NCBI GenBank assembly: GCA_964618365.1 | Contig: CAZUAA010000001.1 | Coordinates: 1 to 48,795 of the forward strand | Direction of reading: 5' to 3' | From: an uncultured Candidatus Saccharibacteria bacterium | Lineage (GTDB): Bacteria; Patescibacteriota; Minisyncoccia; Phycocordibacterales; UBA9973 | DNA: 48,795 bases | Part shown: positions 1-48,795 of the stretch, piece by piece | Layout: every line of letters begins with the position of its first letter | How positions within the stretch are numbered: the first letter of the stretch is position 1 | The notes under the pieces: model-generated | Told to the model about the DNA's origin: nothing | The model's input: the letters and a program-made list of their open reading frames with translations, nothing else | Databases searched by the model: none | Program-made: the position numbers and the translations under genes

Positions 1-172
1 TCTTCTCAATTTGTTCTACACTTCGCCGGGGCGAGTGCTCGCTATAATCCAATTGAGTTGAGCTACGACTGCGTAATGTTTGCTTACTTAATAACTCTTC
101 TCAATTTGTTCTACCCTTCGCCGGGGCGAGTGTTCGCTATAATACAATTGAGTTGAGTTACGACTGCGTAAT
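1..172. repeat. Direct repeat, two 77-nt copies (1-77 and 96-172) with a 95-nt period; the array may continue beyond the window edge
   Basis: The copies differ at 4 of 77 positions. Each contains the GC-rich palindrome cgccggggcg, a tataat box and the pairing segments ctcaatt / aattgag. Confidence 0.8.
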
Positions 173-223
173 ACCACACAGAAAACAATTTAACATAAAA
201 TGAAAAAAAATTCCACTTTATTG

Positions 224-297
224 TGTCGGCGGGAAGAATCGAACCTCCGACCTTGGGCTTATGAGTCCCACGCTCTAACCATCTGAGCTACGCCGAC
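224..297 (-). tRNA. tRNA with CAU anticodon (Met elongator or Ile2-lysidine type); CCA not encoded
   Basis: The reverse complement folds as a cloverleaf: acceptor GTCGGCG/CGCCGAC, D arm GCTC..GAGC, anticodon loop CTCATAA (atg at 261-263 on the + strand), T arm GGAGG-TTCGATT-CTTCC, discriminator A. Confidence 0.85.
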
Positions 298-344
298 ATA
301 TTTTCGGCTTTAGAGACATATTGGGCATGTCACGAGCCTACTTG

Positions 345-415
345 TTGCGGGACCTGGAATCGAACCAGGTTCTTAAGGTTATGAGCCTTACGAGATACCA
401 TTTCTCTATCCCGCT
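345..415 (-). tRNA. tRNA with CAU anticodon and an apparent A1-A72 mismatch (possible initiator-like or Ile2 type); CCA not encoded
   Basis: The reverse complement folds as AGCGGGA-TA-GAGA-AATGGTA-TCTC-G-TAAGG-CTCATAA-CCTTA-AGAA-CCTGG-TTCGATT-CCAGG-TCCCGCA-A. The variable loop is 4 nt. Confidence 0.75.
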
Positions 416-568
416 ATGTTATCTATATTTTATTTTAATAAACCATTCTTATTTCTTATAAAACAACAAACACAAAGCGGTTTTAGCGCTAAAATATTTA
501 TGATTTATATACTCTATATATTATAACAAAAAATATGATTTTTTGCAATGATATAGTATTATATAGAT

Positions 569-934
569 ATGTTTATTTATTTAAATAAATTAAAGACATT
601 TGTATTTGGTTTGGTATTTTTAAGTTATATTTTAATTGGATTGTTCATATTTAACTTAAATATACATAATCATCCTCATAATTATTCAAATGATTGTGTG
701 TATGTTTTAGGCTCTCAGTCTTTTTGTACTATGGATATGTGGAGTTATATATTTATTTGGGATGAGATGACATCTTTTTCATTGTCTTCTTTGTATAAAT
801 TAGTAATTTTTATATTTTTTTCATTTTTTATATTTTTTAATTTTAATCTTTTATATATAAAAATTATTAAATTTTTCAATTTATTAGTTCGCAACTTATT
901 TTTTAAATGGTCAGTTAATGTTTGTGCTCCTTAA
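569..934 (+). CDS. Hypothetical small hydrophobic protein (doubtful ORF in very AT-rich DNA)
   Basis: ORF only. The translation is low-complexity and F/I/L-rich, with no recognisable motif. Confidence 0.25.
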   Translation: MFIYLNKLKTFVFGLVFLSYILIGLFIFNLNIHNHPHNYSNDCVYVLGSQSFCTMDMWSYIFIWDEMTSFSLSSLYKLVIFIFFSFFIFFNFNLLYIKIIKFFNLLVRNLFFKWSVNVCAP

Positions 935-978
935 TTTAAATTAAACCATTTATTAAATTAATCTATTGAATTAAAAAA

Positions 979-1497
979 ATGATAATGACACACTATATGG
1001 AACTTTTGGCTGTAAATCAGCCTTGGAATCTTATAATATTTATGGCTATTCCTGTTATCCTTGCTGAAACGGTAGCTATAACAGAATTATGGATTTTATT
1101 TACCAGAAAATTTACTGGTAAAGTACGATTAATAAATCGTGTTGCAGGTATTTTGAGTGGATTTTATTTTTTAGGTGTATTTATATACCTTATGAAAAAT
1201 GCTTTCATCCCTCTTACTATATCGGGTGAATGGAGGGGGGTAGCAGATTTTATCGCTGTTAGTTTTTATCTTTTAGGAGTAGTACCTCTTCTTGGAATGG
1301 CCTTATTGGAGTTAAATATTATTATTAAAAATAAAACTAATGAAGAAAAATTAAAATTACATGCTATCTTTGTTGGATTGTTTTTAGTTGTTGCTCATAT
1401 TGCTATGATCTTTGGAATGTTGAATCCAGAGGTTATGGGATATAAAGATAAAATAAATGAATCTAATGTTGAGATGAATATGGATATGAATCATTAA
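979..1497 (+). CDS. Hypothetical integral membrane protein
   Basis: 172-aa ORF with about four hydrophobic helices, followed by a strong intrinsic terminator. Confidence 0.6.
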   Translation: MIMTHYMELLAVNQPWNLIIFMAIPVILAETVAITELWILFTRKFTGKVRLINRVAGILSGFYFLGVFIYLMKNAFIPLTISGEWRGVADFIAVSFYLLGVVPLLGMALLELNIIIKNKTNEEKLKLHAIFVGLFLVVAHIAMIFGMLNPEVMGYKDKINESNVEMNMDMNH

Positions 1498-1511
1498 AAT
1501 AAGGTTGATAT

Positions 1512-1550
1512 AAAAATCTGCATAGGTCAAACCTATGCAGATTTTTATTT
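1512..1550 (+). terminator. Rho-independent terminator
   Basis: Stem aaaaatctgcatagg, loop tcaaa, stem cctatgcagattttt, followed by a T-rich tail. Confidence 0.85.
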
Positions 1551-1589
1551 GGAAAAAATATAAAAATATAGTATTCTTAAATAGTTTTA

Positions 1590-1661
1590 GCCGTCATAGC
1601 TTAGTGGCAAAGCACTCCCTTGGTAAGGGAGAGACCGTGAGTCCGATTCTCACTGACGGCT
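1590..1661 (+). tRNA. tRNA-Thr (GGU) with an atypical T loop
   Basis: Fold: GCCGTCA-TA-GCTT-AGTGGCA-AAGC-A-CTCCC-TTGGTAA-GGGAG-AGACC-GTGAG-TCCGATT-CTCAC-TGACGGC-T. The anticodon GGT is at 1622-1624. The T loop reads TCCGATT, so position 55 is C instead of U. Confidence 0.75.
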
Positions 1662-1911
1662 CAAAAGACACCTGCGTGTCTTTTGGCGTGAGAATCGGAA
1701 AGCTTTTCGTTGTGTATGAGGGATTAATATCCCAAATGCACCGAAAAGGTGTACTGCTCCTGTAAGGAGAGATTCTCACTGACGGCTCAGAAAACAAACT
1801 GCTTTGTTTTCGATGAGAATCGGAAGACTTTTCCTTATTGAAGATGGAAAAGTACCTGACTATGTAATAGTCGATTCTCACTGACGGCTCAAAAGACACC
1901 TGCGTGTCTTT
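1644..1911 (+). repeat. Three direct copies of the tRNA-Thr 3' segment gattctcactgacggctca (1645-1663, 1771-1789, 1873-1891) separated by structured spacers
   Basis: The three 19-nt copies are exact. Copies 1 and 3 also share the downstream hairpin aaaagacacctgcgtgtctt. After copies 1 and 2 an inverted segment (g)tgagaatcgg pairs back to the repeat. Confidence 0.9.
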
Positions 1912-2416
1912 ATTTTATTTCTATTAAAATATCTTTATTTATTATCTTTAAAAGTTTTAGCATATCCTCTTTTTTTATTGCAAGACACCCTTCGGTATAT
2001 TCCATATTATCTCTAGCGATATGTAAAAAGATAGCACTACCTTTTTCTTTTATCACAGGATCATCATTATACCCTATAATGATAACTATGTCGTAAACAT
2101 CATCTTCTCTCCATAAATTTTCATATCTACCATCAAATGGTAATTTGATAAATTTATTATATTCATCTTTTTTTATATCATCACACCAACCAAACTTTTC
2201 TTCTATTGGGATGCATTCTATATTTTCATTTTTTATTTCACCTATTTTGTCTTTTCTATAATATATTTTTCTGATAGGGAATATACCTGTTGGTGTTTTC
2301 ATGTCTCCCTCTTTTTTATTATCAGTTATTCCATCTTTACCAAATAGACAAAAAAAAGAGACATTATCATTTATAGATAACAGTCCCTTTCCATAACTTG
2401 CTTCAATCTTCTTCAT
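1910..2416 (-). CDS. L,D-transpeptidase (YkuD-fold) family protein
   Basis: The C-terminal motif SAIFLHIARDNMEYTEGCLAI matches the catalytic H...(S/T)xGC signature of YkuD domains. Confidence 0.65.
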   Translation of the reverse strand: MKKIEASYGKGLLSINDNVSFFCLFGKDGITDNKKEGDMKTPTGIFPIRKIYYRKDKIGEIKNENIECIPIEEKFGWCDDIKKDEYNKFIKLPFDGRYENLWREDDVYDIVIIIGYNDDPVIKEKGSAIFLHIARDNMEYTEGCLAIKKEDMLKLLKIINKDILIEIK

Positions 2417-2430
2417 ATTGACATTTTACC

Positions 2431-2874
2431 TTAAGTTAAATAAGGATGCCAATATATAGCAACGACAGGTGCTTTTTTTTTAGCTCCATCTTTGTCTAAA
2501 CCAGTGTAGTGTAGCTGGTGTTCTCCTGGCATTCCAAGAGAGCTTCGGTTTGATATTGCCTGTTGGTCCCCAACATAAAAACCAATGTGTTTGTGTTCGT
2601 TCCCATTTTCTTTTACGGGTCCCCAAACAATCACACAGCCAGGTTTTAATCTATTGACTTTAAACCAGCCGATCTTTTCCATGGCAAATATCGTGCCGTT
2701 AACTGTAAAATGTGCTTTATCTATAAGATTATGTAAAAGCAAAATTGCTGATACATAATAAGCACAGGATAAATCTCCGTTTTGGAGAACATCCTTACCA
2801 TCTACATGGTAATTTCGAAATAATTGAGATCCGATGGAATTACGAATACTCAACAAAAAATTTTCTTTTCGCAT
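2431..2874 (-). CDS. Putative papain-fold cysteine hydrolase (NlpC/P60- or CHAP-like)
   Basis: Candidate catalytic Cys in GDLSCAYYVS and a downstream His in HKHIGFYVGD. The gene is adjacent to the L,D-transpeptidase gene. Confidence 0.4.
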   Translation of the reverse strand: MRKENFLLSIRNSIGSQLFRNYHVDGKDVLQNGDLSCAYYVSAILLLHNLIDKAHFTVNGTIFAMEKIGWFKVNRLKPGCVIVWGPVKENGNEHKHIGFYVGDQQAISNRSSLGMPGEHQLHYTGLDKDGAKKKAPVVAIYWHPYLT

Positions 2875-2956
2875 ACTTATATTTTTTTAAAAAGCCTAAC
2901 ATTTCAGGTAAGATATGTCAAAGTTATAAAAAATGCTATTATATAAAATAAAAAAT

Positions 2957-3029
2957 GCCATCCTAGCTCAGTTGGTAGAGCACGGCTTTCGTAAAGCCGG
3001 GGTCCCGAGTTCGATCCTCGGGGATGGCT
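2957..3029 (+). tRNA. tRNA-Thr (CGU); CCA not encoded
   Basis: Fold: GCCATCC-TA-GCTC-AGTTGGTA-GAGC-A-CGGCT-TTCGTAA-AGCCG-GGGTC-CCGAG-TTCGATC-CTCGG-GGATGGC-T. Confidence 0.9.
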
Positions 3030-3033
3030 CAGT

Positions 3034-4035
3034 TTATATATAAAACTCTTTAAGTTCGTTAGTTATACTTTCATCTATAAATCCTTTTTCATTCATCCAG
3101 TTATTATCAAAAGCATGAGTTAGGTAGCTTTCTCCACTATCTCCTATGATTAAGACCATTTTTTTAATTTCATCGTTTTTTGATTCATCTTTTATGAACT
3201 TCATTGCATAGTACAGAGTCATTCCACTCGAGTCTCCTACAAGTAGGCCTTTATTTTCTGCAAAAAATCTCATTGTATTGAATGCTTCTTTGTCTGCGAC
3301 ATAATCATGTTTGTCAAAGATTGAAGCATTCATATTTTTAGGAGGCACTGCTCCTGCAGGGTAGCCGGGTCCTGATATAAAATATCCATGTCCGTGTGGA
3401 GAGAAGTGACTAGAACCTTTTGGTTCAAGTGCTATTATTTTTGTTTTACTATGCTCTTTTACATATTTACCAGAGCCAGAGAGAGAACTTCCTGTTCCTA
3501 TTGTTCCCACAAGGTAGTCAGCATCTGGTATTTGTTCTAGAATTTCTTTGCCTAAAGTATTATAGTAACCATTTGGATTTTCTGGATTATCATATTGGTC
3601 TAAGTTTATACCATCTCTTTCTTCTGCAAGCCTTTTTGCAGTTTTCCTCCTTACATCGACGAGGTGCCCACCTTTTGGATCTTCTTCGTCTGTACAATAA
3701 TGAAGCTTGCCGCCATAAGCAGTGATAGATCTTAATTTGTCTATTGGAGCATGTTTATCTACTATTGCTGTAAATTTATAACCTCGAACTGCAGAGAGCA
3801 TTGCAAGTGCTTTGGCAGTGTTACCAGACGAGGATTCAAAAATCTCCATCCCCTTTTTTAATTTTCCAGACTTTTCCGCCGCATCCATGAGAGATCTAGC
3901 GGTTCGGTCTTTAAAGCTTCCGGCTGGATTAAAGTATTCAAGTTTTAGATAAATTTTCCAGTCTGGTCTTACTGTTGGTAATTCAAGCATTGGAGTCTCA
4001 CCGATTAATTCATCTATTTTTTTCTTGATAATCAT
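3034..4035 (-). CDS. PLP-dependent cysteine synthase / cystathionine beta-synthase family protein
   Basis: Contains the lysine motif YFNPAGSFKDRTA, SSGNTAKALA, and the glycine loop GTIGTGSSLSG typical of fold-type II (CysK/CysM-like) enzymes. Confidence 0.8.
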   Translation of the reverse strand: MIIKKKIDELIGETPMLELPTVRPDWKIYLKLEYFNPAGSFKDRTARSLMDAAEKSGKLKKGMEIFESSSGNTAKALAMLSAVRGYKFTAIVDKHAPIDKLRSITAYGGKLHYCTDEEDPKGGHLVDVRRKTAKRLAEERDGINLDQYDNPENPNGYYNTLGKEILEQIPDADYLVGTIGTGSSLSGSGKYVKEHSKTKIIALEPKGSSHFSPHGHGYFISGPGYPAGAVPPKNMNASIFDKHDYVADKEAFNTMRFFAENKGLLVGDSSGMTLYYAMKFIKDESKNDEIKKMVLIIGDSGESYLTHAFDNNWMNEKGFIDESITNELKEFYI

Positions 4036-4101
4036 TTTCCTATTATACAGGGGTTTTTTATTTTTGTTAACTATGTTATTTTAAGGGTAGTACTTGGTAA
4101 T

Positions 4102-5007
4102 ATGCAAACACAAAACAAAGAAGAAATAATAAAAGAAATAGAAGATTTGGAAAAATTTATGATAAGTCCAAATTTTTGGGATGATAAAATTGTAGCTCAA
4201 AATACCATCAAAAGAATTGCTTTTCTCAAGCAAGAAATTTTAGGTGAGAAGAAGTACGATGGTGGTGGAGCAATACTTTCTATCCTCTCAGGTGCGGGAG
4301 GTGATGATGCCGAAGACTTTTCTTTGATGCTTCTCCATATGTATATGAAGTATATAGAGAAGATGGGTTGGAGTGTTTTTTTAATTCATGAAAATAAAAA
4401 TGATAATGGGGGTTATAGAAATGTGTCTATAGAAATTTCGGGTAAAAACCTGCCTATGCAGACAGGTGTCTATGGGACATTAAAGAATGAAAATGGTGTG
4501 CATCGCCTTGTCCGTATTTCTCCCTTTAATGCAAATGCAAAGCGCCATACCTCTTTTTCTTTAGTAGAAGTTTTACCTAAATTAGGTAAGAATGACGATA
4601 TTATATTAGATCCTAAAGATTTAAGGATAGAATTTTCAAAGTCAGGTGGCCCCGGTGGACAGAATGTAAACAAAAGAGAGACTGCTGTTCGGGTAGTTCA
4701 TATTCCTACGAATTTATCAGTCCATGTTACAAGTGAAAGATCTCAAGAGCAGAATAAAGAAAAAGCTTTAGATATGTTAAAAGGAAAACTTTTTAAAAAA
4801 CAAGAAGAAGATAAAAAGAAAGAGCGTGATGGACTTTCTATTTCAAAGACTACAGACATAGAATGGGGGAGTCAGATTAGGTCTTATGTACTCCATCCAT
4901 ATAAACTTGTCAAAGATCATAGGACTGGGGTTGAAGTGCACGACGTTGACGGAGTGCTTGAAAATGGCGAAATAGATGAATTCATTGTTGCGGAGAGTGG
5001 AATATGA
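4102..5007 (+). CDS. prfB: Peptide chain release factor 2, N-terminally short form without a frameshift site
   Basis: Contains the GGQ motif (SGGPGGQNVNK) and the RF2-specific SPF motif (RISPFNANAKRHTSF). Only 66 nt of intergenic DNA lie upstream. Confidence 0.9.
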   Translation: MQTQNKEEIIKEIEDLEKFMISPNFWDDKIVAQNTIKRIAFLKQEILGEKKYDGGGAILSILSGAGGDDAEDFSLMLLHMYMKYIEKMGWSVFLIHENKNDNGGYRNVSIEISGKNLPMQTGVYGTLKNENGVHRLVRISPFNANAKRHTSFSLVEVLPKLGKNDDIILDPKDLRIEFSKSGGPGGQNVNKRETAVRVVHIPTNLSVHVTSERSQEQNKEKALDMLKGKLFKKQEEDKKKERDGLSISKTTDIEWGSQIRSYVLHPYKLVKDHRTGVEVHDVDGVLENGEIDEFIVAESGI

Positions 5008-5022
5008 TAAAATTATAGATAG

Positions 5023-5700
5023 ATGATTTATTTTAATAAGGTTACAAAAAAATACAACAATAATACTTCGTTAGAAGATATTTCTTTTTCAGTCACTCCT
5101 GGAGAATTTCTCTCTATTGTTGGGCATTCAGGTGCAGGCAAAACTACTTTAACTAAGCTTATATTGGCAGAAGAATTTCCCACAGAAGGCGAAGTTTTTT
5201 TTGAATCAGTAAATATTCATAAGCTTGGAAAGAAAGATTTGATGAATGTAAGAAGGAAAATGGGTGTAGTTTTTCAAGATTTTAGACTTTTACCAAATAA
5301 GACAGCTTATGAGAATATTGCTTTTGCGATGGAAGCTGTAGGAAGGACAGATAGAGAGATAGAAGAAGATGTCACTAATGTGCTTGAGCTTGTAGGTCTT
5401 ACAGATAGAGCACTTCACTTTCCTCATCAACTTTCAGGAGGAGAAAAGCAACGCTTGGCAATTGCTCGGGCAATTATTAATCAACCAGATGTTATCATTG
5501 CAGATGAGCCAACTGGTAATTTAGACCCAGTCAATACGAATGAAGTTGTAAATATACTAAAAAAGATTAATGATTTAGGGACGACAGTTATCCTTACTAC
5601 TCATAACAGAAGTGTTATAGATCAAGTTAGAAAAAGAGTCATTACTTTAGAAAATGGACGTATTACAAGAGATGATAAAGATGGTAAATATATGATATAA
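5023..5700 (+). CDS. ftsE: Cell division ATP-binding protein FtsE
   Basis: Contains Walker A (GHSGAGKTT), the ABC signature (LSGGEKQR) and Walker B ([11 protein letters not shown]). An FtsX-like permease gene follows immediately. Confidence 0.85.
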   Translation: MIYFNKVTKKYNNNTSLEDISFSVTPGEFLSIVGHSGAGKTTLTKLILAEEFPTEGEVFFESVNIHKLGKKDLMNVRRKMGVVFQDFRLLPNKTAYENIAFAMEAVGRTDREIEEDVTNVLELVGLTDRALHFPHQLSGGEKQRLAIARAIINQPDVIIADEPTGNLDPVNTNEVVNILKKINDLGTTVILTTHNRSVIDQVRKRVITLENGRITRDDKDGKYMI

Positions 5701-5707
5701 TTATTTT

Positions 5708-6631
5708 ATGTTTATAACCAATCTTAAAAGAATAATAGTTTCTGGTTTTAGAAGTTTTGTGAGAAGTGGATTTACATCACTCGCTGGAGTCTTGGTTATG
5801 ACCATCACTCTTTTTGTTATAACTTCCCAGATCTTTGTCCAAGCAGCACTCAATTCTGCTTTAAATGATATAAAAGAAAAAGTAGATATTACAGTTTATT
5901 TTATTCCCAATGTAGATCAAGATGATATTAAAGAGGTAGAATTTGCATTAAAGGCTTTACCAGAAGTAAAAGATGTCACATACACATCTCAAGACGATGC
6001 ACTTTCTCAGTTTAAAGAAAAGCATTCTAATGATTTCCTTACTATTCAAGCGCTCGAAGAGCTTGGAGAGAATCCACTTGGAGCATCACTCAATGTTAAA
6101 GCCAAAGATCCATCTCAATATGAAAGTATTTCAAAATATTTTGAAGAGAGTGGAGCTTTATCAAATGATAATTTAAATATAATAGACAAGATAGACTATC
6201 ATGATAATAAACTTATAATAGACAAACTTTCATCTATTATTACTAAGGCTGAAAAGCTTGGACTTTTGATTTCTTTTATACTCATTATTATTTCTATAAT
6301 AATTACTTTCAATACGATTAGACTTATTATTTATATGTCCAAAGAAGAGATAAGCGTCATGAGGCTCGTCGGTGCTGGGAGTAGATATATTAGAGGTCCG
6401 TTTATTGTTTCTGGGATGCTTGTAGGTGCGATTTCAGCTATTGTGACAGCTATTATCTTTATCCCTGTTTCTATGTGGCTTGGTAATACGATGACAGATT
6501 TTGTAGGAATGAATATGTTTGATTATTTTAAATCCAATTTTATACAACTCTTCTTAATAATGATTTTATCTGGGATTATTATAGGTGGCATCTCTAGTGT
6601 TTTTGCTATTGCTAGATATTTAAGGAAATAA
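5708..6631 (+). CDS. ftsX: Cell division permease-like protein FtsX
   Basis: One N-terminal TM helix, a large extracytoplasmic loop, then three C-terminal TM helices. It lies directly downstream of ftsE. Confidence 0.8.
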   Translation: MFITNLKRIIVSGFRSFVRSGFTSLAGVLVMTITLFVITSQIFVQAALNSALNDIKEKVDITVYFIPNVDQDDIKEVEFALKALPEVKDVTYTSQDDALSQFKEKHSNDFLTIQALEELGENPLGASLNVKAKDPSQYESISKYFEESGALSNDNLNIIDKIDYHDNKLIIDKLSSIITKAEKLGLLISFILIIISIIITFNTIRLIIYMSKEEISVMRLVGAGSRYIRGPFIVSGMLVGAISAIVTAIIFIPVSMWLGNTMTDFVGMNMFDYFKSNFIQLFLIMILSGIIIGGISSVFAIARYLRK

Positions 6632-6633
6632 TT

Positions 6634-8316
6634 ATGATGAAAGACAAGAATATCACTTCAAATAATCTTTCAAATTGTAAATATATTTTTGTCGTCGGTG
6701 GGGTTATCTCTGGAGTGGGGAAGGGCGTTGCTTCTTCTTCTATTGGAAGAATTTTATCTGATAGGGGTAAAAAGGTAACTTCTATGAAAATAGACCCATA
6801 TATAAATATAGATGCAGGTACTATGAATCCGACAGAGCATGGAGAAGTTTTTGTACTTGATGATGGAGATGAGACAGATCAGGATATGGGGAATTATGAA
6901 AGATTTATCGGAGAGAGTCTTTCTCGTACAAATTATATGACCACAGGGCGAGTCTATCAGAGTGTCATAGAGAGAGAAAGAAATTTAGAATACAGTGGAG
7001 CTTGTGTGCAGGTAGTACCCCATATTCCGCTTGAAGTTATACGTCGCATCGAAGAAGCTCGGGATAAAGCGGGTGCTGATGTGGTAATAATTGAAATCGG
7101 TGGGACTGTTGGAGAATACGAGAATATTTTATTTTTAGAAGCTGCTCGTATGATGAAAATCAAGAATCCTAAAAGTGTTTTCTTTGTGATGGTTTCTTAT
7201 TTACCTGTTCCTTCAAAGATAGGGGAAATGAAGACCAAGCCGACCCAGCATGCTGTCCGTACACTCAATGCTTCTGGTATCCAGCCAGACATAATTATTG
7301 CTAGAAGTAATCTTCCTCTTGATGAAAAAAGAAAAGAAAAGCTTTCAATGTTTTGTAATATTTCTCCAGATAGAGTTATTTCTGCTCCTGATGTAGATAG
7401 TATATATGATATACCTTTAAATTTTGAAAAAGAGGGATTAAGCGACATTGTCTGTGAATCTATGGGTATGACTTGTGATATTATGCCATCCCCAGCTTTC
7501 CTCAAATGGTCTTCTTTTGCTAAATCTGCTCACTCATCTAAAAAAGAATTAAAGATCGCTGTTGTTGGTAAATATTTTGCGACAGGGGATTTCACTCTTT
7601 CTGATTCATACATTTCAGTTATTGAAGCTGCAAAATATTCTGCTTATAAACTTGGCAGAAAGCCCATACTTACTTGGATATCTTCTACTGATTTTGAGAA
7701 AGATCCAAAGTCAGTAAAAATTTTGAAAAATTATGATGGTATTATAGTTCCTGGAGGATTTGGTTCTAGGGGGATAGAAGGTATTATTATGGCTATAAAA
7801 TATGTCAGAGAAAATAAAATCCCATATTTCGGTCTTTGCTATGGTATGCAACTTATGACTATAGAGTATGCGAGAAATGTCTTGAAACTTTCTGATGCTC
7901 ATACTAGGGAGATAAATCCAAAGTCAGCTAATCTTGTTATTGATATAATGGAAGATCAAAAAGAAAAAATAGAAAAGAAAAAGATGGGTGGTAGTATGAG
8001 ACTTGGAGCTTACCCCGCTAAATTAAAGAAGGGTAGTATTGCTTATAAATCTTACGGCGAAGAAGATATAGAAGAGCGTCATCGTCACCGCTATGAGGTA
8101 AATCCTTCTTACGTAGAAAGGTTAGAAAAAGCAGGACTTGTGTTTTCTGGAAAATCTCCAGATGGAAGTCTTTGCGAGATTGCAGAGCTCCCAGAGAAGA
8201 ATCATCCATTTTTCTTAGGGACACAATTCCACCCAGAATTCAAAGCTCGTCCACTTGATCCACACCCACTCTTTACTGCTTTTATGAAAGCTTGTACAAA
8301 AAGATCTAAAAAATAA
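6634..8316 (+). CDS. pyrG: CTP synthase
   Basis: N-terminal YIFVVGGVISGVGKG, a glutamine amidotransferase domain with GLCYGMQ, and C-terminal HPEF. Confidence 0.95.
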   Translation: MMKDKNITSNNLSNCKYIFVVGGVISGVGKGVASSSIGRILSDRGKKVTSMKIDPYINIDAGTMNPTEHGEVFVLDDGDETDQDMGNYERFIGESLSRTNYMTTGRVYQSVIERERNLEYSGACVQVVPHIPLEVIRRIEEARDKAGADVVIIEIGGTVGEYENILFLEAARMMKIKNPKSVFFVMVSYLPVPSKIGEMKTKPTQHAVRTLNASGIQPDIIIARSNLPLDEKRKEKLSMFCNISPDRVISAPDVDSIYDIPLNFEKEGLSDIVCESMGMTCDIMPSPAFLKWSSFAKSAHSSKKELKIAVVGKYFATGDFTLSDSYISVIEAAKYSAYKLGRKPILTWISSTDFEKDPKSVKILKNYDGIIVPGGFGSRGIEGIIMAIKYVRENKIPYFGLCYGMQLMTIEYARNVLKLSDAHTREINPKSANLVIDIMEDQKEKIEKKKMGGSMRLGAYPAKLKKGSIAYKSYGEEDIEERHRHRYEVNPSYVERLEKAGLVFSGKSPDGSLCEIAELPEKNHPFFLGTQFHPEFKARPLDPHPLFTAFMKACTKRSKK

Positions 8317-8346
8317 ACCAAGTATAAATACTTGGTTTATTTTTTA
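8316..8346 (+). terminator. Rho-independent terminator after pyrG
   Basis: Stem aaccaagta, loop taaa, stem tacttggtt, followed by tatttttt. Confidence 0.8.
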
Positions 8347-8388
8347 ATTCACTATTCTCTGAGAGCATCTCTCCCATCTCTTATCTTA

Positions 8389-9003
8389 CTATATTTCCAA
8401 AACCTCGTCTTCGTTATCAGTGATGGTATATAATTTTATGTCTTCACTATTTATAGTCCCATATTTATTTAAGAGAACCTCCTCTATAATTTTTTCTATT
8501 GGTTCCCAATAATCTTTCCCAAATAAAATTAATGGAATTTTACCGATTTTACCAGTTTGTTCAAGTGTGAGTATCTCAAAAAGTTCATTTAATGTACCAA
8601 ATCCTCCTGGGCAGAATATACAAACTTCTGTTTCATAAGACATTGCAGACTGTCTTGAGAAGAAAAAATGAAAAGGGATTTCATTAGTTACATATTTATT
8701 TGTCTCTTGTTCTTTAGGGAGCTTGATAGTAAGCCCTACTGACTTTCCACCTGCTTCGTACGCACCTTTATTTGAAGCTTCCATTATTCCTCCTCCTCCA
8801 CCAGACATAACACTATAGTTCAATTCTTTAGAGATGCGATATGCCAAGTCTCTAACCTTAATATAATAAGGATGATCTTCTTTTAATCTTGCTGATCCGT
8901 AAAAAGTTACAGAAGGATTAAACTCTCTAACCTTTTCCATCCCTTGTTTAAATTCACTCTCTATTAAGTCTAATATTTTTTGCTCATCTTTATTTTCATT
9001 CAT
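8389..9003 (-). CDS. LOG family (TIGR00730-type) nucleotide phosphoribohydrolase
   Basis: Contains SGGGGGIMEA and the PGGFGTLNELFE signature. Confidence 0.85.
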   Translation of the reverse strand: MNENKDEQKILDLIESEFKQGMEKVREFNPSVTFYGSARLKEDHPYYIKVRDLAYRISKELNYSVMSGGGGGIMEASNKGAYEAGGKSVGLTIKLPKEQETNKYVTNEIPFHFFFSRQSAMSYETEVCIFCPGGFGTLNELFEILTLEQTGKIGKIPLILFGKDYWEPIEKIIEEVLLNKYGTINSEDIKLYTITDNEDEVLEI

Positions 9004-9129
9004 AAGATGGATTTTACATCAATATTACCTTTTTTTCAATTGTCTTTTATTGATTCTGTGGTAATATGATGGGGTAAAGAGATATTGCCAGTTCGTCTAA
9101 TGGTGGGAATGAAAAAGTAAATAGTTTAT

Positions 9130-9203
9130 TGGGAGATCGTCTAATGGTAGGACGACGGCTTCTGGAGCCGTCTATCTAGGTTCGAGTCCTAGTCTCCCAG
9201 CCA
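9130..9203 (+). tRNA. tRNA-Gln (CUG), CCA encoded
   Basis: Fold: TGGGAGA-TC-GTCT-AATGGT-AGGAC-G-ACGGC-TTCTGGA-GCCGT-CTAT-CTAGG-TTCGAGT-CCTAG-TCTCCCA-G-CCA. The U1-A72 pair is typical of bacterial tRNA-Gln. Confidence 0.9.
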
Positions 9204-9259
9204 ACTCGTGCGTTGCTCGAGACGCATTTGAGCTTTAAAATTAATAGTTTATTAAGATT

Positions 9260-9907
9260 ATGGCTTCTCAAAAATATCCACCATATGTAAATGCTTATGG
9301 AGGAATAAGTAAGGTTTTAGGAAAAATAAAAACAGCTAGTGTTCCAGGTAAATTTACTAGAGATTTTCTATCAACGGTTCTTGGTCTTAAATCTTCAAGT
9401 TATCATGCAATGATTCCGCTCTTTAAAAGACTCGGTTTTATTGATCAAGGTAATACTCCTACTCAACGTTATAAAGATTTTCGCTCTGAAAGCAAGTCTG
9501 GTTTTGTGATGGCAAAAGCAATTAAGGAAGCATATTCAGATATTTATAACGGAAATGAATATGCTCACCAGTTAGAAAAAGGACCTTTAATAGATTTAGT
9601 TTCTACTGTTACTGGTGCTGCAAAAGATGATGCTGCAATGCTATCTGTTGTGGGTACCTTTATGGAACTTGTAAAATTTGCTAGTTTTGATATTGGTGAT
9701 ATTCCTGAAGAAATTGGAGAAATAGATGATGAATCAGAAGAAGAGGTATCTCTTCCTAAAGAAAAAAATATAAATAAAGGAAGTGTTAAATTTGGTGTAT
9801 CTTATACTATTAATTTAAATCTTCCAGCAACAACAGAAGTAAAAGTTTTTGATTCTATTTTTAAAAGTCTCAAGAAAAATCTTCTTGATGATCAATCAAT
9901 ACAATGA
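9260..9907 (+). CDS. DUF5343-like protein (family recalled from memory)
   Basis: The N-terminus PPYVNAYGGISKVLGKIKTASVPGKFTRDFLSTVLGLKSSSYHAMIPLFKRLGF resembles DUF5343 proteins as I remember them. An acidic linker follows. The gene overlaps the next gene by 4 nt (ATGA). Confidence 0.5.
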   Translation: MASQKYPPYVNAYGGISKVLGKIKTASVPGKFTRDFLSTVLGLKSSSYHAMIPLFKRLGFIDQGNTPTQRYKDFRSESKSGFVMAKAIKEAYSDIYNGNEYAHQLEKGPLIDLVSTVTGAAKDDAAMLSVVGTFMELVKFASFDIGDIPEEIGEIDDESEEEVSLPKEKNINKGSVKFGVSYTINLNLPATTEVKVFDSIFKSLKKNLLDDQSIQ

Positions 9908-10479
9908 GACCAGAAGATAAAATAAAAATATTTGGTATACAAAACTTACTTCTAGAATCTGATTTATTAGATCTAGAAAAAGAAGGTCTTGATATTGGAC
10001 ATTCTCAGTCAATAAAAAAAGAGGAAGTAATTGATACCGAAGTTTTTGAAATTGATATTCGTAAGCAAGCGAAGCAAATGACGGGTATTTATTATCTTCT
10101 TTTTTGTTTAGAAAATTCTATAAGAAAAACTGTCTTGAATACTCTCAAGGATAAATATGGTGCAAATTGGTGGACTGTTAAAGTTCCTTCCACTGTACAG
10201 AAAAAGGTAACAAAAAGACAAGAGGACGAAAAAGATACACCATTTTCTGAAAGATCAAACGAGCCGATTTACTATAGTGATTTTTTAGATCTAATAGAAA
10301 TTATAGAGAATAATTGGATTGATTTTTCTGATACTTTTAGAAGTATGGAATCTATTAAATATACACTAAATGCCTTAAATATTTTACGTAGAAGTATTGC
10401 TCATAATTCTTTATTGGAAGAAGATGAAATACAAAGATTTAAATTGCATATAAAAGATTGGATACGCATACAAATGTAA
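9904..10479 (+). CDS. HEPN-domain protein (Swt1-like HEPN), putative RNase
   Basis: All-alpha protein with a C-terminal Rx4H motif (LRRSIAHNS, codons at 10387-10404). It is translationally coupled to the upstream gene. Confidence 0.6.
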   Translation: MRPEDKIKIFGIQNLLLESDLLDLEKEGLDIGHSQSIKKEEVIDTEVFEIDIRKQAKQMTGIYYLLFCLENSIRKTVLNTLKDKYGANWWTVKVPSTVQKKVTKRQEDEKDTPFSERSNEPIYYSDFLDLIEIIENNWIDFSDTFRSMESIKYTLNALNILRRSIAHNSLLEEDEIQRFKLHIKDWIRIQM

Positions 10480-10583
10480 ATATATTTTGGGTAGCTCGAG
10501 ATACGTCGTTTTAATATTACAAAAGTAGTAAAAATGACCTTACTGGGTAATGAGCTAAAAGGTTCTAGCTCGAGATACACAGC

Positions 10584-10650
10584 ATCCGATTTTAAGCTAT
10601 TTTTTATAAAGAAAATTAGGTTCGATTCATAGGTTGTTTTCTGGTATAAT
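10584..10650 (+). repeat. Copy A of a ~68-nt repeat carrying a tRNA T-arm-like motif and a -10 box
   Basis: The sequence agcatccgattttaagctattttttataaagaaaattaggttcgattcataggttgttttctggtataat aligns with 11366-11433. Confidence 0.7.
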
Positions 10651-10656
10651 ATTTTT

Positions 10657-11337
10657 ATGAATAAAGAATTTAAAGTTATTGATTTAACTCACACGATCCA
10701 TTCAGATATTCCAGGTTGGGATGGTGATTGTGGTTTTAAGATGGAACTCTCTTTGGATTATAAAGATTGCACACCTCCAGATATTTTTCGTAAACATGAT
10801 ATTTCTACACCTTGCGGTATTGGTACACATATTGATTCTCCATCACATGTAATTCCTGGTGGAAGAACAATAGACAAATTAACACTCGAAGAATTAGTAA
10901 CGGATTGCGTTGTTATTGATGTTAGTTCCGAAGCGGATGAAAATTATATTATTACTCCAGAAATTATTAAAAATTTTGAAAAAGAAAATGGAGAAATCGC
11001 ACATAATTCATTTGTGATTTTTTACACTGGTTGGGACAAATATTGGGAAACTTCTGAAAAATATATTAACAATCACATCTTTCCAAGTATCCATGAAGAT
11101 ACTGCGAAACTTCTTCTTGATAGAAAAATTTCAGGTTTAGGCACTGATACTCTTTCTGTGGATACTGGAGCTAATGGATTTCCCGTTCATAGAGCAATTC
11201 TAGGCGCAGACAAATATCTTGTAGAAAATGTTGCTAATGCAAAAGAATTACCACCTGTCGGAGCGAAGGTTTTAGTATTGCCATTAAAGATTAAAGATGG
11301 ATCAGAAGCACCTATTCGCTTGATTGCTTTGATATAA
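10657..11337 (+). CDS. Putative cyclase family protein (kynurenine formamidase-like)
   Basis: Contains the metal-binding motif GIGTHIDSPSHV (HxGTHxDxPxH-like), and the length is typical of the family. Confidence 0.75.
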   Translation: MNKEFKVIDLTHTIHSDIPGWDGDCGFKMELSLDYKDCTPPDIFRKHDISTPCGIGTHIDSPSHVIPGGRTIDKLTLEELVTDCVVIDVSSEADENYIITPEIIKNFEKENGEIAHNSFVIFYTGWDKYWETSEKYINNHIFPSIHEDTAKLLLDRKISGLGTDTLSVDTGANGFPVHRAILGADKYLVENVANAKELPPVGAKVLVLPLKIKDGSEAPIRLIALI

Positions 11338-11365
11338 AAGTTCGGATACTGTCCCAGACTCCCAG

Positions 11366-11433
11366 CACCCGTTTTTAAGCTATATTTTACAAAGGGAATT
11401 AGGTTCGATTCCTATATGGTTTTTTGTTATAAT
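11366..11433 (+). repeat. Copy B of the T-arm-like / promoter repeat
   Basis: The sequence agcacccgtttttaagctatattttacaaagggaattaggttcgattcctatatggttttttgttataat aligns with 10584-10650. Confidence 0.7.
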
Positions 11434-11439
11434 AAAAAT

Positions 11440-12132
11440 ATGAATGAACAAATTAAAATAAATACTAATTCTGACCTTAATAGGAATAATAAAATTGAAG
11501 AATCTGAAAAAAATAAAATAAGAAAAAGGTTAGGGCAATTTTTTGATGATAGTCCGGAAACACAAGAAAGATTTTTTAAATCAATAAATATTTTTATTAA
11601 AAATGGTATTTTAGATGCGAAAACAGATTCTAATCTAAGAGAATATTTAAAAATTAAAGACAAGAATGAGTTTATTGATAAAGCAATAATTGTTTTTGAG
11701 CCATTTTTAAAAATGAAGATATTAGACCCAGTATTAGTAGAAAAAGTATCAAGAGAATCTTTTTTAGAGCAAGGTAATTTTATAAAATTAAATGAAATTT
11801 TATCTTATGGTATAGATGATGATAGTGCCCATATTCATTTAGCTCCTTTAAAGGAATTACTTAGAGAATTTGGTAAAGAAAAAATATTATATTTTATAAA
11901 GGAGGGTTTGGAAAAATTGGCAGAAGTTTTTAGGGAGAATGAAAATTTAAAAAAGGTTACAGCCACTTCACCTGTTGTTGTAAATAACCCAGAGTATTTA
12001 ACTGGTTTTGGTTTTATTTTGAATGGATTAGTGAATGAAGAAGATAAAGAAAAATACTGGAGAGGAGAGACTAGAGATGTTGGTGAGGCTGAGATGTCAC
12101 GAGATAGACTTTTAGAATATTTAAATAATTAA
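11440..12132 (+). CDS. Hypothetical protein; start moved to the ATG 6 nt after the tataat box
   Basis: The ORF-track start at 11416 reads through the -10 box (11428-11433). The ATG at 11440 fits the recurrent TATAAT-N6-ATG pattern. Confidence 0.6.
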   Translation: MNEQIKINTNSDLNRNNKIEESEKNKIRKRLGQFFDDSPETQERFFKSINIFIKNGILDAKTDSNLREYLKIKDKNEFIDKAIIVFEPFLKMKILDPVLVEKVSRESFLEQGNFIKLNEILSYGIDDDSAHIHLAPLKELLREFGKEKILYFIKEGLEKLAEVFRENENLKKVTATSPVVVNNPEYLTGFGFILNGLVNEEDKEKYWRGETRDVGEAEMSRDRLLEYLNN

Positions 12133-12167
12133 GATAGGGGTTTGAGATAGAGGTCTCGCCTATATCC

Positions 12168-12208
12168 AGGAGGTTTTTTAAAGATAGATGGGGTGGTATA
12201 ATAGGGGA
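12168..12208 (+). promoter_or_regulatory. Extended -10 promoter cassette (T-run, then gatggggTGgTATAAT)
   Basis: 47 nt are identical to 13145-13191. The TGgTATAAT box has its hexamer at 12197-12202, 6 nt before the ATG at 12209. Confidence 0.65.
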
Positions 12209-12568
12209 ATGGAAGATTTAAGAGAAACTTTTTATAAATTAGAGACTGATTTGTTAAAGCCAGAAGTTAGGAGTTCTAAAGAAAAGCTCGATGAGCTTAT
12301 TGCTCCTGATTTCATAGAGTATGGTAGTTCAGGACTCGTTTATGACAAAAATGATATTTTAGAAAGATTGCCCAATGGGGATTCTCCAGTTTATACTTTA
12401 TCTGATTTTGAAATATTTATTCTTTCAGAAAATGTCGTTCAAACCAGATTTAAGACAGATAGGGTAGATAAGGATGGGAGTACGACATCTTCTTTTAGAA
12501 GTTCTCTGTGGAGAAAAGAAAATAATAAATGGCAAATGTTTTTCCACCAAGGGACAGTAATTAAATAA
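12209..12568 (+). CDS. DUF4440 / NTF2-like (SnoaL fold) protein; start revised
   Basis: Contains LIAPDFIEYGSSGLVYDK and the C-terminal WQMFFHQGT typical of DUF4440. The ORF-track start at 12188 lies inside the promoter repeat. Confidence 0.7.
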   Translation: MEDLRETFYKLETDLLKPEVRSSKEKLDELIAPDFIEYGSSGLVYDKNDILERLPNGDSPVYTLSDFEIFILSENVVQTRFKTDRVDKDGSTTSSFRSSLWRKENNKWQMFFHQGTVIK

Positions 12569-12572
12569 AAAT

Positions 12573-13100
12573 ATGAATGAAATAGAAGTAAAAGCTAAAG
12601 CACAAGATTTTGATTTGTTGATAGTTAATCTAAAGGAATTAGGTTGTACACTTTCTGAGCCTATAGTACAAGACGACTATATTTATCAAAAGAAAGATGG
12701 TGGTAAAGAAAAAGGTTTTCCAGTATTGAGAATAAGAAAACAAAATAAAAAAATATTATTTACTCTAAAGAAAAATCGTAGTAATGAACTTGATTGTATA
12801 GAAAAAGAAATAGAGGTAAATAATGATATTATTCTTAGTGAAATTATAGAATTACTTGATTATACTAAAACGGTAGAGGTTCATAAGAAAAGAATTAAGA
12901 CTAATTATAAAGATTATGAAATATGTTTAGATTCTGTAGATAATTTGGGTTATTTTATAGAAGTAGAAAAAATGTCAGATGAGGATGGTGAGAAAATCCA
13001 AAATGAACTTTTTGATTTTTTAGAAACGATAGGTATTAAAAAAGAAGATCGAGTTTTCAAAGGATATGATACCCTTTTGTTGGAGAAAAATAATATTTAA
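12573..13100 (+). CDS. CYTH-domain protein (class IV adenylate cyclase / triphosphatase-like)
   Basis: N-terminal EIEVKA motif, followed by alternating charged beta-strand motifs (RIRK, FTLK, EIEV, FIEVE). Confidence 0.65.
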   Translation: MNEIEVKAKAQDFDLLIVNLKELGCTLSEPIVQDDYIYQKKDGGKEKGFPVLRIRKQNKKILFTLKKNRSNELDCIEKEIEVNNDIILSEIIELLDYTKTVEVHKKRIKTNYKDYEICLDSVDNLGYFIEVEKMSDEDGEKIQNELFDFLETIGIKKEDRVFKGYDTLLLEKNNI

Positions 13101-13144
13101 TTATTTTTTAAATTTTTAGATATAGGTTTAACATCCCTCTATCT

Positions 13145-13185
13145 AGGAGGTTTTTTAAAGATAGATGGGGTGGTATAATAGGGGA
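13145..13185 (+). promoter_or_regulatory. Second copy of the extended -10 promoter cassette
   Basis: Identical to 12168-12208. The TATAAT box at 13174-13179 lies 6 nt before the ATG at 13186. Confidence 0.65.
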
Positions 13186-13770
13186 ATGGAATTTGGGATT
13201 AAAAATAATTTTGAAAATAAAGAGAAATTGCCGATAGTAGAGACTGTCCGAGCGGCGCTCCTTTATCGTGGAAAATTTTTATTATTAGAAAAGTCTGCGG
13301 ATTCTAAAAATCCCGGAGCTCTTGAATTCCCAGGTGGGAAAATAGATGATATAAAAGGGAAAGATTCTACTTTAGAAGAGCAGGTTCTATCAGTCACAAA
13401 AGAAGTAGAAGAAGAAACAGGTATATCAGTATCTAATTTACCGGCTGAAAAGATTGAAAGTTTTGAAAGTTATTTTGAGTCTGTAAGTAAAGATGGTGAT
13501 ATAAAAAAGTTTAAAAGAATAACTCATCTTTTTCTTATTAAACTTATCGATGATAATGAGATAGAATTAAAGGTTAATCAGACTAAAAATGAAAAAGGAG
13601 AATCTGAAGATAATCATAAAGGTTTTAAGTGGGTCCTCCCAGAAGAGCTTGTAAATATGGCTGTTTCATTAGAAGATAATCCTGATACAGGTAAACATTT
13701 TCATCCATTATCTAGAAATTCTAGACATATAAAGAAATTATTAATTAATACTGGATATATAGAACAATAA
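13186..13770 (+). CDS. NUDIX hydrolase; start revised
   Basis: Nudix box FPGGKIDD...TLEEQVLSVTKEVEEETGI. The ORF-track start at 13165 lies in the promoter repeat. Confidence 0.75.
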   Translation: MEFGIKNNFENKEKLPIVETVRAALLYRGKFLLLEKSADSKNPGALEFPGGKIDDIKGKDSTLEEQVLSVTKEVEEETGISVSNLPAEKIESFESYFESVSKDGDIKKFKRITHLFLIKLIDDNEIELKVNQTKNEKGESEDNHKGFKWVLPEELVNMAVSLEDNPDTGKHFHPLSRNSRHIKKLLINTGYIEQ

Positions 13771-13815
13771 TATAAAAATATATAAGATCATTCTTATGTA
13801 TTTTTATATTATTTA

Positions 13816-13983
13816 TTAATCCAATTTAACCCATTTATGGCTATTTTTTCTATTACTACATTCAGCACATTTGTAATCTTCTGGTAAATCTTCCCATTTC
13901 GTCCCTGGGGCTATGCCTCTTCTTTCATCTCCTTTTGCTTCATCGTATATCCACCCGCAATCCATACATCGATATCTAGACAT
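13816..13983 (-). CDS. Rubredoxin (55 aa; not in the ORF track because it is under 60 aa)
   Basis: Translation: MSRYRCMDCGWIYDEAKGDERRGIAPGTKWEDLPEDYKCAECSNRKNSHKWVKLD. It has both CxxC knuckles and the conserved GIAPGTxWEDLPxDYxC core. Confidence 0.9.
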   Translation of the reverse strand: MSRYRCMDCGWIYDEAKGDERRGIAPGTKWEDLPEDYKCAECSNRKNSHKWVKLD

Positions 13984-14054
13984 AATATTTATAAGTTGTT
14001 TATTTCTAATACTTTTAATTATATACGATTATCTGATATAATAAAAATACCAAT

Positions 14055-14414
14055 ATGGAAAAAATAGAATTTAGACAAACTCCGGAAAGGAGAATTAAAA
14101 GTTTTCTGCAAGATTATTCTAATAATTTTATGGCCCTTCAAAAGATATTTCAATCAGGGGGGATTGATAAAATTCGCAAGATTATTAGAGATGGCTATGA
14201 AATACCTACAATTTTAGAATACATAGATCAGTGTAATGAAGAGGGAAGGATATCAGTAGAAGAGGAAGATAAAGAAAACCCTTTATTTATTGAAAAAGGA
14301 GAAAAGTTAAGTGAATTAGCTAAAGAAATAAATTCAATTAAAGATAGTGATGATATTGACGATAAAAGATTTTCTGAAATTTTATATGAATTAGATAATA
14401 TTATATATAAATAA
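14055..14414 (+). CDS. Hypothetical acidic protein
   Basis: ORF followed by a bidirectional terminator. No recognisable motif. Confidence 0.55.
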   Translation: MEKIEFRQTPERRIKSFLQDYSNNFMALQKIFQSGGIDKIRKIIRDGYEIPTILEYIDQCNEEGRISVEEEDKENPLFIEKGEKLSELAKEINSIKDSDDIDDKRFSEILYELDNIIYK

Positions 14415-14421
14415 AAGTAAT

Positions 14422-14458
14422 AAAAAAAGAGGCTTAACTTGCGTTAAGCCTCTTTTTC
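14422..14458. terminator. Bidirectional intrinsic terminator between convergent genes
   Basis: A-run, stem agaggcttaac, loop ttgc, stem gttaagcctct, T-run. Confidence 0.85.
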
Positions 14459-14663
14459 ATTTTGCTTTTCCTCCTTTATATTCTTTTGATGAATTTTCAA
14501 ATGAAGAGAAAAATAAAGAAGAAACTAAAAATACAATAAATGATATACCTATTGATATCCATAAACTCATATCAATAGCTAACCACATTACGGCAAATAC
14601 AAAGAGGCTCACAATTAATGGTATTCCAAAGGCCCCTTTTTGTTCCTTTGTAAAAAATTTCAT
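14457..14663 (-). CDS. Small membrane protein (two TM helices)
   Basis: 68-aa hydrophobic ORF that ends at the terminator. Confidence 0.5.
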   Translation of the reverse strand: MKFFTKEQKGAFGIPLIVSLFVFAVMWLAIDMSLWISIGISFIVFLVSSLFFSSFENSSKEYKGGKAK

Positions 14664-14761
14664 AGGTTATAATTTAAAATTTCTTCAATCATACTACTTT
14701 TTAATCTTTTGGCAAGGTTTTAAATAATCAAAAATCCGGCCATTTTTTAGGATGGTCGGAT

Positions 14762-15235
14762 TTAAAATATTTTCAATATTCCTAGAGATGCTAGTGATAT
14801 TGTCGTTGAGCAAATAATATTACTCAGAATGAATAATATCCATGTTTTTATATCAGGAATACCGTTCCACCTGTTATTTCCTTTACGAAAATAAATTGCA
14901 GTAGGGGCAGGATCTAAAAAGACAATAACATAAACAGCAATTTTACTAATTCCTAAAAGAACTTTAATAATTTTTGCTATTACTGTCTCATTTTCATTTT
15001 CGATTTTAGCTTTAATGGCTTCTATCCCAAAAATATCAACCTTATTTTTATCATAAGTTTTGATTATCAAATATCTTATAATAAAAGTTGAAGGGATAAC
15101 TATTAAAAGGGTTATATTTAGATTACCTTCGAATATTTGGGTAATTATAAAGATAAATCCTTTTATTAAAATTTCATAGAGCACAAGTATCCCTATTGCA
15201 AGAAATACCTTCTTTATAATTAATATAAATTTCAA
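14762..15235 (-). CDS. Hypothetical integral membrane protein, TTG start with a canonical SD
   Basis: aaaaGGAGGTGaaaaTTG lies immediately upstream (SD at 15240-15246). There are several TM helices and a hairpin plus T-run at the stop. Confidence 0.7.
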   Translation of the reverse strand: MKFILIIKKVFLAIGILVLYEILIKGFIFIITQIFEGNLNITLLIVIPSTFIIRYLIIKTYDKNKVDIFGIEAIKAKIENENETVIAKIIKVLLGISKIAVYVIVFLDPAPTAIYFRKGNNRWNGIPDIKTWILFILSNIICSTTISLASLGILKIF

Positions 15236-15357
15236 TTTTCACCTCCTTTTTAAAATGTTTAACTTACCTAAACACTAGCATTTTGGGGGGATAAGGCAAG
15301 AGCCCCCAGATTTTGGCCGAGATGCCCAGCTTTTATATTCTATGCTATAATAAAACT

Positions 15358-15843
15358 ATGAATTTTATAACGCCAGGGTTGTTTTGTTTCACTTACATAG
15401 TCTTTTTTTATTTATTCGGATTGTTTTTTGAGACGGAGGTTTCTTTATCAAAAAGATCTATTATTTCTCTTATTATTATTGCGATTTTAAGTTTTATTAC
15501 TTATGAAATCGCTTTTATGATTCCCAGTCTTGAAATAGGCAATCGCTTCTTGCATGGGGTTGGTGGGGGATTTATGTCATCACTTCTTTCTTTTCTCGTT
15601 TTTAAAGATACAAAAATTCAGGTTTCTAAATTTCAATTTTTCTTTTTCACATTTCTTATTGTTTCCACGTTAGGAGTTTTCAATGAAATTCTAGAATTCT
15701 TCTTGCAAAATTATGCTCACAAAATATTTGCAATAAATTCAAAGGACACTTGGCTAGACCTTATAAGCAATACCGTTGGAGCTATAATTTCAGGCCTTAT
15801 TTTGATGAATTTTATAAAAAGGGGTAAACCTATACTCAAATAG
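15358..15843 (+). CDS. Hypothetical integral membrane protein; start revised
   Basis: tgcTATAAT (hexamer at 15346-15351), then 6 nt, then the ATG at 15358. The ORF-track start at 15313 reads through the -10 box. Confidence 0.6.
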   Translation: MNFITPGLFCFTYIVFFYLFGLFFETEVSLSKRSIISLIIIAILSFITYEIAFMIPSLEIGNRFLHGVGGGFMSSLLSFLVFKDTKIQVSKFQFFFFTFLIVSTLGVFNEILEFFLQNYAHKIFAINSKDTWLDLISNTVGAIISGLILMNFIKRGKPILK

Positions 15844-15909
15844 TCGTATTTGGTATAATTATATTAGTTATTAGTTAGTCTATCTGCTTTTATGGCAGAT
15901 AAATGAAAT

Positions 15910-16617
15910 ATGAATTTTACATTTAAAATGGGTTTGAAAATTAAAGAAGCTTGGGTTTTGTGGAAGACAGTTTTTGTGAATATGTTTTTACTTTTTGTTG
16001 CATCTTTTGTCATACAGTGGGTAATAAGTATGATGTCAAAAAATGATTACAGTCTCCAGTCTATTATTGTGAGTTTAATTTCTATTGTTATCAATGTAAT
16101 AATTTCCTTTATTTGGATTAAAGTTTCCTTAGAAGCCGTAGATGGAAAAGGTTTTGAACCATTTAAGAAAGAAAATATACCAAACCTAAGTAAGATTTGG
16201 AATTTTATTAAAACTGCTATACTAGTTTTCTTGTGTGTTTTAGCTGGATTTATACTACTTATTATTCCAGCTTTTTATGTATCTTCTAGATTATTACCAG
16301 CGATGTATCTTTCAGTTGAAAAATCGCAAGGTGCTAGACAAAACATAAAAGAAGCATGGGAAAAGACAAGGGGTAATGGATGGAAAATATTTTGGAAGAG
16401 TTTTTTGATGGCATTATTTGGATTATTAGGATTTTTACTACTTATAGTTGGAGCTTTTGTAACTGTCCCTATGTTTATTTTGTTAAAGGCAATGCTTTAT
16501 CGAGAAATTATGAAAATAGGAAATGTGACCTCAAATCAAGATTCTGTTAGAGAAGCTGAAGTTATTAAAGAAGAGGTAAGAGAAGAACCTATGCAAAATT
16601 TAGGACAAGTGAACTAG
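15910..16617 (+). CDS. Hypothetical integral membrane protein
   Basis: 235-aa ORF with four to five TM helices and an acidic C-terminal tail. Confidence 0.6.
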   Translation: MNFTFKMGLKIKEAWVLWKTVFVNMFLLFVASFVIQWVISMMSKNDYSLQSIIVSLISIVINVIISFIWIKVSLEAVDGKGFEPFKKENIPNLSKIWNFIKTAILVFLCVLAGFILLIIPAFYVSSRLLPAMYLSVEKSQGARQNIKEAWEKTRGNGWKIFWKSFLMALFGLLGFLLLIVGAFVTVPMFILLKAMLYREIMKIGNVTSNQDSVREAEVIKEEVREEPMQNLGQVN

Positions 16618-16647
16618 TCGATTATTATAAATTTAAATTTATAAATT

Positions 16648-17043
16648 ATGAAAAAAGGATTCAAAGAAAATATTGAGAGATTAACAGAAGAAAATAGTAA
16701 TTTCAGAAAAGTATTGTACACTGGATCGAATTCTCAGCTTGTACTTATGAGTCTACTTCCTAATGAAGAAATTGGGATGGAAATTCATGATGGTAATGAT
16801 CAATTCTTTAGGTTTGAGAAAGGTAGTGGTAAGGTTATTATAGATGCTACAGAATATGAAGTGAAAGACGGAGATGCAGTTGTTGTACCTATGGGGGCAA
16901 GGCATAATGTTATAGCAGGGGATGAGGGACTTAAACTTTATACAATTTATTCTCCAGCACACCACAAGGATGGAATAGTAAGAGAGACTAAAGATGAAGC
17001 TGAACATAACGAAGAAGAATTTGATGGTAAGACCACTGAATAA
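16648..17043 (+). CDS. Cupin domain protein
   Basis: Cupin motifs GMEIHDGNDQFFRFEKGSG and GDAVVVPMGARHNV. Confidence 0.75.
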   Translation: MKKGFKENIERLTEENSNFRKVLYTGSNSQLVLMSLLPNEEIGMEIHDGNDQFFRFEKGSGKVIIDATEYEVKDGDAVVVPMGARHNVIAGDEGLKLYTIYSPAHHKDGIVRETKDEAEHNEEEFDGKTTE

Positions 17044-17045
17044 TA

Positions 17046-18158
17046 ATGATTAAATTTTTATATAAAAATATTTTAAAACCGATTCTTTTCAAAATAGAAG
17101 CGGACACTGTTCATGTGTTCTTTTTATCCGTTTCGAGTTTTATTAGTAAATCTAAATTTTTAAGATTTGTAATAAAGAAAATATTTTTATACAAAAATCA
17201 ATCTTTAAACACAGAGATTTTAGGTATTAAGTTTACAAATCCACTTGGACTTGCTGCTGGGTTTGATTATAATGCCGATCTTTTAAATGTCGCAGAGTCT
17301 GCCGGCTTTGGATTTCAAACTGTGGGGACTATTACTAGGTACCCTTATGAAGGTAATAAAAGGCCCATGCTAGGTAGACTCCCAAAATCAAAGTCTCTTC
17401 TTGTGAATAAAGGTTTTAAAAATAATGGAATTGATTTTATTTTAAATAAAGTTAAGGAAAAGAACAATGAGATACCAATAGGTATAAGTATCGGCACTAC
17501 CAATAGGCCTTATTGTGACATTAAGGAAATGATCGAAGATGTTACAGATTCTTTTAGGAAGGTGGTAGATTCTCATCTTTTTGATTATTATGAGCTCAAT
17601 ATAAGTTGTCCTAATCTTTCAAACATCACATCTATCGACAGTGCTTTTGATACTAAAGAAGGACTTACACTTCTTTTAAATAAACTTTCAACTTTAGCAA
17701 TTAGAAAGCCTTTATTTATAAAAATGTATTTAGAAAAAAGTGTAGCCGAGACTCTGGTTCTTACTGAGTCTGCCTCACCATATAATTTTGTGAGCGGGTT
17801 TATCTTTGCTAATCTTGTAAAAGATAGAAGTAATGTCTTCTTTGATAAAGATGAAATCGCTCGTGCGGGGAAGGGGAACTTCAGTGGTAAGCCGGGAGCA
17901 GAAATGTCTAATAATCTTATTAGTGAAGTTTATAAAAAACATAAAGATAGATTTGTGATCATTGGTTGTGGAGGTATTTTTTCAGGATCCGATGCATATG
18001 AGAAGATAAAATGTGGGGCAAGCTTGGTGCAGATGATAACTGGGATGATATATGAGGGTCCAACTGTAATGGGGGGTATAAATAAAGAACTTGTAAAACT
18101 TTTGGAAAAAGATGGATATAAAAATGTAAGTGAAGCGGTGGGAGTGTATTATAAATAA
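17046..18158 (+). CDS. pyrD: Dihydroorotate dehydrogenase (class 2-like)
   Basis: Contains FTNPLGLAAGFD, GFGFQTVGTIT, LVNKGFKNNG and GCGGIFSGSDAYEKIKCGASLVQ. Confidence 0.85.
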   Translation: MIKFLYKNILKPILFKIEADTVHVFFLSVSSFISKSKFLRFVIKKIFLYKNQSLNTEILGIKFTNPLGLAAGFDYNADLLNVAESAGFGFQTVGTITRYPYEGNKRPMLGRLPKSKSLLVNKGFKNNGIDFILNKVKEKNNEIPIGISIGTTNRPYCDIKEMIEDVTDSFRKVVDSHLFDYYELNISCPNLSNITSIDSAFDTKEGLTLLLNKLSTLAIRKPLFIKMYLEKSVAETLVLTESASPYNFVSGFIFANLVKDRSNVFFDKDEIARAGKGNFSGKPGAEMSNNLISEVYKKHKDRFVIIGCGGIFSGSDAYEKIKCGASLVQMITGMIYEGPTVMGGINKELVKLLEKDGYKNVSEAVGVYYK

Positions 18159-18177
18159 ATATAAATAAAAAAGATGG

Positions 18178-18492
18178 CTAGTAAAGCCATCCTTCAATTA
18201 TTTTTGGTATTATCTTTTCTTTATAAATGGTCCATCCTCCACAATTCCTGTTAAGAATATTTTGGGATCCCTGTATTAATACAGGATAAACGGATAATTT
18301 ATTTTGAAAGAAAAAACTTCTTAATGAGGAAACTACCTCATCTATTTTATCAATTTTTTCAGAGAAAATGATAAAATGAATTTTCCCTTTTAAAACCAAA
18401 TCTTCGATTTCTTTAATGTTTTCACATTTGATTGATCGATGGTTTTTCACTTCAAAAAGATCACATCCAAAAAACAAAACTTTTGCGTCCAT
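18178..18492 (-). CDS. Hypothetical protein
   Basis: 104-aa ORF. The hairpin gatggct/agccatc with a T-run on the minus strand lies at its stop. Confidence 0.45.
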   Translation of the reverse strand: MDAKVLFFGCDLFEVKNHRSIKCENIKEIEDLVLKGKIHFIIFSEKIDKIDEVVSSLRSFFFQNKLSVYPVLIQGSQNILNRNCGGWTIYKEKIIPKIIEGWLY

Positions 18493-18562
18493 GACATTAA
18501 TTTTAATGGGTTTATATTAATATATATTATAGCATTTATAGAATAAAAAGTCAATCCCTGCA

Positions 18563-18619
18563 TACAAATCTCCATACCCGGTTTGGGGACATCTTTCAAA
18601 CCGGGTATGGAGATTTGTA
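18563..18619. promoter_or_regulatory. Perfect 23-bp inverted repeat with an 11-nt spacer, abutting the promoter of the adenosyltransferase gene
   Basis: tacaaatctccatacccggtttg (18563-18585) is the exact reverse complement of 18597-18619. The TATAAT box is at 18631-18636. Confidence 0.6.
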
Positions 18620-18642
18620 TTATATATTGATATAATGGATTT

Positions 18643-19245
18643 ATGGCAGAAGAAAATAAAGATAAAAAAGGTAATATTTTATACACTGGGTATGGGGACA
18701 ATGGCACGACGACGCTTTATGATTGTAAACAACACAGGATATCCAAAAGCTCTATACTGATCGAGGCACTTGGGGCAGTGGATGAGCTTAATGCCTACAT
18801 GGGGATTATAAAAGTCTTATCAAAAGATGAAAATTTTTATATTGAACTTGGAACTGAGAAAAAATATTTTGATAAAATTATAGATGACATCCAGCAAAAT
18901 CTTTTTGTAATCCAGGCAGAACTTGGAGGATCAAAAATGACGGTTTCTAAAGAAGAGCTAGATATGGTAGAGAGTATAGTTGCAAAAATAAGTGATGAAT
19001 TGCCACCTATAAAATCTTTTACAATTTCTGGTGGGAGTTTGCTTTCTTCTTCGCTTGATTTCGGTAGGACTTTGGCAAGGCGCGCAGAGCGTAGGATTGT
19101 AGCCGTACTAGATGAAGGAGGCCGTGACATAGGGGATGGAACTATATCGTATATGAATAGACTCTCCACAATACTCTTTGCCTTGTCTCGATATACAAAT
19201 CATTTGCTTTCGATAAAAGAAGAACATCCAGATTACAACAGATAG
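18643..19245 (+). CDS. ATP:cob(I)alamin adenosyltransferase, PduO type
   Basis: Contains YTGYGDNGTTTL, IEALGAVDELNAYMG and RTLARRAERR. Confidence 0.85.
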   Translation: MAEENKDKKGNILYTGYGDNGTTTLYDCKQHRISKSSILIEALGAVDELNAYMGIIKVLSKDENFYIELGTEKKYFDKIIDDIQQNLFVIQAELGGSKMTVSKEELDMVESIVAKISDELPPIKSFTISGGSLLSSSLDFGRTLARRAERRIVAVLDEGGRDIGDGTISYMNRLSTILFALSRYTNHLLSIKEEHPDYNR

Positions 19246-19277
19246 ACTATTTTTCTTTTAGTAGTATATTGTAATAG

Positions 19278-19838
19278 ATGGAGAAGGACAGAGATATAAA
19301 ACTCATAGAAGAATATTTAGAGGGGAATGATGATTCTTTAAAAGAATTGTTTGATGTTTATACTACTCCGATTTATAACTTTGCTTATAGATTTGCGAAA
19401 GAGGATTATAGTGATGATATAGTCCAAGATACATTTCTTAAGATTTGGAAAAATATAAAAAAGTTTGATAAAAGTAAATCAAGTTTTAAGACTTGGATTT
19501 TTACAATTGCGAGAAATACGATCATTGATTTTCTTAAAAAGAAAAAGTCAGTGGTTTTTTCTGATTTAGATAATAATGAAAATGAGTTCATAGATGGTAT
19601 TAAAGATTTAGGAGAAATACCAGATGAAGCATTTTCTCGTCTAGAAGACGAGAAAATGCTTAACACTTTTTTAGATTCTTTATCTATCCAATATAGGGAA
19701 GTATTAATTTTGCATTATCAAGAAGATATGACATTTAAAGAAATAGGGGAAACTTTGGATAAGCCATTAAATACAGTCAAAAGCTATCACCAAAGAGCGA
19801 TACAAATTTTAAAGGAAAAGTTTGCACCAAAATTATAA
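19278..19838 (+). CDS. RNA polymerase sigma factor, ECF (sigma-70 group 4) family
   Basis: Region 2 (IVQDTFLKIWKN, WIFTIARNTIIDFLKKKK) and a region 4 HTH (MTFKEIGETLDKPLNTVKSYHQRA). Confidence 0.85.
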   Translation: MEKDRDIKLIEEYLEGNDDSLKELFDVYTTPIYNFAYRFAKEDYSDDIVQDTFLKIWKNIKKFDKSKSSFKTWIFTIARNTIIDFLKKKKSVVFSDLDNNENEFIDGIKDLGEIPDEAFSRLEDEKMLNTFLDSLSIQYREVLILHYQEDMTFKEIGETLDKPLNTVKSYHQRAIQILKEKFAPKL

Positions 19839-19857
19839 ATTAATCGTATATATCTAT

Positions 19858-20256
19858 ATGGAACAAGATTTACAAAAATTGTTCAAGAAAGCTATTTATC
19901 AGCCGGAGAGTCGACTTTCGGGTGATATTTGGCATATGGTCTTGGAAAAGAGGGGAAAAGAGTTTAAACTAAGAGCTTATGGTTATACCTTCCTTGGTAT
20001 TTTTTCTTTGCTCTTGGGAGGTTTATCTATCAATAATCTAATCACTAGGTCTATTGAGACGGGATTTTATGATTACCTATCATTGGCTCTTAGTGATGTT
20101 TCTTTAGTATTTAGTTATTGGCAAGATTATAGTGCGACTTTAGTCAATTCTTTACCTTTTGCATCATTAGGAACTTCTCTTTTCTTATTATTTACATTCT
20201 TTGTATCTATAAGACGTGTCACTTATCAGTTTAAAAATAATTTAGTTTTATCTTAA
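19858..20256 (+). CDS. Putative anti-sigma factor / membrane protein (assigned by position)
   Basis: Lies immediately downstream of the ECF sigma gene and has two TM helices. The start was taken at the ATG that avoids overlap with the sigma gene. Confidence 0.4.
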   Translation: MEQDLQKLFKKAIYQPESRLSGDIWHMVLEKRGKEFKLRAYGYTFLGIFSLLLGGLSINNLITRSIETGFYDYLSLALSDVSLVFSYWQDYSATLVNSLPFASLGTSLFLLFTFFVSIRRVTYQFKNNLVLS

Positions 20257-20262
20257 TACTAT

Positions 20263-20763
20263 ATGGAAAACGAAATAACAAAAAAAGTGAAAAACTTTTT
20301 TAAGTCAGAAAATTTTAAAATAATCATTTATATAGTCGGTGTTTTGGCGGTCGCAATTTTAATTTTTCAAGCAGGAATGATTGCTGGATTTAAAAAAGCA
20401 TCGTTTAATAGAAATTGGGGGGATAATTATGAAAGAAATTTTGGTTCACCACATAGGAATCCTAAAATGGAAATGGGTGGATTTGGTGATTTTGGAAATC
20501 TACCAAATGCAAACGGAGCAATCGGTAAAATAATAAAAACAGAATTACCTAATGTGATAGTCATGGATGACAAAGACATGATAGAAAAAATTATCATAAT
20601 AAATGAAGATACCAAAATAGTGCAAATGCGTGAAGAATTTAAAAAGGAAGATTTAAAAGTAGATGATTTCATTGCTGTAATAGGTACTCCAAACGAAGAG
20701 GGACAGATCAATGCTAAACTTATAAGGATTTTACCGGCTTATCCACCAATGGATTTTAAATAA
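20263..20763 (+). CDS. Hypothetical membrane-anchored protein
   Basis: N-terminal TM helix. It sits in the operon between the sigma genes and the efflux genes. Confidence 0.5.
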   Translation: MENEITKKVKNFFKSENFKIIIYIVGVLAVAILIFQAGMIAGFKKASFNRNWGDNYERNFGSPHRNPKMEMGGFGDFGNLPNANGAIGKIIKTELPNVIVMDDKDMIEKIIIINEDTKIVQMREEFKKEDLKVDDFIAVIGTPNEEGQINAKLIRILPAYPPMDFK

Positions 20764-20769
20764 AAATAT

Positions 20770-22326
20770 ATGATTACAAAAATTAAAAATTTTATTTTAA
20801 AAAATAAAATTATTTCTACCATAGTACTCGTTTTAATTATTGTTCTTGTGTATTTTATTTTTTTTAATAAAAAAACTGAAATTAATTATACAAGTGAAAA
20901 TGTAAAGAGGGGAGACATTACTCTTAGTGTTTCAGGTGTGGGACAGATAGAAGCTTCAGATACTATCACTCTTAGTCCAAAAATTTCTGGAGATATAAAT
21001 TATGTGGGAGTATCTGTGGGACAATACGTAAAAAGGGGTACGCTAATAGCAAGTATAGATTATAGGGACGCTAAGAATGATCTAGAGCTTGCAGAGCTTA
21101 ATTTACAGGATCTTGTGACTCCAGATCATCTCACACTTTTACAAAAAGAAAATTCTTTAGAAGAATCTCGTGATAGTGCATGGAATACAGTTTCTTCTTT
21201 TATGAATTATAGTATTGCTTCTGTTGGTGATATTGAGGATTTGTATTCCACTGATGGTTTTTTGGAGTATAAAAATATAATGAGTGCCAGTTCTTCTTCA
21301 AAAGAAAAAGTAAGAAATGGAGAAGATAGTTTATATCTTGCAAAAAAGGATTTAGAAAAAATTAATAAGGTTTATGGGACACTTTCTCGGTCAAGTGATG
21401 AAGATGTAAAGGAAAATTTCTTAAAAGATGCATATATTACTTCTTTGGCTATTTCTTCTGCTGTAAAAAATACTGAAACAGCTTTTAATTATATTGTGAA
21501 AGATTTTGAGTATAGCTATAGTGATGAAAATGTCTTAGAGATAAATACTCAAATATCATCCTGGATTAAAGAATTTAATAGTTATTCAGTGAATTTATCT
21601 TCTGCTATTAATTCAATAAAAGAAAGTACTTTGTCTTATAAGGAAGCTTTAGCAGGGGAAGATGAGACAAGTATTCGCCAAGCTGAAATATCTTTGGAAT
21701 CTAAAAAGAATAACTATAATGATCATTTTATTTATGCCCCTTTTGATGGAGTTATCGCCACTCTTACCGCTAAAGTTGGTGAGTCTTCTGGGTCAAACAT
21801 AGGAACACTTATAACCAAAGAAAATATTGCTGTTATACCTTTCAATGAAGTAGATATTGCCTCTATATCTCTTGGCCAGAAAGTAAATCTAACTTTTGAT
21901 GCTATCAGCGATTTGTCTTTAGAGGGGGAAGTCATTGAAATAGATCAAGTAGGAACTGTAGAATCTGGAGTCGTTTCTTATGATGTAAAAATTGCAATTA
22001 GTGATAAAAATGAAAAGATAAAACCGGGAATGAGCGTAAATGCAGAAATAATAATAGAATCCAAAAAAGATATTCTTTTAATTTCTTCTTCATCAGTGAA
22101 AACACGAGGTGGTAAATCTTATGTAGAAATTATGAAAGATGGAAATTCTCTTAAGCAAGAAGTAGAGACAGGTATATCTGATGATTCAAATATTGAAATA
22201 ATAAGTGGGCTTAGAGAAGGAGATGAAATAATAATAAAAACAAGTAATTTATCATCTACAAAAAATACAGGAATGATAGGAACTCCTGGTATGGGTGGTG
22301 CTGCCATGGGGGGTATGTTACGATAA
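20770..22326 (+). CDS. Efflux transporter periplasmic adaptor (HlyD/MacA family)
   Basis: N-terminal TM anchor, a long coiled-coil middle, lipoyl/beta-barrel motifs (APFDGVIA, GMSVNAEII), and MacB-like genes downstream. Confidence 0.75.
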   Translation: MITKIKNFILKNKIISTIVLVLIIVLVYFIFFNKKTEINYTSENVKRGDITLSVSGVGQIEASDTITLSPKISGDINYVGVSVGQYVKRGTLIASIDYRDAKNDLELAELNLQDLVTPDHLTLLQKENSLEESRDSAWNTVSSFMNYSIASVGDIEDLYSTDGFLEYKNIMSASSSSKEKVRNGEDSLYLAKKDLEKINKVYGTLSRSSDEDVKENFLKDAYITSLAISSAVKNTETAFNYIVKDFEYSYSDENVLEINTQISSWIKEFNSYSVNLSSAINSIKESTLSYKEALAGEDETSIRQAEISLESKKNNYNDHFIYAPFDGVIATLTAKVGESSGSNIGTLITKENIAVIPFNEVDIASISLGQKVNLTFDAISDLSLEGEVIEIDQVGTVESGVVSYDVKIAISDKNEKIKPGMSVNAEIIIESKKDILLISSSSVKTRGGKSYVEIMKDGNSLKQEVETGISDDSNIEIISGLREGDEIIIKTSNLSSTKNTGMIGTPGMGGAAMGGMLR

Positions 22327-22330
22327 ATTT

Positions 22331-23035
22331 ATGATTGAATTAAAAAATATAACTAAAATTTATAATACAGGAGGAGAGCCATATGAAGCCCTTAAGGGTA
22401 TAAGTATGAATATAAAGAAAGGAGAGTTTGTGGCTATTATGGGTCCATCTGGATCTGGTAAATCAACCTTGATGCACATTTTAGGAGCACTAGATACTGC
22501 TACATCTGGGACTTACCATTTAGATGGTAAAGATGTTTCAAAATTATCCGATGATGAGCTTGCTGATATAAGAAAAAATAATATTGGTTTTGTTTTTCAA
22601 TCCTTTAATTTACTTCCTAGAGCATCGGTTATAAGGAATGTAGAATTACCCCTTATTTATGAAGGAGTACCCAAGGAAGAAAGAAGAAAAAGAGCTGAAG
22701 AATCTTTGGTAAAAGCTGGGATGGATGAGAAACATTTTTCTCATTTATCAAACCAACTTTCTGGTGGTCAAATACAACGTGTAGCAATTGCTCGAGCTCT
22801 TGTGAATAACCCTTCTATAATTTTAGCTGATGAGCCGACTGGAAACCTAGATACAAAAACTGGAAATATTGTGCTCTCTACTTTTCAAAAATTAAATGAA
22901 GAATACGGAAGAACAATTATACTTATTACTCATGAAGCTGATGTTGCAGAGCATGCTGATAGAATACTTTTTATTCGAGATGGATTACTTGTCGAAAATC
23001 CAGAAAGACATTCTAAAAGAATAGCAAAAATATAA
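22331..23035 (+). CDS. ABC transporter ATP-binding protein (MacB/LolD-like)
   Basis: Contains [24 protein letters not shown] and [11 protein letters not shown]. The start was set at [11 protein letters not shown]. Confidence 0.9.
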
Positions 23036-23037
23036 TT

Positions 23038-24261
23038 ATGAAACTACGTGATATTTTAGAAGAGACTTTTTCTGCCTTAAAATCAAACAAAGTTCGTACA
23101 GGACTTACTATGCTTGGAATTGTTATAGGTATTGCTTCAGTAATTACTATGGTGGCGATAGGGCAGGGAGCTTCAAACTCTGTTTCTTCTCAAATTGAAT
23201 CAATGGGGGCAAATCTTATAATGGTGAATCCTGGTGCTCCTAGAACTTTTGGCGGGGCAAGGGAGTCTCGTGGTGGAGCGAAAACTCTTACTCTAGAAGA
23301 TGCTGAAAAGATTTCTACAGAGATTGATAATATAGATGCTGTGGCAAGAGTTGTGACATCTCAACAACAAGTTATTTATGAAGGACAAAATACTAATACA
23401 AGCATAACTGGAGTAGAGTCTTCTTATGCCACCATTAGAAATATTGAAATGGCAGAAGGTTCTTTTGTTTTAGATTCGCAAGTAAATAAAATTTCTAAAG
23501 TTGCAGTACTGGGTTCAACTACAAGAGATGATTTATTTGGAGAAGGGGAAGAGGGTGTAGTAGGAGAGAAGATTCGTATAAAGGGAGTAGAGTATACAGT
23601 AGTAGGTGTAGCTAAGGCAAAAGGTGGCACAGGAATGACTAACGGTGATGATGTAATTTATATTCCTTATACTACTGCAAGTAGATATTTAGCAGGACAT
23701 AAATATCTTTCAAGTATTTATATTTCATCTTCATCTCCTGAGGTTTCAACTCTTGTTCAAGAAGATGTTGAGACATTACTTCTTAAGCTTCACAATAAAG
23801 AAAGTGGAGAAGATGCTGATTTTAATATTTTAAACCAATCAGATATATTAGAAACTGCGACTGATATCACAGGAACTTTCACTATACTTTTAGCAGCTAT
23901 TGCTGGAATTTCTCTTTTAGTAGGAGGTATCGGAATTATGAATATGATGCTTACTACTGTGACTGAAAGGACAAGAGAGATAGGTCTCCGTAAGGCAATC
24001 GGTGCGAAGAAAAAAGATATCAATTCTCAATTTTTAGTAGAGGCTGTCACACTTACTTTTTTGGGTGGGATAATTGGGGTACTGCTTGGATGGATGATTT
24101 CATTTGGGATTAATTATTTTGATATTACAGAAGCGTCTGTATCTTTATCTTCTGTCTTATTAGCTTTTGGTGTTTCTGCTTTTATTGGGATTATCTTTGG
24201 GTATTATCCTGCAAGACGTGCATCTTCTCTTAACCCAATTGATGCCTTGAGATATGAGTAA
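23038..24261 (+). CDS. ABC transporter permease, MacB/FtsX family
   Basis: MacB-type topology: TM1, a large periplasmic domain, then the FtsX-like domain with TERTREIGLRKAIGA. Confidence 0.9.
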   Translation: MKLRDILEETFSALKSNKVRTGLTMLGIVIGIASVITMVAIGQGASNSVSSQIESMGANLIMVNPGAPRTFGGARESRGGAKTLTLEDAEKISTEIDNIDAVARVVTSQQQVIYEGQNTNTSITGVESSYATIRNIEMAEGSFVLDSQVNKISKVAVLGSTTRDDLFGEGEEGVVGEKIRIKGVEYTVVGVAKAKGGTGMTNGDDVIYIPYTTASRYLAGHKYLSSIYISSSSPEVSTLVQEDVETLLLKLHNKESGEDADFNILNQSDILETATDITGTFTILLAAIAGISLLVGGIGIMNMMLTTVTERTREIGLRKAIGAKKKDINSQFLVEAVTLTFLGGIIGVLLGWMISFGINYFDITEASVSLSSVLLAFGVSAFIGIIFGYYPARRASSLNPIDALRYE

Positions 24262-24281
24262 AATGGTATATAATATCTCTT

Positions 24282-24899
24282 ATGGATATATCAAACAGTA
24301 AAGAAAAGGAATTAGTCTGGATACAGATTTTGTATCTTTATATTGTTCCTGTTTTATTATTGTATTTCAAGATTATACCTGAAGACTTTAGGATATTTAT
24401 GCTTTTTGGCATTGCCATACTTCTTTTTGGCATAGTCAGGCATGCTAAATGGACGAAAGAAGATTTTGGCATAACCTCAAAGTTTATGAAAGATTTTGCA
24501 CCGTATTTTCTTTTTACCATTGCTGGAGTTTTCTTTTTATTGTGGCTTTCGAAAATTTCTCCCCATAAACCATTTTTAAATTGGTGGATGAACATAAGAT
24601 TCTTATTACTTTTTATTCCAATTAGTGTGCTTCAAGAAGTTGTTTTTCGAGGTATTCTTATGAATATGCAAAAGAGAGCATTTAAAAATGCTTATTCTAT
24701 AATTTTAATTAATGCTTCAGTTTTTGCTCTTATCCATGTGATATATTTAAATGCGACATTTGTGCTCCCGATGACTTTTATAGCTGGCATTGGTTTTGCT
24801 TGGATGTATTATAAATACCCAAATCTTATTCTGATATCTATTTCTCATACAATACTTAACTTTGTGGGGATGATATTAGGATTTTTTACTTTAAGATAA
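24282..24899 (+). CDS. CPBP family intramembrane glutamic endopeptidase (CAAX protease-like)
   Basis: Contains the motifs LQEVVFRG (EExxxR-like), FALIHV and SHTILNF. Confidence 0.75.
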   Translation: MDISNSKEKELVWIQILYLYIVPVLLLYFKIIPEDFRIFMLFGIAILLFGIVRHAKWTKEDFGITSKFMKDFAPYFLFTIAGVFFLLWLSKISPHKPFLNWWMNIRFLLLFIPISVLQEVVFRGILMNMQKRAFKNAYSIILINASVFALIHVIYLNATFVLPMTFIAGIGFAWMYYKYPNLILISISHTILNFVGMILGFFTLR

Positions 24900-24943
24900 A
24901 TAGTATTTGTTGATTATTTTAATAAAAGGAATATAATTTATTT

Positions 24944-25432
24944 ATGGAAAATGATAAAAAAAAGAGGCCTTCTTGGGATGAATATTTTATGAAGCTTGCT
25001 GAACTGGTAGGTTCAAGGGGTACTTGTGATAGAGGGTATGCTGGAGCAATCATCGTTAAGGATAAAAGAATTTTAGCTACTGGTTATGTTGGAGCTCCTT
25101 CAGGGATAAAGAGTTGTGATGAGGTTGGGCATGAGATACATAAGGTTATAAGTGAAGATGGAACAGAGTCTAATCATTGTATGAGAACAGCACATGCAGA
25201 GCAAAATGCTATAAACAATGCAGCTAGGATTGGTGTTGCTATTGAAGGATCTACTATGTATTGCAAAATGGCCCCTTGTTATAAATGTGCACAGAGTATT
25301 ATAAATTCTGGCATTGTTCGATTGGTAGCCTTGAAAGATTATCATGGAGCAAAGAGAACAAAAGAAATTTTTAAAGAAGCAAATATTAAATTTGAAATAT
25401 TAGGAGAAGTAGAAATTTATGATAATATGTAA
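24944..25432 (+). CDS. dCMP deaminase
   Basis: Zinc motifs HAEQNAI and PCYKCAQ, with an N-terminal WDEYFM. Confidence 0.9.
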   Translation: MENDKKKRPSWDEYFMKLAELVGSRGTCDRGYAGAIIVKDKRILATGYVGAPSGIKSCDEVGHEIHKVISEDGTESNHCMRTAHAEQNAINNAARIGVAIEGSTMYCKMAPCYKCAQSIINSGIVRLVALKDYHGAKRTKEIFKEANIKFEILGEVEIYDNM

Positions 25433-25437
25433 AATAT

Positions 25438-25767
25438 ATGGTTGATCTTAAAGAACTTCAAAAAGAAGTAATGCGCAATAAAATAGAAAAAGGTTTCAAT
25501 ACCACAGATGTAGCTGTTGAATTTTGTCGTGCACATGAGGAGCTTTCTGAGGCTTATTCTAAATTTAGTAAAAATCAAGATGGAGTAGCAGAAGAATTTG
25601 CTGATGTAGCTATTTTTGTGCTTGGAATGTGTGAGATACTTGGATACGATCTTGAAAAAGAATTAGTTAGAAAAATAGAAATAAATAAAAATCGTAAATA
25701 TATAAAAGGTAAAACTCCCGATGGGAAAGACATTTTTATAAGAGTAAAAACAGAAGTAGATCCATAG
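25438..25767 (+). CDS. MazG-like nucleotide pyrophosphohydrolase domain protein
   Basis: EELSEAY and EEFADVAIFVLG (ExxE / ExxD metal motifs) in an all-alpha protein of about 110 aa. Confidence 0.7.
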   Translation: MVDLKELQKEVMRNKIEKGFNTTDVAVEFCRAHEELSEAYSKFSKNQDGVAEEFADVAIFVLGMCEILGYDLEKELVRKIEINKNRKYIKGKTPDGKDIFIRVKTEVDP

Positions 25768-25811
25768 ATTTCTAAAATAAAAAATCCTCTGACTTGAGTT
25801 CAGGGGATTTT

Positions 25812-26336
25812 TTATTTTTTCTTATATATTACAAATTCTAAATCGTAAACATTTAATTCATCTTTGGGGTGTTTCTTACTTTCTATCTTTTCCCATTTAT
25901 CTTTATCTATAGTGGGGAAGTATGTATCTGCATCTGGGAAATTAGCATTTACATGAGTGATATATAGTTTATCTGCTTTATCTATAAAGAGTTTGTATAT
26001 TTGCCCACCGCCGATTATAAATGCTTCTTCATCACTTCCTAGAGTTTCGTTTAGCGCCTTTTCTAAACTTTCAATACTATAGTATATCTCTACTCCTTCT
26101 CTCTTAAAATTTGTATCAAGAGTGAGGATAATGTTTCTCCTGTTTGGAAGTGGGCGACCAAGGAGACCTTCTTTGGAGGTTCCTAGTGATTCAAAGGTCT
26201 TTTGTCCCATTATCACAGGGTGACCTGTGGTTGTTTCTTTGAAATGTTTCATATCAGCCGGTAAATCCCAAAGAAGGGTATTCTTCATACCTATTTCATT
26301 ATTATTTGCAATGGCGGAGATTATGGATAAGATCAT
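25812..26336 (-). CDS. folA: Dihydrofolate reductase
   Basis: Contains [39 protein letters not shown] and FIIGGGQIY. It overlaps thyA by 4 nt. Confidence 0.9.
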
Positions 26337-27283
26337 ACAGCAATTGGAGCTTTGATAGCTTCGTGTGGATTATAATCTACTAATTCGAAATCATCTATTG
26401 TAAAATCTTCAATGCTTTTTTTATCTGGATTTATTTTCATTTTTGGCATTGGTCTTATGTCATTAATTCTTGCAAGTTGTATATTTGCTTGCTCTAGATG
26501 ATTTAAATATAAATGAACATCTCCTCCTGTCCAAACAAAATCACCAGGTTGTAGTCCAGTTACTTGAGCTACAATCATTGTTAATAAAGCATATGAAGCG
26601 ATGTTGAATGGTACTCCCAAAAAAGTATCACAACTTCTTTGGTAAAGTTGGCAAGATAATTTTCCGTTTGCTACATAGAATTGATAAAGAGTATGACAAG
26701 GAGGAAGACCGGCTTTAGCCATTTCATCTATATCTGCTACATTCCAGGCGGAGACAATAATTCTCCTTGAGTTAGGATTTGTTTTTATTGTTTCTATTGC
26801 ATTTGATAATTGATCTAGACAAGTATTATCTTTATCTTTCCAGCATCTCCATTGTGAGCCATATATTGGTCCTAGTTCTCCATATTTTTGGGCGAATTCT
26901 TTATCTGATTTTATTTTTTCTACAAATTCTTTTATTCCATCATTCCATTCATCACTTCCAAGTTTTGGCATTGGTTTTCCTTCTCTTGTGAGGTATGCCT
27001 TAAATGGCCATTCATCCCAAATATGAACATTGTTTTCTGCTAAATATTTTAGATTTGTATCACCTCGCATAAACCATAAAAGTTCATGAATTATAGCTTT
27101 TATCGGTACTTTTTTAGTCGTTAGAAGTGGAAATCCTTTAGATAAATCAAATCGCATTTGATGTCCAAAAACAGACATAGTACCTGTCCCAGTCCGATCT
27201 TCTTTTTTTGAACCTTCTTTTAGTATTCTCTCTAATAGTTCAAGATAAACTAAGTCTACATGATATTCTTGTTTATTTTCCAT
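26333..27283 (-). CDS. thyA: Thymidylate synthase (ThyA), long form; start revised
   Basis: Contains DRTGTGT, LPPCH and [10 protein letters not shown]. On the minus strand, TATAAT (27290-27295) is followed by 6 nt and then the ATG at 27283. The ORF-track start at 27319 reads through the -10 box. Confidence 0.9.
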
Positions 27284-27365
27284 AAGTATATTATATCCTC
27301 TTTTCTTCTTTTTTGCCAAATGTGATAAAATGGGGGTATTATAAATCTAAATATCCACCAATAAT

Positions 27366-28541
27366 ATGAAAGACAAACAAATAGAGAAACTTATTAAAGA
27401 AGAGGAAAAGAGGCAGAAAAGTGTTGTGAATTTAATTGCTTCTGAGAATATTGTTTCTGAAGATGTGCTTAAGGCTCTTGGTTCTAAACTTACAAACAAA
27501 TACGCTGAAGGCTATCCAGGCAGGAGGTATTATGGTGGAAATCAGGTTGTAGACAAGGTAGAGAATTTAGCTATTGCTCGAGCACTTAAACTTTTTAAAT
27601 TAAAGCCAACTGAATGGCATGTAAATGTTCAACCACTTTCTGGCTCTCCTGCAAACTTTGCTCTCTATACTGCACTTGTGCCAATTGGAGGGAAAATAAT
27701 GGGAATGAAACTTTCTTCCGGTGGGCATCTTACTCATGGTTATCCTGGATCTATGACTGGAAAGCTTTGGAAGCCTGTACAGTTTGAACTTGATAAAAAT
27801 ACAGAGATTATAGATTATGATGTTATTAAAAAGATTGCAATAGAAGAAAAACCAAATATTATCGTAGCAGGATTTACTGCTTATCCACGAGTTGTTGATT
27901 TTAAAAAGTTTCGAGAAATTGCCGATGCATGCGGGGCGATCCTTCATGTAGATATGTCGCACTTTGCAGGGCTCGTAGCTGGGGGAGCATACCCATCTCC
28001 ATTTCCTTATGCTGATTCTGTGATGACTACAACTCACAAGTCTCTTCGTGGCCCAAGGCATGCGATAATTTTTGTTAAAAAAGATGCAAGAGAGTTTGAT
28101 AAGAAAATAGATAAAGCGATAATCCCAGGATTGTATGGTGGCCCACATGAGAACACCATCGCTGCTGCCGCAGTTTCATTCCTTGAAGCCTCAAAGCCAG
28201 AATTCAAAAAATATGCAAAGCAAGTAGTTAAAAATGCAAAAGTTCTTGCCAAAGAATTACAAAAATTCGGCTGGCACATTATCTCTGGAGGGACAGATTC
28301 ACATCTTATACTTGTAGATACTTGGATGGAAGGGAAAGGTATACCCGGCAAAGATGCAAGTGTTAAACTTGAAAAAGCAGGAATAATTGTAAATATGAAT
28401 ACAATTCCAGGAGACACAAGAGGCCCTATGGATCCATCAGGAATTCGCCTTGGTACTTGTGCACAAACGACAAGGGGAAATAAAGAAAAAGATATGGTAA
28501 AGCTCGCGATCAGGATGGATAAAATATTAAGAGGAAAATAA
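27366..28541 (+). CDS. glyA: Serine hydroxymethyltransferase
   Basis: Contains NLIASENIVS, YAEGYPGRRYYGG and VMTTTHKSLRGPR (PLP lysine). Confidence 0.95.
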   Translation: MKDKQIEKLIKEEEKRQKSVVNLIASENIVSEDVLKALGSKLTNKYAEGYPGRRYYGGNQVVDKVENLAIARALKLFKLKPTEWHVNVQPLSGSPANFALYTALVPIGGKIMGMKLSSGGHLTHGYPGSMTGKLWKPVQFELDKNTEIIDYDVIKKIAIEEKPNIIVAGFTAYPRVVDFKKFREIADACGAILHVDMSHFAGLVAGGAYPSPFPYADSVMTTTHKSLRGPRHAIIFVKKDAREFDKKIDKAIIPGLYGGPHENTIAAAAVSFLEASKPEFKKYAKQVVKNAKVLAKELQKFGWHIISGGTDSHLILVDTWMEGKGIPGKDASVKLEKAGIIVNMNTIPGDTRGPMDPSGIRLGTCAQTTRGNKEKDMVKLAIRMDKILRGK

Positions 28542-28542
28542 A

Positions 28543-29025
28543 ATGGCACATATTCACGAAAAAATTGATTTTTGTGTAGAAGTATTTATTGTTTATAAAG
28601 ATAAGGTTCTTTTACACATACATGATAAACTTGGTTTTTGGCTTTCTGTTGGCGGTCATATTGAATTAGATGAGGATCCAGTTGAAGCAGCAATTCGTGA
28701 AGTAAAAGAAGAAGTTGGTCTTGATATAGAAATAATTGGTGAATCAAAGGGTCCATTAAATGGAGATGAAAAAAATAGGAATTATAAATATTTGATTCCA
28801 CCTAGATATTTAGGGAGACATCCAGTTAATGATAAACATGAACATATTGTTTTTGTTTATTTTGCAAAATCAAAAACAGATTTAATTTCTGAATCAATTT
28901 TAGAACATGAAAAAGGAGTCATGATGAAATGGATGACTTTGGATGATTTAAATAAAATTGAACTTATTCCAAATGTTAAATTTTACGCAAAGGAAGCATT
29001 AAAAGAATTAGGAGAGGGAAAATAA
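28543..29025 (+). CDS. NUDIX hydrolase
   Basis: Nudix box GGHIELDEDPVEAAIREVKEEVGL. Confidence 0.8.
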   Translation: MAHIHEKIDFCVEVFIVYKDKVLLHIHDKLGFWLSVGGHIELDEDPVEAAIREVKEEVGLDIEIIGESKGPLNGDEKNRNYKYLIPPRYLGRHPVNDKHEHIVFVYFAKSKTDLISESILEHEKGVMMKWMTLDDLNKIELIPNVKFYAKEALKELGEGK

Positions 29026-29027
29026 TT

Positions 29028-29465
29028 ATGGAAGAAAAGAAACAAAAAAGACCAAAGGCTTGTGTGGGGGTTATGATTTTTAAAGATGGTCAAATTTTAA
29101 TTGGCAAAAGAAAAAGTACTGCTTCTCATGGACCCGGGGAGTATTCTTTTCCTGGGGGTCATATTGAGGCAAATGAATCCTTTAAAGATTCAATTGAAAG
29201 GGAGACTTTAGAAGAGGCTGGAGTAAAAATTAAAAATATTAAATTTATTAGTGTGGCGAATATAGATGCTTATATGGGTTATCAAACAATACTTACTAGT
29301 TTTGTTGCTGATTGGGAAAGTGGGGAACTCACAGATTTTCCAAATGAAAATATTGGAGAATGGCAATGGTGTGAAATTGATAATCTCCCAGAACCACTCT
29401 TTGTTCCAACACAAATTACAATAGATTCTTACAAAACAGGAAAAAATTTTTATGATAAAGAATAA
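29028..29465 (+). CDS. NUDIX hydrolase
   Basis: Nudix box PGGHIEANESFKDSIERETLEEAGV. Confidence 0.8.
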   Translation: MEEKKQKRPKACVGVMIFKDGQILIGKRKSTASHGPGEYSFPGGHIEANESFKDSIERETLEEAGVKIKNIKFISVANIDAYMGYQTILTSFVADWESGELTDFPNENIGEWQWCEIDNLPEPLFVPTQITIDSYKTGKNFYDKE

Positions 29466-30045
29466 TAAACAAAAAGGTCTTTTGGTTGCTATATATGGTA
29501 TTAATAATATAGGTAAGACGACCCAGGTAAGGTTACTGAAGGAAGAATTTGAAAAACAAGGCCAAAAAGCAATTATTGTGAAATATCCAGTTTATGATTT
29601 AGCTCCAACGGGGCCACAAATAAATGCTTATTTAAGGTTAGGTAATCCAGAAAAACTTTCACCAAAACAAATTCAATTTTTATTTGCTCAAAATAGAAAA
29701 GATTATGAGACGAAATTAAAAGAATTAATTACAGAAAATGATATTGTTATATTAGAAGATTACAAAGGAACTGGTATTTCTTGGGGGATGGGAGCAGGAG
29801 TTGATAAGGATTATTTAATTGATATAAATAAAGATTTGATAATACCGGATATTTCTATTCTAATGGATGGAACAAGATTTTTGCAGGGGGAAGAAGATAA
29901 TCATCTTCATGAAAATAATTATGCATTAATTGATAAAGTTCGAGATGCATTGCTCGAATTATCTAAGCAGTTTAATTGGAAAATAGTAAATGCGAATCAG
30001 TCAATAGAATCTGTTAAAAGAGATATAATGAGTCATTTAAAATAA
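29452..30045 (+). CDS. Thymidylate kinase-like nucleotide kinase
   Basis: P-loop GINNIGKTTQ and an FAQNRKDY segment resembling the Tmk LID/NMP region. The genomic context is dTMP synthesis. Confidence 0.55.
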   Translation: MIKNNKQKGLLVAIYGINNIGKTTQVRLLKEEFEKQGQKAIIVKYPVYDLAPTGPQINAYLRLGNPEKLSPKQIQFLFAQNRKDYETKLKELITENDIVILEDYKGTGISWGMGAGVDKDYLIDINKDLIIPDISILMDGTRFLQGEEDNHLHENNYALIDKVRDALLELSKQFNWKIVNANQSIESVKRDIMSHLK

Positions 30046-30046
30046 T

Positions 30047-30298
30047 ATGAAAATAATAGATGTAAGGACAAAAGGAGAATATGATTGTGGGCATATAGAA
30101 GGAGCCGTTCTTTTTGATATTATGGATATGATGTATGGAAAATTTCCAGAACTTCCAAAAGATGAAGAAATTTTGTTATATTGTGAATCTGGAAGCCGGG
30201 CCACCATTGCCAAGTCGATGATGGAACAAATTGGTTTTACAAATGTTTTAAATGGTGGAGGAACACATGATATGATTAATAATGGGTATAAATGTTAA
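30047..30298 (+). CDS. Rhodanese-like single-domain protein
   Basis: Contains IIDVRTKGEYDCGHIEGA and the active-site loop YCESGSRA. Confidence 0.8.
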   Translation: MKIIDVRTKGEYDCGHIEGAVLFDIMDMMYGKFPELPKDEEILLYCESGSRATIAKSMMEQIGFTNVLNGGGTHDMINNGYKC

Positions 30299-30299
30299 T

Positions 30300-30722
30300 A
30301 TGAAAATTAAAATTAAGAAATTAAAAGAAAATGCCAAGTTACCAAGCTATGCTCACCCAGGAGATGTGGGGATGGATATGTATGCGATGGAAACTGTAAC
30401 GATAAAGCCAGGGGAGCATTATAGATTTTGGCATGGATTTGCAATGGAATTCCCTGAAGGATATATGGCGAAAGTCTTTGATAAATCAAGTATTTCAAAA
30501 GCCGGGCTCCATACACTGGGAGGAGTGTTTGATGCTGGATATAGAGGAGAATACAATACTCATCTTGTAAATTTGGGCTCTGAGCCATATACTATAGAAG
30601 CGGGGGATAAAGTGTCCCAATTGGTGATAGTGCCTGTATCTATTCCTGAAATAGAAGTTTCTGATACATTAAGTGAATCAACGCGAGGAGAAGGGGCCTT
30701 TGGATCAACAGGGAGGAAATAA
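30300..30722 (+). CDS. dut: dUTP diphosphatase
   Basis: Contains GDVGMDMYA, GVFDAGYRGE, DKVSQLV and RGEGAFGSTG. The start was taken at MKIKIKKL, 1 nt after the upstream stop. Confidence 0.9.
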   Translation: MKIKIKKLKENAKLPSYAHPGDVGMDMYAMETVTIKPGEHYRFWHGFAMEFPEGYMAKVFDKSSISKAGLHTLGGVFDAGYRGEYNTHLVNLGSEPYTIEAGDKVSQLVIVPVSIPEIEVSDTLSESTRGEGAFGSTGRK

Positions 30723-30840
30723 TGGTTTTAAATAAAGATTTGCAAATTATATTCTAAAAAAAGTCCTCGGACTCAGGGGACGGGAGCCGGTGCCAGACAT
30801 TTTTTTATAAAATAATTTACAAATCTTTTGAAATACAAGA

Positions 30841-32553
30841 ATGAAAAATTTGATTGAACAAAAAATAAAAGAAGCATTAAAAAATCTTGGAATAAATGAA
30901 GATGTTTCTTTTTCTGTGGAGCATCCGGATGATTTAAAGAATGGGGACTATTCGACAAATGTGGCGATGGTATGCGCCAAACAGTTAAAATCAAACCCCG
31001 GGGGTTTGGCGGAAAAAATTAAGATAGAAATAGAGAAAGATTTACCTAAAGAAATTGAAAAGGTAGAAGTTGCTGGCCCCGGGTTTATTAATTTCTATTT
31101 ATCTCGAGAATTTTTTACTGAAAAAGTAAAAGAAATTTTAGAAAGAGGGGAAAATTGGGGGAAGAATGTTTTACTAGAAGGGAAAAAGATTATGGTGGAG
31201 TATACTGACCCAAATCCATTCAAGCCATTTCATATAGGCCACCTCATGACAAACGCAATAGGGGAATCTCTTTCTAGAATAGTAGAATTTTCTGGTGCCG
31301 AAACTATTCGTGCAAATTACCAAGGAGATGTGGGTCCTCATGTCGCAAAAGCAATATATGGACTTTTGCAATTTGGAATGCCAGAAGAGAATAAGACCGT
31401 GTCTGAAAAAGCACAATATATTGGTGAATGTTATTCAAAAGGAAGTAATTTTTATGATACAGATGAAAACATAAAAAAAGAAATTGATGAAATAAATAAA
31501 AAAATTTATGATAAATCTGATGATAAAATAAATGAAATATATGAATGGGGAAGAAAGGTAACGCTAGATGCATTTGAAGAAATTTATAAATTACTAGGGA
31601 CAAAATTTAGTGATGGGTGTTATTTTTTTGAAAGTAAGATGGCGCCGATAGGAGAAAAAATAGTTAGAGAAAATATTGGGGAAGTTTTCAAAGAATCAGA
31701 CGGTGCTATTGTTTTTCATGGTGAAGATTATGACAAGAAACTACATACTAGAGTATTTATTAATTCTCAACAATTACCGACTTATGAGACAAAAGAAATT
31801 GGTCTAACTGTTACAAAATTTGAAAAAGAAAATCCTGATTTATCTATTGTGATAACTGCTACTGAACAGGCAGAATATATGAAAGTGGTAGAGAAAGCTA
31901 TTTCACTTATTTATCCTGATTACGAGAAAAGAATGCTACATATAACTCATGGGATGATGCGTTTTGCTGATGGTAAAATGTCTTCAAGAAAAGGGAATGT
32001 AATAACAGGAGAATCCTTACTCAATGATTCGATGAATATTGTGTTAGAAAAAATGAAAGAAAGAGATATGCAGGATGAAGAAAAAAATCATATTTCAAGG
32101 ATAGTGGGAGTTTCGGCTTTGAAATACTCGATACTTAGATCGTCTCTTGGTTCTGATATTGTTTATGATCAGGAAAAATCAATTTCCTTTGATGGGGACT
32201 CTGGTCCATATTTACAATATACGGCTGTACGGGCGAATTCGATTTTAGAAAAATCAAAGAGTTTTGATTTAGAAGATAAAAAAGATATTCCTGAAAATAT
32301 TACTGATTTAGAAAAATTACTTTATCAATTTCCTGAGATTGTAGAGTACTCTTATGGAGAGCTTGCTCCACACCATATCGCAATTTATCTTACAAAACTT
32401 GCAAGTGAATTTAATACTTTTTATGGTAATACTCAGATTCTTATTGAGGAAAATAAATACATGGTCTATCATTTGAATCTCATAAAATCATTTTATAAAA
32501 CTATGGGAAATGGCCTATGGCTTTTAGGCATGGAAATACCAGAGAGGATGTAA
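30841..32553 (+). CDS. argS: Arginine--tRNA ligase
   Basis: Contains YTDPNPFKPFHIGH (HIGH), MSSRKG (KMSK-like) and the C-terminal anticodon-binding DALR region. Confidence 0.9.
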   Translation: MKNLIEQKIKEALKNLGINEDVSFSVEHPDDLKNGDYSTNVAMVCAKQLKSNPGGLAEKIKIEIEKDLPKEIEKVEVAGPGFINFYLSREFFTEKVKEILERGENWGKNVLLEGKKIMVEYTDPNPFKPFHIGHLMTNAIGESLSRIVEFSGAETIRANYQGDVGPHVAKAIYGLLQFGMPEENKTVSEKAQYIGECYSKGSNFYDTDENIKKEIDEINKKIYDKSDDKINEIYEWGRKVTLDAFEEIYKLLGTKFSDGCYFFESKMAPIGEKIVRENIGEVFKESDGAIVFHGEDYDKKLHTRVFINSQQLPTYETKEIGLTVTKFEKENPDLSIVITATEQAEYMKVVEKAISLIYPDYEKRMLHITHGMMRFADGKMSSRKGNVITGESLLNDSMNIVLEKMKERDMQDEEKNHISRIVGVSALKYSILRSSLGSDIVYDQEKSISFDGDSGPYLQYTAVRANSILEKSKSFDLEDKKDIPENITDLEKLLYQFPEIVEYSYGELAPHHIAIYLTKLASEFNTFYGNTQILIEENKYMVYHLNLIKSFYKTMGNGLWLLGMEIPERM

Positions 32554-32592
32554 AAGGGTAATTAAGAATTAATAATTAGGAATTAATAATTT

Positions 32593-32844
32593 ATGGACTT
32601 TATAGAAGAAAGATTGAGTAAAATAGAAGAAAGAAATAGGAAGGTAGAGCTCGATAAAGCTTGGGAAACCAGTTTTATTAGGATTTTATCTGTAAGTATT
32701 ATCACTTACGTTGCGGCATTTTTTGCTTTGTATAGTATCGGTGCAAATAAACCCTACTTCAATGCATTTATTCCTGTATTGGGATTTATTCTTTCGACAC
32801 AATCAATCCCAATTATAAAAAAGTATTGGATTAAGAATAAATAA
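32593..32844 (+). CDS. Small two-TM membrane protein, first ORF upstream of the paralog array
   Basis: 83-aa ORF with a charged N-terminus and two hydrophobic helices. It ends 14 nt before the array. Confidence 0.5.
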   Translation: MDFIEERLSKIEERNRKVELDKAWETSFIRILSVSIITYVAAFFALYSIGANKPYFNAFIPVLGFILSTQSIPIIKKYWIKNK

Positions 32845-32858
32845 AATGTTTTAATTTT

Positions 32859-34607
32859 ATGGAATCTAAAACACCACAATTTGATGCATTGCTTGATAAA
32901 ATCTTAGAAGAGCTTGTCCCACATAAGCGTACTTGCAAATGGCAAGGAGAGCATAAATATTGTGAAGGGGAATTTGAAATAACAAAAGAAGATATTGAGT
33001 TTTTAAAATTACTTCGAGCTCCTGCACCAAATTATTGTCCGACGTGCAGAAGGATAAGAAGGTTTCCACATCTCACTATTTCTCAATTATTTAAAGTTAA
33101 ATGTAATGCTCCAAACCATACAGAATCCATCATTTCTGTTTTTCCAGAAGAATGTCCAGTTCCTATATATGACTATAAGTATTTTATTGGTGATGAATTT
33201 GATCCATTTTCTTTTGGTAGAGTATATGATAAGAGTTTAAGTCCACTGGGTCAACTTTTGGATTTTAGAAAAAAATTTCCTATGCCATCTTTTCTCAATC
33301 GAAACTCATCGGATATAAATAGTGATTATTCTAATGGCGGACGGGATGTTAAAAATGGTTACTATACTGTTGGTTGTTATCATGTTGAAGATGTTTGGTA
33401 TACCATTCATGCAAATAAGAGTAGAAATATTATGGATTCAAATGCAGTTGGTGAATCAGATTTTATTTATGGATGTGTCTCTTCAGATCATTTATACAAA
33501 TCTTCTTTTATATATTTTTCTAGTAATTGTATTAATTCCAGTTTTCTTTTTGATTGTAAAAATTGCCAAGATTGTTTTGGTTGTGTAAATCTTCGAAATT
33601 CTAAATATTGTGTTTATAATGAGCAGTTGACTAAAGAAGATTATGAAAGTTTTATGGGATCGATAACTCCCTTTTCGAGAGATATACTTAAAGAATGTGA
33701 AGAAAAATTTTGGCAATTAGTGAAGAGTCTTCCTCTTAATGGTCCAAGAATAGTTTCTTCAAATAACACAAATGGTGTTAAGATAATAAATTCTAATAAT
33801 TTATTTGATGTTACAGATTCTATTAGTTCTGAGAATGCACGTCATTCTGATGGGATTCAAACTCATAGAGACTCTATGGACATTCTCTATTCCGGAGGTA
33901 ATTCAAGTCTACTTTATATGAATACAAATATTGGCTCACAGTCTAGTAGAGTTAAATTTTCTATATCTTCTAAGTTTTGTTTAGATTGTGAATTTGTTTT
34001 TAATTCTAAAAATCTCACAAATTGTTTTATGTGTTTTGGACTTCAGAATAAATCATATTGTATTTTAAATAAACAGTACGAAGAATCTGAATATTATAAG
34101 ATTGTTGATGAGATAAAATCTCTTATGCTAAAGAGGGGGGAGTATAGTGATGGTCCTGGATTTGAATTTTCTGCTCAAGCTTATAATTTTTCTATTGGGC
34201 AGATTTTGTATCCACTTACCGATGAAGAGATAGTAAAATTTGGTGGCTATATAGCCAAAGAACCAGAAACAAATGTTGGAAATATGGAAGTATTAGGTAA
34301 AGATCAAATTCCTCAGACAATTAATGAAGTAAATGATGATATTTTAGATAAAGCTATTCGTTGTGAAGTGACTGGCAGGCCGTTTAGAATAATTGCTTCA
34401 GAGTTGGCTTTCTTAAGAAGAATTGGATTACCACTTCCAATTATTCATCCTTCATTGCGTATGTCTGGTCGCTGGAAATTCTCTCCTGTTGGTAAAAAAT
34501 ATAAAGCAGTATGTAAAAAATGCCAAAAAGATATGGAAACTTTATTTGATCCTAATGAAAAATATTTGATGTATTGTGAGAAATGTTATCAACAAGAAGT
34601 GATATAA
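32859..34607 (+). CDS. Cys-rich zinc-ribbon/Cys-ladder paralog 1 (most divergent)
   Basis: It shares with paralogs 2-5 the CPxCRRIRR knuckle, two copies of the motif C(F/I)GC(V)NL..K.YC..N.QY..E(E/D)Y, and the C-terminal YCEKCYQQEV. Several Cys pairs are replaced. Confidence 0.85.
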   Translation: MESKTPQFDALLDKILEELVPHKRTCKWQGEHKYCEGEFEITKEDIEFLKLLRAPAPNYCPTCRRIRRFPHLTISQLFKVKCNAPNHTESIISVFPEECPVPIYDYKYFIGDEFDPFSFGRVYDKSLSPLGQLLDFRKKFPMPSFLNRNSSDINSDYSNGGRDVKNGYYTVGCYHVEDVWYTIHANKSRNIMDSNAVGESDFIYGCVSSDHLYKSSFIYFSSNCINSSFLFDCKNCQDCFGCVNLRNSKYCVYNEQLTKEDYESFMGSITPFSRDILKECEEKFWQLVKSLPLNGPRIVSSNNTNGVKIINSNNLFDVTDSISSENARHSDGIQTHRDSMDILYSGGNSSLLYMNTNIGSQSSRVKFSISSKFCLDCEFVFNSKNLTNCFMCFGLQNKSYCILNKQYEESEYYKIVDEIKSLMLKRGEYSDGPGFEFSAQAYNFSIGQILYPLTDEEIVKFGGYIAKEPETNVGNMEVLGKDQIPQTINEVNDDILDKAIRCEVTGRPFRIIASELAFLRRIGLPLPIIHPSLRMSGRWKFSPVGKKYKAVCKKCQKDMETLFDPNEKYLMYCEKCYQQEVI

Positions 34608-34614
34608 TAACATT

Positions 34615-36291
34615 ATGGAATACAAACCAGAAAATAAAGCGTGTCAAAACTGCAAGAGAGACTTTACTATCGAGCCGGAGGATTTTAATTTTTATGATAA
34701 GATGAATGTTTGTGCTCCGAGTGATTGCCCATCTTGTAGGGCTCAATTGAGATTAAGTTTTCGTAACGAGAGAACTTTTTATAAAAGGCCTTGTGATAAA
34801 TGCGGACAAAACGTTATTTCTATGTACTCACCCAATAAGCCTTTTACTGTTTATTGTTATGATTGTTGGTATTCGGATGATTGGGGTGGGGAGGATTACG
34901 GTATGGAGTATGATCAATCTAGGTCATTTTTAGATCAATATGAAGAGTTATGGAAGAAAGTTCCTAAGGTTGCACTTATATATGTAAATAGTCCAGGGAG
35001 CGAATATACGAACATTTCAGCTGATAATAAAAAATGTTATATGATTGTGGAATCTTCTAATAATGAAAATTCTATTAATTCATACTGGATACAAGAGTGT
35101 CGTGATGTAGTAGATACATCTTTTGCTTCAAAATGTGAACTCACTTATGAGAGTGACGATTGTTACAATTCATATAAGATTTTATATAGTAAGGGCTGTC
35201 ATGATTGCTCTACAAGCTACTTCCTAACAGATTGTAGAGGGTGCTCGGATTGTATTGGATGCATAAATTTAGTAAATAAAACAAATTATATTTTCAATGA
35301 GCCGTATAGTAAAGAAGAATATGAAAAAATAAAAAAGGAGTTACAATTAGATACTTTAGATGGAGTAGAATTATTCAGAGATAAATATCAAGATTTTATT
35401 TTAAATAAACCTAGGAAATTTGGAGAAATTGTAAATGTTTTGAATTCGACTGGAAATTATATAAAGAATGCAAAAAATTGTGTTTCTTGTTTCCATTGTT
35501 ATGAAGCAGAGAATAATAAATACGGGGTCCATATTTGGCGAAATGCAAAGGATACTATGGATTGTGATACTGCCGGAAGAAATGTTTCACTTATTTATAA
35601 TTCAATAAATGCAGGAATTGATAATTCAAATTTTGTCTCTGGTTCTGTATGTTGGACTTGCTCGTTTGTAAATTATTCCACATATTGTTTTAATTCAAAT
35701 TATATTTTTGGATGTGTTGGTTTAAGAAAGAAAAATTATCATATACTTAATCAACCATATTCAAAAGAAGAATATGAAATCATTAGAGAAAAGATTATTA
35801 AAGAATTGAAAGATAATAATTTTTATGGTAATTTCTTTCCTAAAAATCTTTCTTGTTTTGGTTATAATGAGACTCCCGCATATGAGCAATTTCCACTTTC
35901 TAAAGAAGAAGCAATAAGGCAAGGTTTTAAATGGGAAGACACAGAAAGAGGGACATATGGGAAAGAGACAATTAAAAAAGAAGATATGCCACAGAATATA
36001 TCAGAGGTAAATTTTGATGTAAAAAATGAAATTTTTGTTTGTCACAATTGTGATAAAAATTTTAGAGTAATAGAAGATGAATTTCTGTTTTATAAAAAAT
36101 TAAATATTCCATTACCAAAACTTTGTCCAGAATGTAGGCATAATAGAAGAATACAGTCTCGTGGTCCAAACAAACTCTGGCACAGAAAGTGTATGAAAGA
36201 AGGATGTACAAATGAATTTCAAACAAGTTATGCTCCTGATAGACCAGAAATAGTGTATTGTGAAAAATGTTATCAAAATGAGGTATACTAA
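34615..36291 (+). CDS. Cys-rich zinc-ribbon/Cys-ladder paralog 2
   Basis: 36 Cys in 558 aa by my count. N-terminal CQNCKRDFTIEPEDFNFYDK...CPSCR, a second ribbon CDKC...YCYDCW, a duplicated core motif, and C-terminal CHNC...CPECRHNRR...YAPDRPEIVYCEKCYQNEVY. Confidence 0.9.
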   Translation: MEYKPENKACQNCKRDFTIEPEDFNFYDKMNVCAPSDCPSCRAQLRLSFRNERTFYKRPCDKCGQNVISMYSPNKPFTVYCYDCWYSDDWGGEDYGMEYDQSRSFLDQYEELWKKVPKVALIYVNSPGSEYTNISADNKKCYMIVESSNNENSINSYWIQECRDVVDTSFASKCELTYESDDCYNSYKILYSKGCHDCSTSYFLTDCRGCSDCIGCINLVNKTNYIFNEPYSKEEYEKIKKELQLDTLDGVELFRDKYQDFILNKPRKFGEIVNVLNSTGNYIKNAKNCVSCFHCYEAENNKYGVHIWRNAKDTMDCDTAGRNVSLIYNSINAGIDNSNFVSGSVCWTCSFVNYSTYCFNSNYIFGCVGLRKKNYHILNQPYSKEEYEIIREKIIKELKDNNFYGNFFPKNLSCFGYNETPAYEQFPLSKEEAIRQGFKWEDTERGTYGKETIKKEDMPQNISEVNFDVKNEIFVCHNCDKNFRVIEDEFLFYKKLNIPLPKLCPECRHNRRIQSRGPNKLWHRKCMKEGCTNEFQTSYAPDRPEIVYCEKCYQNEVY

Positions 36292-36296
36292 GATAT

Positions 36297-38066
36297 ATGG
36301 GATACCAATCAGAAACAAAACAATGCCAAAACTGCAAGAAAGACTTTACTATCGAGCCGGAGGACTTTAATTTTTATGAGAAAATCAAAGTCCCTGCACC
36401 GACTTGGTGTTCGGAATGTAGATTCCAAAGAAGGTGTACATTTAGAAATGAAAGAAAACTTTTTAGAAATATTGATGCAATATCAAAGAAACCAGTTTTG
36501 TCTTTATATCCCATAGAAGCTGGATTTCCAATTTATGAAGATAATTATTGGTGGAGTGATAATTGGGATCCTTGTGATTACGGAGTTTCTTTTGATCGGT
36601 CAAAACCATTTCTTTTGCAATTATATGAATTGAGCAAAAGAGTTCCTTTTATGCGCTCTGATGCCGTGAGAATGGTGAGAAGTGAATACTCTGCAAATGC
36701 AGCTGATCTTAAAGATTGTTATCTTATATTTAATTCTTCTGGTACAGAAAATTCTGCCTACGGAAACGCTGTAGATTATTGCAAAAATGTATTTGATAAT
36801 TCTCACATACAATCATCCGAAAAATGTTATGAATCTTTTTGGTTAAATAAATGTTACGACACCCATTTTTCTTCTTTATGTGAGGATTGTGTTTCTCTTT
36901 GGTTCTGTAAAAACTGTCAAGGATGTATGAACTGTTTCGGGTGTGTAAATCTACGCAATAAATCATATTGTGTTTTTAATGAGCAGTATAGCAAAGAAGA
37001 GTATCTGGAAAAATTAAAATCATTTGATTTTAATAAAAATAGTAATTTAGATAATTTTAAAAAAGAAATAAAAAATTTTTGGTTAAATTTTCCTAATAAA
37101 TATTCACAAGGAATTAGAAATAGTGCTTGCAGTGGGGAATATATTTCTAACTCCAAAAATGTAAAAAATAGTTATCTTATAAGAGAAGGTCAAGACTTGA
37201 AATATGTTCAGTATGGACTAGTCCCTAGCCTAAGAGATTGTATGGATTTATCAGTTAGTGGTAATAATAGTGAGCTTATATATGAAAGTGTCACTTCTGG
37301 CTGGAATTCATCTAATATGAAATTCTGTATGGAATGTTGGGATGGGGGTTCTGATTTTGAGTATAGTATTTTTTGTGGCAAAAAAGCAAATCATGTATTT
37401 GGTGGGGTGGGAATAAAAAGTGGAGAATATGTTATTTTAAATAAACAATATTCTAAAGAAGAATTTTATAAATTGAAAGAAGAAATTATACAGCATATGA
37501 ATGATATGCCCTATATTGATAAGGTTGGTAGGGTGTATAAATATGGAGAATTTTTTCCACCAGAATTTTCACCATTTGCTTATAATGATACTGTCACTAA
37601 GGAACATTTTCCATTGAGTAAAGAAGAGATTTTAGAATATGGTGCTAATTGGTATGAAGTTCCTAAGTCAGAATATGATATAACCATAAATACAAAAGAT
37701 TTACCGGATGATATAAATGATATCCAAGATAATATTTTAGACGAGGTCATTTTATGTGTAGATTGTAGTCGTGCTTATAAAATCATACAAACTGAACTTC
37801 AATTTTTGAGACAAAATAATATCGCATTACCGAGATCTTGCATTAATTGCAGACATGATAAAAGAATTTCTCAAAGAAATAGAAATAAACTTTATAAAAG
37901 GACTTGTGATTGTAATGGAGAATATTCAAATAATGGTAAATATAAAAATGAGGTAATTCATGATCATAAAAATAATTCATGTACAAACGAATTTGAAACA
38001 AGTTACGCCCCCGATAGACCAGAAATAGTGTATTGTGAAAAATGTTATCAAAATGAGGTATACTAA
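36297..38066 (+). CDS. Cys-rich zinc-ribbon/Cys-ladder paralog 3 (partly degenerate ligands)
   Basis: Same architecture as the other paralogs. The second N-terminal ribbon and the second core motif have lost their cysteines (ANHVFGGVGIKSGEYVILNKQYSKEEF). Confidence 0.9.
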   Translation: MGYQSETKQCQNCKKDFTIEPEDFNFYEKIKVPAPTWCSECRFQRRCTFRNERKLFRNIDAISKKPVLSLYPIEAGFPIYEDNYWWSDNWDPCDYGVSFDRSKPFLLQLYELSKRVPFMRSDAVRMVRSEYSANAADLKDCYLIFNSSGTENSAYGNAVDYCKNVFDNSHIQSSEKCYESFWLNKCYDTHFSSLCEDCVSLWFCKNCQGCMNCFGCVNLRNKSYCVFNEQYSKEEYLEKLKSFDFNKNSNLDNFKKEIKNFWLNFPNKYSQGIRNSACSGEYISNSKNVKNSYLIREGQDLKYVQYGLVPSLRDCMDLSVSGNNSELIYESVTSGWNSSNMKFCMECWDGGSDFEYSIFCGKKANHVFGGVGIKSGEYVILNKQYSKEEFYKLKEEIIQHMNDMPYIDKVGRVYKYGEFFPPEFSPFAYNDTVTKEHFPLSKEEILEYGANWYEVPKSEYDITINTKDLPDDINDIQDNILDEVILCVDCSRAYKIIQTELQFLRQNNIALPRSCINCRHDKRISQRNRNKLYKRTCDCNGEYSNNGKYKNEVIHDHKNNSCTNEFETSYAPDRPEIVYCEKCYQNEVY

Positions 38067-38071
38067 GATAT

Positions 38072-39745
38072 ATGGGATACCAATCAGAAACAAAACAATG
38101 CCAAAACTGCAAGAAAGATTTCGTTATAGAATCCGAGGATTTTAATTTTTATGAGAAAATAAAAGTCCCAGCACCAACATTTTGTCCGGAGTGTCGACTA
38201 CAAAGAAGATTATCTTATAGAAATGATTATATTTTTTATAATAGAAGATGTGATTTATGTGATAGAAATATAATTTCTATATATTCACCTGATAACCCTC
38301 AGATTATTTATTGTAATAAATGCTGGTGGAGTGATAAATGGGACCCAAAAAGTTATGCTCAAGATTTTGATTTTTCAAGGCCATTTTTTGAACAATTTCA
38401 AGAATTTCGTGTTAGAATCCCAGCTCTAGCATTGTTTAATGATAACAATATTGGAAGTGAGAATTGTGAGTACACTCAAGATTTAGCTTTTTCAAAAAAT
38501 TGTTATATGTGTATGGTGATGTGGAAAATTCAAGGGTGTATGTATTCTAGTTACGGGGCTGATACTAAAGATACTGTAGATTCAATGGGGATTTTTGGGA
38601 CAGGAGAAGGATTGTATGAAGTTATGTATAGTGAAAAATGTTATGGATGTAGATATGTATATAAATCTACATCATTAATTAATTGCTCTTACTGTTACAA
38701 TTGTAATGATTGCGAAGATTGCTTTATGTGTGTAAATTTGAGGGGTAAAAAATATTTTTTTAAAAATAAACAATATTCAAAAGAAGAATATAAGAAAATA
38801 TTAAGTGATTATAACCTTGATTCTTGGAGTGGAAACAATAAGGCAGAAAAAGAATTTAATGAATTTTTGTTGTCTCAGCCTTTAAAATATGCAATTTTGA
38901 AAAATTGTGTGAGTTGCACAGGGGAAAATATTACCAATAGTAAAAATTCAAAATACAATTTTCACTTACGCCGCTCAGAAAATTCAAAATTTTTAGAAAA
39001 TGGAGATACTCAAAAAGATAGTTATGATTTATGCGTTGGAGGAGAGCTCTCAGAATGTTATGAAGGATTAACACCTGATCATTCAAATAAATCACTTTTT
39101 TCTATTTATACATGGAAGTGCATGAATATTGAATATTCAGAATCATGTCAAAGTTCAAATAATTGTTTTGGTTGTGTCGCTTTAAAACATGGGAGATATT
39201 CAATTTTTAATAAAGAATATTCAAAAGAAGAATATGAATTATTAAAAGAAAAAATAATTAATCACATGAAAGATAATAATGAGTATGGTGAATTTTTCCC
39301 AATGAAGGATTCTCCTTTTGCTTACAATGAGTCAATGGCGATGTTCTCATTTCCACTTTCTAAAGAAGATATCCTTCTTAAAAAATTAAAATGGCAAAAT
39401 AATATCCAAGAGACTAGAGGAAAGACCACCTTATTTGATATTCCAGATAAAATTGAAAATGTATCAGATGTTATTGTTGATGAAATTTTAGAGTGTACTA
39501 AATGTCAAAGGAATTACAAGATAACACTAGACGAGCTTTCTTTTTATCGAAAATGGGGAATACCCATACCGAGATTATGTTTCTTTTGCAGACTTAGAAA
39601 TCGTTTTGAAAAAAGAGGTCCTTCTAAACTCTGGCATAGAAAGTGTATGAAAGAAGGATGTAATAATGAATTTGAAACAAGTTACGCCCCTGATAGATCA
39701 GAGATAGTTTATTGTGAAAAATGTTACCAAAATGAGGTATACTAA
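38072..39745 (+). CDS. Cys-rich zinc-ribbon/Cys-ladder paralog 4
   Basis: Same architecture. The first 16 codons are identical at the DNA level to paralog 3 (the shared 106-nt junction ends inside codon 16). Confidence 0.9.
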   Translation: MGYQSETKQCQNCKKDFVIESEDFNFYEKIKVPAPTFCPECRLQRRLSYRNDYIFYNRRCDLCDRNIISIYSPDNPQIIYCNKCWWSDKWDPKSYAQDFDFSRPFFEQFQEFRVRIPALALFNDNNIGSENCEYTQDLAFSKNCYMCMVMWKIQGCMYSSYGADTKDTVDSMGIFGTGEGLYEVMYSEKCYGCRYVYKSTSLINCSYCYNCNDCEDCFMCVNLRGKKYFFKNKQYSKEEYKKILSDYNLDSWSGNNKAEKEFNEFLLSQPLKYAILKNCVSCTGENITNSKNSKYNFHLRRSENSKFLENGDTQKDSYDLCVGGELSECYEGLTPDHSNKSLFSIYTWKCMNIEYSESCQSSNNCFGCVALKHGRYSIFNKEYSKEEYELLKEKIINHMKDNNEYGEFFPMKDSPFAYNESMAMFSFPLSKEDILLKKLKWQNNIQETRGKTTLFDIPDKIENVSDVIVDEILECTKCQRNYKITLDELSFYRKWGIPIPRLCFFCRLRNRFEKRGPSKLWHRKCMKEGCNNEFETSYAPDRSEIVYCEKCYQNEVY

Positions 39746-39750
39746 TATAT

Positions 39751-41460
39751 ATGGAACACCAATCAGAAGCAAAACAATGTCAAAACTGTAAGAAAGACTT
39801 TACTATCGAGCATGAGGATTTTAATTTTTATGAAAAGATTAAAGTTCTACCGCCAACATTTTGTCCACATTGTAGACTTATAAGGAGAATTACTTTTGGA
39901 AACTATTATAATTTTTACAAAAGAGATTGTGATGCTTGTGGTAAAAATGTTATTTGTATTTATTCAAAAGAAGGAGGGTCAAAAATGTATTGTAATAATT
40001 GTTGGTGGGCGGATAATTGGGATGGAACGGAGTATGGGGTAGATTATGATGAAAATAAATATTTTTTTGAACAATTAATTTCATTAAGAAAAGGTACTCC
40101 TTTTATGGCTTTTGAAGCATTATATCCTTCACTAATAAATACACTATATACAAATCATGCTTCATATCAGAAAAATTGTTTTATGACCATAATGGCTGAT
40201 TACAATGAGAATTGTGCATATTCGACTCTTATTACAAATAGTAAAGATTCAATGGATTGTTATGGAATAAATGAATCAGAGTTGTGTTATGAATGTGTAG
40301 GTATATTTAAATCCTATAATTGTTCTTGGAGTGAAGAAATATCTAATTGTGTAGATTGTCATTTTTGCCAATCTTGTGTCGGTTGTTCCAATTGTTTAGG
40401 TTGTGTAAATTTGAAAAATAGAAGTTATTGCATCTTTAATGAGCAATATTCTAAAGAAGAATATAATAATATTTTAAAAGAATTAAATTTAGAAAACTTT
40501 AATAATTTAATGGCTTTTAATAAAAAAGTTCTAGATTTTTGGATTAAAAACCCAAAAAGATATTATCGAGGTGATAGTTTCAATACTAATGTAACTGGAG
40601 ATTATATTTATGAATCTAAAAATGCGAAAGATTCATATTTGGCAGTTGGCCTTGAAGACTGTAAGTATACACAATTTATAACCTTAAAATCATCAAAAGA
40701 TTGTTTTGATTATACTAGTTGGGGCCATGGAGCTGAGCTTATTTATGAAAGTTATATTACTGGGGAAGGTTCTTATAATATTAAATTTAGCACTGAATGT
40801 TGGCCAAACTCTAGAGATATTGAATATTCTTATTATTGTATAAATTGCAAAGATTGTTTTGGGTGCGTGAATTTAAAGAAAAAACAATATTGTATTTTAA
40901 ATAAACAATATACAAAAGAGGAATATTTTATTTTAAAAGAAAAAATTATTAATGATATGAAAAATAATCCTTGGAAAAATAAAGCAGGACATATTTATAC
41001 TTACGGTGAATTCTTACCACCAGAATTATCTGCTTTTAGTTATCAAGAAAGTATTTCAAACGAATATAATACATTAGAAAAAGAAGAAGCTATTAAAAGT
41101 GGTTTTAATTGGGTTGATATAGCATCAAAAGAATATAGTATAACTCTTGATAATAAAAATCTTCCCCTAACAATATCTGAAATAAATAAAAGTATAAAAG
41201 ATGAAGTAATTGAATGCGAGTCTTGTCATAGGGGATACAATATAAGTAATTTAGAATTTGAATTATTAAATAAATTAAAACAGCCTATTCCACATCAGTG
41301 TTCAAATTGTAGACACAAAAGAAGATTTAGTAGGACAAACAAGCCTATATTTTATGATCGTGTTTGCAATAAATGTGGTGAAAAAATAAGAACCTCATAT
41401 GCCCCTGATAGACCCGAGATAGTTTATTGTGAAAAGTGTTATCAGCAGGAAGTGTATTAA
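39751..41460 (+). CDS. Cys-rich zinc-ribbon/Cys-ladder paralog 5
   Basis: Same architecture, with both core motifs intact (CSNCLGCVNLKNRSYCIFNEQYSKEEY and CKDCFGCVNLKKKQYCILNKQYTKEEY). A strong terminator follows. Confidence 0.9.
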   Translation: MEHQSEAKQCQNCKKDFTIEHEDFNFYEKIKVLPPTFCPHCRLIRRITFGNYYNFYKRDCDACGKNVICIYSKEGGSKMYCNNCWWADNWDGTEYGVDYDENKYFFEQLISLRKGTPFMAFEALYPSLINTLYTNHASYQKNCFMTIMADYNENCAYSTLITNSKDSMDCYGINESELCYECVGIFKSYNCSWSEEISNCVDCHFCQSCVGCSNCLGCVNLKNRSYCIFNEQYSKEEYNNILKELNLENFNNLMAFNKKVLDFWIKNPKRYYRGDSFNTNVTGDYIYESKNAKDSYLAVGLEDCKYTQFITLKSSKDCFDYTSWGHGAELIYESYITGEGSYNIKFSTECWPNSRDIEYSYYCINCKDCFGCVNLKKKQYCILNKQYTKEEYFILKEKIINDMKNNPWKNKAGHIYTYGEFLPPELSAFSYQESISNEYNTLEKEEAIKSGFNWVDIASKEYSITLDNKNLPLTISEINKSIKDEVIECESCHRGYNISNLEFELLNKLKQPIPHQCSNCRHKRRFSRTNKPIFYDRVCNKCGEKIRTSYAPDRPEIVYCEKCYQQEVY

Positions 41461-41485
41461 TTAATGATTAATAAGTATGTTTTAA

Positions 41486-41522
41486 CCCAGATAGGCCTCG
41501 GAGGCCTATCTGGGTTTTTTTA
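41486..41522 (+). terminator. Rho-independent terminator ending the five-gene array
   Basis: 13-bp stem cccagataggcct / aggcctatctggg with a 3-nt loop, followed by a T8 run. Confidence 0.9.
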
Positions 41523-41530
41523 AATTAGGT

Positions 41531-41549
41531 GGGGTGGTATAATTGAGGG
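41531..41549 (+). promoter_or_regulatory. Extended -10 promoter (ggggTGgTATAAT) for the pgl-gnd-zwf operon
   Basis: Same ggggtggtataat core as at 12191 and 13168. The TATAAT box at 41538-41543 lies 6 nt before the ATG at 41550. Confidence 0.6.
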
Positions 41550-42203
41550 ATGGAAATCAAAAATAATTTAAACAAAGAGGAGATCGCAGATTATGTGGCT
41601 TCAGTTATAAATAAAAAATTAAAAGAAGGGAAAAAGGTTTTGTTTTTTGTTTGTGGAGGGTCATCATTAGAAACAGAAGTTTTGGTTTCTCAAAAACTTG
41701 AAAACTTTAATGAAGATAATTTGACCATAACACTTTCAGATGAAAGATGGGGAGAAGTGGGACACAAAGATTCAAACTGGGAAAAACTTAAAAATTTAGG
41801 TTTTAATTTTGAGAATAAAAAACTTATATCATTTTTAATTGGTAAAAGTGTAGAAGAAACAAAATCTTATTTAGAGAATGAACTACGTGATGTTATTTCA
41901 AAAGCAGATTACAAGGTGGCTTTTATGGGTATGGGAAGTGATGGGCATACAGGGGGCATACTGCCTAAAAGTCCGGCTGTTTTTGAAGATGGGCTATTAT
42001 GCTATTATGATGGAGGGGTTTTTGAGAGATTTACCACAACATTTAAAATTTTGGAAAATCTAGATGAAGCATTTCTTTATGTTTTTGGTAGTGATAAATG
42101 GGCAATGGTAGAAAATTTAAATAAAGATATAGATAAGGAAGAAATGCCCGCTCAAATTTTAAAAAAGGTCAAACAATTAACAATTTTTACAGACTATAAA
42201 TAA
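41550..42203 (+). CDS. pgl: 6-phosphogluconolactonase
   Basis: Contains VCGGSS, LSDERWG and MGMGSDGHTGGILP (SugarP isomerase/Pgl family). It lies upstream of gnd and zwf. Confidence 0.8.
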   Translation: MEIKNNLNKEEIADYVASVINKKLKEGKKVLFFVCGGSSLETEVLVSQKLENFNEDNLTITLSDERWGEVGHKDSNWEKLKNLGFNFENKKLISFLIGKSVEETKSYLENELRDVISKADYKVAFMGMGSDGHTGGILPKSPAVFEDGLLCYYDGGVFERFTTTFKILENLDEAFLYVFGSDKWAMVENLNKDIDKEEMPAQILKKVKQLTIFTDYK

Positions 42204-42204
42204 A

Positions 42205-43110
42205 ATGAAAATTATTATATCAGGTTTGGGGAGGATGGGTTCACAAATTGCGAAGAAGCTCCACGAAGGTTCTCATACAGTTATTGCTCATAATAGAGGT
42301 AAAGAAAAAGTTGATATACATAAAGAATTGGGGATGGTGGGAGCTTATACTAAAGAAGAAACTTTAGGAAATTTTGGTGTTGATGAAAAAGTCGTCCTTT
42401 GGATGATGATACCTCACGAGACTGTAGATGATGAGATGAAAGAATGGACGAAAATATTACCAAAAGAAAGTATCATTATAGATGGTGGAAATTCTAGATT
42501 TGTGGATACAAAAAGGAGGAGTGAAGAACTAATAAATTTAGGATTTAAATTTGTAGATATTGGTACTAGTGGAGGAGTCTGGGGTTACCAAAATGGATTC
42601 TCTATGATGATAGGGGGAGATGATGGGTCTGTAGAATATATAAAGCCTATGCTTGAAACCCTGAAAAGTCCTACAGGTATGTATGCTTATTTTGGTGAGA
42701 GTGGAGCAGGACATTATGTAAAAATGGTACACAATGCTATAGAATACGGGATGATGGAGTCACTCGCTGAGGGGTATAGACTTCTTAAAGAAGGACCATA
42801 CAAGAATTTGGATTTGTATAAAGCCGGTGATGTATGGCAACACAGAAGTGTGATAACTTCTTGGCTCAATGAGCTTACAAGAGATGCACTTAAAGAAAAT
42901 CCTAATCAAGAAGGTGTGAATGGAACTGTCTCTGAATCAGGGGAAGCAAGGTGGGCACTTGAAGTCGCTAAAGAATATGATATAGAGACACCAGCCATCT
43001 CTTCTTCTTTTGATGTGCGGATAGAATCACAAAAAGGTAAAATTAATTTTGCCACCAAATTACTAGCTTCTATGAGAAATGCTTTCGGTGGGCATAAAAT
43101 AAATGAATAA
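42205..43110 (+). CDS. gnd: 6-phosphogluconate dehydrogenase (decarboxylating), short form
   Basis: Contains GLGRMGSQIA (Rossmann), DGGNSRF, GTSGGVWG and GAGHYVKMVHNAIEYGMM. Confidence 0.85.
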   Translation: MKIIISGLGRMGSQIAKKLHEGSHTVIAHNRGKEKVDIHKELGMVGAYTKEETLGNFGVDEKVVLWMMIPHETVDDEMKEWTKILPKESIIIDGGNSRFVDTKRRSEELINLGFKFVDIGTSGGVWGYQNGFSMMIGGDDGSVEYIKPMLETLKSPTGMYAYFGESGAGHYVKMVHNAIEYGMMESLAEGYRLLKEGPYKNLDLYKAGDVWQHRSVITSWLNELTRDALKENPNQEGVNGTVSESGEARWALEVAKEYDIETPAISSSFDVRIESQKGKINFATKLLASMRNAFGGHKINE

Positions 43111-44437
43111 TCTAAGACCAACAATATTGATAATAGTAGGTATAACTGGGGATTTATCTACCAGGAAGCTTTTACCAGCACTTGCTGAAATATCTAAAAA
43201 TGAAAAACTACCAGATCAGTTTCGGATAGTTGGGGTCACTAGGCAGAGCAATTTCAATAAAGGTAAATTGTGTAAAAACGAAGACGATGAAAAGATACTC
43301 AAAGAAAAGATAGATATTTTCGAAATGGATTTAAATGAAATTAAAAATTATTTATCTTTAAAAAAGTTTTTATTTGATTTGGGGGAAAAATATGGTTTAG
43401 ATAATCCACAATATTTATTTTATCTTTCTGTTCCACCTCTTGCTTCTTCAAAAATTATAGAACTTATTGGTAAGTCAGGACTTGCGAGTGATAATTCTAA
43501 ATTACTTTTAGAAAAGCCTTTTGGGGTGGATTATGATTCGGCATCTTTGATGCTTTCTCATATAGATAAATATTTAGATGAAGATAATGTGTATCGTATA
43601 GACCATTATCTTGCGAAGGAAACGGTGCAAAATTTGCTAGTTTTTCGTGAGGGTAATTCTCTTTTTAAAAAGACCTGGAATAAAGATTTTATTGAAAGTA
43701 TAGAGATAAATGTGAGTGAAAGTATCGGTATTGAGGGGCGGGCAAACTTTTATGAGCAGACGGGTGCACTTCGTGACCTTATCCAAAGTCATTTGCTTGG
43801 ACTTCTTTCTCTTACACTTATAAACCTAGATAAAGATTATAGTGTCTCTGATATTTCGGACCTCAGATATAAAGCTTTAAAGAAAATTAAAGTTTTAAAG
43901 AATAAAAATAAGATTGTATCTCTTAGAGGTCAGTATGAAGGATATAAAGAAGAAGTTAAAAATGAAAAAAGTAATGTAGAAACTTTTGCATCTATCTCAC
44001 TTTCATCAAGTGATAAGAATTGGAAGGGGGTATCTATTAAGCTTTCTACAGGTAAAGCTTTAAAAGAAAAATATACAGAAATAAGAATTTTATATAAAAA
44101 AGTTCGCGATCATGAATCCAATGAATTACTCTTTAGACTTGAGCCAAACGAAGGTATATCTTTTTCTTTGCTTACAAAAAAGCCAGGATATGATCATGAT
44201 GTGGCAAGACATACACTTGAATTTAATTTCAAGAATCATTACGAATCGTTACCAAAAGCTTATGAACAGGTGATATATAGTGCTATACAGGGTAATCATA
44301 AATTCTTTACATCTGGGAAGGAAGTCTTGGAAACTTGGAGGATTGTCGGGCAGATACAAAAGAATTGGAAAAATTCTGATGATAAAGATTTGGTAATTTA
44401 TAAAAAGGGTAGCGAGATAGAAGAAATAATAAATTAG
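43103..44437 (+). CDS. zwf: Glucose-6-phosphate dehydrogenase
   Basis: Contains GITGDLSTRKLLPAL, EKPFG and RIDHYLAKETVQN. It overlaps gnd by 8 nt. Confidence 0.9.
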   Translation: MNNLRPTILIIVGITGDLSTRKLLPALAEISKNEKLPDQFRIVGVTRQSNFNKGKLCKNEDDEKILKEKIDIFEMDLNEIKNYLSLKKFLFDLGEKYGLDNPQYLFYLSVPPLASSKIIELIGKSGLASDNSKLLLEKPFGVDYDSASLMLSHIDKYLDEDNVYRIDHYLAKETVQNLLVFREGNSLFKKTWNKDFIESIEINVSESIGIEGRANFYEQTGALRDLIQSHLLGLLSLTLINLDKDYSVSDISDLRYKALKKIKVLKNKNKIVSLRGQYEGYKEEVKNEKSNVETFASISLSSSDKNWKGVSIKLSTGKALKEKYTEIRILYKKVRDHESNELLFRLEPNEGISFSLLTKKPGYDHDVARHTLEFNFKNHYESLPKAYEQVIYSAIQGNHKFFTSGKEVLETWRIVGQIQKNWKNSDDKDLVIYKKGSEIEEIIN

Positions 44438-44534
44438 GTAATTTATTTAAAATAATATATTATATATAGGTAAGTAAATTTATTAATTAACAATTAGCCG
44501 CCTACGCTTAAAGCTTCGGCGAGCCAAAGAATAT

Positions 44535-44660
44535 ATGGCAAAAAGAGCTACATCATTACATCCTCATGTAAAATCTAGACACTCAAAGAAGACAAAGAAA
44601 AGATTGGCAATAAAGAAGGTAATGTTAGAAAATAAAAAAAGTAAAAAGAAATCAAAATAA
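44535..44660 (+). CDS. Candidate 41-aa lysine-rich basic peptide (not in the ORF track)
   Basis: Translation: MAKRATSLHPHVKSRHSKKTKKRLAIKKVMLENKKSKKKSK. A hairpin terminator follows directly. No SD is present. Confidence 0.3.
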   Translation: MAKRATSLHPHVKSRHSKKTKKRLAIKKVMLENKKSKKKSK

Positions 44661-44664
44661 TTTT

Positions 44665-44688
44665 AAAACCCCTTAATCAAGGGGTTTT
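44665..44688 (+). terminator. Intrinsic terminator
   Basis: Stem aaaacccc, loop ttaatcaa, stem ggggtttt. Confidence 0.7.
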
Positions 44689-44721
44689 AAAATTGTAAGT
44701 ATAAAAAGATTTAGAGTAGAT

Positions 44722-44920
44722 AAAAAAAGACCCAGGAGAATAGAATGTTAATTCTATTTTTATCCCGGGCCTTACGTAATTATGGCAGTTCTTCTGCCAT
44801 TTGTGCGACTCCTTGGTACCTAATGGTGTCGCTATCGTTTGGCCGGCTAATTTATCTGCGGTGCCGACCATTTTCTCTCGCCTAATGCCTGTATTTATTG
44901 TGGCGAGTTTTTTTTAATTT
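44722..44920 (-). ncRNA. Candidate ~200-nt small RNA of unknown class
   Basis: It is bounded by a perfect consensus promoter (44927-44955) and a minus-strand intrinsic terminator (stem 44731-44779, U-run 44722-44728). The interior forms four GC-rich local hairpins and is far more GC-rich than its surroundings. Confidence 0.55.
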
Positions 44921-44926
44921 AATTAT

Positions 44927-44955
44927 ATTATATACCTTTATGTGATTTTTGTCAA
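44927..44955 (-). promoter_or_regulatory. Consensus sigma-70 promoter: TTGACA, 17-nt spacer, TATAAT
   Basis: The minus strand reads TTGACAaaaatcacataaaggtaTATAAT, with the -35 box at 44950-44955 and the -10 box at 44927-44932. Confidence 0.75.
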
Positions 44956-44989
44956 GTATTTTGCAATATATTAAATTAGTGTTATTATT

Positions 44990-45176
44990 TAAGGGTGTGA
45001 TCGAGGTTATCAGCCTTTGCCTTATTTATAAGGCTAGCACTGGGAAGAAAATCGAAAGATGAGTAGAACCCTATAAATGAGTTCCGCTTTGCGGAAGAAA
45101 AAAGGTGGTACCACGGGCTTAGAAACTCGTCCTTATATAACAATCTATTGGATTGCTATATGTGGACGAGTTTTTT
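44990..45176 (+). promoter_or_regulatory. T-box riboswitch leader, Ile specifier (AUC)
   Basis: Stem I has the specifier-loop context gaaaAUCgaaag (ATC at 45051-45053) and an AGTA box (atgagtag). The T-box sequence is aaaaaGGTGGTACCACGGG. A long terminator follows: ctcgtcc...ggacgag plus T6 (45126-45176). Confidence 0.85.
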
Positions 45177-45200
45177 AATTATTAATTTAATAGAAAACAT

Positions 45201-48200
45201 ATGAATGAAGAAATAAAATCACAAAGGGCACAGAATGAAGAAAAAATTTTAGAATTTTGGAAAGAAAATAATATATTCCAAAAAAGTTTGGAAAAGGATT
45301 CGCCAAAAGGGGAATATGTTTTCTATGATGGACCACCTTTTGCTACTGGGCTACCTCACTATGGTCATATTCTTGGAAGTACCGTTAAAGATGTTATTGG
45401 TAGATATAAGACCATGAGTGGTTTTAATGTTCCTCGTCGTTGGGGGTGGGATTGTCACGGTTTACCAATTGAAAATATAGTTGAAAAAGATTTAGGTATT
45501 TCAGGGAAGAAAGCGATTGAAGAACTTGGAATTGCTAAATTTACCGAACATGCTCGTAGTAAGGTTTTGACTTATGTTGGTGAATGGAAAAAGACAATCG
45601 ATCGCATGGGGCGTTGGGTAGATTTCGACAATTCATATAAAACTATGGATAACACTTTTATTGAAAGTGTTTGGTGGGCACTTGGTGAGATGAACAATAA
45701 AGGATTACTCTATGAAGGTGTTAGAGTTCTTGCTTATTGTCCACGATGCGAGACTCCAATTGCAAATTCTGAAATAGCTATGGACAATAGTTATAAAGAT
45801 ATAACTGATATTTCAGTATATGTAAAATTTAAAATTCTTAATGAGGATTATCCTAATACATATCTATTGGCTTGGACGACAACCCCTTGGACTCTTCCAG
45901 GGAATACAGCAATTGCTATTCATAAAGACATTATTTATTCAGCAGTCAGAGTCAAAGGAATTGAAGAGCTTCTTATTGTTGCGAAAGAAAGTATCTTAAA
46001 TGTTTTTAAAGATAAAGAAATTGAGATAATTCATGGTGATATTAAAGGATCTGATTTAGTCGGTCTTTCTTATGAGCCAATATTTAATTACTATAAAAAT
46101 TTAGATATACCAAATAAAGAGAATATTTGGAAAGTTTGGCATGCAGATTTTGTGACATTGGATAAAGGGACAGGAATTGCTCATGAGGCTCCAGCCTTTG
46201 GTGAGGATGATATGAATCTTGCGAAAATAAATAATATTCCATTTATTCGTCACGTTGAGCCGAATGGAGATTTTTCAAAAGAAGTAATAGATTTCCCAAA
46301 TATAAAAGTAAAACCAAAAGAAGACCATCAATCGACAGATATTCTTATTATTAAGTACCTTGCTCATACGGGTAGTCTATTTGCTAAAGAAAAAATTATT
46401 CACTCGTATCCGCATTGTTATCGTTGTGAGACTCCACTTTTGTATTATGCTCTTCCTTCTTGGTTTATAAATATTCAAAAAGTTAAGAATGACTTATTGA
46501 AAAAAGGTGAAGATATGAATTGGATTCCTAGTCACCTAAAAGATGGACGATTTAAGAATACCATGGAATCTGCTCCTGATTGGACAATTTCTAGAAATCG
46601 ATATTGGGCAAGTCCACTACCTATATGGAAAAACAAAGATGGTAAAGTTATGATGGTAAATTCTGTTGAGGATTTAAAATATAAAACCAAAAAATCTGGG
46701 AATAAATATTTTGTTATGCGACATGGTGAGACAGAGTGTAATGTTAGAGGGGAGGTTAGTTCTACTGTAAACAATGATGATAATCTAACAAGTAAAGGGG
46801 TTGAACAGGTTTTAAAATCTGCAGATGAATTAAAAAATAAAAATATTGACCACATCATAACTTCTCCTTTTGTGAGAACCCGAGAAACAGCAGAATTATT
46901 GGCCGAAAAAATTGGATATGATAAAGAAAAAATTATTTATGATGATAGGCTTCATGAAATGTCTGTACCTATGTATGAAGGAAAGAAATGGAAAGAATAT
47001 CATGATGCTTATGCTAAAACTGTAGAGAATTTTTACAAAGCACCCGAAGGTAATGAGTCGTATGAAGATGTGCGACGCAGGTCAATGAGTTTTTTGTATG
47101 AAATAGAAAAAGAATATTCTGGTAAAAATATTTTGATTGTTACTCACGGAAGCCCTGTTTGGCAAATGTTTTCGGAAGTCAATGGATTAAGTACTGAAGA
47201 ATCATTAGGAATAGTTAAAACAGAAATGAGTTTTAACTATTTAGGAAATGGTGAATTTGTAGAATTACCTTTTGTTCCATTACCACATAATGCTGAATAT
47301 AAATTTGATTTACATAGGCCTTATATAGACAATATTGTTCTTGTGGATGAAAAAGGTGATGAATATAAAAGAATTCCAGAAGTTATTGATTGCTGGTTTG
47401 AATCAGGTTCAATGCCTTTTGCTCAAGATCACTTCCCATTTGAAAATAAAGATTGGCAAAAAAATAATTTCCCTGCAGGTTTTGTGGCTGAATACATAGC
47501 TCAAACAAGGACCTGGTTTTATTATACTCATGCAATTTCCACGATTCTTTTTGGAAATGCTCCGTTTGAAAACGTTGTTACTACGGGGACTGTTTTGGCT
47601 GAAGACGGAAGTAAAATGTCAAAATCAAAGAATAATTATCCAGATCCTTGGAAGTTGTTTAATAAATATGGAGTTGATGCGCTTCGTTTTTATCTCATAT
47701 CTAGTACTTTAATGAAAGGTGAAGATGTAAATTTTTCTGAAAAATTAGTACAAGAAGTTTCAAGCAAAATCATAAATAGATTTGATAATGTTGTTTCATT
47801 TTATGAATTATATAGAAATAAAGATATAGAAGCTGAAGAATATAGAGTTTCTGGTAATATTTTAGATAAATGGATAATTACTAGATTAAATCAATTAAAG
47901 ATAGAGGTAAAAAATGGGATGGAATTATATGATTTATCTTTAGCTACAAAACCTTTTGATTTATTTATAGAAGATCTTTCTACTTGGTATTTACGTCGAT
48001 CTCGAGATGTATTAAAGGATGGGAATAGGGATTCTTTGTATACTCTTTATTTTGTGATAAAAACAACAGTCCAACTTTTTGCACCTTTTATGCCTTTTAT
48101 TGCTGAAGAGATTTGGAAAAAGATTAAATTAGATTCTGATCCTAATAGTGTTCATTTAAGTAATTTCTTTTTAGATCTTAAAATAGAAGATATAAATATT

Positions 48201-48677
48201 AGTATTATTAATGAAATGAAAGAAGTAAGAGAGATTGTGACTCTTGGACTTCAGGCAAGACAAAAAGTAGGAATACCAGTTAGACAGCCACTTGGAAGAT
48301 TATTAATTACTAATTATCAATTACCAGTTGAATATGAGGAGATAGTAAAAGATGAATTAAATGTTAAAGAAATAAAAATAATTGATGATGGAGAAAAAAA
48401 TATAAAACTAGACACTGAAATTACTCCAGAACTTAAAGAAGAGGGGAATTATCGTGAACTGGTACGTGCAATACAAGATATGAGAAAGAAAATGGGGCTT
48501 AATCCAAATGATGTGGTGAACCTAGAGATAGAAACTGGAGTAGAAGGGCAGAAAATAATAAATAGATTTGAAAAAGAATTTGAAAAGGCAGTAAGTGCTA
48601 AGGTGTCTATACAAGAAAATGGAGGAGAGCAAATAAAAATAAGTGATTTATTGTTTATTGTAAATTTGGTAAAATAG
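45201..48677 (+). CDS. ileS: Isoleucine--tRNA ligase with an inserted histidine-phosphatase (PGM-like) domain
   Basis: Contains HIGH (PHYGHILG), KMSKS, the editing-domain motif WTTTPWTLP and CWFESGSMPF. Residues ~500-700 carry RHGETECN, TSPFVRTRETA and VTHGS. Confidence 0.95.
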   Translation: MNEEIKSQRAQNEEKILEFWKENNIFQKSLEKDSPKGEYVFYDGPPFATGLPHYGHILGSTVKDVIGRYKTMSGFNVPRRWGWDCHGLPIENIVEKDLGISGKKAIEELGIAKFTEHARSKVLTYVGEWKKTIDRMGRWVDFDNSYKTMDNTFIESVWWALGEMNNKGLLYEGVRVLAYCPRCETPIANSEIAMDNSYKDITDISVYVKFKILNEDYPNTYLLAWTTTPWTLPGNTAIAIHKDIIYSAVRVKGIEELLIVAKESILNVFKDKEIEIIHGDIKGSDLVGLSYEPIFNYYKNLDIPNKENIWKVWHADFVTLDKGTGIAHEAPAFGEDDMNLAKINNIPFIRHVEPNGDFSKEVIDFPNIKVKPKEDHQSTDILIIKYLAHTGSLFAKEKIIHSYPHCYRCETPLLYYALPSWFINIQKVKNDLLKKGEDMNWIPSHLKDGRFKNTMESAPDWTISRNRYWASPLPIWKNKDGKVMMVNSVEDLKYKTKKSGNKYFVMRHGETECNVRGEVSSTVNNDDNLTSKGVEQVLKSADELKNKNIDHIITSPFVRTRETAELLAEKIGYDKEKIIYDDRLHEMSVPMYEGKKWKEYHDAYAKTVENFYKAPEGNESYEDVRRRSMSFLYEIEKEYSGKNILIVTHGSPVWQMFSEVNGLSTEESLGIVKTEMSFNYLGNGEFVELPFVPLPHNAEYKFDLHRPYIDNIVLVDEKGDEYKRIPEVIDCWFESGSMPFAQDHFPFENKDWQKNNFPAGFVAEYIAQTRTWFYYTHAISTILFGNAPFENVVTTGTVLAEDGSKMSKSKNNYPDPWKLFNKYGVDALRFYLISSTLMKGEDVNFSEKLVQEVSSKIINRFDNVVSFYELYRNKDIEAEEYRVSGNILDKWIITRLNQLKIEVKNGMELYDLSLATKPFDLFIEDLSTWYLRRSRDVLKDGNRDSLYTLYFVIKTTVQLFAPFMPFIAEEIWKKIKLDSDPNSVHLSNFFLDLKIEDINISIINEMKEVREIVTLGLQARQKVGIPVRQPLGRLLITNYQLPVEYEEIVKDELNVKEIKIIDDGEKNIKLDTEITPELKEEGNYRELVRAIQDMRKKMGLNPNDVVNLEIETGVEGQKIINRFEKEFEKAVSAKVSIQENGGEQIKISDLLFIVNLVK

Positions 48678-48681
48678 TAGG

Positions 48682-48795
48682 ATGCATCACCATATTTATC
48701 ACACTCATGGATTTGTTTTAAACTCTAGGAATAAAGGGGAGGCTAATAAAATGCTCACGATTTATACTCGTGAGCTGGGGTTACTTCGTGTGATG
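48682..48795 (+). CDS. recO: DNA repair protein RecO, N-terminal fragment (runs off the window)
   Basis: The translation MHHHIYHTHGFVLNSRNKGEANKMLTIYTRELGLLRVM matches the RecO OB-fold N-terminal pattern G.VL....GE..K......T.E.G. Confidence 0.55.
   Translation, partial: MHHHIYHTHGFVLNSRNKGEANKMLTIYTRELGLLRVM

Follow-up and report, generated by a model that had tools for sequence, protein, structure and literature searches.

What do five adjacent genes for large, cysteine-rich proteins do in the 48.8-kb stretch of DNA analysed here (the window)? A preliminary description of the locus, made from the letters and translations, had reported five same-strand open reading frames (ORFs) 5-7 nt apart, and the ORF list of the window, which holds five intact co-directional frames, agrees with it in lengths, coordinates and spacers (7, 5, 5 and 5 nt; Table 1). 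The flanking annotation also matches the placement given there between argS and pentose-phosphate genes, with ArgS upstream and 6-phosphogluconolactonase, a 6PGDH-like protein and G6PD downstream. Two of its statements about expression signals had to be revised. A strong terminator does close the array, but its stem has 15 pairs and not 13, and the claim that SD sequences are lacking is incorrect for par3, par4 and par5, each of which carries an SD-like GAGG 13 nt 5' of the ATG. These sites sit within the conserved final codons (N-E-V-Y) of the preceding gene. The last three gene junctions are copies of one repeat, of which copies 1 and 3 are respectively 79% and 80% identical to copy 2.

Table 1. 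Features of the five-gene array and domain boundaries in par2. Positions are nucleotides of the window unless given as residues.
Feature	Position	Strand	Description	Basis
Predicted membrane protein	32593..32844	+	83 aa; 14 nt upstream of par1	
par1	32859..34607	+	582 aa, subfamily 'I'	ORF + alignment
par2	34615..36291	+	558 aa, subfamily 'B'	ORF, homologue search, hhalign, AlphaFold
par3	36297..38066	+	589 aa, subfamily 'C'	ORF + alignment
par4	38072..39745	+	557 aa, subfamily 'D'	ORF + alignment
par5	39751..41460	+	569 aa, 39 Cys, subfamily 'J'	ORF + alignment
SD-like GAGG	36280-36283	+	5' of par3	
SD-like GAGG	38055-38058	+	5' of par4	
SD-like GAGG	39734-39737	+	5' of par5	
Junction repeat D1, copy 1	36204..36503	+	par2 3' end, spacer, par3 5' end	
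Junction repeat D1, copy 2	37979..38278	+	par3/par4 junction	
Junction repeat D1, copy 3	39658..39957	+	par4/par5 junction	
Intrinsic-terminator-like hairpin and T-run	41484-41516, T-run to 41526	+	15 pairs, 3-nt loop; array end	
Finger A	par2 residues 1-52			
Finger B	par2 residues 53-95			
Solenoid 1 and cap	par2 residues 128-236			
Linker helices	par2 residues 237-265			
Solenoid 2 and cap	par2 residues 266-387			
Mid motif	par2 residues 403-435			
Finger A'	par2 residues 471-517			
Finger B'	par2 residues 518-558			

The five proteins can be aligned end to end, with 41-46% mutual identity among par2-par5 and about 28-30% identity between par1 and the other four, both far beyond chance. Homologues amount to 5,341 clusters at 50% identity, 2,207 of them with E <= 1e-30, and every interpretable record title is from Parcubacteria/Paceibacteria, with no members found in phages, plasmids or viral contigs. 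They divide into at least 19-34 old subfamilies, most of which have one copy per locus, and par1-par5 fall into five different ones. The array consists of five anciently diverged members of one very large, undescribed family. The suggestion in the preliminary description that this could be a diversifying recognition family was not supported, as other genomes hold a distinct, conserved orthogroup for every one of the five paralogs. Specifically, members of the par1 orthogroup are nearly all exactly 582 aa long and 58-78% identical, those of par2 (56-82%) come from Nomura-, Lipton-, Jorgensenbacteria and others, and the par5 homologues listed (48-83%) include Lipton-, Jorgensen- and Brennerbacteria records. 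The best matches of par1, par2 and par5 reach 78-83%, setting aside the source genome's own 100% match to par1, and those of par3 and par4 lie at 52-72%, the closest relative of par4 (72%) being found at locus L034.

The modules that had been listed as shared by the five proteins were all seen in the paralog alignment, and profile-profile comparison (hhalign) resolved them into a finger pair A and B, a β-solenoid with its cap, a second β-solenoid with its cap, and a finger pair A' and B'. Both internal repeats noted earlier were recovered, the two halves of the core matching each other with 99.6% probability and finger A matching its C-terminal copy A' with 99.3%; moreover, the second and last fingers, B and B', matched with 96.6%. 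All fingers are of the Cys4 kind, A resembling the treble-clef zf_Tbcl type and B the CxxC-x17-CxxC zf_Tbcl_2 type. Across 188 family members the 16 finger cysteines are 63-100% conserved, with values of 98% in finger A (Cys10/13/38/41), 63-87% in B (C60, C63, C81, C84), 87-98% in A' (Cys476/479/504/507) and 99-100% in B' (C526, C531, C549, C552). Fingers B and B' have two knuckles about 17 residues apart with all four cysteines conserved, the first knuckle of B' in par2 being C-x4-C. In the alignment par1, which has a 25-aa N-terminal extension, has partly or wholly lost the Cys ligands of A, B and A' and keeps B' intact, and par3 has lost those of B and carries an insertion in B'. Positions common to the whole family lie mostly in the fingers and caps, and those specific to subfamilies mostly in the solenoid bodies.

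The patterns of two described finger families are present, that of TIGR04272/PF23477 (zf_Tbcl_2) in B and B' and that of PF13451 (zf_Tbcl, 'probable treble clef') in A and A', with scores for the window proteins below the cut-offs: 22-24 bits for zf_Tbcl_2 (cut-off 27, Pfam), 19-21 for TIGR04272 (36) and 17-18 for zf_Tbcl (24). Precomputed matches above threshold exist for PF23477 in several orthologs and for PF13451 in a few. The earlier verdict that no family could be named stands for the core; the fingers do show these matches to named families, below the cut-offs. Proteins with zf_Tbcl or zf_Tbcl_2 are single small domains, whereas here four fingers surround a duplicated core of about 370 aa in proteins of 560-590 aa. 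The CxxC-x17-CxxC domain binds Zn, as measured by ICP-MS on small Methanosarcina proteins (PMC12704099), and by analogy with these the family proteins are probably zinc-stabilised. The two consecutive Cys4 fingers also recall LIM domains, and the C-terminal end gave a weak profile match to those of CRP1/MLP (E 0.0015-0.04) that covers finger B' only. We rejected a LIM assignment, with 15 bits against a Pfam cut-off of 22.9; in LIM domains 2 residues separate the fingers, whereas A' and B' have 18 between them, and their ligands are exclusively Cys, with no His.

Each half of the core comprises a Cys/Asn/Ser-rich solenoid, a 'GCVNL...Y-x-I-x-N-x-x-YSKEEY' cap and a helix, and the core found no match in Pfam, NCBIfam, PADLOC or PDB sequences. 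AlphaFold modelled the full-length protein with pLDDT 81.6 and pTM 0.84, and the core by itself with pLDDT 77.9, as EEEE-- strands with a six-residue period; confidence within the core is moderate, at pLDDT 57-73 across much of the solenoids. The β-solenoid with a Cys ladder that had been suspected is supported qualitatively by this strand period, by the strict 3-residue register of the core cysteines and by Foldseek, in which the best 50 matches of the core model were all left-handed β-helices (GlmU, LpxA, LpxD, γ-carbonic anhydrase and FdtD among them), though none was significant (E >= 2.1, TM <= 0.13). With those values and no Pfam Hexapep match, membership of the left-handed β-helix/hexapeptide group was rejected; the family lacks [LIV]-G-x4, having instead a Cys/Ser/Asn ladder, and its solenoids are short and closed by a family-specific cap. 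A 4Fe-4S ferredoxin-like or DnaJ Cys-rich domain was likewise rejected, there being no Fer4 or DnaJ_CXXCXGXG match and the core motif being CxxCxxCxxC, without Pro or Gly.

As first described, par2 has 36 Cys in its 558 residues, the paralogs have neither a hydrophobic segment (maximum Kyte-Doolittle 19-residue mean <= 1.43) nor a signal-like N-terminus, and profile searches revealed no enzyme motif. No characterised family or enzyme spanning most of the protein was found in Pfam, NCBIfam, PADLOC, PDB sequence or Foldseek searches. These features support soluble, Cys-rich, non-enzymatic proteins with zinc-ribbon-type ends, which we take to be binding modules.

What they might bind is suggested by gene neighbourhoods in other genomes, which lie outside the window, and for this reason the link is absent from the preliminary description. 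There, no other genes adjoin soluble VirD4/TraD-like ATPases as often as family genes do; the 48.8 kb of the window contain no such T4CP-like ATPase. In genome loci seeded with family genes the ATPase was the top non-family neighbour, present in 26 of 79 at a median gap of 95 bp, with any other cluster in at most 9. In the reverse test, a family gene occurred in 58 of 80 ATPase-seeded metagenome loci, and family genes made up 134 of the 823 ORFs in these loci. Where the sequence extended downstream for 1.5 kb or more, the count was 50 of 62 loci. Adjacent family-ATPase pairs were all co-directional (83/83; median spacer 59 bp). Within-locus permutation (2,000 rounds) gave 58 observed adjacencies against 37.3 +/- 4.6 expected for the ATPase-seeded loci, and no significant excess for the family-seeded ones (25 against 22.4 +/- 3.4). 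Because 53 of the 79 family-seeded loci have no ATPase within 10 kb, the linkage is frequent, not obligatory.

The linkage is kept in three contexts: sigma-like/c8/c12 genes, ATPase and family gene; DnaK, long ATPase, family gene, ATPase and DnaJ (for example locus L108); and family gene, long ATPase and LTD protein. The C-terminal extension of TraD and DotL is a partner-docking region. The long form of the linked ATPase has a C-terminal extension too, and in it carries a zf_Tbcl_2 finger (E 1.4e-14) whose homologues among the family fingers are B (96%, hhalign) and B' (93%), and not A or A'. The linked proteins further resemble type IV coupling proteins (T4CPs; VirD4/TraD/TrwB) in being P-loop ATPases with tightly linked, co-directional partner genes, just as relaxase genes adjoin T4CP genes (PMC12102498).

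They differ from T4CPs in several respects. Their best NCBIfam scores against T4CP models are 46-56 bits, far below cut-offs of 250-648, their Pfam domain matches barely exceed the domain cut-offs, and no PDB sequence relative was found; a weak match to the DNA-translocating ATPase CedD was seen. Direct reading showed no hydrophobic N-terminus, that is, no N-terminal transmembrane domain, and the ATPase is preceded instead by small membrane proteins encoded by genes of their own (c8, c12). With these scores and this N-terminus, we rejected their identification as bona fide T4CPs. Neither MPF genes (virB4, virB6 and others) nor a relaxase were recognised among clusters present in at least 3 loci or among the annotated neighbours, which included a minority of the single-locus neighbour ORFs. 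Moreover, zinc-finger/solenoid partners of 20-plus subfamilies are unlike any known T4CP substrate or adaptor, such as relaxases or the IcmS/W-type adaptors of DotL. The linked ATPases are 'orphan' coupling proteins of Patescibacteria, a phylum in which 2,918 genomes held 5,713 VirD4-like T4CPs, only 148 of them near virB4, in which relaxases are largely absent, and for whose T4CPs exaptation to another function could not be ruled out by the authors of that survey (PMC12102498).

We therefore offer a tentative reading, to which we assign a probability of roughly 0.45: the family would supply client-specific adaptors, or cargo, for orphan soluble VirD4/TraD-like (T4CP-like) hexameric ATPases. 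The finger pairs, which are conserved, may form together with the invariant tail at the C-terminus a common handle that docks on the pump, whose long form carries finger B, and the solenoid surfaces, divergent between subfamilies and conserved within them, would direct every paralog to a different target. The window's array would then be a satellite, away from the ATPase genes. Against an ATPase partnership, gene neighbourhood is not interaction; against cargo in particular, translocated effectors do not typically have four folded zinc fingers or orthologs so strongly conserved.

The Arg-x3-Arg that is invariant in A and A', on the helix after the second Cys knuckle, would fit nucleic-acid binding equally well. 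The proteins could then be scaffolds whose four fingers bind DNA or RNA, with the solenoids as spacers or DNA mimics, coating, holding or presenting a nucleic acid. This could be what the FtsK/VirD4-type ATPase pumps, or the scaffolds could act independently of the ATPase. In conjugation, ATPases of the T4CP type pump DNA, and the linked ATPase has its weak CedD match; core 2 and the C-terminal fingers have a basic pI (8.65-8.68), and one homologue bears the automatic JGI name 'Zn ribbon nucleic-acid-binding protein'. We nevertheless consider such a scaffold unlikely. Taken whole, the proteins have an acidic pI (5.6-6.2), with lower values still (4.5-5.1) for core 1 and the N-terminal fingers, no DNA- or RNA-binding family was matched in Pfam or NCBIfam, the scarcity of relaxases in the phylum fits poorly, and at least 20 conserved subfamilies with specific solenoid surfaces are ill-suited to generic coating.

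The age, strong conservation and mostly single-copy state of the subfamilies could instead reflect a hetero-oligomeric assembly, for example a β-solenoid polymer or cage in which each has a fixed place, as in CCT or the proteasome, with the ATPases and DnaK/DnaJ serving assembly or disassembly. The co-directional arrays with 5-nt spacing are consistent with co-translation of subunits, many loci place the genes inside a dnaK/dnaJ pair, and the protein is pseudo-symmetric with two homologous ends. A machine of fixed stoichiometry is expected to hold a constant subunit set, however, whereas family genes number from 1 to 9 per locus, their order and subfamily sets differ widely between genomes, and near relatives of the window locus have just one or two of its five genes, all of which makes this reading more doubtful than a scaffold.

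Twenty-nine ATPase genes are followed immediately by DnaJ and 10 are preceded by DnaK, and the order at L108 places a family gene inside such a set. DnaJ itself binds clients through a Cys-rich zinc domain, so that the family could be imagined as zinc-finger holdases or co-chaperones, each delivering particular clients to DnaK/DnaJ, and the ATPase as an unfoldase. We find this improbable, as the proteins resemble no chaperone family, DnaJ_CXXCXGXG included, FtsK/VirD4-type ATPases are not known as protein unfoldases of the Clp/Hsp100 kind, and the chaperone context is one of three and could reflect the conserved gene order of a single clade.

A metal or redox buffer or Fe-S carrier, in which the core CxxCxxCxxC cysteines would bind metal or clusters instead of being structural, is harder still to defend. 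It would account for the 25-39 Cys per protein and for the conservation of C207/C210/C213/C216 (84-96% of members) and C358/C367/C376 (77-93%). Most core Cys columns, however, are just 30-56% Cys with exchanges to Ser, Thr or Val, as is typical of a structural ladder, both par3 and par1 have lost Cys from the second-half motif, known Fe-S motifs are spaced differently, searches gave no match to ferredoxin, radical-SAM or metallothionein families, and a buffer has no need of at least 20 conserved subfamilies of 560-aa proteins. Least credible is a diversifying immune or conflict family of intracellular sensors that, like those of defence systems, work with an NTPase, for although tandem arrays of variable copy number, the P-loop NTPase association and a weak core match to the phage family phrog_15341 (E 2.6e-5) point that way, the orthologs are strongly conserved and not fast-evolving, the neighbourhoods are housekeeping ones (argS, ileS, secDF, dnaKJ), phages, plasmids and viral contigs yielded no members, and the five proteins matched 0 PADLOC-DB families of known anti-phage components at E <= 1.

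Finally, the small predicted membrane protein encoded just upstream of par1 has no match in Pfam and is lineage-specific, occurring only in the three closest relatives, each time directly upstream of a family gene, and its gene is possibly co-transcribed with par1.

The array of five tandem cysteine-rich genes, par1 to par5, is a real feature that is conserved far outside this genome. Our coordinates, strand and lengths for the five ORFs agree exactly with those of the preliminary description, as do the 36 cysteines counted in par2 and the lack of any hydrophobic segment or signal-like N-terminus in the encoded proteins (0/5). The genes are separated by spacers of 7, 5, 5 and 5 nt, and their products (pI 5.6-6.2) are homologous over the full length, with par1 sharing 28-30% identity with the others and par2 to par5 sharing 41-46% with one another. 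ArgS is encoded upstream, while 6-phosphogluconolactonase, a 6PGDH-like protein and G6PD are encoded downstream, and a terminator closes the array as had been proposed, its hairpin having 15 pairs rather than a 13-bp stem.

Features of the window, domains of par2 (in residues) and closest identities of the array members elsewhere
Feature	Position	Strand	Details	Best identity elsewhere
par1	32859-34607	+	ORF, 582 aa	78% (leaving out the source genome's own 100%-identical copy)
par2	34615-36291	+	ORF, 558 aa	82%
par3	36297-38066	+	ORF, 589 aa	52%
par4	38072-39745	+	ORF, 557 aa	72%
par5	39751-41460	+	ORF, 569 aa	83%
tm83	32593-32844	+	predicted membrane protein, 83 aa; 14 nt upstream of par1	
SD-like GAGG, par3	36280-36283		13 nt 5' of ATG	
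SD-like GAGG, par4	38055-38058		13 nt 5' of ATG	
SD-like GAGG, par5	39734-39737		13 nt 5' of ATG	
Junction repeats	36204-36503, 37979-38278, 39658-39957		300 nt each: gene end, spacer, next gene start	
Terminator	41484-41526		15-pair hairpin and T-run at array end	
Isoleucyl-type class-I tRNA synthetase	45201-48677	+	1158 aa, histidine-phosphatase insert	
tRNA genes (five, first 9.2 kb)	224-415	-		
	1590-1661, 2957-3029, 9130-9200	+		
par2 finger A	1-52			
par2 finger B	53-95			
par2 solenoid 1 and cap	128-236		followed by two linker helices	
par2 solenoid 2 and cap	266-387		followed by a helix, the conserved 'FFP..S.F.YNE...FPLSKEE' segment and a variable linker	
par2 finger A'	471-517			
par2 finger B'	518-558			

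The earlier claim that SD sequences are lacking is wrong for par3, par4 and par5, each of which has GAGG before its ATG. This GAGG falls within the conserved last codons of the preceding gene (AAT GAG GTA TAC, encoding N-E-V-Y), and peptide tail and translation signal overlap at these sites. At the end of par5, the last gene, which has no family gene 3' of it, the peptide tail QQEVY is kept and GAGG is absent. The 300-nt junction segments are 79-80% identical to one another in DNA, against about 41-46% protein identity for the gene bodies, and could promote recombination within the array or a reshuffling of its members. The antisense ORFs of the array are by-products of this conserved junction sequence, and no Rfam family was found in the array region.

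Profile-profile comparison, based on a 45-sequence alignment, revealed three internal duplications in the family proteins: the two core halves match each other (99.6%, E 1.5e-23), as do the N-terminal Cys4 fingers A and B and their C-terminal counterparts A' (99.3%) and B' (96.6%), respectively. A 72-nt DNA segment coding 'GCVNL...YSKEEY' occurs in 8 copies across all five genes (two each in three genes, one each in two), a pattern that reflects in DNA the same core duplication as the protein profiles. The ligand cysteines of A, A' and B' are 87-100% conserved among 188 family members and those of B 63-87%, some having been lost in par1 and par3. Because a CxxC-x17-CxxC domain binds zinc in small Methanosarcina proteins (PMC12704099), we infer that the family fingers probably do so too. 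The core cysteine columns follow a strict 3-residue register (141, 153, 165, 168, 177, 180, 183, 186, 195, 198, 207, 210, 213, 216 and 225); most are interchangeable with Ser, Thr or Val, the best conserved being C207/210/213/216 and C358/367/376. The full-length AlphaFold2 model of par2 (pLDDT 81.6, pTM 0.84) is very confident in fingers and caps and moderate in the solenoid bodies (62-73), and a core-only model built with 145 sequences (pLDDT 77.9) has a regular EEEE-- pattern with a 6-residue period. The family proteins are zinc-finger/solenoid scaffolds without a catalytic signature.

We searched the five proteins and the 45-sequence profile against Pfam, NCBIfam, PADLOC, PHROGs and PDB sequences. 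The fingers made the sole contacts with known families (zf_Tbcl, zf_Tbcl_2, TIGR04272 and LIM), all below cut-off in the window proteins; the core had no match in Pfam, NCBIfam, PADLOC or PDB sequences and a weak one to a single unannotated phage family in PHROGs. Foldseek returned nothing for the full par2 model against PDB (best E 2.6) and zinc-ribbon matches alone, of 44-66 columns, for the full model against BFVD. With the core model, the top 50 PDB matches were all left-handed beta-helix proteins, none significant (E >= 2.1, TM <= 0.13). We read these matches as probably reflecting generic triangular beta-solenoid geometry, not homology, and in that sense they support the beta-solenoid core proposed in the preliminary description. 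Another solenoid confined to a single bacterial group, the 'Knotted Solenoid' fold (PNAS 2026), was considered and set aside: it belongs to a 14-kDa Brevundimonas family, unrelated to the present one. No characterised family covers the proteins with a confident profile match, we found no description of the family in the literature, and no entry recognisable as a member appears in a Paceibacteria metatranscriptome paper or in the supplements to it. The parts are familiar (Cys4 fingers and a solenoid), but wherever we could search we met no account of the family itself, of its palindromic layout, of how it has expanded in tiny genomes or of its association with exapted coupling-protein ATPases. 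It fits into neither a known family nor a known system.

Conservation extends far beyond this genome. In candidate-limited searches par2 matched > 4,993 and par5 > 6,923 clusters at 90% identity, and an exhaustive profile search found 5,341 clusters at 50% identity, 2,207 of them with E <= 1e-30; the 150 best listed clusters were all 523-612 aa long. Source records call the members 'hypothetical protein', 'zinc-ribbon domain containing' or 'CxxC-x17-CxxC domain-containing', and all interpretable organism labels belong to Parcubacteria/Paceibacteria (Nomura-, Lipton-, Jorgensen-, Staskawicz-, Harrison- and Brennerbacteria, Minisyncoccia). Some MAG titles conflict with gene content: a few say Burkholderiales (locus L042) or Bdellovibrionales (L069), many say 'uncultured Candidatus Saccharibacteria', and L013 is a further case. 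Genes in L042 stand in the order seen in the Nomurabacteria locus L035, and the same module of two neighbour-ORF clusters and a VirD4/TraD-like ATPase (c20-c8-ATPase) is present in L069, which suggests that the titles reflect mis-binning or generic labelling. An origin from phages or other mobile elements was rejected, since 2.9 million viral contigs yielded one marginal fragment only, and phage and plasmid collections yielded no match.

For each of the five paralogs the closest genes lie in other genomes and not in the array, and they are therefore not recent duplicates; the par1 orthogroup consists almost entirely of proteins of exactly 582 aa. Recent tandem duplication or gene conversion was accordingly rejected as the origin of the gene bodies, the 300-nt junctions alone being unusually similar. 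Average-linkage clustering of 188 members gave 19-34 deep subfamilies, with par1 to par5 each in a separate one. A single copy per locus is the rule in most subfamilies, a large heterogeneous cluster (A) being the main exception. At least two family copies were present in 43 of 78 family-seeded loci, with up to 9 in about 17 kb, and array size and composition are fluid between genomes. In the closest syntenic relatives (L002, L003 and L004) the order is dut-argS-tm83-(par1)-par2-ileS, and in L027 a par4-like gene stands in place of par2, without tm83 and with ileS directly after. In the window par3 to par5 and pgl/gnd/zwf lie between par2 and ileS (36297-44437). From the shorter order in the relatives it follows that these genes are extra in this genome, about 8 kb having been either gained here or lost there. 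The tm83 protein is 75-83% conserved in the three closest relatives, above ArgS (70-75%), and absent from all other loci, and was rejected as a general partner of the family for this confinement. The recurrence of argS, ileS and cysS near arrays was likewise discarded as a functional clue, its frequency being no higher than expected in small genomes. When the par2 and par5 orthogroups are compared, positions conserved within each but differing between them are concentrated in both solenoid bodies, and universal ones in fingers and caps, a pattern suggestive of one shared scaffold whose surfaces are particular to each subfamily.

We clustered all ORFs around family genes in 79 distinct family-seeded genome loci. 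The top non-family cluster was a soluble P-loop ATPase with Pfam matches to TrwB_AAD_bind, TraG-D_C, T4SS-DNA_transf and DUF87, sub-threshold NCBIfam matches to TraD/VirD4-like coupling proteins and CedD, and no relative among PDB sequences. Its 39 genes were spread over 27 of the 80 loci fetched (of which two were copies of one contig), or 26 of 79 distinct loci in a later HMM count, at a median gap of 95 bp from a family gene; any other cluster reached at most 9 loci. The short form (about 490 aa) shows 66-92% identity across most aligned loci, with one sequence at 47%. In the long form (600-1,000 aa) a low-complexity tail comes after a canonical zf_Tbcl_2 finger (E 1.4e-14). This finger is homologous to family fingers B (96%) and B' (93%); fingers A and A' are not homologous to it.

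The reverse test, in 80 loci seeded with the ATPase on metagenome contigs, recovered a family gene in 58; where at least 1.5 kb of downstream sequence was available this was so in 50 of 62, within 2.5 kb in 48. Family genes made up 134 of the 823 ORFs in these loci and were the immediate neighbour of 77 of 148 ATPase genes, and all adjacent pairs were co-directional (83/83, median spacer 59 bp). We observed 58 adjacencies against 37.3 +/- 4.6 (maximum 55) in 2,000 within-locus permutations; the same permutation was not significant in family-seeded loci (25 vs 22.4), because family genes dominate them. Three contexts recur. In the first, three genes conserved 5' of the short ATPase (L096 6952-9959; also L010, L022, L053, L074, L123 and others) encode a sigma70_r4/HARE-HTH protein of about 340 aa, the protein c8 of about 450 aa with a single N-terminal TM, and c12, a TM protein of about 171 aa, with family genes after the ATPase; c8 and c12 match no known family and may supply the membrane anchor missing from the soluble ATPase. 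In the second, a dnaK-dnaJ pair is split by the long ATPase with its finger, a family gene and the short ATPase, as in L108 (3848-12670) and at least 10 metagenome loci (L093, L100, L104-L106, L119, L122, L126 and others). Upstream of dnaK, L108-type loci carry a divergent PaaX-like gene (Cas2-like domain). In the third, a family array is followed by the long ATPase, an LTD/PKD secreted protein and a methyltransferase. The 48.8-kb window contains no ATPase of this kind, so that its array is a satellite.

A 2025 census counted 5,713 VirD4-like T4CPs in 2,918 Patescibacteria genomes, about two per genome, with 148 near virB4 and almost no relaxases, and stated that exaptation "cannot be ruled out" (PMC12102498). 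From the matching Pfam signature and copy number (roughly two per genome), we take the ATPases found here to be probably the orphans of that census.

These observations, namely many old and individually conserved subfamilies, tight co-directional linkage to the ATPase and a finger common to both, lead us to propose, at a probability of about 45%, that the family works coupled to a VirD4/TraD-type pump ATPase. A handle common to all paralogs would be formed by the finger pairs, which are conserved, together with the C-terminal tail, which is invariant and kept at the protein level even in par5. The solenoid faces would provide subfamily-specific recognition. The proteins might act as adaptors bringing different clients to the pump or be its cargo. 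As a mechanism, the nearest parallel is the coupling of a T4CP to its substrate or adaptor.

A nucleic-acid-binding scaffold, for which the invariant Arg-x3-Arg on the finger helices and the basic C-terminal half speak, seems to us unlikely as an account of the family. Similarly a long shot is the most far-reaching form of the pump proposal, in which the family would be the missing clientele of the orphan ATPases: at least 20 conserved zinc-finger/beta-solenoid proteins would be exported via the c8/c12 partners or a T4SS to the surface or interior of host cells, which would make them the first effector candidates for parasitism by Paceibacteria, or else pump and paralogs would form a new cytoplasmic machine on an exapted conjugation ATPase. 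A hetero-oligomeric structural assembly is harder to credit given the variable composition of the arrays, and co-chaperones linked to DnaK/DnaJ, as the split dnaK-dnaJ context would favour, are less probable still. The many conserved core cysteines would suit a metal or Fe-S buffer, which we consider very improbable, and a diversifying immune family is the least credible reading, its orthologs being strongly conserved, its PADLOC search without a match and its contexts housekeeping.

Within the Candidate Phyla Radiation the largest class is that of the Parcubacteria/Paceibacteria, with genomes of < 1 Mb; to our knowledge, almost nothing is known of their life on hosts. The array costs 8.6 kb here, and elsewhere up to nine genes and about 17 kb in one locus, and a dispensable family of such size (thousands of sequence clusters, with no name, Pfam core model or structural relative) would be expected to be lost from genomes so reduced. 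Linkage to the ATPase provides concrete candidate partners for orphan T4CPs and makes the role of Patescibacterial T4CPs directly testable. Should the family proteins be exported, they would be candidates for effectors of host interaction; otherwise they would represent a new kind of ATPase-associated machine.

Besides the array, the window carries five tRNA genes and an isoleucyl-type synthetase with a His_Phos_1 domain (E 7.8e-36) inserted in the middle of its catalytic domain, at residues 504-668. By eye, a similar histidine-phosphatase-like stretch is present in the orthologue of this synthetase in another fetched locus (L057, 11007-14567).

Follow-up and report, generated by a model that had tools for sequence, protein, structure and literature searches.

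Identical 106-nt segments at two junctions of a Patescibacteria paralog array very probably reflect local gene conversion

Within the window analyzed here, a 48,795-nt stretch from an uncultured Candidatus Saccharibacteria bacterium (assembly GCA_964618365.1, contig CAZUAA010000001.1), two neighbouring junctions in a tandem array of five diverged paralogs carry exactly the same 106 nt. Positions 36238-36343 equal positions 38013-38118 base for base on the plus strand, as had been claimed from the sequence alone, and the first mismatch lies immediately outside both edges. We conclude that this identity is very probably the result of recent, short-tract, non-reciprocal interlocus gene conversion between neighbouring junctions 1775 nt apart. 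The array itself is known from one population and one assembly, and no conversion event was observed directly.

The array consists of p1 (582 aa, 32859-34607), p2 (558 aa, 34615-36291), p3 (589 aa, 36297-38066), p4 (557 aa, 38072-39745) and the final gene p5 (569 aa, 39751-41460), all on the plus strand. The most divergent member is p1, which has an N-terminal extension. A terminator-like hairpin with a 15-bp stem and a T run follows p5 (41484-41516, plus strand), and because it is the only plus-strand intrinsic terminator-like hairpin in the array, its position suggests a single transcription unit that ends there. The RNA data, one weak run that gave one 190-nt contig, located on the body of p3, were uninformative on co-transcription. 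The five proteins are Cys-rich and zinc-ribbon-ended, appear cytoplasmic and lack a signal peptide, and belong to a Patescibacteria-only family without functional annotation that has about 18 copies in this 0.7-Mb genome, or about 4% of it. An N-terminal CxxC...CxxC zinc finger occupies the first ~50 codons, and a C-terminal CxxC-x17-CxxC zinc ribbon the last ~20-40. A Pfam/NCBIfam profile search of the proteins found no family above cut-off; the ends scored below the curated cut-offs of zf_Tbcl (PF13451; best 24 bits vs 27), zf_Tbcl_2 (PF23477; 17.9 vs 24) and TIGR04272 (20.7 vs 36), matches that we read as resemblance only. No sequence relatives of the family protein were found in the PDB, and a confident AlphaFold model (pLDDT 83.9, pTM 0.85) gave no match to the PDB with Foldseek (best E 6.9). 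A literature search returned nothing specific on either the family or gene conversion in Patescibacteria.

Copy A of the block spans the p2/p3 junction (J23, 36238-36343) and copy B spans the p3/p4 junction (J34, 38013-38118), both on the plus strand and with the same layout. In copy A, positions 36238-36288 are the last 17 sense codons of p2, 36289-36291 are the TAA stop codon, 36292-36296 are the spacer GATAT, and 36297-36343 are the p3 ATG followed by 14 codons and 2 nt. The head of p3 is in copy A, its tail and the head of p4 are in copy B, and exactly one gene lies in frame between the copies. In total, 32 sense codons, the stop codon and the spacer are fully identical. The sequence-only reading had described this anatomy exactly. 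It had also called the p4/p5 junction a close but imperfect copy and the p1/p2 junction a more distant one, and both descriptions agree with our comparison: J45 (39692-39797) is 91% identical to the block with 10 differences, and J12 (34570-34661) is 78% identical with about 20 differing sites. Stop and start are 5 nt apart at J23, J34 and J45 and 7 nt apart at J12, where the spacer TAACATT follows the TAA and the stop sits within TGATATAAT, an extended -10-like motif. Two minus-strand ORFs across the junctions (36062-36337 and 37843-38112) have no Pfam match, and we therefore treated them as by-products of the repeat.

The identity of the block exceeds what protein constraint would produce, since it covers synonymous sites as well as the spacer and stop codon. 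Using the column-wise codon-sharing rates of the family, we calculated that the probability of all block codons being identical, given identical residues, is ~6e-8 (~10^-7.2). Background codon sharing in gene bodies is ~0.6, and among paralogs other than p2-p5 of this genome the block columns share a codon in only ~25-99% of same-residue pairs. A recombination test had been proposed on the basis of the sequence, and we ran one of the Sawyer type. Between J23 and J34, 36 polymorphic sites agreed in a row, a result found in 0 of 20,000 shuffles (p<5e-5), and the run shared by J12 and J23 was also significant (p=4e-4). The block is a discrete tract with sharp breakpoints inside a mosaic of affinities. 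In its 5' flank (36172-36237, plus strand) the p2 tail at first resembles the p4 tail (J23=J45), and right before the block J34 matches J45 instead; within the block J23 equals J34, with 10 sites unlike J45; after it J23, J45 and J12 agree. At the 3' breakpoint (36344-36364, plus strand) p3 switches to the sequence of the p2 and p5 heads (CTTTACTATCGAGCCGGAGGA), and p4 differs from p3 at 8 of the first 16 nt.

We then compared the ends and the bodies of the genes with their orthologs and with their neighbours in the array. In 20-codon windows among the paralogs, bodies are 30-65% identical in nucleotides and heads and tails 80-100%, so identity is not uniform along the genes, and p3 and p4, said earlier to be heavily diverged away from the junctions, are indeed only ~41% identical to each other. 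Their closest orthologs elsewhere are 88-91% identical in amino acids (88, 82, 74 and 70% for p3 in other genomes; 91, 78 and 76% for p4), from which we conclude that p3 and p4 represent separate, old subfamilies. Because both genes have separate sets of orthologs at 70-91%, the identity of the block cannot stem from a recent duplication. The body of p3 is 75-90% identical in nucleotides to its orthologs and 40-60% to its array neighbours. At the ends this profile is reversed. The first 20 codons of p3 are 90% identical to p4, of which the first 15 are the same, but 63% identical to the ortholog at 82% aa, and the last 20 codons are 98% identical to p2 but 69% identical to that ortholog. The protein-level profiles of p3/P0007 and p4/P0126 are reversed likewise. 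In the relative L044 both tails read APER..QQEVY, and in this genome both read APDR..QNEVY. The end segments are thus closer within a genome than to their orthologs, while the remainder of each gene tracks orthology, which is the pattern of concerted evolution.

A related pattern was found elsewhere in the genus. In nine genomes of the genus (G000 and eight congeners), the heads of adjacent paralogs are more alike than others (median 78.8% vs 69.2%, p=1.5e-5), an effect that holds in the relatives alone (p=1.6e-4), whereas the bodies of adjacent paralogs are no more alike (37.1% vs 38.1% aa, p=0.72). Tails showed no significant adjacency effect in the relatives (p=0.38-0.52), and tail homogenization therefore appears to be sporadic rather than a rule. 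In single neighbour pairs, identity is as high as 99.2% over 119 nt, 95% over 121 nt and 93% over 116 nt. The earlier proposal that gene conversion is seeded at the junctions is supported by the identity at synonymous sites, the mosaic breakpoints, the discordance between ends and bodies, and the adjacency of similar heads in other genomes.

We propose that the bodies of the five ancient paralogs, at 30-65% nucleotide identity, would be too different to recombine, and that the first ~50 and last ~20-40 codons would be kept similar by protein-level selection on the zinc finger and zinc ribbon. The nucleotide identity left by such selection would suffice for adjacent copies to undergo strand invasion or template switching. 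With each conversion, identity would rise and a further conversion become likelier, so that the ends would evolve in concert within the array while the bodies continue to track orthology. The route may be conversion by RecA or template switching that does without it. The assembly, which is 92% complete, yielded no RecA, and 17 of 18 congeners have it. Homeologous recombination is blocked mainly by MutS, whose domain V is missing in 30 of 31 genomes of the order, and the lack of MutS in this lineage may have facilitated the exchange. As to direction, we tentatively favour transfer from J34 onto J23, because the closest ortholog of p3 has a p2-like MEYKPE head and not MGYQSE.

Other explanations for the block have to be considered. 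Because the source is a metagenome-assembled genome, an assembler could have collapsed two similar, non-identical junctions into one consensus, a caveat that had been raised with the original observation. The family does disturb assembly: several copies lie at contig ends, and one copy on contig C4 has a 10-N gap within its tail motif. Nevertheless, among contigs assembled independently at k=31 from the source reads of a wastewater sample (Logan, run X1), one covers exactly 36238-36343, at a depth of 17.5 compared with 6.3-7.2 in the four flanking contigs, or about 2.5 times flank depth. Each flanking contig reaches 30 nt into the block, an overlap of exactly k-1; a second wastewater sample, X2, has the same contig end, at 38042; no block variants at >=97% likeness were seen in the read-derived contigs; and p2-p3-p4 is the sole linear path that uses all unitigs. 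This evidence comes from two samples, one population and one assembly. As the block is recovered as a 106-nt unitig at raised depth, we conclude that it is not an assembly artefact, and we consider collapse close to negligible as an explanation. Selection on the junction nucleotides themselves is hardly more credible. It would act through termination-reinitiation coupling at taaGATATatg or through an internal promoter in the last codons (GTGAAA-18-TATACT), and the 5-nt stop-start distance at three junctions, in an apparent operon with a single terminator, does resemble translational coupling. In addition, a weak -35/-10-like match recurs at the same position in J23, J34 and J45, and, genome-wide, 70% of start contexts have T at -1 and a TGnTATAAT-like signal occupies positions -15 to -7, so that some bases near the stop codon may matter. 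Such signals would cover ~10-35 nt, however, and not 106 nt with every synonymous site fixed, and beyond the ordinary A/T-rich start context we found no conserved sequence or structure across homologous junctions. Relative to the block, J45 has 10 differing sites and J12 about 20, and family spacers in relatives range from 1 to 38 nt with differing sequences. A genome-wide scan showed almost no use of Shine-Dalgarno (SD) sequences (GGAG or GAGG upstream of 3-4% of genes), which makes the absent SD unremarkable, and the distance is <=10 nt in 119 of 456 same-strand gene pairs; the junction is therefore typical for this genome. Promoter-like matches in the region number 57, against 56.5 in shuffled sequence, and this count speaks against internal promoters. 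A structured RNA was rejected on an RNA fold z-score of -0.64 and the lack of an Rfam match in 32000-42000. A search for the exact junction pattern in two public collections (metagenome_contigs and genome_contigs) found nothing. Stop-restart selection, offered earlier as an alternative cause, is thus unsupported.

Unlikely as well, though less so, is that an entire gene unit was inserted or duplicated and left the two blocks behind as direct repeats. Here, one crossover in junction homology would have placed a p3 cassette between p2 and p4, either by unequal sister-chromatid exchange or by Campbell-type integration of an excised circle, and the block would mark remodelling of the array. The repeats flank exactly one in-frame gene with a period of 1775 nt, and a direct repeat, of ~28 nt, also borders the p3 ortholog of L044, where the array stops after that gene. 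Orthologs of p3 and p4 in relatives are solitary or have other neighbours, and in run X4 the gene after a ~92% relative of p3 is another paralog. The upstream neighbours of the p3 orthologs in L040 and L043 were considered as orthologs of p1 or p2 and are neither. On the other side, identical repeats require donor and target junctions that were already identical over 106 nt, which amounts to prior homogenization, and the BLAST match between L044 and the window continues for 113 nt in the tail of the upstream gene with identity unchanged at ~84%, which makes the junction on the upstream side of p3 appear old and not recent. Depth is even over p2, p3 and p4, and the Logan contigs, which cannot span a 106-nt repeat, give no indication of copy-number polymorphism. 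The expansion and contraction of the array with a 1775-nt period that was suggested earlier finds support in the in-frame flanking of one gene and the differing neighbours of orthologs, but not in the depth; copy-number change of the array is plausible. Cassette insertion or unequal crossover at pre-homogenized junctions would leave the same picture as conversion. It is a more speculative idea, which we doubt but would rate slightly above a single insertion of p3, that head, tail and short spacer serve as portable in-frame recombination handles and that the family is a cassette system. If so, paralog bodies would be swapped, inserted, duplicated or deleted between junctions to give strain-specific arrays, with the 106-nt block as the latest mark of such traffic and not an isolated conversion.

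Gene conversion, the reading we prefer, has counterparts in other bacteria. Non-reciprocal homologous exchange keeps tufA and tufB of Salmonella identical, synonymous sites included. The block shares this identity at synonymous sites; however, the whole gene is homogenized in tuf, whereas in this array homogenization is confined to ~100-300 nt at the ends, and differences saturate the bodies. A candidate route here is template switching without RecA between direct repeats that lie close together, which Lovett and co-workers reportedly described as strongly proximity-dependent; such a dependence agrees with an adjacency effect specific to the heads and with the 1.8-kb spacing. In E. coli, however, template switching is said to cause mainly deletions and expansions between identical repeats. 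A closer parallel is the segmental concerted evolution of outer-membrane-protein paralogs in H. pylori, babA/babB and homA/homB (Pride & Blaser 2002, as summarized in PMC3960876). According to that summary, the 3' end is closer between paralogs within a strain than between orthologs across strains, other segments track orthology, and the pattern is attributed to intragenomic gene conversion via conserved ends. As in the pairs described there, one segment of our genes is paralog-like within the genome and the remaining segments are orthology-like. Relative to that account, the paralogs of this array differ in being directly adjacent, cytoplasmic-looking and zinc-ribbon-ended, in that both ends are involved and one tract crosses a stop codon, a spacer and the next start, and in having no known link to antigenic or phase variation.

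Taken together, we conclude that local gene conversion in a tiny Patescibacteria genome very probably produced the block, and that the case is clean but ordinary. It provides a clear and statistically solid instance of segmental concerted evolution in an ultra-small genome without MutS, and indicates that homologous exchange still shapes multigene families in reduced Patescibacteria genomes. In practice, homogenized ends break short-read assemblies and mislead full-length phylogenies and ortholog calls for this family. The phenomenon is already well known in other bacteria, and the gene family itself is the more intriguing object.

The array comprises five tandem plus-strand ORFs, p1 (32859-34607), p2 (34615-36291), p3 (36297-38066), p4 (38072-39745) and p5 (39751-41460), lying between argS (30841-32553) and pentose-phosphate genes; we call the junctions between neighbours J12, J23, J34 and J45. 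The sequence-only reading had reported a perfect identity across two of these junctions, and we confirmed it: 36238-36343 at J23 and 38013-38118 at J34 are the same over 106 nt, 1775 nt apart, with a mismatch directly at both borders of each copy. The layout it described was exact in both copies, each consisting of 17 terminal sense codons, TAA, the spacer GATAT and then the next gene's ATG, 14 codons and 2 nt. J45 was indeed a close but imperfect copy (91% identity to the block) and J12 a more distant one (78%). The sliding-window comparison that it named also favoured the observation: in 20-codon windows across the paralogs of this contig, gene bodies were 30-65% identical at the nucleotide level and the ends (first ~40-60 and last ~20-40 codons) 70-100%. 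Because the two copies of the block enclose a single gene, in frame, recombination between them would delete or duplicate p3 precisely.

The genome assembly is metagenome-derived (705,698 bp, 34 contigs, 92%-complete) and is disturbed by this gene family. A 10-N scaffold gap falls precisely within the conserved tail motif of one copy (C4:35741-37443), and several copies are found at the ends of contigs C13, C19, C27 and C32; we attribute these breaks to the family's conserved ends. The sequence-only reading had itself raised collapsed reads as an artefact that could produce identical segments. Two wastewater metagenome runs (X1 and X2) hold the region. In the k=31 Logan contigs of X1, which is probably the source sample of the genome, so that the check is by an independent assembler and not on an independent sample, one contig spanned exactly 36238-36343 at a depth of 17.5, and four flanking contigs at depths of 6.3-7.2 stopped or started 30 nt inside the block, equal to k-1. 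A contig of X2 likewise ended at 38042. The read-derived contigs searched gave no other form of the block at 97% likeness or more, and the assembled order was the sole linear path through the graph. From the depths, the k-1 overlaps, the X2 contig end and the lack of a block variant, we therefore conclude that the genome truly carries this exact repeat twice, with precisely these borders; the exact 106-nt contig and its raised depth argue against collapsed reads.

We asked how far chance and protein constraint could explain the identity. Paralogs that share a residue share its codon only ~55-65% of the time, alike in bodies, heads (5' codons) and tails (3' codons). Using column-specific codon-sharing rates from paralog pairs excluding p2-p5 of this genome, the probability that all block codons match, given matching residues, was ~10^-7.2. 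In a Sawyer-type permutation of sites polymorphic in the alignment of the four junctions, the J23/J34 run of 36 agreeing sites was reached in 0 of 20,000 shuffles, and J12/J23 also gave a significant run (p=4e-4). Around the block the junctions switched partners in runs: upstream J23 matched J45 and then J34 matched J45; within the block J23 matched J34, and J45 departed from both at 10 sites; directly 3' of it J23, J45 and J12 agreed, with J34 differing at 8 sites in 16 nt; still further downstream J34 again matched J45. Genome self-comparison aligned J23/J34 over 250 nt at 88%, J23/J45 over 220 nt at 90% and J34/J45 over 312 nt at 81%, and found the ends of dispersed family copies to be 76-88% identical. 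We read this patchwork as the signature of repeated short conversion tracts.

Because orthologs elsewhere match p3 at 88, 82, 74 and 70% and p4 has separate orthologs at 91, 78 and 76% (amino acids), against ~41% identity between p3 and p4, these genes are old subfamilies and not recent duplicates. In a codon-aligned nucleotide comparison, the p3 body was 75-90% identical to all three orthologs compared and 40-60% identical to its array neighbours. Its ends were compared with the 82% ortholog: the first 20 codons were 63% identical to that gene and 90% to p4 (100% over the first 15 codons), and the last 20 codons were 69% identical to it and 98% to p2. The reversal recurred at the protein level: the first 25 residues were 72% identical between p3 and its homolog P0007 and 64% between p4 and its homolog P0126, with most body windows at 84-100%. 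In these comparisons bodies track orthology and ends track the array neighbour. At a relative's locus (L044) carrying a p3 ortholog of 84% nucleotide identity, the tails of that ortholog and of the gene upstream both read APER...QQEVY, where the corresponding two tails in our genome both read APDR...QNEVY; the spacer is 21 nt there versus 5. The head types MEYKPE.., MQSETK.. and MNSE.RNC.. occurred among the orthologs of p3 and of p4 alike, which frequent exchange of heads would lead one to expect.

Among tandem pairs in eight further genomes of the genus (loci L019-L038), end homogenisation between neighbours was seen several times: 119 nt at 99.2% (G005), 116 nt at 93% (G006), 121 nt at 95% in tails (G009) and, spanning a junction, 74 nt at 94.6% (G012). 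Taking in all same-genome paralog pairs, heads (120 nt) had a median identity of 78.8% when adjacent and 69.2% when non-adjacent (p=1.5e-5; relatives alone, 1.6e-4). The corresponding values were 37.1% and 38.1% amino acid identity for bodies (p=0.72), and 70.4% and 68.5% for tails (last 18 codons; p=0.38). Because heads differ by adjacency and bodies do not, the proximity effect is head-specific and independent of relatedness; tail homogenisation is sporadic and not general.

Short-tract gene conversion between neighbouring junctions explains these data best. The sequence-only reading had proposed either gene conversion or unequal crossing-over with array expansion and contraction, or nucleotide-level selection on the stop-restart region. 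Codon identity, the mosaic and the discordance between ends and bodies support conversion. Depth was even across p2-p4 and no variant array was seen in read-derived contigs, so expansion and contraction is a plausible corollary and not a finding. The neighbours of p3 and p4 orthologs differed in every relative examined, and also in a further run, X4. In other strains, too, units appear to have repeats at their borders: in L044 a direct repeat of ~28 nt (GTAAGTATTGTAATACGTATTA..; 468-500 and 2290-2320) stands on either side of the p3 ortholog, and the Logan contig of a p4 ortholog (L045) has one ~28 nt promoter-like stretch (..TTGATATAATTTAA) at both its ends. As to selection, initiation may well depend on a few of the bases around the stop, but such dependence cannot explain why every synonymous site is fixed over 106 nt. 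The spacers at relatives' junctions, 1-38 nt of unrelated sequence, also speak against it, as do a fold of the 106-nt RNA no better than shuffles (z = -0.64) and an Rfam search without a match. Only 3-4% of this genome's long ORFs have GGAG or GAGG upstream, and 119 of 456 same-strand gene pairs lie at most 10 nt apart or overlap; because Shine-Dalgarno motifs are rare and close spacing is common genome-wide, the block junction is ordinary here. Its exact sequence was absent from two public collections, which likewise speaks against selection.

Starts in this genome lie in A/T-rich contexts: 70% have T at -1, and the composition from -15 to -7 carries a TGnTATAAT-like signal. Together with the near-absence of Shine-Dalgarno motifs, these features suggest that many mRNAs are leaderless or have very short leaders. 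Antisense ORFs were set aside for want of a family match, and so was an internal promoter, since the weak GTGAAA-18-TATACT recurring at three junctions was as numerous regionally as in shuffled sequence. The sole plus-strand terminator-like hairpin of the array follows p5 (41484-41516), consistent with co-transcription, on which a single RNA run was uninformative. The same stem (CCCAGATAGG...CCTATCTGGG) follows family genes at a second locus (C14:15389-15414) and lies between two paralogs in another genome (L043 7962-8000); the only other stem match in our genome, at an unrelated site (C1:69722-69739), is loose (one mismatch tolerated), with a much shorter hairpin.

Conversion between junctions would be seeded in the protein-constrained, zinc-ribbon coding ends and would be self-reinforcing there. 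MutS is what chiefly blocks recombination between DNAs of 80-90% identity; 30 of 31 genomes in the order lacked its domain V, and this lack would remove the barrier. RecA was not found in the 92%-complete assembly, probably an assembly gap because 17 of 18 congeners have it (28 of 31 genomes of the order). Either RecA-mediated conversion or RecA-independent template switching between close repeats may be the route; the latter, too, would fit the proximity effect. Conversion may tentatively have run from J34 onto J23, because the closest ortholog of p3 has a p2-like MEYKPE head and not MGYQSE.

The family proteins are Cys-rich, 557-589 aa long, with an N-terminal CxxC...CxxC finger, a second such finger at about residue 480-520 and a C-terminal CxxC-x17-CxxC ribbon; heads and tails are their most conserved parts. 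Matches to zf_Tbcl, zf_Tbcl_2 and TIGR04272 all fell under curated cut-offs. The AlphaFold model of p3 was confident (pLDDT 83.9, pTM 0.85), and a PDB search with its sequence and model matched no solved structure. The >7,800 homologs are all unnamed proteins of Patescibacteria (Paceibacterota, Nomura-, Lipton-, Jorgensen-, Giovannoni-, Gracili- and Curtissbacteria). Our genome has ~18 family loci, ~4% of its 0.7-Mb DNA, in the array and on contigs C2, C3, C4, C8, C13, C14, C19, C27 and C32; 11 of 18 other genus genomes searched had 4-26 matches each, and the order's other families had none at E<=1e-20 in the 12 genomes searched. One copy here (C2:24657-26366) carries a single in-frame TAG, and single in-frame stops occur in relatives' copies too. 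Like the array beside argS, family pairs in other Paceibacterota sit in housekeeping neighbourhoods, directly 5' of methionine aminopeptidase: L042/L043 (6214-9770) downstream of a ribosomal-protein/secY/adk cluster, and L040 (6243-9704) after scpA/scpB. Elsewhere in the window, residues 504-668 of isoleucyl-tRNA synthetase (45201-48677) are an inserted, complete histidine-phosphatase domain (His_Phos_1).

Among described cases the nearest is that of babA/babB and homA/homB in H. pylori, whose 3' segments are similar within strains and other segments between strains, a segmental concerted evolution (PMC3960876) of the same kind as at the block. What differs is the setting: the Patescibacteria genome is ultra-small, the paralogs look cytoplasmic and lie side by side, and the tract crosses a gene boundary. 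As a known process in a new setting, the block itself is of moderate-to-low interest; the expanded, fold-orphan family that carries it is more remarkable.

Follow-up and report, generated by a model that had tools for sequence, protein, structure and literature searches.

Few enzymes are as conserved as the aminoacyl-tRNA synthetases, and an unrelated, apparently active enzyme nested in the catalytic core of one of them is unusual. What, then, is the segment that interrupts the isoleucyl-tRNA synthetase (IleRS) of an uncultured Candidatus Saccharibacteria bacterium, and what might it do there? The DNA analysed here (the window) is a stretch of 48,795 nt, positions 1–48,795 of the forward strand of contig CAZUAA010000001.1 in assembly GCA_964618365.1. 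An earlier note on this DNA had read a histidine phosphatase domain within ileS, in a continuous frame and between intact synthetase motifs. The features of the locus are collected in Table 1.

Table 1 Features of the ileS locus, in window coordinates (aa, residues of the encoded IleRS).
Feature	Position	Strand	Remarks
T-box leader of ileS	44952..45176	+	RF00230 match over the full model span
Specifier-like AUC-A	near 45009-45012	+	Within the T-box leader
T-box core GGTGGTACCACG	45104	+	Within the T-box leader
Intrinsic terminator CTCGTCC...GGACGAGTTTTTT	3' of the T-box core	+	
ileS	45201..48677	+	Single unbroken ORF, 1158 aa; type-2 (IleRS2-like) with nested phosphatase domain
HIGH signature, HYGH, aa 53-56	45357..45368	+	First half of the Rossmann fold
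CP1 editing domain core: Thr-rich WTTTPWT, aa 225-231; GTGIAHEAP, aa 323-331	45873..46193	+	
CP2-CP3 linker DWTISRNRYW, aa 460-469	46578..46607	+	Yeast IleRS equivalent, ARDWNVSRNRYWG
Segment nested in CP3, aa ~480-695	46638..47285	+	Without counterpart in solved IleRS structures
PF00300 His_Phos_1 match, aa 504-668	46710-47204	+	Within the CP3-nested segment
RHG motif: R507, nucleophile H508, G509	46719..46727	+	
R559	46875..46877	+	Second phosphate-binding arginine, in SPFVRTRETA
E586	46956..46958	+	Putative proton donor, in LHEMSV
H649	47145..47147	+	Second catalytic histidine, in VTHGS
Return into IleRS: CP3 C-terminal strand DLHRPYID, aa 703-710; CWFESGSMP, aa 731-739	47307..47417	+	
KMSKS signature, aa 805-809	47613..47627	+	Invariant, or nearly so, among 62 homologues
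Anticodon-binding domain, aa 889-1031; C-terminal DUF5915, aa 1043-1151	47865..48653	+	

The synthetase and its gene

The window protein scores 844.2 bits against the IleRS equivalog TIGR00392 (cut-off 621.4), and the match is split in two by the insert. Against solved structures it scores 734 bits with IleRS2 of P. megaterium (8c8v), 669 with the yeast enzyme (7d5c), 624 with that of T. thermophilus (1ile) and 294 with S. aureus IleRS1 (1ffy); judged by sequence, it is nearer to the IleRS2 and eukaryote-like enzymes than to IleRS1. With the type-2 enzymes 8c8v and 1ile it shares the same order of domains, in which the Rossmann halves bearing the HIGH and KMSKS signatures are accompanied by a CP core with CxxC pairs, the CP1 editing domain, CP2, CP3, the anticodon-binding domain and a C-terminal domain. 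The last two are matched by PF08264 (E = 5e-29) and PF19302 (DUF5915, E = 7e-15), respectively, and the CWFESGSMP motif starts the second half of the Rossmann fold. All of the synthetase motifs that had been called intact on both sides of the insert could be located. In an alignment of 62 homologues, His53, Tyr54 and Gly55 of the HYGH motif are invariant and His56 is nearly so (≥90%), while the residues of WTTTPWT and GTGIAHEAP are invariant or nearly invariant. The gene product is predicted to be the organism's canonical, T-box-regulated type-2 IleRS and to charge tRNA-Ile with isoleucine, a specificity for which the AUC specifier of the conserved upstream T-box leader is the only, and indirect, support. 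An exact-sequence look-up found the window protein not on record.

The frame is continuous, as had been claimed, and an unbroken ORF of ~1150–1210 aa is present in 80 independently assembled loci, which refutes an assembly or frameshift artefact. No frameshift or chimera was seen, and the G+C content of the insert (0.32) agrees with that of the remainder of the gene (0.33 and 0.29).

Upstream of ileS, RF00230 matches with 35.1 bits (E = 2e-6), a score below its gathering score of 93; stem I of the leader is strongly reduced, with 7 nt replacing 85 model positions. The element AAGGUGGUACCACG contains the conserved T-box sequence, which can base-pair with the NCCA end of tRNA, and is followed by the terminator hairpin and a U-run. 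Of 73 related loci, 43 have the exact T-box core in the 500 nt that precede ileS; in 934 kb overall, the motif occurs 48 times. The elements conserved among 17 aligned leaders are ATCA, GGGAAGAA, AGTAG, the T-box core and the terminator, with AUC-A invariant in 16 of the 17. The upstream region is, as predicted from these elements, a conserved Ile (AUC) T-box leader of reduced form; a literature search on T-boxes in Patescibacteria returned nothing relevant. The only conserved neighbour of ileS is argS (61 of 80 related loci), and the pgl-gnd-zwf genes that adjoin it in the window do so in 0 of the 80. The window has no second histidine-phosphatase ORF, none was found up to 6 kb from ileS in the 80 loci, and the PADLOC defence models gave no match.

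The insertion site in CP3

Alignment with 8c8v delimits the insert, since residues 6–479 of the window protein correspond to residues 7–460 of the chain and residues 696–1070 to residues 480–859, so that ~216 residues stand at the CP3 site where 8c8v has ~20. This bears out both the in-frame insertion of ~200 aa first proposed and the view that other IleRS enzymes carry a short, sometimes Zn-binding, peptide at this position, which is the CP3 subdomain. The in-frame translation of 46698-47303 runs from GNKYFVMRHGETECN through LIVTHGSP to PHNAEYK. Unlike in 8c8v, the extra CP3 residues of the window enzyme constitute an unrelated enzyme domain. In T. thermophilus IleRS, CP3 bears a Zn-binding motif, and this motif still flanks the insert in some relatives of the window protein: 21 of 56 distant relatives retain both knuckles (CxxC...CxC), and 0 of 120 proteins of the window's clade have kept the four cysteines. 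The insertion point is, on the evidence of these alignments, the tip of the CP3 subdomain, ancestrally a Zn-knuckle hairpin. CP3 is the structurally most variable subdomain of IleRS (PMC7191050).

The start of CP3 lies only ~10 residues past the CP2-CP3 linker, which contributes to the tRNA 3'-end pocket. In yeast IleRS, the equivalent linker peptide ARDWNVSRNRYWG lines the pocket that receives the tRNA 3' end and reveromycin (PMC7955072). This proximity makes an action of the nested domain in cis geometrically conceivable.

Identity of the nested domain

Pfam PF00300 matches the insert alone with E = 2.8e-37 and 128.7 bits, covering profile positions 2–166 of 194, and the whole protein with E = 7.8e-36 and 124 bits (gathering score 21.7). 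The profile search upholds the identification as a histidine phosphatase, and the branch-1 signatures follow one another in the right order, as the earlier note had read them, with RHG at the position given there (46719-46727). An AF2 model of the insert alone describes a compact domain (pLDDT 94.3, pTM 0.91). In the full-length model the insert retains a pLDDT of 83–95; with a pTM of 0.46 and a pLDDT of 30–50 for the Rossmann core, that model is unusable for the orientation of the active sites. Foldseek placed PspA, GpgP and PhoE at the top for the insert model (TM about 0.72, in a range of 0.70–0.74, with probability 1.00). The nearest solved sequences and folds are PspA, PhoE, glucosyl-3-phosphoglycerate phosphatase, TIGAR, a riboflavin-pathway HFP and CobC, and the closest solved relatives all act on small metabolites. 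With PhoE, PspA and GpgP (1h2e, 4ij5, 4pz9 and 6s2q; fold TM ~0.70–0.74) the insert shares a length of ~200 aa, the catalytic R-H...R...E...H set and a motif of the E-x3-G-x3-G-K type. It differs from them in sequence, at 21–27% identity and below every curated family cut-off, and in setting: they are free-standing, whereas the window phosphatase is nested and has its C-terminal tail replaced by the CP3 return strand. Sequence and model together indicate that the insert is a complete, apparently active branch-1 histidine phosphatase of the PhoE/PspA type.

Among NCBIfam models, the insert scores best with NF038349, a family of short archaeal dPGMs (101.5 bits, cut-off 225), and lower scores were obtained with CobC TIGR03162 (91.8 bits, cut-off 162.9), PspA NF045917 (65.4 bits, cut-off 350) and pgm_1 TIGR01258 (27.2 bits, cut-off 81.7). 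We rejected the insert as a PspA phosphoserine phosphatase or a CobC alpha-ribazole phosphatase, the equivalog cut-offs being missed and the likeness lying at the level of the fold only. As a dPGM it was rejected on the missed cut-offs and on the lack of the dPGM-specific insertion that bears an RR pair. Compared with E. coli GpmA, positions 587–589 are not R-H-Y and position 651 is not N but G, D, I or S, and the canonical dPGM reaction is unlikely to be the activity of the insert.

Distribution and conservation

The source is a CPR/Patescibacteria genome, and the survey of related CPR genomes that had been proposed found the nested phosphatase in all 120 of the closest full-length homologues. 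Carriers comprise at least 147 species-level genomes (Paceibacteria and also Peregrinibacteria) and 197 clusters at 50% identity. Among 369 unique nested copies, which share ~30–40% overall identity, Arg507, His508, Arg559 and His649 are 100% conserved, and position 586 is Glu in 96.5% and Asp in 2.7%. The insert is otherwise the fastest-evolving region of the protein, with a mean pairwise identity of 42% against 82–84% for the catalytic halves and about twice the rate of the synthetase core. One candidate for a stand-alone close relative (P0028) was discarded as a piece of an ileS broken by frameshifts on a long-read contig (L081), so no genuine stand-alone progenitor was identified.

The same phosphatase domain is nested in CP3 of valyl-tRNA synthetase (ValRS), at the point equivalent to that in IleRS. 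Related proteins carry two to four copies per chain: one has a copy in the CP2 region and three tandem copies in CP3 (P0295), another has two in tandem (P0376) and a third has its second copy ahead of the anticodon domain (P0303). All of these extra or relocated copies, including those of ValRS, keep the catalytic residues. This variation in site and copy number favours tethering over an exact placement relative to the synthetic site. An HMM built from the IleRS inserts gives 137–163 bits with the ValRS-nested domains and 114 bits with free-living PspA, an excess too modest for us to assert that all nested domains descend from one ancestor. A pair of ValRS proteins more than 90% identical in the flanks, one with the domain (P0385) and one without it (P0387), indicates recent turnover of the ValRS domain. 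The searches were seeded from IleRS and ValRS, so the restriction to these two enzymes is partly a matter of ascertainment.

A Pfam scan of selected outliers gave the domain content of the more divergent relatives. One protein (P0307) has, in a loop near the phosphatase, an additional P-loop kinase-like domain that weakly resembles Pnkp1, zeta-toxin and AAA_33 kinases, and another (P0302) has, besides the phosphatase, a GNAT domain after the HFPFEN loop. A curated precedent for IleRS with an unrelated enzyme domain is NCBIfam NF040702 (IleRS, N-acetyltransferase domain-containing), which differs in its cargo domain and apparently in its site; the window protein matches it through the IleRS part only (337 bits, cut-off 1999), and none of the proteins described here reaches the cut-off. 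A literature search on IleRS plus GNAT found no paper on this family. Together with NF040702, the kinase-like and GNAT inserts imply that nearby loops of IleRS accept cargo domains. A nested arrangement of this kind has been kept for long across a large bacterial radiation and is echoed in the ValRS, multicopy, kinase-like and GNAT versions.

Synthetases tolerate domains inserted or appended at surface loops of the catalytic core, and accessory domains include the INS editing insertion of bacterial ProRS and the eukaryotic GST, WHEP and EMAPII domains. These serve editing, tRNA binding or complex assembly; to our knowledge and in the literature searched, no phosphomonoesterase has been reported as an accessory domain of an aminoacyl-tRNA synthetase. 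A PhoE/CobC-like histidine phosphatase joined to a nucleic-acid enzyme is found in the RNase H/acid phosphatase PRK07238 (Rv2228c type), against the phosphatase half of which the insert scores 92 bits (cut-off 326). That protein is an end-to-end fusion with another partner enzyme, whereas the window phosphatase is nested.

Possible functions of the nested phosphatase

The earlier note had suggested a nucleotide, a tRNA-linked phosphate or a metabolite as possible substrates, and the closest relatives of the domain all act on small metabolites. The explanation we prefer, to which we give about an even chance, is that of an autonomous small-molecule phosphomonoesterase of the predicted PhoE/PspA type, carried on a permissive surface loop and independent of the synthetase. 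IleRS would charge tRNA-Ile as usual, and the phosphatase, folded as an autonomous globule on the CP3 loop, would hydrolyse a small phosphomonoester through a phospho-His508 intermediate, with Arg507 and Arg559 binding the phosphate, Glu586 protonating the leaving group and His649 assisting. In so small a genome, a nested phosphatase would be expressed at the level of an essential gene and would share its stability and inheritance, and aminoacylation would gain no new step. An independent, active enzyme is suggested by the compact model, the metabolite-acting relatives and the conservation of the catalytic residues amid low overall constraint. If the domain is only cargo, it would be a case of ultra-small genomes accommodating functions within genes they cannot do without, and CP3 would be a natural site of domain insertion, useful for engineering. 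On the side of independence, the IleRS motifs are all intact and a conserved Ile T-box lies upstream of the gene. Besides the proximity to the tRNA pocket, two observations run counter to the cargo view. IleRS and ValRS, in which the domain recurs and at times is multiplied, are both editing enzymes of class Ia, and the domain could thus be tied in its function to tRNA or aminoacylation instead of being neutral cargo; furthermore, a T-box that senses Ile-tRNA would be an unexpected way to control a metabolic phosphatase with a housekeeping role.

The proximity to the tRNA pocket gives shape to a different proposal, namely that the phosphatase acts in cis at the synthetase, either on tRNA, for example by taking a terminal 3'(2')-phosphate off tRNA-Ile or tRNA-Val that has been damaged, so that charging becomes possible, or on the nucleotide product (AMP) or a by-product. 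The insert directly follows the CP2-CP3 linker, the same domain occupies the equivalent point of ValRS, the P-loop kinase-like domain of one relative recalls the kinase-plus-phosphatase enzymes of RNA healing, and the T-box ties expression to uncharged tRNA-Ile. Nevertheless, we consider this proposal unlikely, as the close relatives in structure and sequence all act on small metabolites, the variable position and copy number are unlike a fixed geometry, and the searchable literature holds no histidine-phosphatase precedent for RNA-end repair, a search for such enzymes acting on tRNA ends having returned nothing relevant. With acidic inserts within the window's clade (median pI 5.6) and neutral to basic ones in distant relatives, charge is uninformative on function. 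A functional coupling to the synthetase in cis, in which the phosphatase would clear, for example, a 3'(2')-phosphate that blocks damaged tRNA or a phosphoryl group that a kinase toxin has put on the synthetase, strikes us as decidedly unlikely. Were it true, it would bring a new activity into the aminoacylation cycle; in Patescibacteria, synthetases of class Ia would then be charging enzymes that repair themselves or withstand toxins, and those relatives with an added kinase-like or GNAT domain would count as other versions of an 'armed' synthetase.

Histidine phosphatases of branch 1 include the protein phosphatases SixA, PGAM5 and Sts-1, and a regulatory module that undoes an inhibitory phosphorylation of IleRS (compare the HipA-type kinases that act on GltX and TrpS), or that senses a phosphometabolite and tunes IleRS, would suit the permanent tether and the several copies per chain, which fit a macromolecular or self-directed substrate. 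The weak match to SixA (E = 2e-10) extends over the shared N-terminal core only (40.7 bits, cut-off 74.5), the best matches are metabolite phosphatases, and the conserved neighbour of ileS is argS rather than a kinase or toxin gene, again with no PADLOC match; we regard a regulatory role as improbable. Replacement of a missing core enzyme, such as phosphoglycerate mutase or phosphoserine phosphatase, is suggested by the archaeal dPGM family as best NCBIfam match and by PspA as best solved relative, and phosphoglycerate mutase is reported as undetected in some Parcubacteria clades by Jaffe et al. The supplement of PMC7304191 contains no per-genome table for this enzyme. Since no equivalog cut-off is reached (dPGM_arch, pgm_1, PspA or CobC), the dPGM insertion with its RR pair, the E-R-H-Y stretch and the Asn of H-G-N are absent by comparison with E. 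coli GpmA, and control by a tRNA-Ile T-box would be strange for glycolysis, this replacement appears quite improbable. The loss of the knuckle cysteines throughout the window's clade and the rapid evolution of the insert would agree with a structural brace in place of the CP3 Zn knuckle, with neutral baggage or with an artefact of assembly or frameshift. These readings are made extremely improbable by the conservation of the five catalytic residues at 96.5–100% over 369 copies, the continuous ORFs across independent assemblies and at least 147 species genomes, and the homogeneous base composition along the gene.

The nested architecture in the databases

In line with the earlier note, no description of an IleRS-phosphatase fusion was found in the searchable literature, but sequences have been in GenBank and UniRef since 2015, and the nested architecture is neither rare nor new to databases. 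Hundreds of MAG proteins that carry the nested phosphatase are labelled only IleRS or 'class I tRNA ligase family protein', and such annotation leaves the phosphatase invisible to metabolic reconstructions of Patescibacteria. Among the entries public since 2015 are KKP84483.1 and UniRef100_A0A0G0DUT0.

A histidine phosphatase nested in the CP3 subdomain of IleRS

The earlier note had placed a complete histidine-phosphatase domain inside isoleucyl-tRNA synthetase (IleRS), and this was borne out by the continuous ORF and by a Pfam match far above chance level. The in-frame translation of 46698–47303 reads GNKYFVMRHGETECN...TSPFVRTRETA...LHEMSVPMYEG...LIVTHGSP...PHNAEYK, and the HIGH, KMSKS, editing and RHG motifs lie where they had been described. 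The profile check that the note had proposed was significant: His_Phos_1 (PF00300) matches aa 504–668 of the whole protein (E 7.8e-36) and the insert by itself (E 2.8e-37; 128.7 bits versus a gathering score of 21.7). The tRNA-synt_1 match falls in two stretches, Anticodon_1 and DUF5915 are also matched, and the protein passes the NCBIfam IleS equivalog cut-off (844 versus 621 bits). The G+C and GC3 of the insert are those of the remaining ileS.

Among solved structures, the type-2 IleRS of Priestia megaterium comes closest (8c8v, 734 bits), followed by the yeast and T. thermophilus enzymes; S. aureus type-1 IleRS reaches only 294 bits. The alignment pairs query residues 6–479 with 8c8v chain residues 7–460 and query residues 696–1070 with chain residues 480–859, so that ~216 residues of the window protein stand for ~20 of 8c8v. 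Published domain maps assign this region to CP3, which joins CP2 with the second Rossmann-fold half, differs in topology among Candida, Thermus and Staphylococcus IleRS and has a Zn-binding motif in Thermus (PMC7191050, PMC7955072); as the note had it, other IleRS enzymes have a short, sometimes Zn-binding, peptide at this position. The yeast CP2-3 linker, ARDWNVSRNRYWG, lines the pocket of the tRNA 3' end and reveromycin (PMC7955072), and its window counterpart, APDWTISRNRYWA, precedes CP3. CxxC...CxC knuckles flank the phosphatase on both sides in several relatives, indicating that the insertion went into the Zn hairpin of CP3. Of 56 distant full-length representatives, 21 keep both knuckles, versus none of 120 close homologues, which argues that the cysteines were lost later, in the lineage of the window. 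These results show that ileS codes for a canonical type-2 IleRS and that the histidine-phosphatase domain nested in its CP3 is intact and under selection.

Locations of the features discussed (window coordinates unless a residue range or related locus is named)
Feature	Location	Strand	Description
argS	30841–32553
Five tandem paralogous ORFs	32859–41460	+	557–589 aa; between argS and pgl-gnd-zwf
pgl-gnd-zwf	41550–44437		Oxidative pentose-phosphate cluster (6-phosphogluconolactonase, 6PGDH, G6PD); beside ileS
T-box leader of ileS	44952–45176	+	Reduced stem I, AUC (Ile) specifier, core GGUGGUACCACG, intrinsic terminator
ileS	45201–48677	+	Single unbroken ORF, 1158 aa
RHG of insert	46719–46727	+
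HYGH	aa 53–56 of window IleRS		HIGH-type signature
KMSKS	aa 805–809 of window IleRS
WTTTPWT, GTGIAHEAP			Editing-domain peptides of window IleRS; both present
P0307 (IleRS)	L082 4001–8188		Complete 1395-aa gene on 11.6-kb contig
P0302 (IleRS-like)	L083 4001–7201		Three extra domains

Distribution among Patescibacteria

The survey of related CPR genomes suggested earlier found the insert again and again. PF00300 is present in all 120 best full-length homologues (62–85% identity, 1144–1232 aa), and a scan in which each GTDB species was represented by a single genome recovered the junction, comprising the insert and both flanks, from at least 147 genomes. Each of the 80 retrieved as loci carries one unbroken domain-bearing ileS ORF, which effectively rules out a frameshift or assembly chimera. 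These 80 genomes are Paceibacteria-type MAGs (Nomura-, Zambryskii-, Taylorbacteria and 'Paceibacterota'), many of them under the depositors' generic label Saccharibacteria. When 1.84 billion cluster representatives were searched exhaustively with HMMER, 197 clusters matched at E<=1e-30; almost all of these cover the full junction, and one contains the Peregrinibacteria IleRS KKP39778.1, so the trait is not confined to Paceibacteria. Together, these data show that IleRS with a CP3 phosphatase is an ancient, widespread Patescibacteria trait.

Phosphatase-bearing synthetases are already in the databases, unrecognised there; some entries come from the 2015 GW2011 genomes (KKP84483.1, UniRef100_A0A0G0DUT0), with 'isoleucine--tRNA ligase' as their sole name. 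Accessory domains on synthetases are a known kind of arrangement. A full-text literature search returned no paper on IleRS or any other aaRS with a histidine phosphatase, and none on IleRS with GNAT. What appears to be new is a nested, catalytically conserved phosphatase in a synthetase, along with the variants in ValRS, in several copies or with an added kinase-like or GNAT domain. At locus L081 (937–6869), on a long-read contig, a phosphatase-bearing ileS lies in four ORFs, probably through frameshift errors, and adjoins a Cas1 gene and an IS605 OrfB-like gene.

Variants in ValRS and multidomain synthetases

In one Patescibacteria ValRS family, CP3 also holds a domain of this kind, flanked by its two CxxC knuckles (~35 clusters among the matches listed; Colwell-, Sungii- and Parcubacteria). 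The insert is present in P0041, P0385, P0388, P0394 and other ValRS proteins and absent from P0387, P0390 and P0391. P0385 and P0041, with domain and knuckles, share >90% identity in both flanks with P0387, which has neither; turnover of the entire CP3 module is therefore a matter of short time-scales, and such pairs indicate that the complete module was recently gained or lost. The IleRS-insert HMM scores ValRS-nested domains at 137–163 bits and free-living PspA at 114 bits, and a common origin of the IleRS- and ValRS-nested domains is not claimed.

Copy number also varies. The ValRS-like P0295 holds four copies, one in the CP2 region and three in tandem in CP3; P0376 has two in tandem, and P0303 has one in CP3 and a second ahead of the anticodon-binding domain, with the catalytic residues kept by every copy in these proteins. 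In P0307, the CP3 phosphatase is joined by a zeta-toxin-like P-loop kinase-like domain (GACGAGKTT; AAA_18, 32.6 bits; AAA_33, 27.5 bits) inserted after CWFESGSMP, with weak similarity to APS kinases, shikimate kinases and Pnkp1. Besides its CP3 phosphatase, P0302 carries a GNAT acetyltransferase domain in that same loop and, in frame within the editing domain, a RAYT/IS200-type tyrosine-transposase-like domain; its ORF stops past the GNAT domain with no KMSKS or anticodon part downstream, so the gene may be split or degenerate. For IleRS with a GNAT domain, NCBIfam has a separate curated family (NF040702).

Conservation and fold of the phosphatase

The insert is less conserved than any other part of the protein among 62 close homologues (42% mean pairwise identity, versus 82–84% for the two catalytic halves and 52–69% for other domains), yet R507, H508, G509, S555, R559, E586 and H649 do not vary in this set. 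In a wider collection of 369 unique complete nested copies, R507, H508, S555, R559 and H649 are each 100% conserved, and position 586 is Glu in 96.5% and Asp in a further 2.7%. The insert modelled by itself gave pLDDT 94.3 and pTM 0.91, and its pLDDT is 83–95 within an otherwise poor full-length model. The best Foldseek matches in the PDB (TM 0.70–0.74) are phosphoserine phosphatase PspA, mycobacterial glucosyl-3-phosphoglycerate phosphatase, PhoE, TIGAR, a riboflavin-pathway histidine phosphatase and CobC, and a PDB sequence search concurs. The insert reaches none of the curated equivalog cut-offs of NCBIfam, among them those of dPGM_arch (101 versus 225), CobC (92 versus 163), PRK07238 (92 versus 326) and PspA (65 versus 350). 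Compared with E. coli GpmA, it appears to lack the dPGM-specific insertion, the Arg-Arg pair, E-R-H-Y and the H-G-N Asn. The conserved catalytic residues, model, structural relatives, unmet family cut-offs and missing dPGM features point to a predicted PhoE/PspA-like phosphomonoesterase of its own subfamily, kept by purifying selection and probably no canonical mutase.

A T-box leader precedes ileS

The T-box match at 44952–45137 covers the full span (35 bits, E 2e-6; under the Rfam gathering score of 93), and a terminator hairpin and U-run come after the core AAGGUGGUACCACG. In 43 of 73 related Patescibacteria loci, the identical core sits no more than 500 nt upstream of ileS (48 occurrences overall in 934 kb), and a T-box also precedes ileS in L001, L004, L007, L009, L012, L013, L015, L017 and other related loci. 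Seventeen aligned leaders share the AUC-A specifier, GGGAAGAA, AGUAG, the T-box core and the terminator. This conserved element suggests that ileS is under T-box control by uncharged tRNA-Ile, as a genuine IleRS gene, and its position implies that the phosphatase would be co-regulated with IleRS. The full-text search returned no paper on T-box leaders in Patescibacteria.

Possible roles of the nested phosphatase

The reading that we favour, with about even confidence, is that the domain is an autonomous small-molecule phosphomonoesterase for which CP3, a permissive loop in an essential gene product, serves as carrier, because its relatives are metabolite phosphatases, the model folds autonomously, insertion site and copy number vary, and adjacent loops hold other cargo enzymes. 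CP3 lies close to the pocket for the tRNA 3' end, copies occur in tandem, the T-box would co-regulate both activities, and the domain has to date been seen in Ile and Val synthetases only, from which the searches were themselves seeded. These points would also fit a cis activity towards tRNA ends or nucleotides, which we consider unlikely; the literature search found no histidine-phosphatase precedent for RNA-end action. They would likewise fit a phosphoprotein target or regulatory role, which seems distinctly improbable.

Some Parcubacteria clades are reported to have no detected PGM (PMC7304191), which prompts the idea that the domain supplies a missing PGM or phosphoserine phosphatase; with the dPGM determinants absent and the family scores sub-threshold, this idea is weakened and very improbable. 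An inert brace or artefact is effectively excluded by independent continuous ORFs in at least 147 genomes and by the catalytic residues of the 369 copies.

Gene neighbourhood

Related loci (L001–L080) conserve argS directly upstream of ileS in 61 cases; in the window, the five paralogues and the pentose-phosphate cluster are interposed. The pgl-gnd-zwf cluster lies by ileS in 0 of 80 related loci, and neither the window nor the surroundings of ileS in the related loci hold a second histidine-phosphatase ORF. The five paralogues match no Pfam family apart from a weak C-terminal treble-clef zinc finger (PF23477), and single homologues lie between argS and ileS in ~11 related loci. A G+C-rich intergenic segment at 44700–44920 (+; genome 32% G+C), with no Rfam family and no homologue among 83 related loci, folds far better than shuffled sequences (z -4.6) and ends in a terminator-like hairpin and U-run. 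At 44537–44662 (+), a very basic 41-aa ORF, MAKRATSLHPHVKSRHSKKTKKRLAIKKVMLENKKSKKKSK, is likewise followed by a terminator-like hairpin.
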